From Candidatus Proximibacter danicus (GTDB lineage: Bacteria; Pseudomonadota; Gammaproteobacteria; Burkholderiales; Rhodocyclaceae), in assembly GCA_016710885.1 (NCBI GenBank), contig JADJUC010000002.1, positions 181,972 to 245,971 on the forward strand: a DNA stretch of 64,000 nucleotides, written 5' to 3'. Within the stretch, counting starts at the first letter, position 1. Each line of letters begins with the position of its first letter. The translations under genes and the position numbers were made by a program. Shown piece by piece: positions 1 to 64,000 of this stretch. The notes under the pieces were generated by a model. It did not search any database, had not been told where the DNA came from, and was given only the letters and a program-made list of their open reading frames with translations.

Positions 1-1729
1 CGATCGGCAGCGCGATGTCGCAAAGCAGTTCGCCAGTGTCACGGACGTAGGTGCGCACCAGCACCGGCAAGGTGTTCCTGGCTGCCCGCAACTCACCGGG
101 GTTTTCGAACTTGCGGCAAGTGCGATTGCCGACCAGGTCCGCCGCCTGGTCACCGGTCAGCGGCTTGGAAAATTTGAGGTTGTGCGCCGACAGATAGCCA
201 TCGGTATTCACCGCAACAGCATAGGCGCAGCTCGGCACCTCGCCCAGGCACTTTTCAAGAAGACCCTGACAGCGGCGGGCGTATTCGTCGCCCCAGGTCA
301 CTTTGGACTTCGGCGGCGTGCAATTGCCGAAAGGCACGTAATTGCGATCGAAAACGTCGATCCCGGCGCGCTGCATGTCGGCGAGTTGTGCCTGCACGGC
401 ATCGCGCAACATCCGCGATTTGTCGACCGCCGCATCAAAGGCACCGCTGCCGGTCTTGAAACGCGAAACCAGTTCCTGCACACCTTCCGTCGCTGTCGCC
501 AAGGCATTGGTGCGGTCTTCAGAATCGGCCATGTAGCGGGCCACTTCGCCGGAGAGCGTGTGAATCTGCGAGACATTTTCATGCACCTGGCCGTTGGTCG
601 ACGACAGTTCCTCCATGGCGCTGGCGATGTGCAGCAGTTGTTCGCCGGTACGTTCAAAATCGACGACCATCTGCTCGAAATGCGTGGCCGAGCGGCCAAC
701 GACTTCGCGTGTCTGTTGCACGTCGGCGTTGATCTCCTCGTTTTCGCTGCGCGTATTGCTCACCAGCGAAAGCATCTTGTCGATGTTGCCGGTGATCTCG
801 GCCGACGCCACCGTAACGCGCTCAGCCAGCTTTCGTACCTCGTCGGCCACCACGGCAAAGCCACGCCCGGCTTCGCCGGCCCGCGCAGCTTCGATGGCCG
901 CATTCAGCGCCAGCAGGTTGGTCTGGTCAGCCACTTCACGAATCAGGGCCGCAATCTGGTTGATCGAGGCGGAACGCTTCGAGAGGTCGTCCACCGTCTG
1001 GTTGAAACGCAGCACCTTTTCGCCGACGACATTGATCTTGCTCGAAATCTCCTGCATTTCACGCAAGGATATGCGGGCACCGTCGAGGTTGGTGTTGGTC
1101 GAATCCGAAATCACTTGCGTGCTGCGCGAAACCTCGTCGATGGCCTGCGTTGCCTCGGTGCTGGCCGTGAACACGAGCTCGGTCATCTGCCCCTGCTGAC
1201 GCGCACTCTTGCCGGTTTCATCGACGCGCACTTTGACCTGCACGGCCTCACGGGCGATCTCGATGCTGGCCTTGCGGATATCGCTGATGATTCGCCGCAT
1301 CTTCTCGGCGAAGCGGTTGTAACTCTCGGCCAGTTCGCGGAACTCATCGTGCGAAATGGGTTTCAGGTCACGCGAAAAATCACCCGCGCCTTCGGCGATT
1401 TCGTTGAAGGTGGTAATCACCGAGCGTACCGGTTTGAGAATCAGAGAACGCAGGTAAAGCACCTGCCCGACGCTCCACACCAGTGCCAGCAAGGTCAGCA
1501 CGATCACCACCAGCAGACCGCTTTCGAGCGAGGCATTGATGCGGGCAGCTACGTCCGGCGCCACCTGCCCGCTGACGAGTTGCGCGGCAACAAATGACTT
1601 CTGGTCGAGATAGACGTAGAGGTAGCCAAGGTTGATGACATAGAGCAAGAGAAAACTGGACAGTTTCTTGCTCAGTGAATTCCAGAACGTTCGCTCGTTC
1701 CAGTCGTATAACTCACGAAATGTTCCCAT
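1..1729 (-). CDS. methyl-accepting chemotaxis protein, C-terminus cut by window edge
   Basis: Manual minus-strand translation from ATG 1729-1727 (GGAGG 6 nt upstream) gives [15 protein letters not shown]... It has two N-terminal hydrophobic helices, a HAMP-like linker and the MCP hairpin motif [36 protein letters not shown]. The frame runs to coordinate 1 without a stop, so it is absent from the ORF track; 182..1597 + is its antisense shadow. Confidence 0.9.
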
Positions 1730-1767
1730 CGCGCGCCTCCTCAATGCTTGTTGTTATTCGGTTGATA

Positions 1768-4700
1768 TTAGGCAGCTTTTCCGCTCATCTCAAGCAGCAA
1801 ATCCTTGGCGTTGACTTGATCTCCAGGTTTGACATGCACCGCGTGGACCACCGCATCGCGCTCGGCGGTGAGCATGGTTTCCATCTTCATCGCCTCGATC
1901 GATAGCAGCGGATCGCCCTTCTTCACCTTCTGCCCGGCCTTGACCGCCACGGTGACCACCGCCCCCGGCATCGGTGCGCCGACGTGGGCGGCGTTGCCCT
2001 CCTCCGCCTTCGGCCGCGAACGGCCACTGCCGGCCAGACCGGCCTTGGGCACGCGCACCGTGCGCGGCTGGCCGTTGAGTTCGAAGAAAACCTTGACCTT
2101 GCCTTCCTCATCGACCGTATCGGAACGCCCGGTCTGGCGGATGATCAAGGTCTTGCCCTTGTCGATGTCGACGCCGATCTCCTCGCGGTCACGCAGGCCG
2201 TAGAAGAACGGCGAAGTCGGCAGCAGCGAGACGTCGCTGTAGAGTCGGCGGTGTTCGGCGTAGTCGCGGAAGACCTTCGGGTACATCAGGTACGAGGCGA
2301 GGTCGGTATCGTTCACGTGACGGCCAATGACCGCGGCGGCCTCGGCACGCTTGGCCTCGAGGTCGACTTCCGGCAGGAAATCGCCGGCACGGCCGGCCAG
2401 CGGCTTTTCGCCCTTGAGCACCTTCTTTTCCAGATCTTTCGGGAAACCATCGGCCGGGAAGCCGAGCTCGCCCTTGAACAGCGAGATCACCGACTCCGGG
2501 AAGGCGACCTCGCGCTGCGGGTCGCTCACCTCGGCCGGTTTCAGGTCGTTGGCGACCATGAACAGCGCCATGTCGCCAACCACCTTGGAGGTCGGCGTGA
2601 CCTTGACGATGTCGCCGAACAGGATGTTGACCTCGGCATAGGCGCGCGACACTTCCGGCCAGCGGTGCTCCAGGCCCATCGCCCGGGCCTGCTCGCGCAG
2701 GTTGGTGTATTGGCCGCCGGGCATTTCGTGGTTGTAGACGTCTGAGGTACCGGAGCGGATGTCGGCCTCGAACGGTGCGTAGTAGCGGCGCACGCCTTCC
2801 CAGTAATGCGACAGCGCTTCCAGCGCCGGCAGGTCAACGCCGGGGTCGCGCTCGGAGCCCTGCAGCGCGGCGGCGATCGAGCCGAGGTTGGGCTGCGAGG
2901 TGAGCCCGCTCATCGCGTCGAGCGCACCATCCACCGCATCGCAACCAGCTTCGACCGCAGCCAGCACCGAGGCGGCGGCGATGCCGCTGGTGTCGTGGGT
3001 GTGGAAGTGCAGCGGCAGGCCGACTTCCTCCTTCAGCGCCCGGACCAGCTCGCGCGCGGCGCGCGGCTTGCAGACGCCGGCCATGTCCTTGATGCCGATG
3101 ATGTGCGCACCAGCCTTCTCCAGCTGCTTGGCGAGGTCGACGTAGTACTTCAGGTTGTACTTCGGCCGCGCCGCGTCGAACAGGTCGCCGGTGTAGCAGA
3201 TGGTGCCTTCGCACAGCGCGCCGGTGTCGATCACTGCATCCATCGCCACGCGCATGTTGTCGACCCAGTTCAGCGAATCGAAGACGCGGAAGATGTCGAC
3301 ACCTTCCTTCGCCGCCTGCTGCACAAAGTAGCGTACGACGTTGTCGCTGTAGTTGGTGTAGCCGACGGCGTTCGAAGCGCGCAGCAGCATCTGGAAGAGC
3401 ACGTTCGGCACCGCCGCGCGCAGGCGGGCCAGGCGCTCCCACGGGTCTTCCTTGAGGAAGCGCATGGCCACGTCGAAGGTGGCGCCGCCCCAGCATTCCA
3501 TCGAAAAGAGCTGCGGCGCCATGCGTGCGTAATAGGGGGCGATAGCCAGCATGTCGTGGCTGCGCATGCGCGTGGCGAACAGCGACTGGTGCGCGTCGCG
3601 CATGGTGGTGTCGGTCAGCAGCACCTGCGGCTGCTGCTTCATCCACTGCGAGAACTTCGTCGCGCCCAGCTCCTTCAGACGGTCGCGCGTGCCCGGCGGG
3701 ATAGTCGCGGCGAGGCTGAAGTCCGGCTTGATCGGCCTTGCGAACGGCAGTTCCGGCAGCTTGCGCCCCTTCATTTCCGGGTTGCCGTTGACCGCCACCT
3801 CGCCGAGGAACTTGAGCAGGCGGGTGGCCCGGTCGCGCCGCTTCTGGAACTGGAACAGCTCCGGCGTATCGTCGATGAAGCGGGTGATGCACTCGCCCGA
3901 GCGGAACTGCGGGTGGGCGATGACGTTTTCGAGGAACTGCAGATTGGTGGCCAGCCCGCGCACGCGGAATTCGCGCAGGGCGCGGTCCATGCGTGCGGCG
4001 GCCTCGTCGGCGGTGTGGCCCCAGGCGGTCACCTTGACCAGCAGCGAGTCGTAATACGGCGTGATCACCGCGCCGGAGTAGGCCGTGCCGCCGTCCAGGC
4101 GCAGCCCGAAGCCGGCCGCGCTGCGGTAGGCGGCGATCTTGCCGTAGTCCGGCGTAAAGGCGTTTTCCGGGTCTTCGGTGGTGACACGACATTGCAGCGC
4201 GTGGCCCTTCAGCGCGATTTCGCGTTGCAGCGGCACGTAGGAATCCTCGTCGCCAATGCTGGCGCCTTCGGTGATGCGGATCTGCGCCTTGACGATGTCG
4301 ACGCCGGTAACCTGCTCAGTGACCGTGTGCTCAACCTGGATGCGCGGGTTCACCTCGATGAAGTAGAACTTGCCGGTGTCGGCATCCATCAGGAATTCGA
4401 CGGTGCCGGCATGCGTGTAGTTGGCGGCCGCGGCCAGCTTCAGCGCCGAGGCGCACAGTTCGGCGCGGGTGGCGTCGTCCAGATACGGCGCCGGCGCGCG
4501 CTCGACCACCTTCTGGTTGCGGCGCTGCACCGAGCAGTCGCGCTCGAACAGATGTACGCGCTGGCCATGCGTGTCGCCCAGCACCTGCACCTCGACGTGG
4601 CGGGCGCGGCGCACCAGCTTTTCCAGATAGACCTCGTCGTTGCCGAAGGCCGCCAGCGCCTCGCGCTTGGCCACTTCCATCAGCGGGCCGAGATCGGCCT

Positions 4701-5229
4701 CGGTCTCGATCACGCGCATGCCGCGGCCACCGCCGCCCCAGCTGGCCTTCAGCATCAGCGGGTAGCCGACCTCCAAGGCCAGCTTCTTCGCCCCGGCCAG
4801 ATCGTTTGGCAGTGCGCCGGTCGCCGGCACCACCGGCACCCCGGCGCTTTGCGCCAGCTCGCGCGCCGAGACCTTGTTGCCGAGCATGCGCATCACGTCG
4901 CCTTTCGGCCCGATGAAGGCGATGCCGTTGGCGGCGCAGGCATCGGCAAAATCCGGGTTCTCGGACAGGAAGCCATAGCCCGGGTGGATCGCATCGACGC
5001 CGGCTTCCTTGGCGACGCGGATGATGTCATCGATATCCAGGTAGGCCTGAATCGGCTTCTTGCCGGCACCGACCAGATACGACTCGTCAGCCTTGAAGCG
5101 ATGCAGCGCGAAACGGTCTTCATTGGAGAAGATGGCCACCGTGCGAATGCCCATCTCGGAAGCGGCACGCAGCACGCGGATGGCGATTTCGGAACGGTTG
5201 GCGACGAGGAGGCTGCGGATCTTCTTCAT
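1768..5229 (-). CDS. pyc: pyruvate carboxylase (single-chain, biotin-dependent)
   Basis: Long ORF with a biotin carboxylase ATP-grasp N-terminus, carboxyltransferase motif LHFHTHDTSG and biotinylation motif EAMKME near the C-terminus. Start moved to MKKIRSLLVANRSEIAIR (ATG 5229-5227) rather than the track start at 5304. Confidence 0.95.
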   Translation of the reverse strand: MKKIRSLLVANRSEIAIRVLRAASEMGIRTVAIFSNEDRFALHRFKADESYLVGAGKKPIQAYLDIDDIIRVAKEAGVDAIHPGYGFLSENPDFADACAANGIAFIGPKGDVMRMLGNKVSARELAQSAGVPVVPATGALPNDLAGAKKLALEVGYPLMLKASWGGGGRGMRVIETEADLGPLMEVAKREALAAFGNDEVYLEKLVRRARHVEVQVLGDTHGQRVHLFERDCSVQRRNQKVVERAPAPYLDDATRAELCASALKLAAAANYTHAGTVEFLMDADTGKFYFIEVNPRIQVEHTVTEQVTGVDIVKAQIRITEGASIGDEDSYVPLQREIALKGHALQCRVTTEDPENAFTPDYGKIAAYRSAAGFGLRLDGGTAYSGAVITPYYDSLLVKVTAWGHTADEAAARMDRALREFRVRGLATNLQFLENVIAHPQFRSGECITRFIDDTPELFQFQKRRDRATRLLKFLGEVAVNGNPEMKGRKLPELPFARPIKPDFSLAATIPPGTRDRLKELGATKFSQWMKQQPQVLLTDTTMRDAHQSLFATRMRSHDMLAIAPYYARMAPQLFSMECWGGATFDVAMRFLKEDPWERLARLRAAVPNVLFQMLLRASNAVGYTNYSDNVVRYFVQQAAKEGVDIFRVFDSLNWVDNMRVAMDAVIDTGALCEGTICYTGDLFDAARPKYNLKYYVDLAKQLEKAGAHIIGIKDMAGVCKPRAARELVRALKEEVGLPLHFHTHDTSGIAAASVLAAVEAGCDAVDGALDAMSGLTSQPNLGSIAAALQGSERDPGVDLPALEALSHYWEGVRRYYAPFEADIRSGTSDVYNHEMPGGQYTNLREQARAMGLEHRWPEVSRAYAEVNILFGDIVKVTPTSKVVGDMALFMVANDLKPAEVSDPQREVAFPESVISLFKGELGFPADGFPKDLEKKVLKGEKPLAGRAGDFLPEVDLEAKRAEAAAVIGRHVNDTDLASYLMYPKVFRDYAEHRRLYSDVSLLPTSPFFYGLRDREEIGVDIDKGKTLIIRQTGRSDTVDEEGKVKVFFELNGQPRTVRVPKAGLAGSGRSRPKAEEGNAAHVGAPMPGAVVTVAVKAGQKVKKGDPLLSIEAMKMETMLTAERDAVVHAVHVKPGDQVNAKDLLLEMSGKAA

Positions 5230-5397
5230 GGTAGTCGGCTCGGAAAAGACAGAATTTGCAGAATTTGAAATTGTAAGGTTGCCAGACAAGTATAAAAATC
5301 GCAATGTTTTCGCTGCGCAAAATCCTGCTCAAGCGCCATTGGGGCGCGCCATAATTCAAAATCCTTGGAATTCCCCAACCACCCTGCGGAGAACATC

Positions 5398-5718
5398 ATG
5401 CAAATGACCACCACCCCCAGCATCGAAGGCAAGCGCATCACCCGCTACTGCGGCGTCATCGCCGGCGAGGCGATCCTCGGTGCCAACATCTTCAAGGATC
5501 TGTTCGCCGGCATCCGCGACCTGGTCGGCGGCCGTTCCGGCACCTACGAGAAGGAACTGCAGCGCGCCCGCGACATCGCCATGGAAGAGCTGGAACAGCG
5601 CGCCAAGGATCTCGGCGCCAATGCCATCGTCGGTATCGACCTCGACTACGAGGTGCTCGGCGAGAAGAATGGCATGCTGATGGTCTCGGCCAGCGGCACG
5701 GCGGTAGTTGTCGAGTAG
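5398..5718 (+). CDS. YbjQ/UPF0145 family protein
   Basis: [51 protein letters not shown]... is typical of the YbjQ family. ATG at 5398 follows GGAGAA. Confidence 0.85.
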
Positions 5719-5811
5719 CTACGTTCGCCGGTCACCGTCGTGACCAACAGCGGGAGCCATACTGAACTTGCCCATTTGGACATTTCGTAATTTCACTGGA
5801 GGCAAAAAATT

Positions 5812-6063
5812 CTGACGATCTCCGCCACCGACGCCAAGCAGGCTTTTGCCACGGTGCTGGAAAGTGCCGCCCGCGAACCCGTGCTGATCCAGAAACAAAA
5901 ACGCGATGTTGCTGTGGTGCTTTCAATCGCAGACTACGAGCGGCTGACACGCATGAACGTACAGGCCTTCCAGCGCTTTTGCGATCAAGTAGTCGCCAGG
6001 GCAGAAGAACGCGGACTGACCGAGGAAAAACTGGCTGAACTGCTCAACGACGAAGATGCGTGA
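5812..6063 (+). CDS. Phd/YefM-type antitoxin, probable non-ATG start
   Basis: The frame is open from the stop at 5788. With CTG 5812 as the start, the first residues are (M/L)TISATDAKQAFATVLESAAREPVLIQKQKRDVAVVLSIADYERL, matching the usual antitoxin N-terminus. TGGAGG lies at 5797-5802, and the only in-frame candidate starts after it are ATT 5809, CTG 5812 and GTG 5854. The 3' end overlaps the PIN remnant. Confidence 0.6.
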   Translation: MTISATDAKQAFATVLESAAREPVLIQKQKRDVAVVLSIADYERLTRMNVQAFQRFCDQVVARAEERGLTEEKLAELLNDEDA

Positions 6064-6358
6064 CCTGTGTCTTGTCGTCGACACCGATGTCCTAGTCAGT
6101 CGGCTGCTATCACCACACCCCCTTGCCGCGCGCGCAGTTGATCTGGCGATTGGTGAAGGGCGCCTGCAGGTATCCGAAGCCACGCTGTCCGAACTCGCGC
6201 TCGGCCTGGCACGCCCCGAAGGACGACATATTTCTCGATGTCGCCATCAACGCCAAGCCAGCGCCATCATCACTGGCGATGCAGACCTGCTGGCGCTGGA
6301 CCCGTTTATGGAAATCCGTATCGTGGCGGCGGCGATATGGGTGGATAGGCCTTTTTAG
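6056..6358 (+). pseudogene. PIN-domain toxin remnant (internal deletion plus frameshift)
   Basis: The N-terminus LVVDTDVLVSRLL and C-terminus ASAIITGDADLLALDPF are PIN-like. The conserved PKDDIFLDVAINAK segment is readable only in another frame (ORF 6123..6452), and the central ~50 residues seen in the intact paralog at 7655..8071 are missing. Confidence 0.6.
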
Positions 6359-6539
6359 GCTGGGGAAAATTATTGGGTGCCAGAAACCAAGCCAAGCAGT
6401 GGCCTGCCCGGTGATTTCCTTGAGTCCGAATGACTCGGCGTTTGCCATTTGAAAATTGATATGCGCGATAGGTGGATCCGAGACCGCATGCGATAATGAC
6501 ATCGGTTTTATACAATGCATCTATCCGGAATACCTTGGC

Positions 6540-7364
6540 GTGAAAAAAATTATTGCATTCGCACTCGCTGGAATATCTGTCACATCGATTTCTTACGCCG
6601 AAAACCGGCTCTTCCCTACTGACATCCTGAACGCAGGCGAATTCGATGCCAACGCTTCCGTCGAGTTTCAGTCCCTATCTTACGATGTCAGATTTGCCGG
6701 CAACCCCGGCTCTCGTTCAGTGGATATTTCCCGCGAATCAGTCGGCGCGCGCTATGGTTTGGGTGCCAACTGGCATATCGGAGCCTCGATTAACTACGAT
6801 TCACGACACGTTGTCCGCACAGATTTCAGCGCTCCGCCGGCACACTTTGTTAACCGGGATTCAGAAGGGACGAACAATCCGTACCTTTGGGCAAGCTACG
6901 GATTCATCAATGACAAAGCCAATCCGCTCTCGTTAAGTGGCCAGTTGTTTGTTGCCCCGAATACGACACATGCGCCAAGCACTTATGGCGGGAAGCTTGC
7001 CGCAGGCTGGGTAAGCAGTAAAACATTAAGGTTCTTCGGCGTTTACGCCAAGGAAATCGCTAGCGATTCCGGCGTTGCGGACAAGGACAGTATTTCCATT
7101 GGAGCCTACAAGGACATTTCGAGCACCATTACCCTAGTGCCTTCTGCAAGGTATCAGCGGTTTAGCTCGACGGACACCTTCTCTTCGGTCAAACAACTCT
7201 CCGTGAGCCTTGCTGCGCACGTTCAGGTTTCCGGCAACACATACCTGATCCCATCGATCACCAATTACAGGAATTCCTCCGGGCACAGCAAGGATGGCCT
7301 GTTCCAGATGGATTCAACCGGGAACGGCACCGCTGTACAGCTCAGTTTGTATCATTTGTTCTGA
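6540..7364 (+). CDS. outer-membrane beta-barrel protein, family unknown
   Basis: GTG 6540 gives the signal peptide VKKIIAFALAGISVTSISYA. The body has alternating amphipathic strands rich in G/S/Y and ends with the terminal aromatic ...LSLYHLF. It lies in a lower-GC stretch. Confidence 0.6.
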   Translation: MKKIIAFALAGISVTSISYAENRLFPTDILNAGEFDANASVEFQSLSYDVRFAGNPGSRSVDISRESVGARYGLGANWHIGASINYDSRHVVRTDFSAPPAHFVNRDSEGTNNPYLWASYGFINDKANPLSLSGQLFVAPNTTHAPSTYGGKLAAGWVSSKTLRFFGVYAKEIASDSGVADKDSISIGAYKDISSTITLVPSARYQRFSSTDTFSSVKQLSVSLAAHVQVSGNTYLIPSITNYRNSSGHSKDGLFQMDSTGNGTAVQLSLYHLF

Positions 7365-7496
7365 CAAGACCCCGATCATGGCAAGCCGGCCCCGGCGGCC
7401 GGACAAGCGGACACCCCACCCGGATATATCCTGTGCCTGCCAGACTCGCTAAGCAGGGCTAGCGCAGGAATACCCCTGCGACGCAGAGCAAATACG

Positions 7497-7527
7497 GGAT
7501 TAAAGGTTCCAGGCTCGCATTAAAATC
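7497..7527. repeat. imperfect direct repeat, copy A, flanking the PIN-RHH cassette
   Basis: GGATTAAAGGTTCCAGGCTCGCATTAAAATC. By manual alignment 24 of 31 positions are identical to copy B at 8341..8371. Each copy carries ATTAAA twice. Confidence 0.5.
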
Positions 7528-7553
7528 TGCCCGCCGATTTGGCGGGCATTTTT
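7528..7553 (+). terminator. rho-independent terminator-like hairpin
   Basis: TGCCCGCC-GATTT-GGCGGGCA followed by TTTTT. Confidence 0.6.
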
Positions 7554-7654
7554 ACGCCTGTCTCTTGGCCGGGGGTGGAAACAATAGGGGATGCGATTTC
7601 CCCGGCCAATCGGATCGATTTGACAGATATCTTGGTATTAAATACGATACCAAA

Positions 7655-8071
7655 ATGATTCCGGGCATTGTCCTCGATACGAATGTGCTGGTGAGCGCCC
7701 TCAAGTCTCAACAGGGGGCTTCTTTTCGCCTGCTGTCACAGGTGGGCAATGGGCAATTTCAGCTTCACTTATCGGTGCCGCTTGTCGTCGAGTACGAAGC
7801 CGTGTTGAAGCGTGGAGGATTTGCGCTGTCCGACGCGCAGATTGACGATGTGATCGACTATCTGTGTGCGCAGGCGATCCATCACAAGATTTTTTATTTG
7901 TGGCGCCCGAAGCTGAAGGACCCGGATGACGATTTTGTCCTTGAATTGTCGGTGAAAGCGCGGGCGGCCATTGTGACGTGGAACGTCGGCGATTTCCGGA
8001 ACGCCCGGAATCTGGGGGTGTCTGTAGTGACACCGCGTGAATTTCTTACCTCAATGGAGGGGCGATCATGA
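7655..8071 (+). CDS. PIN-domain toxin (intact)
   Basis: MIPGIVLDTNVLVSALKSQQG...LKDPDDDFVLELSVKARAAIVTWNVGDF has the acidic PIN signature residues. ATG at 7655, and a 4-nt overlap (ATGA) with the downstream RHH gene. Confidence 0.8.
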   Translation: MIPGIVLDTNVLVSALKSQQGASFRLLSQVGNGQFQLHLSVPLVVEYEAVLKRGGFALSDAQIDDVIDYLCAQAIHHKIFYLWRPKLKDPDDDFVLELSVKARAAIVTWNVGDFRNARNLGVSVVTPREFLTSMEGRS

Positions 8072-8301
8072 GCACGATCAGCGTACGTTTGCCCGATTCG
8101 CTGCACAACATGGTGCGTGAGGTTGCGCAGCAGGATCATGTATCCATCAACCAGTTCGTGGCCTCGGCGGTGGCCGAAAAAATTTCGGCGCTGGCAACCG
8201 AGCAGTATCTTGGCGAGCGCGCTCAACGTGCGAGCGACGTCAAGTTCCGTTCGGCGCTGGCGGCAGTGCCAGATGTGGCGCCGGAACCTTTCGATCAGTG
8301 A
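8068..8301 (+). CDS. ribbon-helix-helix (CopG/HicB-like) antitoxin
   Basis: MSTISVRLPDSLHNMVREVAQQDHVSINQFVASAVAEKI is a typical RHH N-terminus. It is translationally coupled downstream of the PIN gene, i.e. in reversed TA order. Confidence 0.7.
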   Translation: MSTISVRLPDSLHNMVREVAQQDHVSINQFVASAVAEKISALATEQYLGERAQRASDVKFRSALAAVPDVAPEPFDQ

Positions 8302-8340
8302 AGGAACAGGGGGCGGGCAACGATTGCCAGCCTACCCTGC

Positions 8341-8371
8341 GAATTAAAGACTCCAGGTTCGAATTAAATTG
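8341..8371. repeat. imperfect direct repeat, copy B, flanking the PIN-RHH cassette
   Basis: GAATTAAAGACTCCAGGTTCGAATTAAATTG, the partner of 7497..7527. Confidence 0.5.
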
Positions 8372-8667
8372 CAGCTTACCAACACCAACTGTTTCGACTA
8401 CCAGCAGATGAACGAGCTGCTCGACCCGGCCAACCATCCGCCCGAAGGCAGCCTTGTCGATGCCGGCACCTTCCACACCTTCGTGAACAACTGATCCAGC
8501 TGACCCGAACGCCATAACGCGAAAAACGGCGAAAAAACCCCTGCCAACCTCCGCCAAACCCTTGCCAAAGCTGCAGTTTGCAACGCTGCCAAGGATGCAA
8601 GTTAAGCGTATACTTTTGCACTTTCCCGGCTGTTAGCTGCTGACGCCCATAAGGCACAAAAACATCA

Positions 8668-10968
8668 ATGACCACCCCCGGCACCACCCCTGCACCTGCG
8701 CTGTCTAGCGCCCAGCTACCCGATCTCTGGCGCGAAAAACTTGGGCATCGTCTTACCGGGCAAGAAAACATCCTCGCCTGGCTCGAAACCGATCTCGATA
8801 GCCGCCTGCATTTCGCCGACGGCCTGGTGGCAATTACCGAAAACCGCCTGTTCGCCTGCGCCCCCGGCGACAGCGAGTGTCGTGAATGGGCGCTGCGCGA
8901 AGGTTTGTCGCTCTCGCACCACGACCATGCAGGTGTCGGCACGCTGGAACTGGTGGACACCTCAGGCCAACTCGCCAGCTGGCGCTTCACGCTCAGCCAG
9001 AACCTCGCCGCGCTGCGTGTGGTCACGCATTTCGAGCAGCAGTTGCAGACCCTCATCACCGGCCAGCCACCGGAAGTCGACGACGACACCGTCTGCCCAA
9101 AATGCAAAGCCCCGCTGCCGCCCGGCGAGGACGAATGCCCGATCTGCGTGCGCGAACTGCACACGCCGCCCTCGACCTGGACGCTGTTCCGCCTGTGGCG
9201 CTTCGCCCACCCCTACCGCTGGCGCCTGCTCACCGGTTTCCTGCTGACGCTGTGTTCGACGGCAGCGACGCTGGTCGCGCCGTACATGACCATGCCGCTG
9301 ATGGACAACATCCTGATCCCGTACCAGAACGGCAAGCCGATCGACCGCGACCTGGTCCTGCTCTACCTCAGCGGCCTGCTCGGCTCGGCGCTGGTGGCCT
9401 GGGGGCTGGGCTGGGCGCGCACCTATATCCTGGCGCTGGTCTCCGAACGGATGGGCGCCGACCTGCGCACCACCACCTACGAACACCTGCTGGCGCTGTC
9501 GCAGGAATACTTCGGCGGCAAGCGCACCGGCGACCTGATGGCGCGCATCGGCTCGGAAACCGACCGCATCAACATCTTCATCTCGCTGCACCTGCTCGAC
9601 TTCGCCACCGACGTGCTGATGATCACCATGACGGCGGTCATCCTGGTCTCGATCAACCCGTGGCTGGCGCTGGTCACCCTGCTGCCGCTGCCGCTGATCG
9701 CCTGGATGATCCACGTCGTGCGCGACAAGCTGCGTACCGGCTTCGAGAAGGTCGACCGCATCTGGGCCGAAGTGACCAACGTGCTCGCCGACACCATCCC
9801 CGGCATCCGCGTGGTCAAGGCCTTCGCGCAGGAAAAGCGCGAGGTCGATCGCTTCCGCGCCGCCAACCAGCACAACCTGCAGGTCAACGACAAGGTCAAT
9901 CGCGTCTGGTCGCTGTTCACGCCGACGGTGACGCTGCTCACCGAGATCGGCCTGCTCGTGGTCTGGGCCTTCGGCATCTGGCAGGTTTCCAAGGACGAGA
10001 TCACGGTCGGCGTGCTGACCGCCTTCCTGGCCTACATCAGCCGCTTCTACACCCGTCTCGATTCGATGAGCCGCATCGTCTCGGTGACGCAGAAGGCCGC
10101 CGCCGGCGCCAAGCGCATCTTCGACATCCTCGACCACGTTTCCAGCGTGCCGGAGCCGGTGAACCCGGTGCACCTGCCGAACGTGAAGGGCCACATCGAG
10201 ATGCGCGACATTGGCTTCCGCCATGGCACGCGCGCTGTCACCCGCAACATGAGCCTGACCATCCAGCCCGGCGAGATGATCGGCCTGGTCGGCCACAGCG
10301 GCTCGGGCAAGAGCACGCTGGTCAACCTGATCTGCCGCTTCTACGACGTGGCCGAAGGCGCCATCCTGATCGACGGCGTCGACATCCGCTCGCTGCCGGT
10401 GGCCGAATACCGCGCCAACATCGGCCTGGTGCTGCAGGAGCCCTTCCTGTTCTTCGGCACCATCGCCGAGAACATCGCCTACGGCAAACCCGAAGCCACC
10501 CGCGCCGAGATCATCGCCGCCGCCCGTTCCGCCAACGCCCACGAATTCATCCTGCGCCTGCCGCACGGCTACGACTCGCTGGTCGGCGAACGCGGCCAGG
10601 CGCTCTCCGGCGGCGAGCGCCAGCGCATCTCGATCGCCCGCGCGCTGCTCATCGACCCGCGCATCCTGATCCTCGACGAAGCCACCTCCTCGGTCGACAC
10701 CACCACCGAGCGCGAAATCCAGAAGGCGCTCGACAACCTGGTCCATGGCCGCACCACCATCGCCATCGCCCACCGCCTGTCCACGCTGCGCCAGGCCAAC
10801 CGGCTGGTGGTGCTCGACCGCGGCAAGATCGTCGAGGTCGGCAACCACGACGAGCTGATGGCGCTGGAAGGCCACTACTACCGCCTGTACATGGCGCAGG
10901 CGCGCAACGTCGATGCCGAGGAACAGCTGCCGCGCTTCAACACCCCGGCCAAGGAGCACTCCGCATGA
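8668..10968 (+). CDS. ABC exporter (fused TMD-NBD) with ~190-aa N-terminal extension containing a zinc ribbon
   Basis: Walker A GHSGSGKST, signature LSGGERQRISIARAL and Walker B ILILDEATS, with six predicted TM helices after residue ~190. The N-terminal region carries CPKCKAPLPPGEDECPIC. Confidence 0.9.
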   Translation: MTTPGTTPAPALSSAQLPDLWREKLGHRLTGQENILAWLETDLDSRLHFADGLVAITENRLFACAPGDSECREWALREGLSLSHHDHAGVGTLELVDTSGQLASWRFTLSQNLAALRVVTHFEQQLQTLITGQPPEVDDDTVCPKCKAPLPPGEDECPICVRELHTPPSTWTLFRLWRFAHPYRWRLLTGFLLTLCSTAATLVAPYMTMPLMDNILIPYQNGKPIDRDLVLLYLSGLLGSALVAWGLGWARTYILALVSERMGADLRTTTYEHLLALSQEYFGGKRTGDLMARIGSETDRINIFISLHLLDFATDVLMITMTAVILVSINPWLALVTLLPLPLIAWMIHVVRDKLRTGFEKVDRIWAEVTNVLADTIPGIRVVKAFAQEKREVDRFRAANQHNLQVNDKVNRVWSLFTPTVTLLTEIGLLVVWAFGIWQVSKDEITVGVLTAFLAYISRFYTRLDSMSRIVSVTQKAAAGAKRIFDILDHVSSVPEPVNPVHLPNVKGHIEMRDIGFRHGTRAVTRNMSLTIQPGEMIGLVGHSGSGKSTLVNLICRFYDVAEGAILIDGVDIRSLPVAEYRANIGLVLQEPFLFFGTIAENIAYGKPEATRAEIIAAARSANAHEFILRLPHGYDSLVGERGQALSGGERQRISIARALLIDPRILILDEATSSVDTTTEREIQKALDNLVHGRTTIAIAHRLSTLRQANRLVVLDRGKIVEVGNHDELMALEGHYYRLYMAQARNVDAEEQLPRFNTPAKEHSA

Positions 10969-11444
10969 GCGCCGCCAATTTTCAAAACTTCCAGTTGATC
11001 CGCAATCCGTTCGGTCGGCTGGTCTTCACCGGTGCTGACGGTGAAGCGCACGAAGGCGTTGTTCCCGTGCGCGCCTTCCCCATCGGTGCGCCCGACGAAG
11101 GCATTGCCCTGGTTAACAGCGAAGGCCACGAACTGCTGTGGATAGACCGCGTCGAAGATCTGCCGGAAAATGTTGCGGCGCTGGTGCAGGCAGAGCTCGC
11201 CAGCCGCGAGTTCGTACCCGAAATCAAGCGCATCCGCAGCGTCTCCAGCTTCGCCTGCCCAAGCACTTGGGAACTCGATACCGACCGTGGCGACGCCCGG
11301 CTGGTGTTGAAGGGCGAGGAAGACATCCGCCGCCTGGACCGCGAAAAGTTGCTGATCGCCGACACCCACGGCATCCAGTTCCTGGTCCGCGACATCCAGG
11401 CCCTGGATCGCGCCAGCCGCAAGATCCTCGACCGCTTCCTGTAA
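10965..11444 (+). CDS. DUF1854-family protein
   Basis: MSAANFQNFQLIRNPFGRLVFTGADGEAHEGVVPVRAFPI... Its ATG overlaps the ABC stop (ATGA). It appears in the track only as the tail of the out-of-frame 8886..11444 ORF. The family assignment is from memory of DUF1854 proteins encoded next to ABC and cphA genes. Confidence 0.7.
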   Translation: MSAANFQNFQLIRNPFGRLVFTGADGEAHEGVVPVRAFPIGAPDEGIALVNSEGHELLWIDRVEDLPENVAALVQAELASREFVPEIKRIRSVSSFACPSTWELDTDRGDARLVLKGEEDIRRLDREKLLIADTHGIQFLVRDIQALDRASRKILDRFL

Positions 11445-11523
11445 ACTAAAGTGCTGCCACCGCGTTAAAAGACCAAGCCCCAAGCCCACCACCCGCAGAA
11501 TTACACCTAAAACGCACCCGACC

Positions 11524-13697
11524 ATGACCCATAAAGACATCGTTTTCCGCAAGATCGTGCCCCTGCGCGGTCCGAACATCTGGACCTACCGCCCGGTGCT
11601 GGAAGCTTGGGTCGATATCGGCGAACTCGAGGACTTCCCGTCGAACAAGATCCCCGGCTACTACGAGCGCCTCTCGGCGATGCTGCCCTCGCTGATCGAG
11701 CACCGCTGCAGCTACGAAGAGCGCGGCGGTTTCCTGCGCCGGGTCGAGGAAGGAACCTGGCCAGCGCACATCCTCGAACACGTCACGCTGGAACTGCAGA
11801 ACCTGGCTGGCCTGCCCGGCGGTTTCGGCAAGGCACGCGAGATGTCGGAGCGTGGCGTCTACAAGGTCATCGTTCGTGCCTGGCAGGAAGACGTCACCCG
11901 CGCTGCGCTCTCGGAAGCGCGCGAGCTGATCATGGCGGCGATGGAAGACCGCCCCTTCGATGTCGATGCTGCCATCGAGCGCCTCTCCGACATGGTCGAC
12001 TCGCTGTGCCTTGGCCCGTCGACCGCCAGCATCGTCGATGCCGCCGACGACCGCGACATCCCGGCGATCCGCCTGCTCGACGACGGCAACCTGGTCCAGA
12101 TCGGCTACGGCGCCGCCATGCGCCGCATCTGGACTGCCGAAACCGATCGCACCAGCGCCATCGCCGAAGGCATTTCGCGCGACAAGGATCTGACTAAGTC
12201 GCTGCTGCAGTCCTGCGGCGTGCCGATCCCGGAAGGCCGGGCTGTCGACAGCCCGGAAGATGCCTGGGATGCCGCCGAGGACATTGGCCTGCCGGTCGTC
12301 GTCAAGCCGGTCGATGGCAACCACGGCCGTGGCGTCTTCATCGACCTGAAGACCAGGGAAGAAGTCGAAATGGCCTACAAGGTCGCGGTCGATGAAGGCA
12401 GCGGCGTGCTGGTCGAACGTTCGATCCCCGGCACCGAACACCGCCTGCTGGTCATCGGCGGCAAGCTGGTTGCCGCCAACCGTGGCGACATGGTGGTGGT
12501 CAAGGGCGACGGCAAATCGACGGTGCGCGAACTGCTCGACATCCAGATCAACTGCGACCCGCGCCGCGGGCCGACCGAGAAGCATCCGCTGTCGATCATC
12601 CGTATCGACTCCGCCGCCCGCATCGAACTCGGGCGCCAGGGGCTGGAAGCGGACTCCGTTCCGGCCGAAGGCCGCGAAGTGCTGGTCCAGCGCAACGCCA
12701 ACCACGCCTTCGACGTCACCGACGAAGTGCATCCGGAAACCGCTGCCGCCGCTTCGCTGGCGGCGCGCATCGTCGGGCTGGACATCGCCGGCATCGACCT
12801 CGTGGCGCTTGATATCTCGAAGCCGCTGGCGGAACAGGGCGGCGCCATCGTCGAGGTGAATGCCGGCCCCAGCCTGCTGATGCACCTGAAGCCTGGCGTC
12901 GGCAAGCCGCGCCCGGTCGGCAAGGCCATCGTCGAACACCTCTTCCCGAACAACACCAGCGGCCGCATTCCGGTCGTCGGCGTCACCGGCACCAAGGGCA
13001 AGACCTCGGTCGCCCGCCTGCTTGGCCACCTGCTGCAACTGACCGGCAAGCATGTCGGCGTGGCCTGCAGCGACGGCCTGTTCCTCGGCCGCCGCCAGGT
13101 CGAAACGCGCAACAGCGCCAACTGGAAATCGGCCCGCCGCCTGTTGATGGCGCGCGCCGTCGAAGCTGCGGTGTTCGAAAACGGCGCCGGCACCATCCTC
13201 GGCGAAGGCCTGGCCTACGACCGCTGCCAGGTCGGCGTGGTCACCAACCTCAGCGATGCCGAAGACCTCTCGGTCTACGACGTGCATGACACCGACAAGG
13301 CCTACACCGCGCTACGCACGCAGATCGACGTGGTCCTGAAAAGTGGCGCTTCGGTCCTCAACGCGGCCGATCCCGCATCGCCAAGATGGCCGAGCTGTCC
13401 GATGGCGAAGTGATCTTCTTCGGCATCGACCCCGACCTGCCGGTGCTCGCCGAGCATCGCGCCAAGGAAGGCCGCAGTGTCTATGTGCGCGACGGTTACC
13501 TGACGCTGGCCATGGGCGACGACGAAGAACCGCTGGTCGATATCGCCATGCTGACCGTGACCCCGGCCGGCTGCCCGGCATACCAGATCGAGAACCTGCT
13601 CGCCGCCGTTGCCGCAGCCTGGGCGCTCGACCTGCCGGCCGACATGATCCGCACCGGCGTGCTGACCTACGAGCTGGACGAAGCCGTCAGCGCCTGA
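11524..13697 (+). pseudogene. short divergent cyanophycin synthetase paralog, interrupted by a -1 frameshift as sequenced
   Basis: It has ATP-grasp and Mur-ligase (GVTGTKGKTS) regions. The frame switches at the CCC run 13372-13374: VLNAADP in frame 1 continues as RIAKMAELSDGEVIFF in ORF 13386..13697. Confidence 0.85.
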
Positions 13698-13749
13698 GCG
13701 TCGCTGACACGAATTCATCGAACAAAGACCAAGACAGGAATACACGCAA

Positions 13750-16700
13750 ATGGAAGTTTCCCGCACCCGGGCGCTGCGCGGCCCCAACCTGTGGAGCCGA
13801 CATACGGCCATCGAAGCCATCGTCGCCTGTAGCGAAAGCGAGCGCTCGATCACCCAGCTGGCCGGTTTCGAAACCCGCCTGCGCGCACGCTTCCCGGAAA
13901 TCGGCCTGCCGACGACGCTGGAAGGCAAGCTCTTCTCGCTGGCGCATACGCTGGAAGCCGCAGCACTTGGCCTGCAGTCGCGCGCTGGCTGCCCGGTGAC
14001 CTTCAGCCGCACCAGCGAAACGGTCGAAACCGGCACCTATCAGGTGGTGGTCGAATACTCGGAAGAACCGGTCGGCCGGCTGGCTTTCGAACTGGCTGAA
14101 GCGCTGGTTCGCGCCGCGCTAGACGATACGCCTTTTGATCTCGCCGACGCCCTCTTCCGGCTCAAGGACCTCGACGGCGACATCCGGCTCGGCCCCTCGA
14201 CCGGCGCCATCGTGCAGGCCGCCGTCGCCCGCGGCATTCCCTACCGCCGACTGACCGAAGGCAGCCTCGTCCAGCTTGGCTGGGGCAGCCGCCAGCGCCG
14301 CATTCAGGCGGCCGAAACCGACCTCTCCAGCGCCATCGCCGAGTCGATTGCACAGGACAAGGAACTGACCAAGCAGCTGCTGCACGCCGCCGGCGTTGCC
14401 GTGCCGATGGGCCGCCCGGTCAGTGATGCCGATGACGCCTGGGCCGCTGCGCAGGAAATCGGCGGCGCCGTGGTCGTCAAGCCGCAGGACGGCAACCAGG
14501 GCAAGGGCATCACCGTCAACATTACCGGCCGCGAAGAAGTCATGGCCGCCTACGCCGCCGCCCGCGACCACCGCCGCAACGTGCTGGTCGAACGCTATCT
14601 GCCCGGCCACGACTACCGTTTCCTGGTCATCGGCAAGACCCTGATCGCTGCCGCCCGCCGCGAGCCGCCGCAGGTCTTCGGCGACGGCGTGCACACCGTG
14701 CGCCAGCTGGTCGAGCAGGTGAATGCCGACCCGCGCCGTGGCGTTGGTCACGAATCCTCGATGACCAAGATCCGTTTCGACGAAATCGCCCTCGCCCGCC
14801 TCGCCAAGCAGGGCTACAGCGCCGACACCGTGCCGGCCCAGGGCCAGCGCGTCGTGCTGCGCAACAACGCCAACCTGTCCACCGGCGGCTCGGCCACCGA
14901 CGTCACCGACGACGTGCACCCGGAGCTGGCCGCCTGCGCCATCGCCGCCGCACAGACCATCGGCCTCGACATCGCCGGCATCGACGTCGTCTGCGAAACC
15001 GTGCAGCAGCCGCTCGAAGCGCAAGGCGGCGGCATCGTCGAAGTCAACGCCGCGCCCGGCCTGCGCATGCACCTCGCGCCGTCCTTCGGCAAGGGCCGCC
15101 CGGTCGGCGAAGCCATCATTTCGATGATGTACGAAGACCCCACCGATGACGGCCGCATTCCCATCGTCGCCGTCGCCGGCACCAACGGCAAGACCACCAC
15201 CGTGCGCCTGATCGCGCATCTGCTCACGGTCAGCGGCCTGCGCACCGGCTTCACCGGTACCGACGGCGTCTATATCGAACGCACCCGAATCGACACCGGC
15301 GACTGCAGCGGCCCGCGCAGCGCACGCAACGTGCTGCTGCACCCGGACGTCGATGCCGCCGTTTTCGAAACCGCCCGTGGCGGCGTGCTGCGCGAAGGTC
15401 TCGGCTTTGACCGCTGCGATGTGGCGGTGGTCACCAACATCGGCATCGGCGACCACCTCGGCCTCAACTACATCAGCACCGTCGACGATCTGGCCGTGGT
15501 CAAGCGCGTGATCGTCGACAACGTAGCGCCGGAAGGTGCTGCCGTGCTCAACGCGGCCGACCCGATGGTGGTCAAGATGGCCGGCCATTGCCCCGGCTCG
15601 GTGATCTTCTTCGCGCTCGACCGGAGCAACCCGGTCATGTCGCGCCATCGTGCGCTCGGCAAGCGGATGGTCTATGTCGAGAACGGCGCCATCGTCGCGG
15701 CACAGGGCAACACCGAACACCGCGTGCCGCTGGAAGCGATTCCGCTGACGCGTGGCGGCAGCATCGGCTTCCAGGTCGAGAACGCGATGGCCGCCACCGC
15801 CGCCGGCTGGGCGCTCGACCTCGACTGGGAAAGCATCCGCGCCGGCCTCGGCTCCTTCGTTGCCGACGCCACCACCGCCCCCGGCCGCTTCAACCTGTTC
15901 AACTACAAGGGCGCCACGCTGATCGCCGACTACGGCCACAACCCGGATGCCATCCAGGCGCTGGTCAAGGCCATCGAAACCATGCCGGCCAAGCGCCGCT
16001 CGGTGGTCATCAGCGGCGCCGGCGACCGCCGCGACGAAGACATCCGCCAGCAGACGCAGATTCTCGGCGACGCCTTCGACGAAGTGATCCTCTACGAAGA
16101 CGCCTGCACCCGCGGCCGCGACGAAGGTGAAACCATCGGCCTGCTGCGTGCAGGCCTGGCTGGCGCCAAGCGCACCGGCTCGGTCGACGAGATCAAGGGC
16201 GAGTTCGTTGCCATCGATACGGCCCTCGGCCGGCTCGGCTCCGGCGACCTGTGCCTGATCCTCATCGATCAGGTGGAAGTCAGCATGGCTGCACAGGTCG
16301 CGGCATACAGCCGCGGCTGCGCTTCACGGTCGGCAAGCGCAAACAGATGGAGCGCGCCCCAGCTGACAAGCAGGCCGATCAGCAACGGGATGCCGATCAG
16401 TTGCAGCTCGGTGGCCGAAAGTTCGCCGAGGCGCCCTTGCTGCACCGGTACGGCGGTGAACATGCCGAAGGTCCAGAAGAGGCCAAGGGCGCCGAGGGCT
16501 ACCAAGGTGGCCACTGCGCGGGTGATCCATTTTTCCATTCGAGATTCCTGGGGAAGTTTGGCTAATGCGGCCAGCGCGACCAAGGCGCCCGGCCCGGCCT
16601 GTTCAGCCGGCAATGCGCAAACCGGTTTTCTTGAGTATCCGGGTCGAGAAGAGGACGTCGTGGCTGCGGCAGGCCGCGCCCAGCAGACTGCGGATTTCGG

Positions 16701-17169
16701 CAACCTTGGTCAGCACTTCCTCGCGCGAACTGCCGTGAACCATGGCAAAGAGGTTGTACGGCCAGGCCGGCAGTGCACGCGGCCGGTGGTAGCAATGGGT
16801 CACAGAATCAAGGGCGCCGACCTGGCCGCCCAGCGTGTCGACCAGCTCATCCGGCACATCCCATACGCTCATGCCGTTGGCGGTGTAGCCGATGGCATAG
16901 TGGTTGGGCACGGCGCCGATGCGGCGGATCTTGCCGCGCTCCAGCATGGCCTGCATGCGCGCCATCACCACATCCGGAGTAACGCCAAGCTGTTCGGCCA
17001 GCGCATGATACGGCTGAGCCACCAGCGGCAGCCCGGCCTGCGTGGCGACGATCAGGCGTCGGTCCAGATCTTCCGCTTCGTTCGCGTTGTCCATTTCCGC
17101 GTTCATGCCGCGCTCCGGACCGACAGCTTCATTTCGACGAAGTATTCCTTGAGCTTGGGGAAGGGATAA
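13750..17169 (+). CDS. cphA: cyanophycin synthetase; CphA-like part ends near 16290, no in-frame stop until 17169
   Basis: Full ATP-grasp (NANLSTGGSATDVTD) and Mur-ligase (AGTNGKTTT ... GHNPDA ... LILIDQVE) architecture. The last ~290 codons are antisense to the small membrane protein gene, nirH and nirG, and look non-native. Confidence 0.85.
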   Translation: MEVSRTRALRGPNLWSRHTAIEAIVACSESERSITQLAGFETRLRARFPEIGLPTTLEGKLFSLAHTLEAAALGLQSRAGCPVTFSRTSETVETGTYQVVVEYSEEPVGRLAFELAEALVRAALDDTPFDLADALFRLKDLDGDIRLGPSTGAIVQAAVARGIPYRRLTEGSLVQLGWGSRQRRIQAAETDLSSAIAESIAQDKELTKQLLHAAGVAVPMGRPVSDADDAWAAAQEIGGAVVVKPQDGNQGKGITVNITGREEVMAAYAAARDHRRNVLVERYLPGHDYRFLVIGKTLIAAARREPPQVFGDGVHTVRQLVEQVNADPRRGVGHESSMTKIRFDEIALARLAKQGYSADTVPAQGQRVVLRNNANLSTGGSATDVTDDVHPELAACAIAAAQTIGLDIAGIDVVCETVQQPLEAQGGGIVEVNAAPGLRMHLAPSFGKGRPVGEAIISMMYEDPTDDGRIPIVAVAGTNGKTTTVRLIAHLLTVSGLRTGFTGTDGVYIERTRIDTGDCSGPRSARNVLLHPDVDAAVFETARGGVLREGLGFDRCDVAVVTNIGIGDHLGLNYISTVDDLAVVKRVIVDNVAPEGAAVLNAADPMVVKMAGHCPGSVIFFALDRSNPVMSRHRALGKRMVYVENGAIVAAQGNTEHRVPLEAIPLTRGGSIGFQVENAMAATAAGWALDLDWESIRAGLGSFVADATTAPGRFNLFNYKGATLIADYGHNPDAIQALVKAIETMPAKRRSVVISGAGDRRDEDIRQQTQILGDAFDEVILYEDACTRGRDEGETIGLLRAGLAGAKRTGSVDEIKGEFVAIDTALGRLGSGDLCLILIDQVEVSMAAQVAAYSRGCASRSASANRWSAPQLTSRPISNGMPISCSSVAESSPRRPCCTGTAVNMPKVQKRPRAPRATKVATARVIHFSIRDSWGSLANAASATKAPGPACSAGNAQTGFLEYPGREEDVVAAAGRAQQTADFGNLGQHFLARTAVNHGKEVVRPGRQCTRPVVAMGHRIKGADLAAQRVDQLIRHIPYAHAVGGVADGIVVGHGADAADLAALQHGLHARHHHIRSNAKLFGQRMIRLSHQRQPGLRGDDQASVQIFRFVRVVHFRVHAALRTDSFISTKYSLSLGKG
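16269..16538 (-). CDS. small two-TM membrane protein downstream of nirH
   Basis: MEKWITRAVATLVALGALGLFWTFGMF...LQLIGIPLLIGLLVSWGALHLF. AGGAA lies 7 nt before ATG 16538, third codon positions are GC-rich, and the gene starts 64 nt after the nirH stop. Confidence 0.55.
   Translation of the reverse strand: MEKWITRAVATLVALGALGLFWTFGMFTAVPVQQGRLGELSATELQLIGIPLLIGLLVSWGALHLFALADREAQPRLYAATCAAMLTST
16603..17106 (-). CDS. nirH: heme d1 biosynthesis protein NirH (AsnC-like siroheme decarboxylase subunit)
   Basis: Lrp/AsnC-like N-terminus, ...HCYHRPRALPAWPYNLFAMVHG, and an ATGA overlap with nirG. Confidence 0.8.
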   Translation of the reverse strand: MNAEMDNANEAEDLDRRLIVATQAGLPLVAQPYHALAEQLGVTPDVVMARMQAMLERGKIRRIGAVPNHYAIGYTANGMSVWDVPDELVDTLGGQVGALDSVTHCYHRPRALPAWPYNLFAMVHGSSREEVLTKVAEIRSLLGAACRSHDVLFSTRILKKTGLRIAG

Positions 17170-17615
17170 ACGGGCAAACCCGTTGCCGCTTCAATCCTGG
17201 CGACGGTTGCCGGAATGCCGTCCTTCGTTTCGGTGGCCAGCACGAACCACATGTTGAGCGGCGTGTTCAGATCACTTTCACGGCGGTAGTTGTGCGCCAC
17301 TTCCGGCAATGCGTTGACGGCAGCATTGACCCGCTCCCAGTCGGATTCCGGTACGGCCATGGCGGCCAGCACGAAGGCGCCGCCCATGCGTTCGATCTGG
17401 AACATCGGGCCGAAGCGAGTGAGCACTTTCCGTTCAAGCATCGCTTGCAGGCGGGAGAGCAGTTCGTCTTCGCCGATACCGAGCTTTTCGGCAGCAGCGG
17501 CATAGGGGCGCTCACAAATCGGGAAATCGCCCTGCAGGGCATCGATGATGCGGCGATCAACCATATCGATTTCCGCAATTTCCGGCGCCTTGCCGACGCC
17601 TTGCCCCTCACGCAT
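17103..17615 (-). CDS. nirG: heme d1 biosynthesis protein NirG
   Basis: DRRIIDALQGDFPICERPY...EVAHNYRRE...NMWFVLAT. The start could instead be the internal ATG at 17564. Confidence 0.8.
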   Translation of the reverse strand: MREGQGVGKAPEIAEIDMVDRRIIDALQGDFPICERPYAAAAEKLGIGEDELLSRLQAMLERKVLTRFGPMFQIERMGGAFVLAAMAVPESDWERVNAAVNALPEVAHNYRRESDLNTPLNMWFVLATETKDGIPATVARIEAATGLPVYPFPKLKEYFVEMKLSVRSAA

Positions 17616-18588
17616 AACGGGCGCCCATCTGCTTGAAGCGGGTCAGCGAGAACAGGACTTCATGCGGATGCGCCTCGATGCCGACTTCGGCACGCAGGCT
17701 GGCAATGCGCAGCTCGACCTCCTCGCGCGCCTGTCCGTGGATCATGCAGAAGAGGTTGTACGGCCAGTCGGGCGGCACGCGCGGGCGGCGGTAGCAGAGG
17801 GTGACGCCCTCGGCCCGCGCCAGGGCGTTGCCGACCGCTTCGACCTCGGCATCGGGAATGTTGTGCACCAGCATGGCGTTGGCGCGATAGCCGAGCTCGT
17901 GGTGACGGACGACAACGCCGAAGCGCTTGATGATGCCCTCCTCGCACCAGCGATTGATGCGCTGGAGCACTTCGATTTCCTCGCAGCCGACACGCGAGGC
18001 GAGGATGGAAAACGGCCGGATGAAGAACGGCAACCCTTCCTGCAGCGCCATGACCAGGCGGCGTTCAAGTTCTTCCAGCGGGCGTGGCGGCGCGAAGTTG
18101 CGGACGGCAGCCGGGCGTTTCTTCTCGCCGGGCTTCATGCAGAAGCCAAGGTCGATATGGAACTCCTGCTCCAGCGGCAAACGCAGGATCGGATAACCGG
18201 CAGCCTGCTCGATCGCCCCCAGTGCCGCCTGCAGCCGGCCTTCAGAGCCGGCGGTGACGACGAACCACAGGTTGTAGCGATGTTCGCGCTCGTAGTTATG
18301 ATTGACCTCGGGAAAGCGGTTGACGGCTTGCGCCACGATCTCCAGCTTTTCCGGCGGCACGGCCATCGCCGCCAGTGTAGAAGCGCCGATGCGCTTGGGC
18401 GCGAAGACCGGCCCGACGCGCGAAATCTTGCCGGACCGGCGCAATTCCTCCAGCCCCCGGATGACCACTCCTTCAGCCACCCCCAGACGCGAGGCCAGTT
18501 CGGCAAACGGCGCCGGACACAGCGGAAAATCGCGCTGAAAGTCGTTGAGCAGCCGAAACTGGAGGTCGGAATCGAGGGTTTGTTCCAT
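17608..18588 (-). CDS. nirD: fused NirD-NirL heme d1 biosynthesis protein
   Basis: Two tandem AsnC-like modules (LLNDFQRDFPLCPAPF...EVNHNYERE and LVMALQEGLPFFIRPF...LCYRRPRVPPDWPYNLFCMIHG). ATG 18588 is preferred over the track's TTG at 18600. Confidence 0.85.
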   Translation of the reverse strand: MEQTLDSDLQFRLLNDFQRDFPLCPAPFAELASRLGVAEGVVIRGLEELRRSGKISRVGPVFAPKRIGASTLAAMAVPPEKLEIVAQAVNRFPEVNHNYEREHRYNLWFVVTAGSEGRLQAALGAIEQAAGYPILRLPLEQEFHIDLGFCMKPGEKKRPAAVRNFAPPRPLEELERRLVMALQEGLPFFIRPFSILASRVGCEEIEVLQRINRWCEEGIIKRFGVVVRHHELGYRANAMLVHNIPDAEVEAVGNALARAEGVTLCYRRPRVPPDWPYNLFCMIHGQAREEVELRIASLRAEVGIEAHPHEVLFSLTRFKQMGARYA

Positions 18589-18596
18589 GGCGGTTT

Positions 18597-19760
18597 TCAA
18601 AAGCCGATGCGGGCGGCGCGGCTGGTGAAGAAGATACCCGAAGGCGCCTGCGCCGCAAACTCGCCGATCTTGTCGAAGCTGGCAGTATCGTAGATCACCA
18701 CCTTGTTGTCGTCACGCGCCGAGAGCCAGACGGCTTCGCCGCGCGGCGTGAATTCCATGTGCAGGATGGCCTTGCCCGGCGACAGGGTCTTCACCACCTT
18801 GCCGGAGAGGGTATCGATAACCTGCACTTCGGAGTAGTCGGGGAAGGCGAAGTTTACCCAGATCTGGCGACCGTCCGGGCGCGCCATGACGAAGACCGGT
18901 TGGCCCTTGACCGGGATGCGGCCGACTTCCTTCCAACTGATGCCATCCACGACCAGCACTTCGTGGCGACCGATCGCCGGCAGGTAGGCCTTGCCCTGCG
19001 CCATCGACCAGCCGCGCAAGTGCGGCATCTTGAACACCGGCAGTTTTTCCTCACCGCGGCCGTAGCCTTCGAGAATCTTCATGGCGCCCTTCTCCGGCTG
19101 CCACAGGTCGAGCAACGCCACGCCGTCCTCGCCGTAGAGACCGGCCATGAAGTAGCGGCCATCCGGCGTCACCAGCCCGTCGTAGGGTTGCTTGCCGGCC
19201 GGAAAGCGCTGCGTCGTCGGCTTTTTCGGGTCCTTGAAATCGGTGACCCAGATCTCGCCGCCTTCAAACAGGGCATAGGCAAACTTGCCGCCCTGTGCAT
19301 CGGCCAGACCGACCACCTTGGAGAACTGGCCCGGAGCGTATTCGGCCGGCACCTCGGAAAGCAGCTCCAAGGTTTCGGCGTCGAAAGCCTTGATACCACC
19401 CGGCGCGTAGTTCTGGGCGACGACGATCCGGCCGTCCTGCGAGATCGAGCCACCAATGGAGTTGCCAGCCTGGATGACGCGCTTGACGATGCGGGCTTCG
19501 AGCAGGTCGACCTTGGTCAGACCGCCGTCGCGACCGAAGATGAAGGCGTAGCGGCCATCGCGGGAATAGACGGTAGAAGCGTGCGAGAGATCGCCGAGTC
19601 CTTCGACGCGGGCATAGGGGGCCTTGGTCGAGGTGTTGATCAGGGTCAGGTGGCCACTGGCGCGCTCGATGACCAGACCGAGGTCACCAGTTCCCCGGAG
19701 CGGCTGGCCGGCACAGGCGGAAAGTAGCAGCACGGAAGCGAGAGCGAGAAATTTGCGCAT
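18597..19760 (-). CDS. nirF: NirF (cytochrome d1-like propeller, heme d1 maturation), lipoprotein signal
   Basis: MRKFLALASVLLLSAC lipobox, followed by a d1-type beta-propeller resembling the C-terminal part of NirS. ATG at 19760. Confidence 0.85.
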   Translation of the reverse strand: MRKFLALASVLLLSACAGQPLRGTGDLGLVIERASGHLTLINTSTKAPYARVEGLGDLSHASTVYSRDGRYAFIFGRDGGLTKVDLLEARIVKRVIQAGNSIGGSISQDGRIVVAQNYAPGGIKAFDAETLELLSEVPAEYAPGQFSKVVGLADAQGGKFAYALFEGGEIWVTDFKDPKKPTTQRFPAGKQPYDGLVTPDGRYFMAGLYGEDGVALLDLWQPEKGAMKILEGYGRGEEKLPVFKMPHLRGWSMAQGKAYLPAIGRHEVLVVDGISWKEVGRIPVKGQPVFVMARPDGRQIWVNFAFPDYSEVQVIDTLSGKVVKTLSPGKAILHMEFTPRGEAVWLSARDDNKVVIYDTASFDKIGEFAAQAPSGIFFTSRAARIGF

Positions 19761-19824
19761 GACGACCCTGTTCAAGTAATGGCGACACAGACGCCAAGAA
19801 TGCCCGTTATGCGTGCAGCGGGGT

Positions 19825-19838
19825 TTGGTTTACGTCAA
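19825..19838. promoter_or_regulatory. weak FNR/DNR-type box upstream of nirF
   Basis: TTGGT-TTAC-GTCAA matches 8/10 of TTGAT-N4-ATCAA. Its centre is ~70 nt upstream of the nirF ATG. Confidence 0.35.
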
Positions 19839-20060
19839 AGAAATGTTGGATCGGAGCATCCATTCAGGGCTGCTTCAGCGGTCGGAGCACGCCGCCAAAG
19901 GCTTGCCAAGCAGGCTGTTGCACATGATCGTTGCCGGCAGTCAAGCGAACTTTGACTCAGGTCAAGTTTCACCGCGATTGCAAGCGGCAGAATCGACGCG
20001 GGGTTGGCTTATACTCGCAGCCTCGCACCGCAACGCGCTCCACTCCGTTGGCCAAGCCGA

Positions 20061-20555
20061 ATGACTGAAACCGAAACTCCGCCCCGCCCTGCCGGCCGCA
20101 AGCTCCTCATCGACATGCTGATCCTGCTGGCCCTGATCGCACTCGGGGCTGCTGGCTATGTACTCGCGCCACTGTTGACGCCGCGAACGGACGTCACGCT
20201 GCCGATGTCGAGCTGCGACCTTGGCGCAACGGCCTGCACCATCACCCTGCCGAACGGAGGGCAGGTCGAGGTAGCCATTGCGCCACACCCGATTCCATCG
20301 CTCAAGCCACTCCAGTTGCGGGCCATCGTCAGCGACGCCACGGTGCGCAAGATCGAAATCGATTTCGCCGGTGTCGACATGAAAATGGGATTCAACCGCC
20401 CGCTGCTTGAAAATCTGGGAGATGGGCGCTTCTCGGGACAGGCCAGCCTGCCGGTGTGCATCACGGGGAAAATGCCGTGGGAAGCCACGGTACTCATCGA
20501 GACCGGCAGGACCGTCATCGCCGCGCCTTTCCGCTTTGAGGCGGAAGGTCAGTAG
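20061..20555 (+). CDS. membrane-anchored FixH/YtkA-like hypothetical protein
   Basis: MTETETPPRPAGRK, then one TM helix (LLIDMLILLALIALGAAGYVLA) and a beta-rich domain with DFAGVDMKMGFN. The family call is tentative. Confidence 0.5.
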   Translation: MTETETPPRPAGRKLLIDMLILLALIALGAAGYVLAPLLTPRTDVTLPMSSCDLGATACTITLPNGGQVEVAIAPHPIPSLKPLQLRAIVSDATVRKIEIDFAGVDMKMGFNRPLLENLGDGRFSGQASLPVCITGKMPWEATVLIETGRTVIAAPFRFEAEGQ

Positions 20556-20669
20556 TCTTTCGGGCGGGTTGGCCTGTCGCGTATTGATTTAGCGCCCTTG
20601 CGTTCAAGCTTTTGACCCGATATCGAAATATCTCCGGCAGTTTCAAATTCCAGTTGGAGCCTCCACGTG

Positions 20670-20704
20670 AAAAAGCCCGCAGCATTGAGCCGCGGGCTTT
20701 TGCA
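20670..20704. terminator. bidirectional terminator-like hairpin between convergent genes
   Basis: AAAAA-GCCCGC-(11 nt)-GCGGGC-TTTT. Confidence 0.5.
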
Positions 20705-20729
20705 CAGCAGGGAACACGCGCCGGGAAAA

Positions 20730-21152
20730 CTACTTTTGCTCAGTCACAAAAGCGATCTTCGTCAGCCCTGATTTCTGTGCTGCAGCCAGTACCTCGGTCA
20801 CCCGCTCGTAACGCGTGGCACGGTCGGCGCGGAGATGCAATTCGGGAACGCCACCCGATGCGACGATGGACTGAAAACGTGCCTCAAGACCATGCACCTC
20901 ATTGCGATCCAGCCGCTCACCATCGACGTAAACATCGCCATCGCCGTCAATGAGTACGGATGTGACGCGTGGTGGCTCGTCGAGGCGCGTCGACTCCACC
21001 TTGGGTAAATCAATCGGCACCGCCTGATGAAACAAGGGCGCGGTAATGATGAAAATGACCAACAGTACCAGCATCACATCGACCAACGGCGTGGTATTGA
21101 TCTCGGCCATCGGCTGGGTAACGCCGGGGGTATCGAAGGAACCAAAGGACAT
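20730..21152 (-). CDS. exbD: biopolymer transport protein ExbD/TolR
   Basis: INTTPLVDVMLVLLVIFIITAP is the typical ExbD anchor. Confidence 0.9.
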   Translation of the reverse strand: MSFGSFDTPGVTQPMAEINTTPLVDVMLVLLVIFIITAPLFHQAVPIDLPKVESTRLDEPPRVTSVLIDGDGDVYVDGERLDRNEVHGLEARFQSIVASGGVPELHLRADRATRYERVTEVLAAAQKSGLTKIAFVTEQK

Positions 21153-21161
21153 CGCCGCGCC

Positions 21162-21899
21162 TTACGCCGATTTGGCCGAACGGGCAGCAGCAAGGTCGAC
21201 AAGCTTGTCACCGGGGCGGCCACGCAGACCTGTCGTCAGGTAGGCATGCAGGTCATGCGCAAAACCGTCCATGCGCGCCAGGATCAATCGGTTGCCACGG
21301 GTGAAGGCGTTGTAGGCAAGCACGGCCGGAATGGCGACGAAGAGACCGGCAGCCGTCATGATCAGTGCCTCGCCAACCGGGCCGGCGACCTTGTCGAGCA
21401 CGACCTGTGTCGCGCCGGAAAGGCCGACGAGTGCATGGTAGATACCCCAGACGGTACCGAACAGGCCGATGAAGGGCGCCGTTGAACCCACTGAAGCGAG
21501 AAACGTAAGCCCCGATTCGATTTTCGCCTGCGATTCGACGATCTGGCAGCGCACTGCACGGGTCACGAACTCACTGGCGCTGACTCCTGCGCCAATACCT
21601 CGGGCGGCATGCTGGCGATGAAGCGCTGCGGCATTGGCGCCGGCGATGGCCAACCCGGCCAGCACGCCGGTTTTGTCTTCGATCCGAATGGCTTCAATGG
21701 CGGCCGGCAAGGACTCCGCACCCCAGAAGGCATTCATCGCCCGTGCATGACTATGCCGTGCCTGCCAAAGGCCGCTGATCTTGCCAGCCATGACATACCA
21801 GCTGGCCAGCGACAGACCGAGAAGAAGGATCGCGACAAAGTGCGTCACCATGTCGCCCTGCGCCCAGAATTGCGCCAAGCCCATTTCCATTCTCATCAT
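21162..21899 (-). CDS. exbB: MotA/TolQ/ExbB proton channel protein
   Basis: LASVGSTAPFIGLFGTVWGI...GEALIMTAAGLFVAIPAVLAYN. Confidence 0.9.
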   Translation of the reverse strand: MMRMEMGLAQFWAQGDMVTHFVAILLLGLSLASWYVMAGKISGLWQARHSHARAMNAFWGAESLPAAIEAIRIEDKTGVLAGLAIAGANAAALHRQHAARGIGAGVSASEFVTRAVRCQIVESQAKIESGLTFLASVGSTAPFIGLFGTVWGIYHALVGLSGATQVVLDKVAGPVGEALIMTAAGLFVAIPAVLAYNAFTRGNRLILARMDGFAHDLHAYLTTGLRGRPGDKLVDLAAARSAKSA

Positions 21900-21905
21900 T
21901 GACCC

Positions 21906-22598
21906 TCAATTGCTTAAAGTGAAATTCAGCGGCACCAGCACGGACGCCTCTATCGGTTCGTTGCCCTGCCGCGCCGACACAAAACGCCAGCGTTCGACTG
22001 CCGCCCGGGCCGCCTCGTCAAGACGCGGGAAGCCGCTCGACTTGCTGACCTCGATGCTCAGCGGCATCCCCTGCGTACTGACGCGCACACGCAGCACCAC
22101 TTTGCCTTCCTCACCGAGCCGGCGGGACATCGGTGGATAGGCCGGCTTCGGATTCTGCAGATAATCAGCGTCAAAGCGCGCGGCGGTTATCGGCGCCGGG
22201 GCCTGGATGGACGGCAACGCGACCGGTTCGGGCTGCGGAGTAACGGAAAAACTGGCTGGTGCATCATCGCGCTTCGAAGCAGTCATGACCGGCGGCGGTG
22301 TCTGCACCTTTTTGGCGGCGGGCTGTTGCGGAACTGGCTTGGGCGACTCAATCCTGGGCGGCTTGGCCACCTCGGGCTCGATCATGCGCACGGCCAACGC
22401 GCGGATCGGTGCGATGACTTCCGGGCGGATGGCGGCATAGACCAGCAACGCCAGAATCACGACATGCACTGCAATCACCAGCACGCCGGAAAGACCTCGC
22501 TGAAAGAACCCGGCCCGGCCGTCGACAACCGGCGCGAAGAACTCGACCGGTGCGGACTCGGAGCGGTGAGGTGCTGTCACAGCGTTTCGCGGACCCAT
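21906..22598 (-). CDS. tonB: energy transducer TonB
   Basis: One TM helix, a Pro-rich spacer (KPPRIESPKPVPQQPAAKKVQTPPP) and the C-terminal motif YPPMSRRLGEEGKVVLRVRV. Confidence 0.9.
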   Translation of the reverse strand: MGPRNAVTAPHRSESAPVEFFAPVVDGRAGFFQRGLSGVLVIAVHVVILALLVYAAIRPEVIAPIRALAVRMIEPEVAKPPRIESPKPVPQQPAAKKVQTPPPVMTASKRDDAPASFSVTPQPEPVALPSIQAPAPITAARFDADYLQNPKPAYPPMSRRLGEEGKVVLRVRVSTQGMPLSIEVSKSSGFPRLDEAARAAVERWRFVSARQGNEPIEASVLVPLNFTLSN

Positions 22599-23047
22599 CG
22601 CTGGAGGCGTTCTTCCGGCACGATGCCTGACACTGCCTCGACCTTATGGCTGCGATCATAGAGATGTGTGCGCGGCAACTCGCCGTACCATCGACGATCG
22701 ATCTCGAAACGCAGGCGCTCGGGCATCGGATCGGCGAAAACCCATTGCTCGACCTTGCCAAGACCGTAGGATTTTGCCAGTTGGGCGGTTTGCGGCGCAT
22801 CGTCCGGCGTATCGGCGGCAACCAGCACGACATCAAGCTTCGGATGACGACGTTTCAGCTCACCGAGCGTCTTCAGTTCGGCTGGGCAGTGCGTGCAACC
22901 GACCGACCAGAACGCAAGCACGAAGGGCTTGCCTTGCCGGGCTGCCTGAATCTGCGCCAGGCTGCCGGCAACGAACGGACGAACCACCGTGTCGGCCATC
23001 GCTGCAGGTGCCAACAACACCAGCAACATCGTTAGCAGGCTGCGCAT
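22577..23047 (-). CDS. secreted TlpA-like thioredoxin-fold protein
   Basis: Signal peptide MRSLLTMLLVLLAPAAMA and active-site-like FWSVGCTHCP. Its ATG overlaps the stop of the upstream propeller gene. Confidence 0.8.
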   Translation of the reverse strand: MRSLLTMLLVLLAPAAMADTVVRPFVAGSLAQIQAARQGKPFVLAFWSVGCTHCPAELKTLGELKRRHPKLDVVLVAADTPDDAPQTAQLAKSYGLGKVEQWVFADPMPERLRFEIDRRWYGELPRTHLYDRSHKVEAVSGIVPEERLQRWVRETL

Positions 23048-24285
23048 CAGGGCTGTACCCCAAGATCGAAGATGCGTACCGCGCCATCGGCATACCACGC
23101 CAGCAAGGGTTTACCAGCCCCCGCCACGAAGAGTGGCAAATCAGCCGCATTGCCCGCAGTTGCAAGCGCCGTCGGCGCCGACCACTTCTCGCCACGATCA
23201 TCGGAGTGCTGTGTCATCACGCGATACTGCTTGCCGTCAAACTCTCGCCACGCCAGCCAGGCACGCCCATCACGCGCAAACACGGTCGGATTGCCGGCCT
23301 GCGTATCGGGGTTACCGAGGGCCAGCGGCGGACTCATCCTTTCACCATCAGCGTGACGGTAGTAGATGCCCGGGCCTTTCGGGCTGCCAGTGAACCAGAC
23401 GAGATGCCGGCGACCACTTTCGTCGATGGCCAGATCGCCACCATGGTGCGGGCAGGCAGCAATTTTCCAGTCGTCCTCGCTGGCCCGTTGCATTTTTGCC
23501 CCTGGAACCAACGGGGCAACCGCAAAGTCACGGATGTTGTCCCCGAAGACGTGACGCCACTGCGCCTGTGCCTCACCGTTCGGCGCAAAGGCGAGGCCGA
23601 TGCGGCAGCATTCGCAGGAGTGGTCGGCGAGCATGGTGTTCGCCGAAAAAGTTTCGCCGCGGTTCTCGGAGACGACGTAGAAAATACTGGAGCCGAGGTG
23701 CTTATTTCCTGCCTTGGCCTGGGCTGTCTTCTCGCGTGAATCCAGCCAAACCAGTGCCATCCGCCCCTGGCTATTCATCGCCAGGGTCGGGAAGCTGTGG
23801 CCGATCTCTTCGCGGTCGCTATTCACGATGACCGGCGACGAGAAGCTGCGCCCACCATCGACCGAGCGCGCAAAGCGGACATGGCCGGTATGCAGCTTCG
23901 GCAAGGCCTGCGCCCAGGTCACGGCGACCATGCCGCCGCCAGCCACCACCTTCGGACGGTTCTGGCCATCGGCCAGGATCGCTTCCGGCTCAGGGTTGAC
24001 CTTCACATCGCCGGCAAAAGTCTTGCCGCCATCGTCGGAACGACTGACCCAGACATGCCCCTTTTCCATCCGTGCAAGCCACAGCCGGCCGGTTTCATCG
24101 GCGGCAACCGACACTGATGAACCGACAGATGCCGTCAGGCGATCCTGCCAGTGCTTGCTCATGGCGTCACGCGCCGCATTGTTGGCGTGCTGTTCCTGAG
24201 CCGTCAGCGGCAACACGGCCAGCGAAAAAACGACAGCCAGCAGCGGCCGCATGCGGCTACGCAGGAAGGTGCTCATGATCACCAT
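23047..24285 (-). CDS. secreted BNR/Asp-box beta-propeller protein (sialidase-like fold, function unknown)
   Basis: Signal peptide, four Asp-boxes (SRSDDGGKTF, ARSVDGGRSF, VSENRGETF, QHSDDRGEKW), and the Cys/His motifs HSCECC and ACPHHGG. An alternative ATG lies at 24276. Confidence 0.75.
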   Translation of the reverse strand: MVIMSTFLRSRMRPLLAVVFSLAVLPLTAQEQHANNAARDAMSKHWQDRLTASVGSSVSVAADETGRLWLARMEKGHVWVSRSDDGGKTFAGDVKVNPEPEAILADGQNRPKVVAGGGMVAVTWAQALPKLHTGHVRFARSVDGGRSFSSPVIVNSDREEIGHSFPTLAMNSQGRMALVWLDSREKTAQAKAGNKHLGSSIFYVVSENRGETFSANTMLADHSCECCRIGLAFAPNGEAQAQWRHVFGDNIRDFAVAPLVPGAKMQRASEDDWKIAACPHHGGDLAIDESGRRHLVWFTGSPKGPGIYYRHADGERMSPPLALGNPDTQAGNPTVFARDGRAWLAWREFDGKQYRVMTQHSDDRGEKWSAPTALATAGNAADLPLFVAGAGKPLLAWYADGAVRIFDLGVQP

Positions 24286-26435
24286 TTCGCCTGCACACCG
24301 ACAACGAATGCACGCGGCAAACCGGTAGAGTAGGTCGGCGCCGTACCATCCATACCCACCGTTTCTGCATACTGTTTGTCAAACAGGTTGTTGATGCTGC
24401 CGAAAACTTCCCAACGTTTTTCGATGGGATAGTTGGCGCGGAGGTTAACTAGATTGTGCCCGCTGTATTGCTTGGTATTGCCCTGATCATGGTAGTAATT
24501 GCCAAGCTTGAACCATTCAAGCTGGAAGCGGCCGCCGTTCATGCAACCCGGCGCATAGGTCAGGCGTGTGTTGGCGATCAGGCGCGGAGCGGCTTCCATC
24601 TCGTTGCCGCTGTAGTCAGCGGTACCCGACACCTTCCACTGTTCGTACGAATGTTTGGCATACGAAAGGCTGGCATCGATACGCCAGGCGTCGGCAATCG
24701 GCGCGCCAAGGCCGAATTCGACGCCCTTGTGCAAGGTCTCTCCGGCATTCACCACCGTACGCTGGTTGGTCGAAGGGTCGGTGTAGCTGACGATGTCGTC
24801 CTTCTTCTTCATGTAATAAACGGACACTTCGTAGTTCGCTTTGCCTGCAAGTCCTCGCAAACCCATTTCGTAGTTATCGACGATGACGGGCTTCAGATCG
24901 AGCAGCGACTCTGCGGCACGTTGTGCGCGAATCGCCGTGCTCTCGCGACTGCCGCGGAATACCTGGCCCTCAGAAGGCGTACGGAAAGAGTTGCTGTAGT
25001 TGGCAAAACCGCTGAGCACCTTACTGAACTCGTAGGTCGCACCAAATTTCGGACCCCAGTGGCTGTAATCAACCTTGGCACTGGCTACGTGACCATAAAA
25101 ACCGTTACCAGGGAAGCCGCCTGCAACTCCCTGTGAAGCGCCTGCAGCGCCACCCCGGAAGTTATTGTCGTAGTCGTACTGCATGTCGTCATAACGCAAA
25201 CCTGCAATAAGACGCAGTTTTTCGGTCGGCGATATTTCCCCATGTATGTAAGGAGAAATGCTGCGAAATGTCACGTCGTAGTCATATATCTGCACCGGTA
25301 CGACACCCTTGTTGTAGGTGTAGTTTCTCCCCAACACATTGTTACCGGTGCTGGTGACGCGAATCGAATCCTCGTCGCGCGACCCCGGGCTGATGTCGAA
25401 GTCGAGACCGACAATAACTCGCGCCCGCATCGGTTCAAAATCATGACGGTACTTGCTGAGGAAACCGAAGGACTGGTTCTTCGTGGTGTACTGGACCGGA
25501 TCGTAGCTGACCATCCAGCTCGGAAGGATTTCCATCGAATTGTCGCGCACATACGGCGTGATCGAGATCAACGAATTCCCCAGTTCCTTCTCGTAGGAAG
25601 TCGACAGGCGGAAGGCATCGACCTTGCGGTATGAAAAACCGATGTTGTTGGTTTTCCGTGAGGAATCGTCGTCATACTGGCTCTTGGTCAGGCTGCCGAC
25701 ATGGTTCTGGTCGACCTGCGAGAACGAGAATACGGTTTTCAGCGTGGCGTCACTGCCGAGCGCTCGGTCCCAGCGAAAATTTCCGGTTTGCCGATCGTAC
25801 CCGGCATGATCCTGATATCCATTGTTTGTCGTCAGGTTGAGACTGGCGCGCCAAGCGTCATCCCCCGAGGAATTGCCACCGCTCATCATCAGGCGCCCCC
25901 AGCCGAAGGAGCCGGCTTCGGCGCTTGTCTCAAGTTCAGCCTCACGCGGCGGCGTACGCGTCAGTACGTTGACCGTGCCACCGATGGCGTCAGAGCCATA
26001 AAGGGCACTGCCGGGCCCCTTGGATATCTCCATGCCGCCGGACTGCGGGACATTGATTTCGTACATCGCGTTATGGTTGAAGAAGCCGGTCGAACGCGTC
26101 GGAATGCCGTCCTCCAGATAGAGATAGACGGCGCCCGTTGTCAGCGGCTGGCGAATAGCTGTGGAATGCCCTTCTCCGGAAAGGTTGCTGACCCACACTC
26201 CGGGAACCTGATTCATCACCTGACTGGGGTGCGATGGTCGCTGCTGACGAATGCGTTCGCCACTGACCGTGTCGACGGTGTTCGGCGTTTCGGTGATCAG
26301 TTGCGCCTCGCGCGTACCGGTGACGGTAATCTCCCCCAAGGAAGCCGCAGGACTCTCAGCATAAGACAGATGTGAGACGGGGAAGGTGAGCGCCAGAGCG
26401 ACGACAACCGGCTTGAGGTGTAGGTTCGTTTGCAT
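24279..26435 (-). CDS. TonB-dependent outer-membrane receptor
   Basis: Start moved to MQTNLHLKPVVVALALTF (ATG 26435). Plug region ITVTGTRE...GPGSALYGSDAIGGTVNV, a long barrel and a terminal ...VVGVQAKW. Confidence 0.9.
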   Translation of the reverse strand: MQTNLHLKPVVVALALTFPVSHLSYAESPAASLGEITVTGTREAQLITETPNTVDTVSGERIRQQRPSHPSQVMNQVPGVWVSNLSGEGHSTAIRQPLTTGAVYLYLEDGIPTRSTGFFNHNAMYEINVPQSGGMEISKGPGSALYGSDAIGGTVNVLTRTPPREAELETSAEAGSFGWGRLMMSGGNSSGDDAWRASLNLTTNNGYQDHAGYDRQTGNFRWDRALGSDATLKTVFSFSQVDQNHVGSLTKSQYDDDSSRKTNNIGFSYRKVDAFRLSTSYEKELGNSLISITPYVRDNSMEILPSWMVSYDPVQYTTKNQSFGFLSKYRHDFEPMRARVIVGLDFDISPGSRDEDSIRVTSTGNNVLGRNYTYNKGVVPVQIYDYDVTFRSISPYIHGEISPTEKLRLIAGLRYDDMQYDYDNNFRGGAAGASQGVAGGFPGNGFYGHVASAKVDYSHWGPKFGATYEFSKVLSGFANYSNSFRTPSEGQVFRGSRESTAIRAQRAAESLLDLKPVIVDNYEMGLRGLAGKANYEVSVYYMKKKDDIVSYTDPSTNQRTVVNAGETLHKGVEFGLGAPIADAWRIDASLSYAKHSYEQWKVSGTADYSGNEMEAAPRLIANTRLTYAPGCMNGGRFQLEWFKLGNYYHDQGNTKQYSGHNLVNLRANYPIEKRWEVFGSINNLFDKQYAETVGMDGTAPTYSTGLPRAFVVGVQAKW

Positions 26436-26562
26436 TAATCGGGTCCGTAAATAAGAATTCACTACTAAATCAGTGAACACAGGCGGAGCCGATAGTAACG
26501 AAAACGATGAGGCTGGCCGTGCGACATATCGCCGCAGAAGAAGGCTACAGGCCCTCAAAAAA

Positions 26563-26576
26563 TTGATGGCTGTCAA
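26563..26576. promoter_or_regulatory. FNR/DNR-type box upstream of the TonB-dependent receptor operon
   Basis: TTGAT-GGCT-GTCAA matches 9/10 of TTGAT-N4-ATCAA. It lies between the csp terminator and the receptor ATG, about 130 nt upstream of the ATG. Confidence 0.5.
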
Positions 26577-26611
26577 ATCAGGACAAAATAGCCCGCACCA
26601 CCCCCCTCCCT

Positions 26612-26641
26612 TGAAACAAAAAAGCCCGCCATCGGCGGGCT
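26612..26641 (-). terminator. rho-independent terminator after the csp-like gene
   Basis: Minus strand reads AGCCCGCC-GAT-GGCGGGCT followed by TTTTTGTTT. Confidence 0.75.
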
Positions 26642-26660
26642 GCGTTGAAGGCTGCGATTT

Positions 26661-27095
26661 TCAGGCAGCGAGTTTTTTGCACTCTTTCAAGCACGCCGCG
26701 CAGGCTTCGGCGCAGTCTTTGCACTGGGAATGTTTTTTCTCGTGCTTGCGACACTCTTTCTCGCAGTCTTCACAGATTTCGCCGGCCACTTTGGCGTATC
26801 TGGCAAGAAACTTCGATTCCGAGGTAGCCAAGCGTTGCAGGGCAGCGCAAACCGCCAGCAGTTCATTTACGCTCTTGGCACAGGCGGCCATTTCCTTGTC
26901 GCCATTGCCAAGCAATTCGAAGCAGTGATTCAGGCAGGCCTCACCGGTGCGGACACAATCGCCGGAAGTGCCGATCAGCCCCTGATACTTGGCACCGTGG
27001 TGGTGGTCGTGGTCGTGATTGGCAGCTACCGCATCCACAGCCAGCGCAGCCATGGCCAATGCCCCGACACTCCCAAGCATTTCGCGTCTATGCAT
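26661..27095 (-). CDS. Tat-exported Cys-rich four-helix-bundle copper-binding protein (Csp1/DUF326-like)
   Basis: Twin-arginine leader MHRREMLGSVGALAMAALA, a His-rich NHDHDHHHG stretch, and 13 Cys in the mature part arranged in the repeating helical pattern (...GEACLNHCFELL...CEDCEKECRKH...CKDCAEACAACLKECKK). Confidence 0.8.
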   Translation of the reverse strand: MHRREMLGSVGALAMAALAVDAVAANHDHDHHHGAKYQGLIGTSGDCVRTGEACLNHCFELLGNGDKEMAACAKSVNELLAVCAALQRLATSESKFLARYAKVAGEICEDCEKECRKHEKKHSQCKDCAEACAACLKECKKLAA

Positions 27096-27108
27096 CTTTG
27101 AACCCTTC

Positions 27109-27441
27109 TTACTGTTGTGGAAAACCTTCAAGCAAGCGGTCGACTATCCAACCGGCCTCGGACTCGGAGAGAAAACGATGCCAAGGCGGCATCGGTGTTC
27201 CCGGACGACCACCGACAATGGTCGCCACCAGAGACTCCTTCGGAATATCCCGACCTTTCAGCGCCTCCGCCGTCAGCGCCGGACCGAGGCCGCCGTTGAG
27301 TGTCATGCCGTGACACGAACCGCAATCCTGTCGCACCATGCGCACCAACTCATGCGCTCGCTCCGGCGACGGCTCGTTTGCACTTGCAGCGCTCGCCGCA
27401 AGCGAAAGATAAATCATCAAAAAATAATGCAAATTCTTCAT
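27109..27441 (-). CDS. nirC: cytochrome c55X NirC
   Basis: Signal peptide MKNLHYFLMIYLSLAASAASA, one CGSCHG heme motif and ...PMPPW. The start lies 9 nt after the cupredoxin stop. Confidence 0.8.
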   Translation of the reverse strand: MKNLHYFLMIYLSLAASAASANEPSPERAHELVRMVRQDCGSCHGMTLNGGLGPALTAEALKGRDIPKESLVATIVGGRPGTPMPPWHRFLSESEAGWIVDRLLEGFPQQ

Positions 27442-27449
27442 TGTCACGA

Positions 27450-27761
27450 TTACTCGACAATCACACGACCAACCATTTCGGGGTGTGGGCCACAAATGTA
27501 GGGATGCTCACCTTGTTTGGTGAATTTTCGCTTCCAGCTCTCGTCCGGAAACATCGGTTCAGACTCGGCAACACCCTCCTCCTTGAACCACACCGTGTGA
27601 TAACCGCGCCGCTCATAGCTTTTCCAGACGACGGTATCGCCCTTCTTGATTCGGATCTCTTCCGGAACGAACTTCATCTTCTCAATACGCACTTCCACCG
27701 TTGCGGCGTGCAGACTTCCCGCCAGCAACATGAATACCGATACAAAAAACAGTCGAAGCAT
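27450..27761 (-). CDS. small secreted cupredoxin (type-1 copper protein)
   Basis: Signal peptide, with the ligand pattern H (GYHTV) and C-x2-H-x2-M (YICGPHPEM). Confidence 0.8.
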   Translation of the reverse strand: MLRLFFVSVFMLLAGSLHAATVEVRIEKMKFVPEEIRIKKGDTVVWKSYERRGYHTVWFKEEGVAESEPMFPDESWKRKFTKQGEHPYICGPHPEMVGRVIVE

Positions 27762-27828
27762 GGCGAATCCTTTCGCTTGTGGCAGGAACTACGATGTTTC
27801 AGACCGCCGATTATAGGACGGGTTCAGC

Positions 27829-27855
27829 AAAAAAAACGGGGGCCGAAGCCCCCGT
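27829..27855 (-). terminator. rho-independent terminator after nirS
   Basis: Minus strand reads ACGGGGGC-TTCG-GCCCCCGT followed by T8. Confidence 0.8.
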
Positions 27856-27879
27856 TCTGTAACGCTACGCTGCAGACGA

Positions 27880-29544
27880 TTAGTAAATGTCGTGCATGGT
27901 GTTGTAGACGTTGAACTTGCCGGTCGGCGTCACGAGACGCTTGTCCTTGATGACGGTCTTGACCTTGCGGGTCTTGTCATCAACCACAACGATCGCCGAG
28001 GCTTCGGTCTTGTTACCGGTCCAGACGGAGAACCAGATCTCGTCGCCCTTCTCGTTGTACTCACCGTGCACCACGCGCTGGATACCCTTGGTCTTGCCCA
28101 GATCGGCAGCAGCAGCCAGGTCGAGGATTTCCGGCTTGGCGTCGCCGCCGAGTTCGGAAATCTTGTACACCGTGACGGAACCAGCCAGCTTGGCATCCGG
28201 GTTCAGCGGAGCGTCAGCCCAGAGGTTCTCGGACTTCGGGTGCGTCTTGACGAACAGCGAGTTGGCGCCGTGGTTCTTCAACTCCTGAACAACCTTCCAA
28301 GCATTGTCCTTGTTGTTTTCCGGATCGGTACCAATGATGCTGATCACGTCGGAACCCAAGTGCGAAGTTGCCCAGACCGGACCAAACTTCGGATGCTTGA
28401 AGTTGGCGCCACGACCCGGGTGCGGGATCTTGGCGGTATTGACCAGCGCCGCCAGCTTGCCTTCCTGGGTATCAACCACTGCCACCTTGTTGGAGGCGTT
28501 GGCAGCCACCAGGAAGTAACGCTTGGTCGAATCCCAGCCGCCGTCGTGCAGGAACTTGGCGGAGTTAACCGTGATTTCCTTCAGGTTGTTCAGGTCCGAG
28601 TAGTCAACCAGCTTGATCATGCCGGTTTCCTTGATGTTGATGACCCACTCAGGCTTGTGCTCGGAAGCGACGATCGAGGCAACGCGAGGTTCCGGATGGT
28701 AGTTGCCATCAACGGTGTTACCACGGGTCGACACGTTCTTCAGCGGCTCAAGCGTCAGGCCGTCGAGGATGGTGTACTGCGGCGGCCAGTAGGAACCGAC
28801 CACGGCGTACTTGTCTTCGTAACCCTTGAACTTGGAGGTCTCGATCGAACGGGCTTCGAAGCCAGCCTTCAGCGTAGCAACGGTCGTCGGCATTTCGGTC
28901 CACATGTCGATCAGGTCATAGCGGCCATCGCGGCCGATAACGTGAACGTAGCGACCGGAGGTCGACAGACGCGAGATATGAACAGCGTAGCCAGTCTTGA
29001 TGACAGCCCAGATCTTCTTGGTGTCGCCGTCAATCAGCGCAACTTCACCCGAGTCACGCAGGGTGACGGAGAAGATGTTGTTCAGGTTGACGTTGTTCAT
29101 CTGCTTGGTCGGACGCTTGTCGACCGGGATCAGCAACTTCCAGCTGCCCTTGATGTCAGCAAGGCTCCACTCCGGGGGCGCTTCGGCCGGCATCTGGAGG
29201 TAGGTGGCCATGTTGGCGATTTCCTTCTTCGACAGGATGTCGTCGAAGTTGACCATGCCGCCTTCGGTACCGTAGGCAAGCACCTTCTCAAGACGAGCCT
29301 GGCCGAGCTTGGTGGTATTGGCCGGCTCGAGATTCTTGCCGGTTGCGCCCTTGCGCAGCATGCCGTGGCAGCCAGCGCAACGCTCGAAATAGACCTTGCC
29401 TGTAGCGGCCTTATCTTCTGCCGACAGCGTCGGAGCAGCAGGGGCTGCGGAAGCAGCTTGTTTCTTGGCCGGGGCAGCATATGCAGTAGCTACAGCCAGC
29501 GGCAGTGCAGCCAGCATCAGGGTGTTACGTACGAGTTTCTTCAT
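27880..29544 (-). CDS. nirS: cytochrome cd1 nitrite reductase
   Basis: Signal peptide, N-terminal heme c domain (CAGCHG) and a long d1 beta-propeller ending ...FNVYNTMHDIY. Confidence 0.95.
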   Translation of the reverse strand: MKKLVRNTLMLAALPLAVATAYAAPAKKQAASAAPAAPTLSAEDKAATGKVYFERCAGCHGMLRKGATGKNLEPANTTKLGQARLEKVLAYGTEGGMVNFDDILSKKEIANMATYLQMPAEAPPEWSLADIKGSWKLLIPVDKRPTKQMNNVNLNNIFSVTLRDSGEVALIDGDTKKIWAVIKTGYAVHISRLSTSGRYVHVIGRDGRYDLIDMWTEMPTTVATLKAGFEARSIETSKFKGYEDKYAVVGSYWPPQYTILDGLTLEPLKNVSTRGNTVDGNYHPEPRVASIVASEHKPEWVINIKETGMIKLVDYSDLNNLKEITVNSAKFLHDGGWDSTKRYFLVAANASNKVAVVDTQEGKLAALVNTAKIPHPGRGANFKHPKFGPVWATSHLGSDVISIIGTDPENNKDNAWKVVQELKNHGANSLFVKTHPKSENLWADAPLNPDAKLAGSVTVYKISELGGDAKPEILDLAAAADLGKTKGIQRVVHGEYNEKGDEIWFSVWTGNKTEASAIVVVDDKTRKVKTVIKDKRLVTPTGKFNVYNTMHDIY

Positions 29545-29636
29545 ATTTCCTCTCCTCTTATTGAAAAGCGGCGCGCATTGTCACGATTGGACACCAACGC
29601 TGGTCGCTAATGTGCTCCACTTGGAAAAGCCAATCT

Positions 29637-29650
29637 TTGACCCAAATCAA
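29637..29650. promoter_or_regulatory. FNR/DNR/NnrR-type box in the nirS-nirE divergent intergenic region
   Basis: TTGAC-CCAA-ATCAA matches 9/10 of consensus. Its centre is ~100 nt upstream of the nirS ATG and ~110 nt upstream of the cobA/nirE ATG. Confidence 0.65.
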
Positions 29651-29755
29651 CTATTTCCAGCAAGGTTATTACTAAAGTGCGATCACTGTTGAACAACCAC
29701 ACGACGGCCGTATATCCTTGCGCCTCGAAAGTACGGCACCGAGCCCAGAGCATAC

Positions 29756-30520
29756 ATGAACAAACCCCACACAAGCTGCAATCCCGGAACCGTCTACCTT
29801 GTTGGCAGCGGCCCCGGCGATCCTGAACTTCTGACGCTCAAGGCAGCGCGATTGGTCGGGGCTGCCGATGTCATCGTCTATGACCACCTGGGAGCGGAAG
29901 GCGTACTTGACCTCGCCCGGCCGGATGCGGAAAAAATCTACGCCGGCAAGGAAGCCTCGAACCACGCACTGCCCCAGGAAGAGATCAATGTCCTCCTGGT
30001 GCGCCTGGCCAAGCAGGGCAAGCGCGTTGTCCGCCTGAAGGGCGGCGATCCGTTCATCTTCGGCCGTGGGGGTGAGGAAATCGAGACGCTCGCCGAGAAT
30101 GGCGTGCCGTTTGAAGTCGTTCCGGGCGTCACCGCCGCATCGGGTTGCGGTTCCTATGCCGGCATTCCGCTGACACACCGTGACCACGCACAGATCTGCG
30201 TTTTTGCCACCGGCCACCTCAAGGATGGCAGCGTCAATCTGGACTGGAAAGCCCTGGCGCGGCCAGGCCAGACGGTGGTTTTCTACATGGGTATCGGCGG
30301 CGTCAGCGAAATCTGCAGCCAGCTGATGAGCAACGGATTGCCCGCCAATCACCCGGCAGCGGTCATTCAGCACGGCACCTCGCGGCGCCAGCGCGTCCTC
30401 ACCTCCGACCTGGGCAGCCTGCCAGAGGCCGTCGCAGCATCCGGAATAAAGCCGCCCGCACTGATTATCATCGGCACGGTCGTCAGCATGCAGAAACGTC
30501 TGGCCTGGTTCAAACCCTGA
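29756..30520 (+). CDS. cobA: uroporphyrinogen-III C-methyltransferase (NirE/CobA type)
   Basis: VYLVGSGPGDPELLTLKA...RLKGGDPFIFGRGGEE. It is divergent from nirS. Confidence 0.9.
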   Translation: MNKPHTSCNPGTVYLVGSGPGDPELLTLKAARLVGAADVIVYDHLGAEGVLDLARPDAEKIYAGKEASNHALPQEEINVLLVRLAKQGKRVVRLKGGDPFIFGRGGEEIETLAENGVPFEVVPGVTAASGCGSYAGIPLTHRDHAQICVFATGHLKDGSVNLDWKALARPGQTVVFYMGIGGVSEICSQLMSNGLPANHPAAVIQHGTSRRQRVLTSDLGSLPEAVAASGIKPPALIIIGTVVSMQKRLAWFKP

Positions 30521-31456
30521 TCAGGCCAGCAGCCCGATAGCAAGCAGCAGCGCAAAAACGGCCTGCAATCGGGCGGTTTCTCCCAGCAGGGCGTTGAATC
30601 CACGCCCCGCCGGCATGGCCCAGAAGCGGCGGGCAAGCTGCATGGCTGGCAAGGTCAGCACACTGGGCAGCAGCACCCACCAGCCGCGCCCAAGGGTCAC
30701 TGCCAAGACAGGCAGCAGCACAAATGGCAGAAGCAATTCGATGCCATAAATCCGGTTCATTCCCAGCCTTCCGAGATAAACCGCCAGCGTGCGCTTGCCA
30801 GCGCGGGTATCAGTCGCCAGATCGCGGGTGTTGTTGACGCTGATCACTGCCGCAGCGAACGCCCCCAGCATGAGCGCCACCAGAAAGGCTGGCAGCGACA
30901 AGGAAAAGGATTGCAGGTAATAGCTGCCACCGACCGCAGCGAGACCGAAGAACAGCATTACGAACAGCTCACCGAGTGGTGTGTAGGCAATTGGCCGCGG
31001 GCCCGCGGTATATGCCCAGCCCGCCAGCAACGACGCCAGACCGATACCAACGATCGGCCAGCCGCCACGCATTACCAGAAAAATACCGAGAACGAAGGCC
31101 AGCGCAAACGACAGCCAGGCAGCACGACGCACGGCATGTGCCGGCAGCCAGCCCATGGCCGTCACCCGAGGTGGGCCGAGACGATCCGGCGTATCCGCGC
31201 CGCGCTCGAAATCGGAAACATCGTTGTGCAGATTGGTGCCGATCTGGATCAGCATGGCTGCCAAAAACGCGACGATCGCCGGCCAAAGCTGGACAAAGCC
31301 GAGTTCGGCATAAGCCACTGCCGAACCGGCGAGTACGGGGGCCATCGAGACAGAAAGGGTTTTCGGGCGTAGCGCCTGCCACCACGCCGCGTGCGCGGAA
31401 GGCCTGCCAAAGCGGCTTTCCACCAGCTTTTCAGCCGGATCTGGCGAGGAGTGCAT
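30521..31456 (-). CDS. menA: 1,4-dihydroxy-2-naphthoate polyprenyltransferase (UbiA family)
   Basis: UbiA motif NLHNDVSDFERGAD and multiple TM helices. Start moved to ATG 31456, because the track ORF N-terminus reads through the tRNA. Confidence 0.8.
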   Translation of the reverse strand: MHSSPDPAEKLVESRFGRPSAHAAWWQALRPKTLSVSMAPVLAGSAVAYAELGFVQLWPAIVAFLAAMLIQIGTNLHNDVSDFERGADTPDRLGPPRVTAMGWLPAHAVRRAAWLSFALAFVLGIFLVMRGGWPIVGIGLASLLAGWAYTAGPRPIAYTPLGELFVMLFFGLAAVGGSYYLQSFSLSLPAFLVALMLGAFAAAVISVNNTRDLATDTRAGKRTLAVYLGRLGMNRIYGIELLLPFVLLPVLAVTLGRGWWVLLPSVLTLPAMQLARRFWAMPAGRGFNALLGETARLQAVFALLLAIGLLA

Positions 31457-31485
31457 GGTATACTCGTGCGCGTTTTTTCGCTGCT

Positions 31486-31570
31486 TGGTGCCGAGAGAGG
31501 GACTCGAACCCTCACGCCTTTCGGCGGCGGATTTTGAATCCGCTGCGTCTACCGATTCCGCCATCTCGGC
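31486..31570 (-). tRNA. tRNA-Leu (anticodon CAA)
   Basis: Manual fold of the reverse complement GCCGAGATGGCGGAATCGGTAGACGCAGCGGATTCAAAATCCGCCGCCGAAAGGCGTGAGGGTTCGAGTCCCTCTCTCGGCACCA. The acceptor stem is GCCGAGA/TCTCGGC, with a long variable arm, GGTTCGAGTCC T-loop, anticodon loop TTCAAAA and encoded CCA. Confidence 0.9.
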
Positions 31571-31672
31571 CTGAGGTTTGCATGATGCAAACCGGAGGAG
31601 CGCGGATTATCCCCGATTCACGCGCTCCGGACAAGCCAACCCTGCGTCACTTTTATAGCCGCCCCTGCCTTC

Positions 31673-32707
31673 ATGCTGACTGTCGACGACTTTGATTTCG
31701 ACCTCCCCGCTGCGCTGATCGCCCAGCACCCGGCGCCTTCACGCACGGCCAGCCGGTTGCTGCACGTCAGCGGGCCAGCACTCGTCGATCTGCGCTTCAC
31801 CGACTTGCCCAGCTTGCTGGCGCCGGGCGACCTGCTGGTTTTCAACGACACCAAGGTCATCCGGGCACGACTCTTTGGCCAGAAAGACAGTGGCGGCCAG
31901 GTCGAGGTGCTGATCGAGCGCATCGTCGATGCCCGTCACGCGCTGGCACAGGTGCGCGCCAGCAAGTCGCCGAAACCGGGAACGAAGTTGCGCCTGGCCG
32001 ACGCCTTCGAGGTCACGGTCACCGGGCGGGCGGGAGCGGCCCAGGAGTTTTTTGCGCTGGAACTGCCGGAAGGCGGCGATTTCTGGCAACTGACCGAAGC
32101 ACACGGCCGCCTGCCGCTGCCGCCCTACATCACGCATGCAGCCGGCAGCGACGACGAGTCGCGCTACCAGACGGTGTTCGCCCGTGAACCGGGCGCCGTG
32201 GCCGCACCGACCGCCGGGCTGCATTTCGACGAAGCGATGCTGGCCGAGTTACGGGCACAGGGTATCGAACAGGCCTGGCTGACGCTGCATGTCGGCGCCG
32301 GCACCTTCCAGCCGGTGCGGGTCACCGAGCTTTCCGAACACCGCATGCATTCCGAGCGTTTCGAAATTCCGCAGGCCACGGTCGATGCGATTGCCGCCAC
32401 CCGTGCTCGCGGCGGCCGCGTCATCGCCGTCGGCACCACCTCGCTGCGCGCCCTGGAAGCGGCTGCGCAATCGGGCGAATTGCAGGCCGGCGCGGCGGAA
32501 ACGACGATCTTCATCACGCCGGGCTATCGCTTCAAGGTGGTCGACCGGCTGATCACCAATTTTCACCTGCCTAAATCGACGCTGTTGATGCTGGTCTCGG
32601 CTTTCGCCGGCTTCGACACCATCAGTGCCGCCTACACCCACGCCATCGCCGAACGTTACCGCTTCTTCAGCTATGGCGACGCCATGCTTCTGGAAAAGCA
32701 TGAATGA
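31673..32707 (+). CDS. queA: S-adenosylmethionine:tRNA ribosyltransferase-isomerase
   Basis: [20 protein letters not shown]...[11 protein letters not shown]...[14 protein letters not shown]. Confidence 0.95.
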
Positions 32708-32743
32708 TTCTGAAATACCAGCGCGCCGCTCATGGTTCGATAC

Positions 32744-33966
<1,223 letters not shown>

Positions 33967-33967
33967 A

Positions 33968-34558
33968 TCAGGGGAGTTGCGAGAGGTAATCGGCGACGGC
34001 CTTGGCTTCCATTTCGGTCAGGCGCGAGGCAACGAGGTGCATGACCGCATTGTCGTTGGTCCGCGTGCGCTGGTTGAATTCCTTCAATTGCATCAGCAGG
34101 TAACGCGAATTTTGCCCGGCCAGACGCGGCAGGGTTGTCGTGCCGTGTGCATCCGCCCCGTGACAGTCGGCGCAGGCCGGCACACCTGACCAGTTATTGC
34201 CCTTGCGGTAGATGTAACGGCCAACGGCCAGCAAGTCCTCGTCCGCAATACGATGCTGTTTCGCCGGCCGCTCGCCGAACCAGGCCGCCAGGGCAGTGAT
34301 TTCATCATTGGGCAGGCCCGCGACCTGCGGCCCCATCGTCTCGCTCTTGCGCCGCCCGGCCTTGAAATCCTGCAACTGTTTGGCCAGATACTCCCGGTTC
34401 TGCCCGGCCAGTGAAGGAAAGATTGGCGAAGCGGCCTGACCCTGCGGCCCATGGCAGGTCGCACACTGCGTATTCACGCGTTCCTCGACACCCATTGCCG
34501 CAGCCCCTGCACTCATCAGCGAAAGCGTGGCGGCCAGCACCAAATCACGGTATGTCAT
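33968..34558 (-). CDS. diheme cytochrome c4
   Basis: Signal peptide and two heme motifs, CATCHG and CADCHG. ATG at 34558. Confidence 0.85.
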   Translation of the reverse strand: MTYRDLVLAATLSLMSAGAAAMGVEERVNTQCATCHGPQGQAASPIFPSLAGQNREYLAKQLQDFKAGRRKSETMGPQVAGLPNDEITALAAWFGERPAKQHRIADEDLLAVGRYIYRKGNNWSGVPACADCHGADAHGTTTLPRLAGQNSRYLLMQLKEFNQRTRTNDNAVMHLVASRLTEMEAKAVADYLSQLP

Positions 34559-34719
34559 CTCGATCTCCTGTTCATTGGCAACGCGTGCCAGACTGAATAT
34601 TAGCAAAAGCCAATTCTCCAGCCGCCGGTTGAGAAAACGCAGCAGGCCAAAGCGCCGGAACAGCTACAGGCAAGTGATACAATGCCCGACTTTTGCCACT
34701 ACTCTAATGGAGACAACCC

Positions 34720-35046
34720 GTGCTGATTAGCTCTGCCTACGCACAAGCTGCCGGTGCTGCCGATCCTGGCGGCAGCATGATGCAATTCCTGCCCATCATC
34801 CTGATGTTCGTCGTGTTGTGGTTCCTGATGATCCGCCCGCAGCAAAAGCGTGCCAAGGAACATAAGGCCATGCTTGACGCCCTGGCCAAGGGTGACGAAA
34901 TCGTGACCGGCGGCGGCATCGCCGGCCGCGTCGTCAAGGTCGGCGAGAACTTCGTTGCCGTTGAGCTCGCCGATGGCGTTGAAGTACAGGTTCAGAAGCC
35001 GGCGATCACGCTGGTTCTGCCGAAGGGCACCCTGAAGGCGCTCTAA
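34720..35046 (+). CDS. yajC: preprotein translocase subunit YajC
   Basis: GTG start after GGAGA; FLPIILMFVVLWFLMIRPQQKRAKEHKAML. Confidence 0.9.
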   Translation: MLISSAYAQAAGAADPGGSMMQFLPIILMFVVLWFLMIRPQQKRAKEHKAMLDALAKGDEIVTGGGIAGRVVKVGENFVAVELADGVEVQVQKPAITLVLPKGTLKAL

Positions 35047-35122
35047 CCCGGGAAAACAGGGGCCGAAGACGTGGAGAAAAGTCCGCGCCGGCCCCCTCCC
35101 AACCTCTTGTTTCAAGACAGGC

Positions 35123-36991
35123 ATGAACAGATATCCGCTCTGGAAATACATCATCGTTGCATTGGCACTGGTGATCGGCTTCATCTACACCCTGCCGAAC
35201 TTTTTCGGTGAGTCGCCTGCCGTTCAGGTATCGAGCGTCAAGGCCACGATCAAGGTCGACGCCCGTACGCTGGAGCGCGCCGAATCGACGCTGAAGGCTG
35301 CAGCCATCGTACACAACGGAATGTTCCTCGACGCCACGGGCATCAAAGTCCGCCTTGCGAACACCGACCAGCAACTGAAGGCCAAGGACGTACTGGAAAA
35401 ACAGTTCAACCCCGACCTTCAGGACCCGCAGTACGTCGTTGCGCTGAACCTGCTTTCGGCCTCGCCGACCTGGTTGACCCGCATGAATGCGCTGCCGATG
35501 TACCTCGGCCTCGACCTGCGCGGTGGCGTACATTTTCTGCTGCAGGTGGACATGAAGGGCGCCACGACCAAGCGCCTTGACGCCACCGCCGCCGACCTGC
35601 GCTCCCTGTTCCGCGACAAGACCATCCGCCATGCCGGCATCAGCCGCGACGGCGACCGCATCACCATTCGTTTCCGCGAAGCCGAAACACGCGACAAGGG
35701 CCGCAATACCCTGGCCGACAACCAGCCCGATCTGCAACTCGCCGAGCAGGGAGACGGCAGCGACCTGCGTCTGGTCGCCACGCTGAAGCCGGAAGCGATG
35801 AATCGCATCCAGGAATTCGCGCTCAAGCAGAACATCACCACGCTGCACAACCGCATCAACGAGCTTGGCGTGGCCGAGCCGGTGATCCAGCAGCAGGGCG
35901 CCGACCGCATCGTCGTTCAGTTGCCGGGAGTCCAGGACACGGCCAAGGCCAAGGACATTCTCGGCCGTACCGCCACGCTTGAAGTCCGCATGGTGGACGA
36001 CACCCCAGGAGCGCTGGAAGCCGCTCAGGCCGGCCAGGTTCCGTTCGGTACCGAGCTTTATGTCGAACGGGGTGGCGCTCCACTACTGGTTAAAAAGCAG
36101 GTTGTGCTCACCGGTGACCGTCTGACCGATGCGCAGCCCGGGTTCGATACGCAGACGCAGGAGCCCGCTGTTCACCTTTCGCTGGATTCGGCTGGCTCAC
36201 GCATCTTCAAGGACATCACCCGCGAAAACGTCGGCAAGCGCATGGCCATCCTGCTCATCGAAAAGGGCAAGGGCGAGGTCGTCACGGCGCCGGTCATCCG
36301 CGCCGAAATCGGCGGCGGCCGCGTGCAGATTTCCGGCCGCATGACCACCACCGAAGCCAACGATACCGCGCTGCTACTGCGTGCTGGCTCGCTGGCAGCA
36401 CCGATGGAAATCATCGAGGAACGCACCATCGGGCCATCGCTCGGCGCCGAGAACATCAAGAAGGGTTTTGATTCGACGCTCTGGGGCTTTGCCGCCATCG
36501 CCGTCTTCATGATCGCCTACTACATGCTGTTCGGTCTGATCTCGGTCATCGCGCTGGCGTCCAACCTGCTCTTCCTGGTGGCCCTGCTGTCGATGCTGCA
36601 GGCAACGCTGACCCTGCCCGGTATCGCCGCCATCGCGCTGACACTGGGTATGGCCATCGACGCCAACGTGCTGATCAACGAGCGTATCCGCGAAGAACTG
36701 AGAAATGGCGCGACGCCACAGGCGGCCATCACTGCCGGCTACGAGCGCGCCTTCGATACCATTCTCGACTCCAACGTGACGACGATGATTGCCGGCCTGG
36801 CCCTGCTCATCTTCGGCTCCGGCCCGGTGCGCGGCTTTGCCGTAGTGCATTGCCTGGGCATCCTGACTTCGATCTTCTCCGCAGTGGTGGTGTCGCGCGC
36901 CATGGTCAATCTCATCTACGGTCGCCGCAAGAAGCTGCCCTCGCTGGCCATCGGCCAGGTCTGGAAGCCCGCCGCACAGGCAGGCAAATAA
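35123..36991 (+). CDS. secD: protein translocase subunit SecD
   Basis: MNRYPLWKYIIVALALVIGFIYTLPNFFGE... and the C-terminal 6-TM RND-like domain. Confidence 0.95.
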   Translation: MNRYPLWKYIIVALALVIGFIYTLPNFFGESPAVQVSSVKATIKVDARTLERAESTLKAAAIVHNGMFLDATGIKVRLANTDQQLKAKDVLEKQFNPDLQDPQYVVALNLLSASPTWLTRMNALPMYLGLDLRGGVHFLLQVDMKGATTKRLDATAADLRSLFRDKTIRHAGISRDGDRITIRFREAETRDKGRNTLADNQPDLQLAEQGDGSDLRLVATLKPEAMNRIQEFALKQNITTLHNRINELGVAEPVIQQQGADRIVVQLPGVQDTAKAKDILGRTATLEVRMVDDTPGALEAAQAGQVPFGTELYVERGGAPLLVKKQVVLTGDRLTDAQPGFDTQTQEPAVHLSLDSAGSRIFKDITRENVGKRMAILLIEKGKGEVVTAPVIRAEIGGGRVQISGRMTTTEANDTALLLRAGSLAAPMEIIEERTIGPSLGAENIKKGFDSTLWGFAAIAVFMIAYYMLFGLISVIALASNLLFLVALLSMLQATLTLPGIAAIALTLGMAIDANVLINERIREELRNGATPQAAITAGYERAFDTILDSNVTTMIAGLALLIFGSGPVRGFAVVHCLGILTSIFSAVVVSRAMVNLIYGRRKKLPSLAIGQVWKPAAQAGK

Positions 36992-37013
36992 GGGCATATC
37001 AAGGAAAAGCATC

Positions 37014-37959
37014 ATGGAATTCTTCCGCATCAGAAAAGATATCCCCTTCATGCGCCATGCGCTGGTGTTCAACGTCATTTCGTTGATCACCTTCCTCGCG
37101 GCCGTATTTTTCCTCTCCACGCGCGGCTTGCATCTATCCGTCGAATTCACCGGCGGCACCGTCGTCGAAGTCAGCTACCAGCAGGCCGCCGACCTCGAGA
37201 AGATTCGTGGCGCATTGGGCAAGGCCGGCCACAGCGACTTTGCCGTGCAGAATTTCGGCTCCTCGCGTGACGTGATGATTCGCCTGCCGCTGAAGACAGA
37301 ACAGAACGCTGCACGCGTCGGCGAGTCGGTCATGGCTGCGCTGAACGACGACGCCCCGGGCGCCACGCTCTCGCGCGTCGAGTTCGTCGGCCCGCAGGTC
37401 GGCAAGGAACTGGCTGAAAACGGTGCGATGGCGCTGTTGCTGGTGGTCATCGGCATCATGCTCTATCTGGCCATGCGCTTCGAGTGGCGCTTCTCGGTAT
37501 CGGCAATCATTGCCAACCTGCACGACGTGATCATCATCCTTGGCTTCTTCGCCTTCTTCCAGTGGGAATTCTCGCTTTCCGTGCTGGCCGCGACGCTCGC
37601 CGTTCTCGGCTATTCGGTGGAACGAATCGGTCGTCGTCTTCGATCGCGTCCGGGAAACCTTCAGAAAGGTGCGCGGGCTGACCACGCCGCAGGTCCTCGA
37701 CCACGCCATTACCAGCACCATTTCGCGCACGATCATCACCCATGGATCAACGCAGATCATGGTGCTGTCGATGCTCATCTTTGGCGGCGAAACGCTCTAC
37801 TATTTTTCGCTGGCGCTGACCATCGGCATCTGCTTCGGCATCTACTCCTCGGTGCTGGTCGCCGCGCCGCTGGTAATGTGGCTCGGAGTTTCGCGCGAAC
37901 AGTTTGTCAAACCGAAGAAACAGGTCGAAGGGGCCAACGACGACGGGGCCGTCGTCTGA
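37014..37959 (+). pseudogene. secF: protein translocase subunit SecF, interrupted by a +1 frameshift as sequenced
   Basis: Frame 0 reads ...LAVLGYSV. After one extra G (37619-37620), frame 1 reads NESVVVFDRVRETFRK...GICFGIYSSVLVAAPLV (ORF 37540..37959). Confidence 0.9.
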
Positions 37960-38054
37960 GTGCCTGAAATTTTGGTGACAAGCCCGATGCTTGTCGAAGA
38001 AAGGCGGCGGCGGGCACATTCCCACCCTCGCCTTTTTGCTTTTGGAGATACCGC

Positions 38055-38744
38055 ATGAGCCTGCAGAAAATTCGCATCTGGGATCTGCCAACCCGGGTTT
38101 TCCATTGGTCTCTGGTTGTTCTCGTTGTTGCCCTGATCGTTTCCGGAAAGATCGGCGGCAACTTCATGGACTGGCATGGAAAATTCGGCCTGGCTGTTGT
38201 TGGCCTCCTCTGTTTCCGCCTCGTCTGGGGCGTACTCGGTTCGACCTATGCCCGCTTCGCAAGCTTCTTTCCCACTCCGGCCAGACTGCGCGCCTACCTG
38301 CGCGGTGAATGGAAAGAACCGGGGCACAACCCGCTCGGCGCACTCTCGGTATTCGCACTCCTCGGTCTGCTTGGCCTTCAGGTCGCGACGGGGCTCGCCA
38401 GCAACGATGACATTGCCTTTCGCGGACCACTCTTTGAACTCGCGGGCAAGGCACTTTCGGACCGCCTCACCGGCATTCACAAGCTGTCGATCAACGTTCT
38501 GTTCGCACTGATCGTGCTGCACATTGCCGCCATTCTTTTCTACGTCCACGTCCGCAAGGACAATCTGTTCAAGCCGATGATCACCGGCTGGAAACAGCTT
38601 CCACAAGCTCGCCCAGCCAGTGGGGGCGGCATCACCGCATTCGTCATCGCTCTGACCCTCGCAGCAGCGGCCGTCCATGGCGCCTCCGGCGCCTGGCTGC
38701 CACCACCGCCTCCCCCGGCCACCATACAGACCCCGGCCTGGTAA
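38055..38744 (+). CDS. cytochrome b (Ni/Fe-hydrogenase b-type / b561-like family)
   Basis: IRIWDLPTRVFHWSLVVLVV...GHNPLGALSV...NVLFALIVLHIAAILFY. Four TM helices with conserved His residues. Confidence 0.8.
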   Translation: MSLQKIRIWDLPTRVFHWSLVVLVVALIVSGKIGGNFMDWHGKFGLAVVGLLCFRLVWGVLGSTYARFASFFPTPARLRAYLRGEWKEPGHNPLGALSVFALLGLLGLQVATGLASNDDIAFRGPLFELAGKALSDRLTGIHKLSINVLFALIVLHIAAILFYVHVRKDNLFKPMITGWKQLPQARPASGGGITAFVIALTLAAAAVHGASGAWLPPPPPPATIQTPAW

Positions 38745-38834
38745 GGCCGGCGAACGGGTAGCACCAGGGCGAATTGCACGACACGAAAGACTGGCCTATG
38801 CTGGCGCTTCCCTCACGCCTGTGGCCCGGTTGCG

Positions 38835-41062
38835 ATGAATAGCGAAGATGAGCTGCTGAAATTCATTGACGAGCGCGAGTCTACGCTTCAGACCTCGGTG
38901 ATCCAGACACGCCGGATACTGATCGTCGACGATGATGAAGACGTTCATCAGGCCACCACCTTTGCCTTGCAGGACCTGGAAATTCTCCATCACCCACTGG
39001 AGTTTTTGCACGCCTATTCGGCAGCTCAGGCGGAAGCGATCCTGCTGAACGAGAACGATATCGCTGTCATCCTGCTCGATGTGGTCATGGAGAGTGAGGA
39101 TGCCGGCCTGCGTCTGGTCGAACGGATACGCAGAGATTTTGGTCAAAGCAACCCTCGCATCATCCTGCGCACCGGCCAGCCCGGCTACGCCCGGAACTCT
39201 CGGCGATCCGTGACTACGACATCAACGACTACAAAACCAAGGGCGAGCTGACACGAACGCGGCTCTACACCACAATCACCGCCGCCATCCGCTCCTACGA
39301 CCAGATACGCAAGCTGGACGCCAGCCGCAGAGGGCTGGAGCTCATCATCGCCGCAAGCGGCCGGCTGGTTGCGGAGAATGGCCTGCAAGCCTTTGCTGCC
39401 GGCATCATTACGCAGATTGCCGCGCTGCTTGGCGTCGGCGCCGAAGGCCTCGTCTGCGCTCAGGAACTGCCGACAGAAGATGGCAGCAAGGCGGGCGGAC
39501 TGCCGACGATCATCGTGGTCGCTGCCGCAGGCCGTTTTGCCGACCTGATACAGCGACACCTTGACGACATCGATAGCGAGCGTGTGCGTGGCGCGATCAC
39601 CCGCTGCCTGGCGCAAAAGCAGAACCTGATCGAGGAAGAAACGGTTGCACTTTTTTTCCCCGCACGCAGCGGCAACCATTTCGCAGCATTCATCGACTCC
39701 CCTGCAATACTTTCCGAAATCGACCGACACCTGCTGCAGGTTTTCTGTTCGAACATCGCCGTTTGCGCAGAGAACACCCGGCTACTCAGCCGCCTGCATG
39801 ACCAGGCCTACCTCGACCGACTGGTCAAGCTGCCGACACGCACGGCATTCATCGAAGCCATCGATCAGCACCTGGCAACCGGCACCACTAGCGGCTACAC
39901 GGTGGGATTGATCGACATCGACCAGTTTTCCGAAACCAACGAAGCCTTTGGCCACGGCTATGGCGATGCAGTTTTGCGCGGCATTGCCCACCGTCTCGAT
40001 GAGGCGCTCGGTGAAAGTTGCCGGATCGCCCGCATTGCCGGTGACACCTTTGGCATCCTCGGCCTCTCGTGGGCGGTTCGCCCGGAAAAACTGCGCCCCC
40101 TGTTCACGATTCCGCTGCTGATCGACGACGATGTCCGCCACCAACTTTCCGTCAGCATGGGGTTCGCCCACCTCGGCGATGTGCAAAGCGGCAACGACGC
40201 CGTCAAGAATGCTTATCTGGCCGTCAAACTGGCGCGCACCCAGGGGCCTGGACACGATGCCGTCTACACGGAGGAAATCGGCCAGGAAACGCGGGCACGT
40301 ACGCATCTGCTGCACAGCCTGCACGCGGCCTTCGAGCACGAGCGCCTGTTCGTTGCCTACCAGCCGCAGATCGACCTCGAAACACGGAAGCCGCTTGGCT
40401 TCGAGGCCTTGATGCGCTGGCGCGATGAAAAGGGGGAATTCATTCCGCCCGACCGTTTCATCCCGCTGGCCGAACAATCGGGCCTGATCAACGGCATGGG
40501 CCGCTGGGTCCTGCGCTCGGCACTGCGCACGCTACGGCGAATACACGATGCTGGCTGGAGCGATTTGCGCATGGCAATCAACGTCTCCGTCGTGCAGTTC
40601 CAGTCCGGTGATTTTGTCGGCGATGTCGCACTGGCGATTGGGGAGAGTGGCCTCCCCGCGCTGGTCGAGCTGGAAATTACCGAATCGGTGGCCATGACGA
40701 GCGCCGCCGATGTAGAAGCAAAACTGCACGCCCTCAAAGCCCTGGGGGTCACCATCGCCATCGACGACTTCGGCACCGGCTTCTCGTCACTCTCCTATCT
40801 CGACCGGCTGCCGATCGACCGCTTGAAGATCGACCGCTCATTCGTCAACAACATCGGCAACGGCGCCGAGGGCGCGCGGATTGCCGAAATGATCATCGGG
40901 CTTGGCCACAAACTCGACCTGACCATCATCGCTGAAGGCGTCGAGAACGAGGAGCAACTTCTGCTGCTCTCCGGGCTGGGTTGTCACGAAGCACAGGGCT
41001 TCCTGTTTGCCAAACCACTCGCCGCTGACACGCTAGGGCAGTGGTTGCACGACAATTCCTGA
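38835..41062 (+). pseudogene. REC - DUF3369-like - degenerate GGDEF - EAL protein, interrupted by a -1 frameshift as sequenced
   Basis: The REC domain (ILIVDDDEDV...LLDVVMESEDG) ends out of frame at QPGYA. Restoring one C in the run 39190-39192 gives PELSAIRDYDINDYKTKGELTR and continues into ORF 39515..41062. The GGDEF site reads AGDTF; the EAL site EALMRW is intact. Confidence 0.85.
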
Positions 41063-41075
41063 ACCCCATCAGAAA

Positions 41076-41106
41076 TAAAAAAACCGGGGGAAACCCCCGG
41101 TTTTTG
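41076..41106. terminator. bidirectional rho-independent terminator
   Basis: AAAAAAA-CCGGGGG-AAA-CCCCCGG-TTTTT between convergent genes. Confidence 0.8.
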
Positions 41107-41129
41107 AAATCCATTGAAAGGCCCCAGGC

Positions 41130-41603
41130 TCAGTCCTTGCGGAACTTGTCGTGGCAGGCCTTGCAAGTCTCGCCGGTCTTGCCGAACTGGGCCTTGATCG
41201 CGGCAGCATCACCGGACTCAGCGACCTTGGCCAACTCATTTGCTTCCTTGTTGAAGGCCATCGCCAATTTGCCGACTTCTTCCTTCTGCTGGAAAAACTC
41301 CGGTTTGACACGGGTCTTTTCGCCATTTACGTCCTTGTCGGTCCCTGGCGCGTAGAGCGCCCCCATACCGGAATTGGCGGTAGCGGCAATCAGGCGCGCG
41401 GCAGCCAGCACCTGGTCCTTGTTGTAGCTCTGCGGCGCATCAACCACTTGCACCTTGATCTTGCCCATGTTCCACGACATGAAGCTATAGCCGGCCTTGC
41501 GGAACTTGATCATTTCCTCCGGCTTCAGCGCTTGCTGGGAAAATGCGGCGCCGGTAACGGCAGCAAGGGTGAGTGCGGCGGCGATTTTCGTTCTGATTTT
41601 CAT
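41130..41603 (-). CDS. cytochrome c' (class II c-type cytochrome)
   Basis: Signal peptide MKIRTKIAAALTLAAVTGAAFS, a four-helix pattern and the C-terminal heme motif CKACHDKFR. Confidence 0.85.
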   Translation of the reverse strand: MKIRTKIAAALTLAAVTGAAFSQQALKPEEMIKFRKAGYSFMSWNMGKIKVQVVDAPQSYNKDQVLAAARLIAATANSGMGALYAPGTDKDVNGEKTRVKPEFFQQKEEVGKLAMAFNKEANELAKVAESGDAAAIKAQFGKTGETCKACHDKFRKD

Positions 41604-41803
41604 GGTTTTCACTCCGTTGTGATTGGGGTTGAGGTTGGAATTCATCGGGGCAAAACTTTTCCGCGGAAATTATTTTATCGGGAAATAAAGGGTGCCACGC
41701 AAACAATATCACCAAACGCTGATATACATGAAATTGATCCAACTCATATCGATCCGCTTGCTCAGCCATTAGGATCAACGGCTTACCGCCTCTGGGAGAA
41801 TGC

Positions 41804-43111
41804 ATGCCGGCAGCCTGTCCCCAGCCTATTGAGCCAATCGAACGCGCCAGCCGCGATGAAATTGCCGCATTGCAGACCCGCCGCCTCAAGCAGACGCTGG
41901 CCCATGCCTACGCCAATGTCGCCACTACCCGCAAAAAGTTCGACGCCGCCGGGGTGCACCCCGACGACCTGAAAACGCTCGACGACCTCGCCAGATTTCC
42001 CTTTACCACCAAGCAGGATCTGCGCGACAACTACCCCTACGGGATGTTTGCGGTGCCCATGCGCGACATTGTGCGCATCCACGCCTCCAGCGGCACCACC
42101 GGCAAGCAAACGGTGGTCGGCTATACCAAAAACGACATCGACATGTGGGCCGGCATCATGGCCCGCTCGCTGTGTGCGGCAGGCGCCGGGCCGGATGACA
42201 TCGTCCAGGTCGCCCACGCCTACGGCCTGTTCACCGGCGGTTTCGGCGTGCATTACGGTGCCGAGCGCCTCGGCTGTACGGTGATCCCGATGGGCGGCGG
42301 CCAGACCGCCAAGCAGGTGCAACTGATCCGCGACTTCAAGCCGACGATGATCGTCGCCACCCCCTCCTACGCACTGAATATCGCCGACGAATTCGTTCGC
42401 CAGGGCATCGACCCGGCATCAAGCAGCCTGCGTATCGGCTGCTTCGGCGCCGAGCCGTGGAGCGAAGGCATGCGCAGCGAAATTCAGACGCGGCTGGGCA
42501 TCGACGCCATGGATCTCTACGGCCTGTCGGAAGTAATCGGCCCGGGCGTCGCCTGCGAATGCATCGAGGCCAAGGATGGCCCGGTGATCTGGGAAGACCA
42601 TTTCTACCCGGAAATCATCGACCCGCAAACCGGCGCCCTGCTGCCCGACGGCGAAACCGGCGAACTGGTGTTCACCTCGCTGACCAAGGAAGCGCTGCCG
42701 ATCATCCGCTACCGCACGCGTGACCTGGCCCGCCTGCTGCCACCGACAGCGCGCTCCTTCCGCCGCATGAGCAAGGTCACCGGCCGTTCCGACGACATGC
42801 TGATCATTCGCGGCGTTAACGTCTTCCCCGGCCACATCGAGGAGTTGATCCTCAAGCAGCCGCAGCTGTCCGGCCACTACCTGCTGGAGGTTTTCCGTGA
42901 AGGACCGCTTGACCAGATGGAAGTGCTGGCCGAAGTAAAACCCGAGTTTGCGCACGCCAGCAGCGAGGTAAAAGCCGGCACGGCACGCGATCTGCAGCAT
43001 GAAATCAAGGGGTGGCTGGGCGTCACCACGCGCGTGAGACTGCTCGACCCAGGGCATTTGCCACGGCCGGAGGGGAAGGCAAAGCGGGTAATTGACAAGC
43101 GGAAACCTTAA
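41804..43111 (+). CDS. paaK: phenylacetate-CoA ligase
   Basis: RFPFTTKQDLRDNYPYGMFAVP...IHASSGTTGK...RYRTRDL. Confidence 0.9.
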   Translation: MPAACPQPIEPIERASRDEIAALQTRRLKQTLAHAYANVATTRKKFDAAGVHPDDLKTLDDLARFPFTTKQDLRDNYPYGMFAVPMRDIVRIHASSGTTGKQTVVGYTKNDIDMWAGIMARSLCAAGAGPDDIVQVAHAYGLFTGGFGVHYGAERLGCTVIPMGGGQTAKQVQLIRDFKPTMIVATPSYALNIADEFVRQGIDPASSSLRIGCFGAEPWSEGMRSEIQTRLGIDAMDLYGLSEVIGPGVACECIEAKDGPVIWEDHFYPEIIDPQTGALLPDGETGELVFTSLTKEALPIIRYRTRDLARLLPPTARSFRRMSKVTGRSDDMLIIRGVNVFPGHIEELILKQPQLSGHYLLEVFREGPLDQMEVLAEVKPEFAHASSEVKAGTARDLQHEIKGWLGVTTRVRLLDPGHLPRPEGKAKRVIDKRKP

Positions 43112-43218
43112 CGTCAGCGACAAAAACCCGAACGAGTTGTTGGTGACCTGAAGGTAAGTACCGAGAAGGCTGACCGTTATCCGCATTTGCCCCGTTCGCC
43201 GAGGGTGGCACCACAATT

Positions 43219-43245
43219 GAAAAGCCGGGGCATGCCCCGGCTTTT
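43219..43245. terminator. bidirectional rho-independent terminator
   Basis: AAAAGCCGGGG-CATG-CCCCGGCTTTT. Confidence 0.8.
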
Positions 43246-43268
43246 CATTGGTGCAAAGCGACCGCAGC

Positions 43269-45509
43269 TCAAGCCGTGCGGGCAGCTTTCAGTGTGGCAT
43301 TCAGCGTTGCACTCGGACGCATGACGGCCTTGCATTTCTCAGACTCGGCCAGGTAGTAACCGCCAATATCGGCCGGTTTACCCTGCACAGCGCTGAGTTC
43401 GGCAATGATTTTCTGCTCGTTCTCGGCGAGGGCTTTGGCCAGCGGCGCGAAGTGCGCGGACAGCGCCTTGTCTTCGCTCTGCGCCGCGAGTTCCTGCGCC
43501 CAGTAGGTGGCGAGATAGAACTGCGAGCCACGGTTGTCGAGTTGGCCGGTCTTCGGCGACGGCGATTTGTTATTGTCGAGCAGTTTGCCAGTGGCGGCAT
43601 CCAGCGTCTTGGCCAGCAGCTTGGCCTGGGCGTTGTTTTCCTTGATGCCCAGCTCTTCCAGCGACACGGCCAGGGCCAGGAACTCGCCGAGCGAATCCCA
43701 GCGCAGGTGGTTTTCCTGAACGAGCTGCTGCACGTGCTTCGGTGCCGAACCGCCGGCGCCGGTTTCGTACATGCCGCCGCCGTTCATCAGCGGCACGATC
43801 GACAGCATCTTGGCCGAGGTGCCGAGTTCCATGATCGGGAACAGGTCGGTCAGATAGTCGCGCAGGATGTTGCCGGTGACCGAGATGGTGTCGAGACCGC
43901 GGATCACGCGCTCGAGCGTGAAGCGCATGGCGCGCACCTGCGACATGATCTGGATGTCGAGGCCAGTGGTGTCGTGATCCTTCAGGTAGACCTTCACCTT
44001 CTTGATCAGCTCGTTCTCGTGCGGACGGTAGGGGTCAAGCCAGAACACCGCCGGCATGCCGGAGTTGCGCGCGCGGGTCACGGCCAGCTTGACCCAGTCG
44101 CGGATCGGCGCGTCCTTGACCTGGCACATGCGCCAGATGTCGCCGGCTTCGACGTTCTGCGTCAGCAGCACTTCGCCGGTGGCGAGGTCGACGATGTTGG
44201 CGACGCCGTCCTCGGCGATCTCGAAGGTCTTGTCATGCGAGCCGTATTCTTCGGCCTGCTGGGCCATCAGGCCGACGTTGGGCACCGTGCCCATGGTCGC
44301 CGGATCAAAGTTGCCGTTCCATTTGCAGAAGTTGATCATCTCCTGGTAGATGCGGGCGAAGGTCGATTCCGGCATGACGCACTTGCTGTCGTACTGCTTG
44401 CCGTCGGCGCCCCACATCTTGCCGCCCTGGCGGATCATGGCCGGCATCGAGGCGTCGACGATGATGTCGTTCGGCGAATGGAAGTTGGTGATGCCCTTGG
44501 CCGAGTCGACCATGGCCAGACGCGGACGGTGTTCCTGGCAGGCGTGCAGGTCGCGGATGATCTCGTCGCGCTTCGACTCCGGCAGTGTGGCAAGCTTGTC
44601 GTACAGGTTGGCCATACCGTTGTTGACGTTGACGCCGATTTCGTCGAACAGCTTGGCGTGCTTCTCGAAAGCATCCTTGTAGTAGATTTTGACGCAGTGG
44701 CCGAAGACGATGGGGTGCGAGACCTTCATCATCGTTGCCTTGACGTGCAGCGAGAACAGGATGCCGGACTCGCGGCAGTCTTCCAGTTCCTTCTCGTAGA
44801 ACTCGCACAGCGCCTTCTTGCTCATGAACATCGAGTCGATGATCTCGCCGGCGAGCAGCGAAACCTTCGGCTTCAAGACAACGGTCTTGCCGCTCTTGGT
44901 GACCAGCTCCATCTTCACGTCGCGCGCCTTGTCCAGCGTCATCGACTTTTCGCCGTGGTAGAAGTCGCCATGGTGCATGTGCGAAACGTGCGACTGCGAC
45001 CATTGCTTCCACTCGCCCATCGAATGCGGACGCTTCTTCGCAGCATTTTTGACGGCGGCCGGCGCGCGGCGATCGGAGTTGCCTTCGCGCAGCACCGGGT
45101 TGACAGAGCTGCCGATGCATTTGGCGTAGCGTGCCTTGATCGCCTTGTCTTCGTCGCTGGTCGGGTTTTCCGGATAGTCGGGAATCGCATAGCCCTTGGC
45201 CTGCAGTTCCTTGACGCAGGCTTTCAGCTGGCTGACGGAGGCGCTGATGTTCGGCAGCTTGATGATGTTGGTGTCCGGCAGCAGGCACTTCTTGCCCAGT
45301 TCGCCGAGAGTGTTCGGCACTTTTTGCGCTTCTGGCAGACAATCGGAAAATTCGGCCAGCACACGAGCAGATACGGAAATGTCGGCCGTTTCGATTTCAA
45401 TGCCAGCAGGGGAAGTAAAGGTCCGGATGATCGGCAAAAAAGCACAAGTCGCCAGTAGCGGCGCCTCGTCCGTTAGCGTGTAGATGATCTTCGACTTACC
45501 TGCAGCCAT
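43269..45509 (-). CDS. icd: NADP-dependent isocitrate dehydrogenase, monomeric type
   Basis: 746 aa; [31 protein letters not shown]... matches the monomeric IDH family in length and N-terminus. Confidence 0.9.
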
Positions 45510-45632
45510 GCTACCCCCTCAATTAGGATTGGTTGATGCGGAAAGAAGCGTGATTTTACACCTCTCACGCTTTCATCAGGCTTACTCGTTAAAACACCGA
45601 GGGCATGCGCTGACTAGTGCCGAGGCGCTTCC

Positions 45633-45670
45633 AAAAACAAAAAACCCGCCAGAGCAGGACTCGGGCGGGT
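45633..45670 (-). terminator. terminator after rpmG
   Basis: Minus strand reads ACCCGCC-(13 nt)-GGCGGGT followed by TTTTGTTTTT. Confidence 0.6.
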
Positions 45671-45704
45671 TCTTTCGAACGTGGGAACGTTTGATAAGGC
45701 TGAA

Positions 45705-45860
45705 TTACTTCAGCTTGGTTTCCTTGTAAGCCACATGCTTGCGGACCTTGGGATCGTACTTCTTGATCTCCATCTTTTCCGGCATGGTCTTCTTGTTCTT
45801 GGTCGTGGTGTAGAAGTGACCGGTACCAGCGGTCGACTCGAGCTTGATCTTTTCGCGCAT
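45705..45860 (-). CDS. rpmG: 50S ribosomal protein L33
   Basis: Manual translation gives [51 protein letters not shown] (51 aa). No ORF covering it appears in the supplied track. Confidence 0.95.
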
Positions 45861-45879
45861 GATTCAGTGTTCCTATCTA

Positions 45880-46113
45880 TCAGACTTCGCCGCGGGCGCG
45901 CAGATCAACCAGCACCTCGTCGATGCCATTTTTGTCGATGAGGCGCAGACCGGCGTTCGAGACGCGGAGGCGCACGAAACGGTTTTCGCTTTCGACCCAG
46001 AAACGGCGGTAATGCAGGTTCGGCAGGAAGCGACGCTTCGTTCTGTTATTGGCGTGGGAAACCTTGTTCCCAACCATCGGGGCCTTGCCCGTCACTTGGC
46101 ATACTCGCGCCAT
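45880..46113 (-). CDS. rpmB: 50S ribosomal protein L28
   Basis: [36 protein letters not shown] at 46113. Confidence 0.95.
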
Positions 46114-46223
46114 GGTTGTTGCTCCGTTAGTTAGTCTTGGATGGAAAGCCGGCGATTTTAACGCAGGTTTCCTGTTAAACATCAAGCTCTTTTAGGCTTT
46201 TTGTCTGCGCACCCCGGGATGCG

Positions 46224-48242
46224 CTATCGCTTTGCCGGCTCAGGGAGGCGATAGCGTTGTTCGCGGTAAAGCCATGCCGGCAGCAACGAATGCGCCAGAG
46301 CACGGCGCTCCACGGCTTCTGCATCAGCCGGTGCAGCACCAGACTCCAGCGCCTTCTTCAGCGGATCGTAATGGCCATGGGTCGGCGCCTTGCCAGGCCG
46401 CAACACCACGGTTTTCGTTCCCTCCATCCAGGCAAAGTTGTCGTTGTACTGCATCATCGCCCGGCCGGGCAGCCCATCGGGCTCCATGCTCAGGTCACGC
46501 CCCGGCATCGGATGTTGCGCATCCACCCCCATCAGCGACAGCAGCGTCGGCGGCAAATCGATCTGGCTGGCCACCGTGCTGATCTTGCGCGGCTTGATGT
46601 CGGCACCAAGGATCAGCCCCGGAATGTGGAAGTGTTCGATTGGCACCAGGCTCTTGCCGCGCACACGAATATCGTGATCGGCAACAACAACAAAGATCGT
46701 ATCCTGCCAGTAGGCACTCGCCTTGGCCTGCTCGATGAAACGCCCCAAGGCGTAATCGGTATATTTCACCGCATTGTTCTCGGTGGCCTTGGGCTCTTCA
46801 TGCAACTTGATACGGCCATCCGGAAATTCAAATGGTGAATGGTTGCTTGAGGTGAACACCAACGTATAGGAGGGCTTGCCAGCAGCGTGCTTGGCCTGCA
46901 GTCGTTCATGCGTCTTGTTGAACAGGTCTTCGTCGGAAACGCCCCAACTGCCCTCGAACACCGGCGAAACGTAGTCGCCCTTGTCGGTCACCCGCGAAAA
47001 CCCGTTGGCAAGGAAGAAGCCGCGCATGTTGTCGAAATGCCCTTCACCGCCGTAAATGAATTCCGATTCGTAACCCGCCCGACCGAGAATGCTGGCTAGC
47101 GTGGCAAAGTTGCGCTGCGCCAGCGCCAGTTTGACTACAGCCTGAGCCGGTGTCGGCATAAAGCCGGTAGTGACTGCTTCGATACCGCGCACCGAACGGG
47201 TACCGGTGGCGTAGAGCTGTTCGAACCACCAGCCTTCCTTTTTCAGCTTTTCCAGTTCTGGCGTCACCGAAACCCCGCCCAGTGACTCGACAAAGGTTGC
47301 CCCCAGGCTTTCCTCAAGAATGATCACCAGATTCAGCGGTCGTTCGCGCTTCACGCTTGCCTTCTGCTCGATCAGGGTAGGAATTTCCTTGTTGTCCAGC
47401 CATGGCCGCTTGTCGCCAAACGATTCGCGCATCGCCTTGACTTCGCTCAGGATTTCATCCGTCTTCATCTGGCCATAGATTTCGCTCGACCGGGCATCAT
47501 GGCGCATGCCGTAAACGGCATAGGTAACCGAGTAGGCCGAATTGAGCACCAGCGTATTCACCATCGGATCGCTGGTCAGTGCAAAAGTGGCAGGGTTGGC
47601 GGGGCGGTGATCCACGCTGGAACGCACCGCCAGCAATGCAACAAACAAGATAACCGGCCAGGTCAGCAGCACGCGCATCCAGCCCCAACGCGGCGCTATC
47701 GTCAGCCATGGCCAGACCAGTCGCATCGCCGCAAATACCGCGAGAGAGGTCACCAGCACGCCACCCACCAGATGAATGCGGAAGCCTGACCAGAGCATGG
47801 GCAGCACTTCACCCGGATATTTCAGATATTCGACATAGAGCCGGTTCGGGCGCGTGTCGTATTCACCAATGAAGGCGGGCGAAGAAACTTCAAGCAGAAC
47901 CAACAGCGCAAGTGCCAAAATCACCCACAAACCACTCAAACGACGCCACCAGCGCCACATCGGCCGCCACGCAAACAGCGGCACCAGCAACAACAGCGGC
48001 ACACTGAAAATGCCGATCTGCATCAGGTCATTGCGCACCCCCTGCAACAGGATTTCATGCCAGATACCGGTGGCGGCAACACGGTCGGCCTGCCACAGCA
48101 TCAAGGCGGCACGCGACAGGCTGAGCAGCGGCAGCCCGACCAGCAGCAGCATGACCAGCGGCGCATAAGGGCCACAGCAGGCAAGGCGCTGCCAGAGTTT
48201 TTCGAGGCGCCCGCTGGCGGGCTGGAAATCAGATTGGGGCAT
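46224..48242 (-). CDS. LTA-synthase/OpgB-like membrane sulfatase-family transferase
   Basis: Five N-terminal TM helices followed by an alkaline-phosphatase-superfamily domain (NLVIILEESLGATF, GTRSVRGIEAV, VVVADHD). Confidence 0.8.
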   Translation of the reverse strand: MPQSDFQPASGRLEKLWQRLACCGPYAPLVMLLLVGLPLLSLSRAALMLWQADRVAATGIWHEILLQGVRNDLMQIGIFSVPLLLLVPLFAWRPMWRWWRRLSGLWVILALALLVLLEVSSPAFIGEYDTRPNRLYVEYLKYPGEVLPMLWSGFRIHLVGGVLVTSLAVFAAMRLVWPWLTIAPRWGWMRVLLTWPVILFVALLAVRSSVDHRPANPATFALTSDPMVNTLVLNSAYSVTYAVYGMRHDARSSEIYGQMKTDEILSEVKAMRESFGDKRPWLDNKEIPTLIEQKASVKRERPLNLVIILEESLGATFVESLGGVSVTPELEKLKKEGWWFEQLYATGTRSVRGIEAVTTGFMPTPAQAVVKLALAQRNFATLASILGRAGYESEFIYGGEGHFDNMRGFFLANGFSRVTDKGDYVSPVFEGSWGVSDEDLFNKTHERLQAKHAAGKPSYTLVFTSSNHSPFEFPDGRIKLHEEPKATENNAVKYTDYALGRFIEQAKASAYWQDTIFVVVADHDIRVRGKSLVPIEHFHIPGLILGADIKPRKISTVASQIDLPPTLLSLMGVDAQHPMPGRDLSMEPDGLPGRAMMQYNDNFAWMEGTKTVVLRPGKAPTHGHYDPLKKALESGAAPADAEAVERRALAHSLLPAWLYREQRYRLPEPAKR

Positions 48243-48376
48243 GGGGCGATCTTCTTGTCAGTAAAAGGATTGGCTGCATCAGGAGCAGCCGCACTCTAGT
48301 GGCGCAATTTTAAACCAGCCTTAAGACCACACCACTGCAAATACATTCAATAGCAGCGCCGAATCACTCAGCTTCT

Positions 48377-48393
48377 CTTAAGTGGCGTTTAAG
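48377..48393 (+). promoter_or_regulatory. PmrA/BasR-type direct-repeat box
   Basis: CTTAAG-TGGCG-TTTAAG fits YTTAAK-N5-YTTAAK. It lies 54 nt upstream of the PAP2 ATG. Confidence 0.55.
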
Positions 48394-48446
48394 GTTCGAA
48401 AGCAACACTGCGGGCACTCAAGTCATCGCCGCTATCTGAGGCCCTC

Positions 48447-49226
48447 ATGAAAAATGCATCGCCCCTATCGCAGAACCCGCAGCAAACCATCATCATCATT
48501 GCCCTGAGTATGCTGATCGCCGCCACCGGCATCGTCATCCTGGCGCAATACACCGATCTCGATCTGATCATCGCCGATTTTTATTTCGACCCGGTACGCA
48601 AGATTTTCCCCTGGGATCAGACCTGGTTCGGCAAGGATCTCATGCACGGTTACGTCAAAAACGTGATCGTCTGGTTCGGCTTCCTGCTCATTGCAAGCAC
48701 CCTGTTTGATTTGATCATGCCGCTGCGCCGCCTGACAGCGCTTGGCCGCCTCAAGCTGCGCTACCTGACACTGGCTGCAGTGCTGGAACCAATACTGGTT
48801 CGCTCACTCAAGGAAAACTCCAACCTGCACTGCCCACAAGGCATTGACCTCTATGGTGGCAAAGCACCGCTGCTGAAGTTGCTTGACTGGGTACCCGATG
48901 GCTGGAGTGCTGGGCATTGCTTCCCCGCCGGCCACGCCAGTGCCGGCATGTGGCTTTCCGCACTGGCCATCCTCTGGCTGCCCACCCACCCGCGCAAGGC
49001 GCTGGCCGGCTTTTTCGCCGGCCTCAGCGTCGGCCTGGCCATGGGCTGGGTACAACAGATGCGCGGCCAGCATTTCCTGTCGCACACGCTGGCTACTGCC
49101 TGGCTCAGCACCGCACTGCTGCTCTTGATACTCGCCGTGTTCTGGCGCCCGATGCAGCGTGCGCTCCAGCAGCGTGCCTTGACCGACACCCCTGAAACTG
49201 CACCCGCTCTGGCCTATCAGCAATGA
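48447..49226 (+). CDS. PAP2-family membrane phosphatase
   Basis: Multiple TM helices and acid-phosphatase motifs FPAGHAS and MRGQHFLSH. The stop overlaps the eptA-like start. Confidence 0.8.
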   Translation: MKNASPLSQNPQQTIIIIALSMLIAATGIVILAQYTDLDLIIADFYFDPVRKIFPWDQTWFGKDLMHGYVKNVIVWFGFLLIASTLFDLIMPLRRLTALGRLKLRYLTLAAVLEPILVRSLKENSNLHCPQGIDLYGGKAPLLKLLDWVPDGWSAGHCFPAGHASAGMWLSALAILWLPTHPRKALAGFFAGLSVGLAMGWVQQMRGQHFLSHTLATAWLSTALLLLILAVFWRPMQRALQQRALTDTPETAPALAYQQ

Positions 49227-50818
49227 TGACATTCACGCTCGGCATGAGGCAGCAACCAGCCCACCCGTTTTTGACGCGGATCGCACAGCAGATCAGCACA
49301 CGCCCGAAACTCGGCGCGGAAACGCTGATTCTCCTGATCTGCCTGTGGTTCACCGCCACCAGCAATTCTCTTTTCTGGCAAGCCGCCATGGAGCGGCAAA
49401 CCGGCAGCTGGACTGAGATAGCCCTTCACGGCGCTGCACTGGCACTGCTGCTGACCACGACTCATTTCCTGCTGCTGGCCTGCATCACCCTCCGGCGTGC
49501 AGCCAAGCCCTTGCTGGCCATTATCGTCGTGCTGACAACCTTTGCCAGCCACTACATGGGCAAGTACCACGTCTATCTCGACCCGGACATGCTGCGCAAC
49601 ATCCTGCGTACCGATTATCGTGAAGCCTCTGAGCTGTTCTCGTGGGGGATGATCCCGGCGCTCCTGGCCTATGCGTTACCTCCGCTCCTGTTGCTCGCCC
49701 GCGTCGACATCAAGCCACGGCCGCTGCTGCGCGCCACCGGCATCCGCCTGTTCAGCCTGCTGCTGGCGATGGCCCTTGCCGGTGCCGCCGGGTTCGCCAT
49801 TTTCAAGGATTTCTCATCGCTGATGCGCGAGAAAAAGGAAGTACGCTACCTGATCACACCGGCCAATTACCTGTACTCAAGCGTGCGAGCTGTCGCCAGC
49901 GACACGGCAACGGCCAGCAAGGAAAAAGTCCCAGTCGGCAGCGATGCCGTACTCTCGGCGGCCTGGGCGGAGCACAAGAAACCGGTGCTGATGGTTGTTG
50001 TCATCGGCGAAACGGCACGTTCCGCCAACTGGGGCTTGTCTGGCTATGCGCGGCAAACCACACCTGAACTGGCCGGGCTCAACGTCATCAACTTCAGCGA
50101 CGTCACCGCCTGCGGCACCAATACCGAAGTCTCGGTGCCCTGCATGCTCTCGCCCTACGGACGCAACAACTACGACGAAGCAAAAATCCGCGGCAGCGAG
50201 TCACTGCTGCATGTGCTGAAGCGTGCCGGGCTGCGCACCACCTGGATCGACAACCAGTCCGGCTGCAAGGGAACGTGCGATGGCCTCGAAAACTGGCGGC
50301 CGGATGCAAAACTGTCGCCGGCCGACTGCAACAGCGATGGCTGCCTGGACGGCGCCATGCTCGCCGGTGTTCGCCAATTGGCCGAAAATCATCGTGAAAG
50401 CCAGGTGATCTTCCTGCACACGCTGGGCAACCATGGCCCGGCTTATTCCAAGCGTTACCCCAAAGCGTTCCAGAAATTCCTGCCGGCGTGTGAATCCTCC
50501 GACCTCGGCAAATGCACGCAGCAGGAAATCGTCAACGCCTACGACAACGCACTGCTCTACACCGACCATGTACTCGCCCAGACCATCGCCTATCTCAAGA
50601 CCCAGCAGTCGAACTACGACACGGCGCTGCTCTACGTTTCCGTCTCGCTCGACACGCAATGCCTCCGTCAGCGTGCAGGCACGGCCATCAGCCATGACCA
50701 CCTCTTCCACACAACGCTGGCATTGCTCGATGTGCAAACCAGCGCACTCGACACCGCTTATGACTTCAGCACCGGATGCACCCCCGGCAACAAGGGAAAA
50801 ATGGCGGCCCATCATTAA
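49223..50818 (+). CDS. eptA: EptA/MCR-like phosphoethanolamine transferase lacking the DHGE segment
   Basis: Five TM helices and a sulfatase domain (VVVIGETARSANWGLSGY, TEVSVPCM, HTLGNHGPAY). The sequence YVS|VSLDTQCL jumps over the expected DHGESLGE...~40 residues. Confidence 0.8.
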   Translation: MMTFTLGMRQQPAHPFLTRIAQQISTRPKLGAETLILLICLWFTATSNSLFWQAAMERQTGSWTEIALHGAALALLLTTTHFLLLACITLRRAAKPLLAIIVVLTTFASHYMGKYHVYLDPDMLRNILRTDYREASELFSWGMIPALLAYALPPLLLLARVDIKPRPLLRATGIRLFSLLLAMALAGAAGFAIFKDFSSLMREKKEVRYLITPANYLYSSVRAVASDTATASKEKVPVGSDAVLSAAWAEHKKPVLMVVVIGETARSANWGLSGYARQTTPELAGLNVINFSDVTACGTNTEVSVPCMLSPYGRNNYDEAKIRGSESLLHVLKRAGLRTTWIDNQSGCKGTCDGLENWRPDAKLSPADCNSDGCLDGAMLAGVRQLAENHRESQVIFLHTLGNHGPAYSKRYPKAFQKFLPACESSDLGKCTQQEIVNAYDNALLYTDHVLAQTIAYLKTQQSNYDTALLYVSVSLDTQCLRQRAGTAISHDHLFHTTLALLDVQTSALDTAYDFSTGCTPGNKGKMAAHH

Positions 50819-50973
50819 GCCTGTGTCAGCTATCTCGCATCATGAGTCAACATACTCGCTGCCAAAGACGGCTTGCAGATTGACCCTTGCCACAATTGCG
50901 GTAAATATCTGACCGGAACCCTCTGCTGCCACCCAATGCCGGCAGCCATTCCCGGCTGACCAAGGATTGACCA

Positions 50974-51636
50974 ATGCGTGTATTGCTTGTTGAAGACGAC
51001 CCCCTGCTCGGCGACGGTATCCGCGCCGGGCTGAAGCTTGCTGACTACGCCGTCGACTGGGTGCAAGACGGCGATGCCGCACGGCTGGCGCTGCTCAGCC
51101 ATGACTACGATGCCTGCGTGCTCGACCTGGGTCTGCCGAAAAAAGATGGACTGGCCGTGCTCAAGGATTTGCGCAGCCGGGGCAAGACGCTGCCGGTACT
51201 GATTCTGACGGCACGTGACACCAACGCCGACAAGATTGCCGGGCTTGATGCTGGTGCCGACGACTACCTGACCAAACCCTTTGACCTCGGTGAATTGCAA
51301 GCACGCATGCGCGCCCTGATCCGCCGTGCCGCCGGCGCGGCGACGCCGGTGCTCACTCATGCCGGCGTCAGCCTCGACCCGGCCGGAAAACGGGTCACCA
51401 AAGATGGGCAGCCACTGCAACTGTCTGCCCGTGAATACGCGCTGCTACTCGATCTGATGACCAACCGGAACCAGCTCCGCACCCGCAGCCAGCTGGAAGA
51501 AAGCCTCAATGCCTGGGGCGAGGAAAAGGAAAGCAACACGGTCGAGGTTTACATCCACCACCTGCGCAAGAAGCTGGGCACGGATTTCATTCGCACCGTT
51601 CGTGGCCTTGGTTACCAGCTTGGAGATGCGCCATGA
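50974..51636 (+). CDS. OmpR-family response regulator (PmrA/BasR/QseB-like)
   Basis: MRVLLVEDDPLLGDGI...VLDLGLPKKDG...TKPF plus a winged-helix C-terminus ...TVRGLGYQL. Confidence 0.9.
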   Translation: MRVLLVEDDPLLGDGIRAGLKLADYAVDWVQDGDAARLALLSHDYDACVLDLGLPKKDGLAVLKDLRSRGKTLPVLILTARDTNADKIAGLDAGADDYLTKPFDLGELQARMRALIRRAAGAATPVLTHAGVSLDPAGKRVTKDGQPLQLSAREYALLLDLMTNRNQLRTRSQLEESLNAWGEEKESNTVEVYIHHLRKKLGTDFIRTVRGLGYQLGDAP

Positions 51637-53012
51637 GCGCCACCTTGTTCCGTACCCGCTCCCTGCGCTGGCGGCTGCTGCGCTGGGTGACGCTGACCAC
51701 GATCGTGATCTGGAGCCTGGCTGCCGCACTCAGTTACCACCAGGCACGTGCCGAAGTGCAGGAACTGATGGACGGGCAGATTGCCAAGATGGCGCGCCTG
51801 CTGCTGGCGCAGATCCATGAAGACACCGCTTACCTGAAGCGCCTGCCGGAAAACATGGCCAGCCTGCGCGGCACCAAATCGCGGCGCAGCGAACTGCCGC
51901 TGGAATTCCAGATCGGATACGCCGATGGCACGGTCCTCGTGCGCTCGCCCAAGGCGCCGGGAACACCGCTGACACGGTCGCTCGGCTACGCCAATGTTGA
52001 ACATGAAGGCAAACCGTGGCGTAGCCTGATGCTGGAAACAGCTGATGGCCGCTACCGGGTACAGGTTGCTCATTCCTTCCAGACCCGCGACCGGGAAGCC
52101 CTGGAAATCGCCACCAAGACGGTGCTGCCGCTGGCGCTGCTGCTGCCGCTGATGATCGCCTTGCTCTATTTTGCGATCCGGCGCGGTCTGAAACCACTGG
52201 ACGAGCTGGCTGACGATGTAGCTTCGCGCTCACCGGACAATCTGGCAACCTTGCAACCGGCCACCGAACTGCTTGAAACCCGGCCACTGGTCAGTTCGCT
52301 CAACCGACTACTCAGCCGGCTGGCTACCACCCTCGATAACGAACGTCGCTTTACTGCCGACGCAGCACATGAGCTGCGCACCCCGCTGGCAGCACTGAAG
52401 GTGCAGGCACAGGTGGCACTGGCCACCCGCGATCCGGAAGAAAGCCGGCACGCCATGGCGCAGGTACTGGCCGGCGCTGACCGCAGCACTCGACTGGTCG
52501 AACAGCTGCTGCGCCTCGCCCGCCTGGACCCGCTGGTGCAATTACCTGACCCGCAGCCGATCGACCTCGCCGACCTTGCGTACACCACGATCGAAAACGC
52601 CCGGGATGCGGCCTCCGCAAAACAACAGAAGTTGACACTGAGCGCACCTGAAAGTGGCCCGCAAATCAGCGGCGACCCGGATTTGCTGGCCGTGGTGCTG
52701 CGCAATCTGGTGGACAATGCACTCCGCTATACACCGGCTGGTGGCCATATCAGTGTCAGCACCGGGCTGGAGCACGGCACCCCGTTTATGGCGGTCACTG
52801 ACAACGGCCCCGGCGCCCCGGAAAAAGATCTGCCACGCCTTGGCAACCGCTTCTACCGCAGCAGCGAAGCTGGCGGCGAGGGTAGTGGGCTCGGCCTGGC
52901 CATCGTCGGCCGCATCGCCGAACTTCACGGTGCCCGGCTGCACCTGAGCAATGGCAGCCAGGGCGGATTCACTGCCCGGATCGATTGGCAAGTCTTGCCA
53001 CCCGCCCCTTAA
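51633..53012 (+). CDS. sensor histidine kinase (PmrB/BasS/QseC-like)
   Basis: Two TM helices, H-box FTADAAHELRTPL, and N/G boxes LRNLVDNALRY, DNGPGAP, GLGLAIV. It overlaps the regulator stop. Confidence 0.9.
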   Translation: MSATLFRTRSLRWRLLRWVTLTTIVIWSLAAALSYHQARAEVQELMDGQIAKMARLLLAQIHEDTAYLKRLPENMASLRGTKSRRSELPLEFQIGYADGTVLVRSPKAPGTPLTRSLGYANVEHEGKPWRSLMLETADGRYRVQVAHSFQTRDREALEIATKTVLPLALLLPLMIALLYFAIRRGLKPLDELADDVASRSPDNLATLQPATELLETRPLVSSLNRLLSRLATTLDNERRFTADAAHELRTPLAALKVQAQVALATRDPEESRHAMAQVLAGADRSTRLVEQLLRLARLDPLVQLPDPQPIDLADLAYTTIENARDAASAKQQKLTLSAPESGPQISGDPDLLAVVLRNLVDNALRYTPAGGHISVSTGLEHGTPFMAVTDNGPGAPEKDLPRLGNRFYRSSEAGGEGSGLGLAIVGRIAELHGARLHLSNGSQGGFTARIDWQVLPPAP

Positions 53013-53073
53013 GCCAGATTTCAGATTCGTTCGCCACAATGCGGCCGGGCATTGAAAAGCGAAGGAATCCGGC

Positions 53074-54798
53074 ATGGCGCAGGCAGCAGCACTCAATTGT
53101 TCAAGCAGCAAAAGCAGCAATACCGACTGGCGCGGGATTGGCCTCGTTTTTCTCTTCTTCTGGTACTTCTCTGGCGTGCACCACCTGCTGCTGCAGGCGA
53201 TTGATGCCATTTCCTTCGCTTCCTTCCGCCTAGCGACGGTGGCCAGCGCGCTGTGGCTGATTCCGGTCTTGCTTGCTCCCAAGTACACCCGCCAGATCAC
53301 TGCGGCGATCGGCCTTGTGCTCTGGGCCTTTTCGCTGATCAGCCTCGGCTACTTCTTCATCTATCACAACGAGTTTTCGCAGAGTGTTCTGTTCATCATC
53401 TTCGAATCCAACCCGGCGGAAGCGAGTGAATATGCAGCACAGTATTTTGCCTGGTGGATGCCCCCAGCCTTCTTCATCTACTCGCTGCTTGCGTGGCTGA
53501 TCTGGCGAAAGCTGCGCCCCCTGAGCATTTCCAGGAAACGGGCGGGGCTGATTATTGCGCTACTGGCGGGGATGCTTTTTGTGTACCCGCAGTACAAGCA
53601 TGTGCGGGGCGGCGTTATTTCATCAGCGGCCGCGGCAGAGAGCATTGTCAAACGCATGGAACCTGCCGTTCCCTGGCAGATCCTCGTCGGCTATTCGGAA
53701 TATCGACAGCAACTGGCTGCGGTAGAGGCACTGGTGGCGAAGAACAACGAAATCCCGCCAGTCAGCAATCTGAGCGACCCTAACGGCAGCACACCGAGCA
53801 CACTGGTGCTGGTCATCGGCGAATCAACCAACCGCCAGCACATGAGCCTCTATGGTTACCACCGCCAGACCACCCCGCGTCTCGATGCCCTGCGCCAGGA
53901 ACTGACCGTCTTCGAGAACGTGGTGGCATCCCGCCCCTACACCATCGAAACACTGCAGCAGGCGCTGACCTTTGCCGACCAGGAAAACCCGGATCTTTAC
54001 CTGAGCACACCCTCACTGATGAACATCATGAAGCAGGCGGGTTATCGCACCTACTGGATCACCAACCAGCAGACGATGACCCAGCGCAACACGATGCTCA
54101 CCAATTTTTCGAAACAGACCGATGAGCAGGTGTACCTGAACAACACCCGGGTACAGAATTCGCGCGCCTACGACGGTGCCGTACTCGACCCTTTCAGCAA
54201 GGTGCTGGCGGATGGCGTGGAAAAACGTTTCATCATCGTGCATCTGCTCGGTACACACATGCGCTACGAGTTCCGCTATCCGCCGGAAGACGAGTATTTC
54301 AAAGGCCGCGATGATCTGCCCGAGTGGGCCGACGCCGAGCGCACCCAGTTCATCAACGAATACGACAATGCCGTGCGCTATAACGACTTTGTCGTCAGCA
54401 GCCTGATCGAACGCCTGCGTGGCACGCAACTGAAAAGCCAGATGCTCTATTTTGCCGACCACGGCGAAGATGTCTTCGACACACCACCGCACAAATTTGT
54501 TGGTCGCGACGAAGCCAAGCCGACACCGGCGATGTACACCGTGCCCTTCCTGGTCTGGCAATCGGAGGCATGGCGCCAGGCGAACCCACAACCGCTTGCC
54601 GGCGTGACCCATCGTCCCTACCAGACCGCACACCTGATTCACACCTGGGCAGAACTTGTCGGCCTGTCATTTGACGGGCTGGATTCAAGCAAAAGCGTGA
54701 TCAGCCCGAAATTTCAGGAGCGGCCACTGCTCGTTGGCGATCCATCGGCCCCCAAGGGCTTGATCGACCTGCGGCCGCTGCTCAATCAGACAAAATAA
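53074..54798 (+). CDS. CptA/YbiP-like phosphoethanolamine transferase
   Basis: N-terminal TM helices and a sulfatase domain (LVLVIGESTNRQHMSLYGY, HLLGTHMRY, YFADHGED). Confidence 0.8.
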   Translation: MAQAAALNCSSSKSSNTDWRGIGLVFLFFWYFSGVHHLLLQAIDAISFASFRLATVASALWLIPVLLAPKYTRQITAAIGLVLWAFSLISLGYFFIYHNEFSQSVLFIIFESNPAEASEYAAQYFAWWMPPAFFIYSLLAWLIWRKLRPLSISRKRAGLIIALLAGMLFVYPQYKHVRGGVISSAAAAESIVKRMEPAVPWQILVGYSEYRQQLAAVEALVAKNNEIPPVSNLSDPNGSTPSTLVLVIGESTNRQHMSLYGYHRQTTPRLDALRQELTVFENVVASRPYTIETLQQALTFADQENPDLYLSTPSLMNIMKQAGYRTYWITNQQTMTQRNTMLTNFSKQTDEQVYLNNTRVQNSRAYDGAVLDPFSKVLADGVEKRFIIVHLLGTHMRYEFRYPPEDEYFKGRDDLPEWADAERTQFINEYDNAVRYNDFVVSSLIERLRGTQLKSQMLYFADHGEDVFDTPPHKFVGRDEAKPTPAMYTVPFLVWQSEAWRQANPQPLAGVTHRPYQTAHLIHTWAELVGLSFDGLDSSKSVISPKFQERPLLVGDPSAPKGLIDLRPLLNQTK

Positions 54799-54856
54799 TC
54801 ATCGAATAACCAAGGAGTTAACAAAGGCTCTTTCTTATTTCCGGCAATCGCAGATA

Positions 54857-55309
54857 ATGCGCGACATTTCCACCCGCAATTTTTCTGCGAGACCCCCGAT
54901 GGCACTCCTTCAGACCATCATCCGGACGGAAGACAATCGTGTCTTCTACGACATGCCCGAAAGCAGCCCCTGCACCGATTGTGGTGCCTGCTGCCGCCAT
55001 TTCCGGGTGTCCTTCTATCAGGGCGAGCTCGACAGCTTCAGTGGCGGCACGGTACCGGCAGCAATGACTTCGCCAGTGACGCCTTTTCTCGTCTGCATGC
55101 AAGGCACCGAATACGGCAAGGGGCGCTGCATCGCGCTGCAACCCGACAACCGCTGTGCCATTTACGAGAACCGCCCCAGCCCCTGCCGCGAATTTCCGGT
55201 TTATATGGAAGATGGTTCCCTGAACCCGAAATGTCTGGAGTTGCGCACCGGGCACGGCATCGGCCTGCCAGAACCGGATCAGCCGGAGCCACCACTCAAG
55301 GCTGCCTGA
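54857..55309 (+). CDS. YkgJ-family cysteine-cluster protein
   Basis: CTDCGACC...GRCIALQPDNRCAIYENRPSPCREF. Confidence 0.75.
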   Translation: MRDISTRNFSARPPMALLQTIIRTEDNRVFYDMPESSPCTDCGACCRHFRVSFYQGELDSFSGGTVPAAMTSPVTPFLVCMQGTEYGKGRCIALQPDNRCAIYENRPSPCREFPVYMEDGSLNPKCLELRTGHGIGLPEPDQPEPPLKAA

Positions 55310-57017
55310 GTTTTTCAAACGCCTCGTTTGTAGACAGAAAAACCTCGCCGGAAAGCACCGGCCACAGGGCAGATCGCTTCAATCTGTCTTGCACCGGCCC
55401 TTTCACTTCGGCCAGATGCATGCGGATGCCGCGGTCCTGCAGGTCTTCATTCAGTTCGGCAAACACATCGACGGCAGTGGAATCCATGCGATTGACCGCG
55501 CTCATCACCAGCACCAGATCGGTGACCGGGGCTGATTCACGCTGCAGATTCTCCAGTTCATGCAGCAAACGCGCCTCAACGGCGGCAAGGTTGCCGAAAA
55601 AAAGCTTTTCGTCGACGCGCAGGAAGAGCACACCGGGGATGGTTTCTACCTCGTAGCGCTCAACATTGCGGAAGTGCTCACTACCGGCAATGCGCCCCAT
55701 GACCGCCATATGTGGCTGACTGGAACGATAGAGCACGGTGCCGGTAGACAACACGATACCGGCCACGATGCCGATCTCCAGACCGAAGACCAGTACGCCC
55801 AACACCGTGCCGAGATAGGCAAAGGCATCAGCACGGTCGTAGGCCCAGGCCTGACGCAAGGTTTTGAGATCAACCATGGTCCAGGCCGCCATGATGATGC
55901 TGGCCGCCAGCACCGCCAGCGGCAGCCGCTCCAGCCAGTGCGCCAACCCGAGCACCACGGCAATCATGGTCAGCGCGGTGACAATGCTGGCCAGCGGCGT
56001 TTGTGCCCCGGCTGCCACATTCACCGCCGAGCGGGTCAGCCCGCCGCCGACCGGCATGCCGCCGTGGAAGGCAGCAACCACATTGGCCGCACCCAGCCCG
56101 AGCAGTTCGGCATTGGCATCAACACGTTCCCGACGCTTGATGGCCAGGGCCTGCGCGACCGCGATGCCCTGCACCATGCCAATCAGCGCCATGATCAAGG
56201 CCGGCAGCAACAGCGTTTTGATGCTGGCAAAAGTGGGCAGGAAAAAATCGAATCCGGGCAGGCCTTCAACCACATTACCGACCACCGCTACGCCAAAGCG
56301 CGAATCGAGTTCGAGGCCGATCACGGTCAGCGTACCCGCCAGCACCACCACCAGCGGCATGACGCGGATGACCACCACCGCGCGCACCGCGCTCATGCCG
56401 GCATGCACCAGCAGCGCACCGAGCCGGGCTTTTGACAGGACCAGCAGTAACAAAGCCCCCAGCCCCACAGCCAGCGTCGGCAGATGACTTTGCGCCAGAC
56501 CGTCGAACAATGCCGTCACCATCTGCCAGGTGTTACCACCGGCCACCGGAACCCCCAGCAAACGCCCGAGTTGGCTGATGACGATGAGTACTGCCGAACC
56601 GGAAACAAAACCGCTGATCACCGGCCGGCTGAGCAGTTGCGAAAGGAAGCCGAAGCGCAGCAGGCCGCAGGCCAGCATCACCGCCCCGGAAAGCAAAGAC
56701 AGGGCCGCCGCCAAGCTCAGATATTCGGGGGAGCCGGGCACTGCCAGCGGGCTGAGTACCGAATAGGTCATGATCGCCGTAATCGCCACCGGCCCCACCG
56801 CCTGCACCATGCTGCTGCCGAGCAGCGCATAGGCAATCACCGGAAAGATGCTGACATACAAGCCAAACTGCGGCGGCAAGCCGGCCAGCAGCGCGTAGGC
56901 CAGACTCTGCGGAATGACCAGCACGGCCACGATCAAGCCTGCCGAGAGGTCGGCAGAAAATTTGTCCTTCGAATAGTGGCTGGCCCAACGAGGCAACCAG
57001 CGTAAAGAAATCCTCAT
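55296..57017 (-). CDS. SulP-family anion transporter with C-terminal STAS domain
   Basis: Start moved to MRISLRWLPRWASHYSKDKFSADLSAGLIVAVLVIPQSLAYA. The STAS-like C-terminus reads ...VLVMSAVNRMDSTAVDVF. Confidence 0.9.
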   Translation of the reverse strand: MRISLRWLPRWASHYSKDKFSADLSAGLIVAVLVIPQSLAYALLAGLPPQFGLYVSIFPVIAYALLGSSMVQAVGPVAITAIMTYSVLSPLAVPGSPEYLSLAAALSLLSGAVMLACGLLRFGFLSQLLSRPVISGFVSGSAVLIVISQLGRLLGVPVAGGNTWQMVTALFDGLAQSHLPTLAVGLGALLLLVLSKARLGALLVHAGMSAVRAVVVIRVMPLVVVLAGTLTVIGLELDSRFGVAVVGNVVEGLPGFDFFLPTFASIKTLLLPALIMALIGMVQGIAVAQALAIKRRERVDANAELLGLGAANVVAAFHGGMPVGGGLTRSAVNVAAGAQTPLASIVTALTMIAVVLGLAHWLERLPLAVLAASIIMAAWTMVDLKTLRQAWAYDRADAFAYLGTVLGVLVFGLEIGIVAGIVLSTGTVLYRSSQPHMAVMGRIAGSEHFRNVERYEVETIPGVLFLRVDEKLFFGNLAAVEARLLHELENLQRESAPVTDLVLVMSAVNRMDSTAVDVFAELNEDLQDRGIRMHLAEVKGPVQDRLKRSALWPVLSGEVFLSTNEAFEKLRQP

Positions 57018-57144
57018 TGACGTAGCAGGCGGCGAGAAAGTTGGTGGGGCATCACTTGCGGCGGTATGGCACAAGGGTACTACGGAGCCAGCGCCAGCAT
57101 AACGCCTTCGAAAACATCACATACCGCAGGTGGTGCGTGCAGCA

Positions 57145-57822
57145 TCAGACCATCCCCCGCTCCGCCAGCGACAGCGGCGGCATCGTGCCGGCGACGATGA
57201 AGTGATCGAGCAGGCGCACATCGACCAGATTCAAGGCGTCCTTCAGCGCACGCGTCAGCGTTACATCAGCGCTTGAGGGTTCGGCTACCCCGGAGGGATG
57301 GTTGTGGGCGAGGATCACCGCCGCCGCATTGTGGGCAAGTGCCCGTTTCACCACTTCCCGCGGATAAACCGAGGTTTGCGTCAGCGTGCCGCGAAAAAGC
57401 TCTTCGGTCGCGATCAGTCGGTTCTGTGCGTCCAGCCACATGGCCAGAAAGACTTCGTGTGCGCGGCCACCGAGGATCAGGCGCAGGTAGTCGCGCACCG
57501 CTTGTGGCGAGGAAAGCAGTTCGCGGGCAGAGAGTTGTTCGCCCAGTGCGCGCTTGGCCATTTCAAGCACTGCCTGCAACTGCGCGTACTTGGCCTCACC
57601 CATGCCGGGCACGGCGGCAAATTCAGCCATCGATGCCGAGAACAACCGGTTCAGGCTGCCAAAGCGGGCGATCAACTCGCGCCCAAGATCAACCGCACTT
57701 TTCCCCTTCATGCCGACACGCAGGAAGATGGCCAGCAGTTCGGCATCCGAGAGCACGCCAGCCCCCTGCGCCAGCAGGCGTTCGCGCGGTCGCTCGTCCT
57801 CAGGCCAGTCGGTAATCGCCAT
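57145..57822 (-). CDS. radC: RadC-family JAMM-motif protein
   Basis: [17 protein letters not shown]...[20 protein letters not shown] at 57822. Confidence 0.9.
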
Positions 57823-57874
57823 GCCGGTTTCCCTCACGTACAATGGATCGATCAAGCATTCTACCCAGATGACC

Positions 57875-59063
57875 ATGGAATTACAGGGCAAGCGCATCGT
57901 TCTCGGCATTACCGGCGGCATCGCGGCCTACAAGGCGGCCGAACTCACCCGCCTGCTCGGCAAGGCTGGCGCCACGGTACAGGTGGTGATGACCGCAGGC
58001 GCCACGCATTTCGTGACGCCGGTGACCTTCCAGGCACTGTCCGGGCGCACGGTCTATACCGACCAGTGGGACGGCCGCATCGCCAACAACATGGCGCATA
58101 TCGACCTCTCGCGCGAAGCCGACCTGATCCTCGTTGCGCCAGCTTCGGCCGATTTTCTGGCCAAGGTCGCGCACGGGCTGGCCGACGATCTGCTGACAAC
58201 CATGGTGCTGGCGCGCGACTGCCCGCTGCTGGCGGCCCCGGCGATGAACAAGCAGATGGGAAAACCCGGCCACGCAGCGCAACGTGGCGACACTGACCGT
58301 CGACGACGTGACCCTGCTCGGTCCCGGTTGCGGCGAGCAGGCCTGCGGCGAAACCGGCGACGGCCGCATGCTGGAGCCGGAAGAAATCGTCGAGGACCTG
58401 ATCGCCTTCCTGCAGCCCAAGCACCTCGCCGGCAAAAAAGTGCTGATCACCGCCGGCCCGACCTTCGAGGCCATCGACCCGGTGCGTGGCATCACCAATC
58501 TCTCGTCCGGCAAGATGGGCTTTGCCGTGGCGCGTGCCGCGCGTGAAGCCGGCGCCGAGGTAACGCTGGTTTGCGGCCCGGTGTCGCAGCCGACGCCGCG
58601 TGGCGTGACCCGCATCGACGTCACCGGCGCGCTGGAAATGCACGCGGCCGTGATGGTGCGGGCAGCAGCGCAGGATGTCTTTGTCGGTGTTGCGGCCGTT
58701 GCCGACTACCGGCCGCAAGCGGCAGCCGAGCACAAGATCAAGAAGGATGGCAGCGCTGCGCCAACAATCACGCTGGTCCAGAACCCGGACATCCTGGCCG
58801 AAGTCGCCGCTCTGCCCAACCCGCCGCTGTGTGTCGGCTTTGCCGCCGAGAGCCAGAACCTGGCCGAATACGCGCAGAAAAAACGGCTGGCCAAAAAGAT
58901 TCCGTTGATTGTCGGCAACCTGATCCAGCATGGTTTCGGCGGCGAGGACAACACGCTGGTCCTCTTCGACGAGACCGGCCAGACGCCGCTGCAGCCGGGG
59001 CCGAAATCCGAGCTTGCCCGTACGCTGGTCAGCCACATCGCCCGACAGCTGGATCGTCGCTGA
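57875..59063 (+). pseudogene. coaBC: bifunctional phosphopantothenoylcysteine decarboxylase/synthetase, interrupted by a 2-nt lesion as sequenced
   Basis: [20 protein letters not shown]...APAMNKQM in one frame. The sequence continues as (W)[12 protein letters not shown]... only if TG is restored after ATG at ~58258 (ATGTGGGAA versus the observed ATGGGAA). The remainder is ORF 58284..59063. Confidence 0.9.
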
Positions 59064-59072
59064 TCGCCCTGC

Positions 59073-59270
59073 ATGACCGCGCCCCACGATGAGGTCGTTA
59101 ACGAAGGCACGCGCCGCGTCGTCGGCCGCGAAGCCCTGCGCCGGGCCAGCCGGATGGTTCGACAGTGGCAGGCCGACGAGCTTGAAAAGCAGACGCTGGC
59201 CCGCGACATCGCCATCGGATTGGCGATCCTCGGCGCCGCCATCTTCATTGCCATTCGTTTTTTCTACTGA
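59073..59270 (+). CDS. hypothetical small membrane protein
   Basis: A 65-aa ORF between coaBC and dut with a C-terminal hydrophobic helix IAIGLAILGAAIFIAIRFFY. I recognised no family. Confidence 0.35.
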   Translation: MTAPHDEVVNEGTRRVVGREALRRASRMVRQWQADELEKQTLARDIAIGLAILGAAIFIAIRFFY

Positions 59271-59282
59271 CAGGAATTTTCC

Positions 59283-59732
59283 ATGCACCGTATCGATGTC
59301 CGCATCCTCGACCCGCGCCTCAAGGAAAACCCGCCGCACTACGCCACCCCCGGTTCCGCCGGGCTGGACCTGCGCGCCTGCGTCGAAGCCCCGGTCAAGA
59401 TCCACCCGGGCGACACCATGCTGATCCCCACCGGCATCGCCATCCACCTTGCCGATCCGGGGCTGGCGGCCATGATCCTGCCGCGCTCGGGGCTGGGGCA
59501 CAAGCACGGCATCGTGCTCGGCAACCTGGTCGGCCTGATCGATTCCGATTACCAGGGCGAGATCATGGTGTCGACCTGGAACCGCGGCAAGGAAACCTTC
59601 CTGCTCAACCCGCTCGACCGCCTGGCGCAATTGGTGGTGGTGCCGGTGTTGCAGGTGGCCTTCAACGTGGTCGATGAATTCGACGCCAGCAGCCGGGGCG
59701 CCGGCGGTTTTGGCAGTACCGGCAAAGCCTGA
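59283..59732 (+). CDS. dut: dUTP diphosphatase
   Basis: [12 protein letters not shown]...[26 protein letters not shown]. Confidence 0.95.
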
Positions 59733-59801
59733 GCGTTGATGGCTGAGTGAGCCCGGAGTTGACGAGAGTCGCCGGCAGTCGCCTGGACTGACCGGCGGCG
59801 C

Positions 59802-60323
59802 TCAGCGGAAGTTGAAGCGTTTGCGCTCGAAGCGGCGGGAGAATCCGACCCAAAGGCCGAGAACGAGAAAAACGAAGAAGCAGGCGATGGACCAGTTGGC
59901 CATCGTCAGACCGAGGATATATTCCTTGGTGGTGCAAAAGCCGGTGGCCATGAACATCAACGGCCACTGCATGCCGAGCCAATCCACCAGACGTTCGATC
60001 AGATTCAGCTCACCCGCGCCGCACTGCGTGGCGGACTCCGGGTTGAGCTGCATCCAGGTCTGATAAAGCGCGGTGGCCATGCCGCCCGCTGAAGTCGCTG
60101 CGATCAGGCCTCCCCACAAGCGGCGCCCTTGCGGAACAACAACGCCGAAGAAGGCCCACAGCCCGACGACGAGATAAAGCACGCGCTGGAAAATGCATAG
60201 CGGGCAAGGGTTGAGACGCATCCACTCACCGATGACCAAGCCGCCGCCGACCAGCGCGGTGGCGGCGAGCAGCAACAGGGCAAAAGCAGAGCGCGGTTTT
60301 GTCGGGAGCATCACACGCATCAT
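59802..60323 (-). CDS. dsbB: disulfide bond formation protein B
   Basis: Four TM helices; NPCPLCIFQR (CxxC) and a second periplasmic Cys pair. The start is one of the clustered ATGs at 60323, 60320 or 60311. Confidence 0.8.
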   Translation of the reverse strand: MMRVMLPTKPRSAFALLLLAATALVGGGLVIGEWMRLNPCPLCIFQRVLYLVVGLWAFFGVVVPQGRRLWGGLIAATSAGGMATALYQTWMQLNPESATQCGAGELNLIERLVDWLGMQWPLMFMATGFCTTKEYILGLTMANWSIACFFVFLVLGLWVGFSRRFERKRFNFR

Positions 60324-60527
60324 GCCACCACGCGACCCCACCAGGACACGCCCAAAAATCCCGCAGCAATCATGCGACTTCCTTTCGTTTAAGGAGGGCG
60401 ATTCTACGGCATCTCGGCAAAGACCCATGCTGCGACGCAGCACGGCGCAGAAGACTTCCTTGATAAACTCCGTTTATTACTAAAGCCATAACGAAACAAC
60501 TGGGGTAGCGGAGGCTTCCTGAAATCC

Positions 60528-62675
60528 ATGGTCGAGGCCAATAAAGCGCAGGATCAGGCGACCCGCCTGCTGACACTACTTGCCGCCTGCACCCAGCTGC
60601 GCGCAGCGGCAGCCGATACGCGCGTGCTGATCGAGCAACTGTGCGATGCGCTGGTGCATGCCGGTGGCTATGCGGTCGCTGCCATCCGGCTCACTGCCAC
60701 GCATTCCTCAACGGAAGATCCGCTACGCGCACTGCGGGTCGCCGCTGGCCATGCTTCGCTGCTCTGGTCGGAACTTGAACATCTCGACGAACCCGCGTTG
60801 TCACTGCCGCTGGAATATGCGGGAGAAAACCATGGCCTGTTGCGGGTAGCGCATACCGACGGCCCTTTCGACGCCATGGAGCGGCAGGTGCTCGCAGCCA
60901 TCGCCGCCGACCTCGCTTTCAGCGCCTGTGCCTTGCGCACCCGCGACACCCACCGAGATCTTGACGACCAGTTGCGCCAGCTTTCACGTGCGCTGGAGTC
61001 GAGTTCCAACGGAGTGATGATTACTTCATCAACGCAGCTCGACCACCCCATCGTTTACGTCAACCCGGCCTTCGAGCGCATCACCGGCTACAGTGCGGCC
61101 GAAGTCGTCGGCCAGAGTGGCCGCTTTCTGGTACGCGACGATCTGGCGCAAAAAGGTCTCGCCGAAATCCGTTCAGCCCTGCGTGACCACCGCGAGGGTC
61201 ACACCGTCCTGCGCAACTACCGCAAGGACGGCCAGCTTTTCTGGAATGAACTGTCGATCGCGCCGGTACTTGACGAAAGTGGCCAGGCAACGACTCACTT
61301 CGTCAGCATCATCAACGATGTCACCGAGCGCATCACCTACGAACAGCAACTTGAATACCATGCGACGCACGACGTCCTGACCGGGCTGGCCAATCGCAAC
61401 CTGCTCAACGATCGCATCGAGCAGGCCATTCTGCTGGCGCGCCAGAACGAGCGGCTGGTTGGCGTGCTGCTGCTCGACCTTGATCGTTTCAAGCTGATCA
61501 ACGATGGCTTTGGCCATATACCGGCTGACAATCTGCTGAAAGCAGTCGCCATGAGGCTCACGAGTTGCGTGCGCGACACCGACACGGTCGCCCGCCTCGG
61601 TGGCGACGAATTCGTTGTCGTCCTCAGTAGCGTCGACGATGCCGACGGCGTTGCCAGCGTCGCCGCCAAGATACTTCGCCAGTTGACGCTGCCGCTGGGC
61701 GTCGAGGGCAAGGATGTTTTCGTCACGGCCTCCATCGGCATCGCGCTGTACCCGCGCGACGGCGAACATGGGGAAGCGCTGCTGCGCAATGCGGACGTAG
61801 CGATGTACCGGGTCAAGGAGCACGGGCGCAACAACTACCGTTTCTACACCCCGGAAATGACCCACATGGCGCTCGATCGGCTGGACATGGAAAGCAACCT
61901 GCGCCGGGCGCTTGAGCGCGACGAGATCACGGTTTTCTACCAACCCATCGTCTCGCTGAAAACCGGCACGATTGTCGGCGCCGAAGCGCTGGCGCGCTGG
62001 AACCACCCGCGCATCGGCATGATTCAGCCCATCGAATTCATCCCGCTGGCGGAAGAAACCGGTCTGATCATCCCGCTCGGTGAGCGCATCCTGCATCAGG
62101 TTTGTCACCAGTTGGCAGCCTGGCAAAGGAATGGGCTGCCGTCCATTCAGGTAGCCATCAACATCTCGGCACGGCAGTTCCGTCAGGACAACCTCACCGA
62201 CCTGCTGCGCCGCAAGCTGGCCGAAACCGGACTGGAAGGAAATACGCTGGAGTTCGAGCTGACCGAAAGCATGGTCATGCACGATGTCGAAAACGCCATC
62301 GTCATGCTACGAGAACTCAAACAGCTCGGCGTGGCACTCGCCCTCGACGATTTCGGCACCGGTTATTCAAGCCTTGCCTATCTCAAGCGCTTCCCCATTG
62401 ATGCGTTGAAGATCGACCGATCCTTCGTGCGCGACATCGATACGGAGTCCGACGATGCCGCGATTGCCCATGCCGTCATTGCCATGGCCCACAGCCTCGG
62501 CCTGCGCGTCATCGCCGAAGGGGTGGAAAACGCGGCGCAGTTGAACCTGCTGCGCGAGTATGGTTGTGACGATTTTCAGGGTTTCCTTTTCAGCCGGCCG
62601 GTACCTGCAGAAGAGTTTGCCCTGCTGCTGCAAAATGGCCGCCTGTTGCCGCCACCGGCCGGGGGCAAACAGTGA
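60528..62675 (+). CDS. GAF-like / PAS / GGDEF / EAL signalling protein
   Basis: PAS (IVYVNPAFERITGYSAAEVVG), an intact GGDEF (RLGGDEFVV) and an intact EAL (AEALARW ... DDFGTGYSSL). Confidence 0.9.
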   Translation: MVEANKAQDQATRLLTLLAACTQLRAAAADTRVLIEQLCDALVHAGGYAVAAIRLTATHSSTEDPLRALRVAAGHASLLWSELEHLDEPALSLPLEYAGENHGLLRVAHTDGPFDAMERQVLAAIAADLAFSACALRTRDTHRDLDDQLRQLSRALESSSNGVMITSSTQLDHPIVYVNPAFERITGYSAAEVVGQSGRFLVRDDLAQKGLAEIRSALRDHREGHTVLRNYRKDGQLFWNELSIAPVLDESGQATTHFVSIINDVTERITYEQQLEYHATHDVLTGLANRNLLNDRIEQAILLARQNERLVGVLLLDLDRFKLINDGFGHIPADNLLKAVAMRLTSCVRDTDTVARLGGDEFVVVLSSVDDADGVASVAAKILRQLTLPLGVEGKDVFVTASIGIALYPRDGEHGEALLRNADVAMYRVKEHGRNNYRFYTPEMTHMALDRLDMESNLRRALERDEITVFYQPIVSLKTGTIVGAEALARWNHPRIGMIQPIEFIPLAEETGLIIPLGERILHQVCHQLAAWQRNGLPSIQVAINISARQFRQDNLTDLLRRKLAETGLEGNTLEFELTESMVMHDVENAIVMLRELKQLGVALALDDFGTGYSSLAYLKRFPIDALKIDRSFVRDIDTESDDAAIAHAVIAMAHSLGLRVIAEGVENAAQLNLLREYGCDDFQGFLFSRPVPAEEFALLLQNGRLLPPPAGGKQ

Positions 62676-62917
62676 AGCGCCGACTCGGCTGGCGTCAGGT
62701 CAGCCGCGACGAACTTTCCGGACATCTTGAACATGTCGAGGTTACGGCCTCCGAAGCGGTCGGTGAAGCCAGTCTTTACCGCTGCCAGGGGAAATCAGGG
62801 GAAAGCGTAGCCATTTCTCTGCCCAGCGGCGCGGGGCTGATCATCGAATTACGACGGGAAGTCGCGCCAGTACTCGAACGCCGCCGTCAGTCGGAGCCTG
62901 GCGAAGAGGATAAATAG
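62672..62917 (+). CDS. hypothetical protein
   Basis: An 81-aa ORF whose GTG overlaps the upstream stop (GTGA). I recognised no motif. Confidence 0.3.
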   Translation: MKRRLGWRQVSRDELSGHLEHVEVTASEAVGEASLYRCQGKSGESVAISLPSGAGLIIELRREVAPVLERRRQSEPGEEDK

Positions 62918-63017
62918 CGCGTCTTTCCGCCGATCTTTCGTCAGTATCCGGCCGACATCTGCTGCCCCCCCAGCCTCCGGGCTACTCGTGCATCCGTCCA
63001 GCAGCTATGATTGCACC

Positions 63018-63725
63018 ATGAACTCACGCATCCTTCTCGTCGAAGACGACGAACGCCTCGCCGACCTCACCGCTGAATACCTGCGCAAGAACGACTTCAC
63101 CGTCGACATCGAAGGGCGCGGCGATACCGCTGAAACACGCATTCTGGAAACCCGGCCGGACCTCGTCGTCCTCGACATCATGCTGCCCGGCCAGGACGGC
63201 TTTGCCGTCTGCCGTGCGGTGCGCCCAAAATACGATGGCGTCATCCTGATGCTGACCGCCCGTGACGAGGACATCGACCAGATACTCGGGCTGGAACTCG
63301 GTGCCGACGACTACATCACCAAGCCAGTTCCCCCTCGCGTCCTGCTGGCACGGATCAAGGCGCTGCTGCGCCGCGCAACACCCACCGGCGCAGACGACAT
63401 GCCGGACGCCGACGCATCGATCACCTTCGGCAGTTTCCGCATCAGCCAGCAAACGCGCAGCGCGCTGCTCGCCGGTGAGGCCATCGATCTGACCACCGCT
63501 GAATTTGATCTGCTCTGGCTGCTCGCCCGCCACGCCGGCAGCATCCTGTCGCGCGATGACCTGCTGCAGCAACTGCGCGGCATCGGTTTTGACGGACTCG
63601 ACCGTTCCATCGACGCGCGCATCTCGCGCCTGCGCAAGAAACTCAACGACGACCCGGAAAACCCGACGCGGATCAAGACAGTGCGTGGCAAGGGCTATCT
63701 TTTCTCGCGGCATGACTGGCAGTAA
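63018..63725 (+). CDS. OmpR-family response regulator (RstA-like)
   Basis: MNSRILLVEDDERLADL...VLDIMLPGQDG...TKPV and winged helix ...TVRGKGYLF. Confidence 0.9.
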   Translation: MNSRILLVEDDERLADLTAEYLRKNDFTVDIEGRGDTAETRILETRPDLVVLDIMLPGQDGFAVCRAVRPKYDGVILMLTARDEDIDQILGLELGADDYITKPVPPRVLLARIKALLRRATPTGADDMPDADASITFGSFRISQQTRSALLAGEAIDLTTAEFDLLWLLARHAGSILSRDDLLQQLRGIGFDGLDRSIDARISRLRKKLNDDPENPTRIKTVRGKGYLFSRHDWQ

Positions 63726-64000
63726 CCCTGCAACCCCGCCAGCGTCGAAAAAGCGATTCAGCCTGCCGGCGGGTCGCTACCGGCTGTCGAAGCTCTTCTT
63801 CAACTTCTACCTGCTGGTGATGGGCAGTTTCATCGCCATCGCCGTTTTCTCCGATTTCGTCATTTCAACCGCCTTGAAAGGCATCACCGACGACTACACC
63901 CGCCACTTCATGCGCGGAACGGTGCTGACGATCGAGGAAGATCTTTTCCGCCGTCCCTCGCGCGAATGGCCAAAACGCCTGAAAGCGCTCGACGACCGTT
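63712..64000 (+). CDS. sensor histidine kinase, N-terminal fragment (runs off window end)
   Basis: Manual translation from ATG 63712 (overlapping the regulator 3' end) gives MTGSNPATPPASKKRFSLPAGRYRLSKLFFNFYLLVMGSFIAIAVFSDFV..., i.e. a TM helix followed by a periplasmic segment. Because it is open at the window edge, it is not in the ORF track. Confidence 0.7.
   Translation, partial: MTGSNPATPPASKKRFSLPAGRYRLSKLFFNFYLLVMGSFIAIAVFSDFVISTALKGITDDYTRHFMRGTVLTIEEDLFRRPSREWPKRLKALDDR

Follow-up and report, generated by a model that had tools for sequence, protein, structure and literature searches.

Copper is taken up through the outer membrane by TonB-dependent receptors such as OprC/NosA, which is anaerobically induced, has historically been tied to N2O reductase, and carries a defined copper site of the form CxxxM-HxM (PMC8610252). 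The CruR-CrtA-CrpH operon of Bordetella pertussis also acquires copper (PMC9426467, PMC12914433, PMC13038864); CruR is a copper-sensing leader peptide, and experiment has established that copper shuts off the receptor operon (PMC9426467). Within the periplasm, the cysteines of copper sites are reduced by TlpA ahead of metallation, and the CxCC motif of CopG, a contributor to anaerobic copper resistance, binds a Cu4 cluster (PMC7558416). The locus considered here is part of a 64,000-nucleotide stretch of Candidatus Proximibacter danicus DNA, the whole of which is called the window below. It combines a TonB-dependent receptor with a secreted beta-propeller, a thioredoxin-fold protein and a private energiser, a set for which the first-pass annotation knew of no described function; full-text searching of the literature likewise found no paper describing it. 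The 2022 CruR paper mentions just 'AhpC_TSA genes' in CruR operons.

The module is a minus-strand run of six abutting or overlapping genes that spans 20730-26435, all of them found where the first-pass annotation had placed them and all Pfam-assigned (Table 1). Successive genes either overlap, by 7, 1 and 22 nt, or are separated by 6-9 nt, consistent with a single operon. On one side lie nirS, a cupredoxin gene, the gene for cytochrome c NirC and that for Csp1, the last of the cupredoxin-nirC unit, which a terminator sets apart from the module promoter; on the other lie nirF, nirDL and nirG. The module had been described as sitting exactly between these nir blocks. The flanks are as described, but a plus-strand gene intervenes before nirF. 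The 164-aa protein that it encodes has no family match in Pfam or NCBIfam, and in relatives its gene is placed with PCuAC, divergent from nosZ.

Table 1. Features of the module and its surroundings (positions in the window)
Feature	Position	Strand	Assignment or remark
nirF, heme d1 biosynthesis	18597-19775	-	context gene
FNR-type box between nirF and divergent 164-aa gene, upstream of nirF	19952-19965		TTGAYN4RTCAA match
164-aa single-pass membrane protein	20061-20555	+	convergent, between exbD and nirF
ExbD	20730-21152	-	Pfam PF02472, 99 bits
ExbB	21162-21899	-	Pfam PF01618 (MotA_ExbB), 107 bits
TonB, dedicated	21906-22598	-	Pfam TonB_C, 76 bits
Thioredoxin-fold protein, secreted, 156 aa	22577-23047	-	weak Pfam AhpC-TSA/Thioredoxin_2/Redoxin matches
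BNR/Asp-box beta-propeller, secreted, 412 aa	23047-24285	-	Pfam BNR_2/BNR
TonB-dependent receptor, 718 aa	24279-26435	-	Pfam Plug + TonB_dep_Rec_b-barrel, 165 bits
-10-like hexamer TACTAT	26492-26497	-	22 nt downstream of palindrome; block conserved in relatives
RegA/RegR-type palindrome TGCGGCGATATGTCGCA	26520-26536	-	12/14 to consensus TGCGACA-N3-TGTCGCA, centred about -43
FNR/DNR-type box TTGATGGCTGTCAA (TTGACAGCCATCAA on coding strand)	26563-26576	-	TTGAYN4RTCAA match
Intrinsic terminator after Csp1	26623-26641	-	8-bp stem, 7 G-C pairs, then T run
Csp1 family, Tat-exported four-helix-bundle copper storage protein	26661-27095	-	TIGR04401, 159.6 bits vs cut-off 100
Terminator of nirS, its own	27833-27858		
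nirS, cytochrome cd1 nitrite reductase	27880-29544	-	context gene
FNR-type box upstream of nirS	29637-29650		TTGAYN4RTCAA match

The receptor carries a signal peptide, a TonB box and a single, non-conserved Cys; its orthologues conserve His and Arg residues but no Cys. In profile comparison it stays below the curated cut-off of every NCBIfam receptor family, including those for siderophores (160.7 against 223.5), heme (125.9 against 316.9), B12 (112.8 against 599.7), PqqU (122.8 bits against 1200) and, on TIGR01778, OprC-type copper receptors (33 bits against 472). Neither Fur nor Zur boxes are enriched, and no riboswitch, for B12 or otherwise, was detected. The earlier judgement that the locus is not one for siderophores, heme or B12 is borne out by these scores and by the missing regulatory signals. 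Among solved structures the receptor comes closest to YncD/PqqU, at 101 bits. Its match to 9rvq, a 732-aa 'TonB-dependent receptor' that, to judge from the length of the entry, may be CrtA, is weak (54 bits, C-terminus only), and the receptor of the Ralstonia module has no match to 9rvq at E <= 1e-8.

The four Asp-boxes of the propeller (at residues 83, 141, 206 and 361) and the HSCECC and ACPHHG motifs, which hold all four of its Cys residues, are as first read, and so is the single CTHC, inside WSVGCTHC, of the thioredoxin-fold protein, which has a signal peptide. The propeller family keeps C224-x-C226-C227 and C278-P-H280 invariant, and many of its Arg, Asp, Glu and Tyr positions are invariant as well. 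Distant members do not all retain the second His of CPHH: some read CPHQ there. The thioredoxin-fold protein has the active site W-S-x-x-C-T-H-C (of a CTHC/CxYC type), and it scores below the NCBIfam cut-offs of the TlpA, ResA and DsbE models. The propeller family is present in more than 567 species, and its pairing with the thioredoxin forms the core that versions of the module conserve: the thioredoxin gene lies adjacent to and downstream of the propeller gene in 64 of 76 genomes, and the two are repeatedly fused in one polypeptide, as in P0092 and P0106 and also in about 20 of the best 150 propeller representatives, six of them verified by sequence. The receptor, the type of which differs between module versions, directly adjoins the pair in at least 50 of 65 genomes. 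A private TonB-ExbBD set accompanies the module in about one third of genomes, a tblastn figure that is a lower bound.

Relatives of the propeller go by the database names 'sialidase family protein', 'glycoside hydrolase' and 'exo-alpha-sialidase'. With its BNR_2/BNR matches, its Asp-boxes and its abundance of invariant polar and aromatic residues, the propeller might be taken for a sialidase-kind glycoside hydrolase or lyase, and the module for a TonB-dependent route of glycan or acidic-sugar uptake. Foldseek likewise places GH and PL propellers at the head of its list, but these modelled resemblances, at TM 0.4-0.6, are to generic propellers of sialidases, lectins and lyases, and in sequence solved sialidases are matched only marginally (E about 1e-3) and within the Asp-box regions alone. 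This interpretation is very unlikely: the invariants that define the family are four Cys and a His, the obligatory partner is a CxxC thioredoxin, the hosts are for the most part chemolithoautotrophs and methylotrophs, no sugar transporter or catabolic genes recur in the neighbourhoods surveyed, and the regulatory elements, described below, are redox- or copper-linked.

Linkage to nir genes is a more local matter. The association of receptor, propeller and thioredoxin is conserved, but that of the module with nir genes is confined to close relatives: nirS lies near the module in 1 of 80 representative genomes, plus those relatives. Position between nirS-nirC and nirF-DL-G, FNR-type boxes in common with the nir genes, and persistence of the arrangement in relatives as distant as 66% identity, as well as in a genome of Azospira, could signify an accessory that imports or matures something for cytochrome cd1 nitrite reductase only (heme d1 or a precursor), or that is an assembly factor. 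That so narrow a role is the right one is most improbable, since in a relative with an 86%-identical propeller the module lies between nirS and PCuAC plus nosZ, so that nosZ takes the place of nirF as downstream neighbour, and since the propeller family is common in loci of Nitrosomonas, Nitrosospira, Nitrotoga, Gallionella, Methylophilus and Ralstonia, where nirS was not found near the module in the loci fetched.

The proposed FNR/DNR-type box is real. Three matches to TTGAYN4RTCAA occur in the 64-kb window against 0.14 expected (none of 100 shuffles reached three), and the nirS and nirF promoters have the other two. The box is centred 134 nt upstream of the receptor ATG, which puts it at about -84 from the inferred start of transcription; it is kept in position in relatives L082 (TTGATGATCGTCAA) and L084 (TTGATGTTCGTCAA), and relatives with propellers 86% and 66% identical retain that position. 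By sequence conservation, the foremost candidate regulatory element of the module is nevertheless not this box but a RegA/RegR-like palindrome that the first-pass annotation had missed. The window copy has two mismatches and, taken alone, is not above chance, but in 58 of 80 genomes the module is preceded by the orthologous 17-bp palindrome. With at most one mismatch it has 65 matches in 1.3 Mb of loci against none in shuffled sequence, and in degenerate form 104 against 5. The palindrome stands before the gene for the module receptor in 29 cases, for the propeller in 11, for OprC-like receptors in 5, for regB in 3 and for Csp1 in 1, and the nosZ promoter of L082 is, like that of the module, a composite of FNR box and palindrome. 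Regulons of the RegB/RegA kind include denitrification and cbb3 oxidase genes. The literature yielded no report of a RegA-type operator before TonB-dependent receptors, OprC-like genes or Csp1. Two-component genes adjoining the module score best as ActR/PrrA/RegA and ActS/PrrB/RegB, but below the NCBIfam equivalog cut-offs (kinase 233 against 350, regulator 194 against 250), so that they may be a specialised paralogue. The spacing of 22-23 nt from palindrome to -10-like hexamer recurs at other loci; the module promoter region has no sigma-70 consensus promoter and, because a -35 consensus is absent, the promoter is probably activator-dependent. Elements that sense metal are absent from the window (no CopR, CusR or CueR box, and no cruR): both predicted regulators would sense redox state or oxygen, not copper.

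That copper is a plausible cargo had been suggested from the neighbouring genes, and the wider survey strengthens the case. OprC-like receptors, in which CxxxM and HxM hardly vary, occur in 14 of 80 genome loci (15 of the 17 members of the cluster carry CxxxM), and Csp1 homologues adjoin the module in at least six further loci (L019, L029, L030, L051, L078, L084); both are co-regulated neighbours. PCuAC and nosZ lie beside it in the relative already mentioned, and among Burkholderiales, in Ralstonia and Keguizhuia, the first gene of the module operon encodes a DUF2946 protein with CXXC and RAPP, which is CruR. In a census of Pfam families over 143 small neighbouring ORFs, none of the 25 most frequent is a copper family, so the copper signal comes from a minority of loci. 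From gene context, shared operators and analogy of motifs we infer that copper is the cargo, and we lean, with modest confidence, towards regarding the module as a TonB-dependent copper-acquisition operon, switched on when oxygen is scarce, that serves periplasmic and membrane copper enzymes, copper-dependent steps of denitrification included. The receptor, which has no conserved Cys or Met and is powered by its private TonB-ExbB-ExbD, would import copper bound to a small ligand rather than the free ion. The propeller would receive or release the metal in the periplasm at a thiolate/imidazole site made of the invariant CxCC and CPH; the thioredoxin-fold protein may hold the propeller cysteines in the required redox state, or give electrons for reduction of Cu(II) to Cu(I); and copper would then pass to stores and chaperones, Csp1 and PCuAC for example. 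Transcription would start at an activator-dependent promoter that bears the palindrome at about -43 and, within this lineage, the FNR/DNR-type box as well.

The same motifs also lend themselves to a different account, in which propeller and thioredoxin detoxify or buffer periplasmic copper instead of taking it up, by CopG-like oxidation of Cu(I) or by sequestration under anoxia. The oxidising active site of DsbA-type proteins is CPHC, which CTHC/CxYC resembles; CxCC is shared with CopG, and a storage protein, Csp1, adjoins the module. The account has little probability, given that importer and energiser are tightly operon-linked to the pair, that the module is co-regulated with OprC-like importers, that CopR, CusR and CueR boxes are absent and that copper represses, rather than induces, CruR-headed operons (PMC9426467). 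Somewhat better placed, if still rather unlikely, is import of some other low-oxygen nutrient, be it a chelate of another thiophilic metal (Ni, Co, Zn or Fe) or a redox cofactor, PQQ for instance, the nearby copper genes then showing only that respiratory and metal genes cluster where they share redox regulators. The relatedness of the receptor to PqqU, a PQQ importer, is in keeping with it, as are the census and the redox character of both predicted regulators. So are some extended modules, which contain a DUF4198-like protein (a weak match, E = 0.0014), a NapH-like ferredoxin and a CcdA-type DsbD_2 protein. The DUF4198 family is linked to Ni/Co uptake. Yet the PqqU model is missed tenfold, Fur/Zur boxes and the B12 riboswitch are absent, the operator is common to Csp1 and to receptors with the CxxxM-HxM site, and in Ralstonia and Keguizhuia the first gene of the module encodes CruR, a leader peptide specific to copper (PMC9426467).

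The copper-acquisition reading places the module among known systems without making it identical to any one of them. Its receptor is most like YncD(PqqU) of Escherichia coli, the gene for which adjoins that for the periplasmic beta-propeller YncE; but the likeness is distant, and YncE is a propeller of a different family, without the Cys motifs and without a thioredoxin partner. Like RegB/RegA regulons (PrrBA, ActSR, RegSR, RoxSR), the module has an operator that fits the published RegR (GNGRCRTTNNGNCGC) and RegA (SSGNVRDNHYSNCSS) motifs and is borne also by the adjoining RegBA-like genes, though that kinase and regulator are not equivalogs by score. With TlpA and its targets ScoI/CoxB it would share a periplasmic thioredoxin-fold CxxC protein that services the cysteines of a copper-handling protein, and with CopG a CxCC copper-cluster ligand (PMC7558416); its thioredoxin is, however, soluble and secreted, with a different active site, and its CxCC lies in a beta-propeller, not a thioredoxin fold, and lacks CopG's adjacent methionines. 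OprC/NosA (PMC8610252) offers the precedent for anaerobically induced import, and OprC-like genes recur beside the module with the operator in common, but the module receptor is without the CxxxM-HxM site, and the partner of OprC is a membrane protein of PepSY type, not a propeller and thioredoxin. CruR-CrtA-CrpH likewise differs in its partner, a PepSY_TM heme protein in place of a Cys-rich BNR propeller and CxxC thioredoxin, and in its control, which in the window apparently runs through RegA-type and FNR-type sites. The resemblances to it are several: a receptor that conserves His but neither Cys nor Met and for which chelated copper is the supposed substrate; a partner in the operon that has been proposed as a copper reductase on the periplasmic side; TonB/ExbBD genes at times included and PCuAC/Sco at times nearby; a tie to respiratory copper enzymes; and, in Ralstonia and Keguizhuia, modules that themselves start with a CruR-type DUF2946 gene.

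All six minus-strand genes that the first-pass annotation had assigned to a TonB-dependent module are borne out by gene calls and Pfam matches (Table), and so are their flanks: nirS, a cupredoxin gene and the cytochrome c gene nirC, and then nirF, nirDL and nirG. The unit had been drawn out to 26576; that end does not stand, being a TTG within an FNR-type box, and the credible start of the receptor is the ATG at 26435, which yields a signal peptide and a TonB box. Neighbouring module genes overlap by 7, 1 or 22 nt, or are spaced 6-9 nt apart, and a strong terminator closes the unit upstream of the module. The module is thus probably one operon with its own promoter. The last gene of the cupredoxin-nirC unit, which ends at that strong terminator, had been called 'csp'; it encodes a Csp1-family copper storage protein, scoring 159.6 bits against a cut-off of 100 for TIGR04401, with a Tat signal (N-terminus MHRREMLG...) and, straight after the signal, a His-rich stretch, NHDHDHHHG.

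Between exbD and nirF lies a convergent ORF that was absent from the first-pass annotation. It specifies a single-pass membrane protein of 164 aa for which Pfam and NCBIfam scans return no match. The protein is conserved in a relative whose propeller is 86% identical (L082:14192-14683) and at L015:18663-19046; its gene is preceded by a RegA/RegR-type palindrome at those two loci and by an FNR-type box in the window. Two adjacent cyanophycin-synthetase-like genes are situated beyond nirG/H, and elsewhere in the window there are housekeeping genes (SecD, monomeric isocitrate dehydrogenase), genes for several GGDEF/EAL proteins and a tRNA gene. Searched by tblastn, the window yields no RegBA, OprC-like receptor, PCuAC, nosZ, CcdA or NapH-like protein, and only weak matches of a generic response-regulator kind. 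Window nirS is a single intact ORF of 554 aa. In a 99%-identical MAG (L081:4921-6406) nirS is called in two pieces of 434 and 64 aa and a methylase gene is likewise in two fragments; these split calls are likely to stem from assembly or frameshift errors.

Table. Coordinates of the module genes and of other features in the window
Feature	Position	Strand	Basis
Two adjacent cyanophycin-synthetase-like genes	11524-17169		
FNR-type box between nirF and the divergent 164-aa gene	19952-19965		
164-aa membrane protein	20061-20555	plus	
ExbD	20730-21152	minus	Pfam
ExbB	21162-21899	minus	Pfam
TonB	21906-22598	minus	Pfam
Thioredoxin-fold protein	22577-23047	minus	Pfam
BNR/Asp-box propeller protein	23047-24285	minus	Pfam
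TonB-dependent receptor, Plug + barrel	24279-26435	minus	Pfam
Palindrome, window copy	26520-26536		
FNR-type box upstream of the receptor	26563-26576		
Strong terminator	26623-26641		
Csp1-family protein	26661-27095		TIGR04401
nirS	27880-29544		
FNR-type box upstream of nirS	29637-29650		
tRNA	31489-31570		

The receptor falls below the cut-off of every curated receptor family against which it was scored (NCBIfam). Siderophore receptors (160.7 against 223.5) and heme receptors (125.9 against 316.85) are rejected on these scores and on the lack of Fur-box enrichment, BtuB/B12 receptors on TIGR01779 (112.8 against 599.7) and the lack of an Rfam cobalamin riboswitch in the leader, and PqqU/YncD on the equivalog NF041535 (122.8 against 1200). 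YncD/PqqU are the best solved relatives in the PDB, at 101 bits. With cut-offs missed, no Rfam riboswitch match in the leader, and no enrichment of Fur or Zur boxes over shuffles in 39 upstream regions (nor of CopR/CusR, CueR or NsrR boxes), the earlier statement that this is not a recognisable siderophore, heme or B12 locus holds. The OprC/NosA family, TIGR01778, gives 33.1 bits against 472.45, and the OprC copper site, formed by CxxxM in the plug and HxM in the barrel, is missing from the window receptor, which has a single Cys.

One trait is shared with CrtA, the TonB-dependent receptor of the Bordetella pertussis copper system, whose family has conserved His and neither Cys nor Met conserved: 21 receptor orthologues have eight conserved His, many Arg, one conserved Met and no conserved Cys. 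The CrtA family, a sequence-similarity cluster, is marked by conserved Y130/W265/E337/Q356/H358/R395, by PepSY_TM (CrpH) as the next gene in >75% of loci and by cruR (DUF2946, with CXXC and RAPP motifs) as the first gene in >40%. In the window the gene after the receptor encodes the propeller, and the next one the thioredoxin; cruR is absent from the window and is found before the homologous module at L085, L075 and L072 (Ralstonia and Keguizhuia loci); the candidate PDB entry 9rvq (732 aa) matches weakly, at 54 bits and in the C-terminus only. Because its partner is not PepSY_TM, there is no cruR in the window and the sole candidate PDB match is weak, the receptor cannot be placed firmly in CrtA.

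The propeller carries the motifs that had been read from its sequence: four Asp-boxes and exactly four cysteines, all of them in HSCECC and ACPHHG. C224, C226, C227, C278, P279, H280, H281 and G282 are invariant in 20 diverse propellers, along with many Arg, Asp and Trp, and more distant propellers keep CxCC and CPH, with the second His sometimes replaced by Gln (CPHQ for CPHH). An N-terminal Cys pair (C-x7-10-C) is an extra feature of some distant members. In the periplasmic protein CopG, CxCC ligates a tetranuclear copper cluster (PMC7558416). The corresponding C224-E-C226-C227, invariant in the 20 aligned relatives, is also present in 7/7 further members; the thioredoxin-like fold of CopG and its two adjacent methionines are lacking, and the motif sits in a propeller loop with flanks (HSCECCRIG) that contain no Met. 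The AlphaFold model is a confident propeller (pLDDT 84.8). Four Asp-box repeats on a six-bladed propeller are what a sialidase of the GH33 type would have, and it is from this side that the module could be read as a glycan system. The propeller profile reaches sialidases among PDB sequences marginally (E about 1e-3) and in Asp-box regions only, and Foldseek against the PDB returns generic sialidase, lectin and lyase propellers (TM 0.43-0.61) with no specific match; the glycan reading strikes us as highly improbable.

The thioredoxin-fold protein has the signal peptide and the one CTHC, in WSVGCTHC, that had been ascribed to it. Its homologues retain a signal peptide and W-S-x-x-C-x-(H/Y/N/P)-C, the W, the S and both Cys being invariant in 35 of them. 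An exported thioredoxin fold with WxxxCxxC is also the hallmark of the TlpA/ResA/DsbE group, whose NCBIfam cut-offs (123-230 bits) are far from reached at 17-20 bits; PDB matches to ResA, DsbF and TlpA are weak, and so are Pfam matches to AhpC-TSA. TlpA, a periplasmic thioredoxin, reduces copper-site cysteines ahead of metallation (PMC7558416).

The propeller has >1000 relatives in a 90%-clustered database, and a profile search recovers 982 representatives (E <= 1e-30) among 1.84 billion 50%-clusters. Scanning one genome per species places the family in at least 567 species, mainly Nitrosomonadales, Rhodocyclales, Gallionellales, Methylophilales and Sulfuricella, with some Gammaproteobacteria. 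Counts of neighbours were drawn from the best 80 loci: a homologue of the thioredoxin lies no more than 500 nt after the propeller in 64/76, a TonB-dependent receptor directly adjoins in at least 50/65, and ExbB/ExbD were detected downstream in 18/56, which is a lower bound. The linkage of receptor, propeller and thioredoxin, for which the first-pass annotation had proposed a neighbourhood check, is thus conserved. The adjoining receptors are of at least 3 or 4 divergent types, with 22% to 67% identity to the window receptor. Propeller and thioredoxin are also found fused in a single polypeptide (P0092, P0106); about 20 of the top 150 representatives are likely fusions, judged by length, and the six of these that were inspected by sequence have both motif sets. 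Many such fusions are independent (P0123, P0135, P0146, P0158, P0190 and P0250 in addition to the two already named). Thioredoxin adjacency, receptor adjacency and fusions together define a conserved core of propeller and thioredoxin, acting with a TonB-dependent receptor.

Some loci are more elaborate. Extended modules (L057:7624-18700, L033:5620-7357, L050, L015:12047-15232) add a further TonB-dependent receptor, together with a periplasmic protein weakly resembling DUF4198, a polyferredoxin of NapH/MauN type and a CcdA-type DsbD_2 membrane protein, and the last two hint at electron supply to the periplasmic thioredoxin. Two propeller paralogues per locus, with the palindrome before each, are found in Nitrosomonas eutropha and a Nitrosospira genome (L038:3815-4852 and 10001-11236; L044:6841-7749 and 8272-9186). 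At the Nitrosospira locus the propeller precedes a receptor of ~870 aa, with no thioredoxin gene detected. In a relative whose propeller is 66% identical (L084:2553-7436), genes for three PEP-CTERM proteins and one more TonB-dependent receptor separate Csp1 from the module, with a palindrome (L084:2413) just upstream of the first inserted gene.

The link to nir that the first-pass annotation had drawn stands for the window's own clade and is rare elsewhere. Embedding in nir is a trait of that clade, which comprises the 99% MAG (with identical layout), the 86% relatives and the 66% relative; nirS is nearby in 1/80 loci only, that of an Azospira genome. That the module is a nir-specific accessory is a reading to which its position in the window lends itself and the count of 1/80 does not; we consider it extremely unlikely. 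The FNR-type box that had been noted upstream of the receptor is real: TTGATGGCTGTCAA, a 9/10 match, has its centre 134 nt before the ATG of the receptor. Against an expectation of 0.14, the 64 kb contain three copies of TTGAYN4RTCAA, each in a promoter region of the cluster (nirS, module, nirF), and relatives with 86% and 66% identical propellers have the box at the same position with different spacer bases. These counts and the retained position argue for more than a chance match, and in this lineage they link the module with the promoters of nir. A scan of ten window ORFs, covering few of those outside the nir region, turned up no Crp/FNR-family regulator. Azonexus-type genomes have a perfect TTGAT-N4-ATCAA in the receptor 5' leader instead of upstream of the promoter (L018:2318-2331, L022:7780-7793; also L011, L025 and L027); it follows the palindrome by ~70 nt and ends ~15 nt short of the ATG. 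A box so placed would fit repression or a second promoter better than activation of class I/II, and FNR-type input is thus not uniform among lineages.

The palindrome, TGCGACA-N3-TGTCGCA, was not in the first-pass annotation; it emerged as a recurrent element from the scoring of Fur boxes. The family consensus GCGACAATTTGTCGC agrees at 14-15 of 15 positions with the published RegR motif GNGRCRTTNNGNCGC and at 15/15 with the RegA motif SSGNVRDNHYSNCSS; PMC5506826 quotes both motifs. Allowing one mismatch at most, the palindrome is found 65 times in 1.3 Mb of loci and 0 times in shuffled sequence; the degenerate form TGCGRCR-N3-YGYCGCA has 104 matches, against 5 in shuffled sequence, and lies no more than 3.3 kb upstream of the propeller in 58/80 loci, many of the rest being truncated contigs. 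A -10-like hexamer follows 22-23 nt downstream, a spacing that centres the palindrome near -43; in the window, transcription of the module is predicted to start at about 26485. The palindrome stands before module receptors (29), propellers without an intervening receptor (11), OprC-like receptors (5), regB-like genes (3) and Csp1 (1).

The window copy, TGCGGCGATATGTCGCA, has two mismatches (12/14 to the consensus). Within the window, 10 matches at three or fewer mismatches, against 5.1 expected, are not significant, so that the case for the palindrome rests on cross-genome conservation. The window copy aligns with TGCGGCGTTATGCCGCA and TGCGGCGAAATGCCGCA in close relatives, the half-sites being altered symmetrically. 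The nosZ promoter of the 86% relative (L082) is the same composite, an FNR-type box and then the palindrome ~44 nt later, and in Ralstonia a G/C variant of the palindrome and cruR are both present. Genes resembling regBA adjoin the module at six loci (L006, L039, L062, L064, L074 and L078); the highest scores of these two-component genes are to ActR/PrrA/RegA (194 bits) and to ActS/PrrB/RegB (233 bits), each below its equivalog cut-off. Across several bacterial orders (loci L001-L084, for example L004:7587, L019:2903, L078:2924 and 5624, and L082:14816) the palindrome stands before the module, before OprC-like receptors, Csp1 and regB-like genes and, in L082, before nosZ; this distribution suggests a putative regulon that has not been described.

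What the module carries must be read from its company. OprC-like receptors are inside the locus in 14/80 genomes of several orders, in variable arrangements. OprC is the sole PDB match of these receptors, and C115, M119, H314 and M316 are nearly invariant in their alignment; CxxxM-HxM is the structurally defined copper site of OprC (PMC8610252). Csp1 is a direct neighbour of the module in the window and its relatives, and again at loci of the Gallionella/Sideroxydans type. The 86% relative has nirS on one flank of the module and a divergent pair on the other, in which the gene for the 164-aa protein, coupled with that for a PCuAC-family chaperone, faces away from nosZ-nosD. On the Ralstonia solanacearum megaplasmid an operon encodes a DUF2946 protein with CXXC and RAPP motifs, a receptor, an 'exo-alpha-sialidase' (CECC, CPHHG) and a thioredoxin (WALDCSYC); equivalents of the DUF2946 protein head the module in Ralstonia edaphi and Keguizhuia, the latter continuing with all six module genes. 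The DUF2946 protein at the head of the module is CruR. In Bordetella pertussis the nascent CruR peptide senses copper and terminates transcription of the downstream receptor operon, and CruR homologues head copper-related operons (PMC9426467); a separate fitness study likewise connected DUF2946 with a copper receptor. The contextual links to copper that the first-pass annotation had drawn are thus sustained. The cargo itself is still presumptive. In a Pfam census, 143 small neighbouring ORFs prove diverse; apart from DsbD_2 and Crp-type and RegA-type regulators no accessory family dominates, and no copper family is among the most frequent.

That census, and putative control by FNR-type and RegA-type elements, would also suit a module importing another low-oxygen nutrient; CruR, the OprC-like receptors and Csp1 speak for copper, and we judge the other-nutrient reading to be unlikely. 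Detoxification in place of uptake might be argued from the copper storage protein next door, and uptake from a receptor encoded together with TonB, ExbB and ExbD; detoxification is distinctly improbable in our estimation. With moderate confidence, and from comparison of sequences, we take the module to be a candidate TonB-dependent copper-acquisition operon under respiratory redox control; we infer the cargo (copper), the direction in which the thiol chemistry runs and the identities of the two regulators. The receptor, devoid of thiolate or thioether ligands, probably imports a copper-ligand complex; the propeller would take up or give off copper at its CxCC/CPH site, and the CxxC thioredoxin would service the propeller cysteines. 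It is the presence of a secreted Cys-rich propeller and a thioredoxin in the place of PepSY_TM that points to such a copper site and such servicing, and for the mechanism of the propeller specifically our confidence is lower than for the reading overall. A bolder version, which we offer tentatively as possible and rather doubtful, would make the Cys-rich BNR propellers a new class of periplasmic copper protein that, with the often fused thioredoxin, would strip copper reductively from imported chelates, store it as a Cu(I)-thiolate cluster and replace the PepSY_TM reductase of CrtA/OprC systems. A RegB/RegA-type system would then be the master regulator of an unrecognized copper-acquisition regulon (module, OprC-like receptors and Csp1, in Betaproteobacteria and some Gammaproteobacteria) that ties copper supply to respiratory redox state.

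To our knowledge, copper acquisition by Gram-negative bacteria is poorly understood, the only described routes being OprC/NosA, methanobactin (MbnT) and, since 2026, CrtA. N2O reductase is limited by copper supply, which thereby affects emissions of the greenhouse gas N2O, and copper supply is also limiting for ammonia monooxygenase, NirK and heme-copper oxidases. Hosts of the module include nitrifiers, iron and sulfur oxidizers, methylotrophs, denitrifying Rhodocyclales and the plant pathogen Ralstonia solanacearum. If the module is a copper route, it would bring in two new periplasmic players, the Cys-rich propeller and its dedicated thioredoxin, and a testable regulatory tie between respiratory redox sensing (RegBA, FNR) and copper supply, with Ralstonia as a genetically tractable host for tests.

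Literature searches found no description of this family of propellers, of the thioredoxin that accompanies it or of the RegA-type operator in common, and nothing on the combination of propeller, thioredoxin and TonB. The 'AhpC_TSA genes' of CruR operons, interpreted in that work as serving peroxide detoxification (PMC9426467), may be the module thioredoxin, since the latter gives weak matches to AhpC-TSA. Among described systems, CruR-CrtA-CrpH and OprC/NosA come nearest. The CrtA family imports chelated copper (PMC12914433), and the window receptor is like it in having no thiolate or thioether ligands. The receptors of the CrtA and OprC systems are accompanied by a PepSY_TM membrane protein, a proposed copper reductase; the window module, in contrast, has a secreted Cys-rich propeller and a CxxC thioredoxin as partners, to which some module genomes add the electron-supply proteins of CcdA type (DsbD_2) and NapH-like type. 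TonB-dependent copper acquisition is already known; what would be new here is the set of periplasmic components and the regulatory connection.
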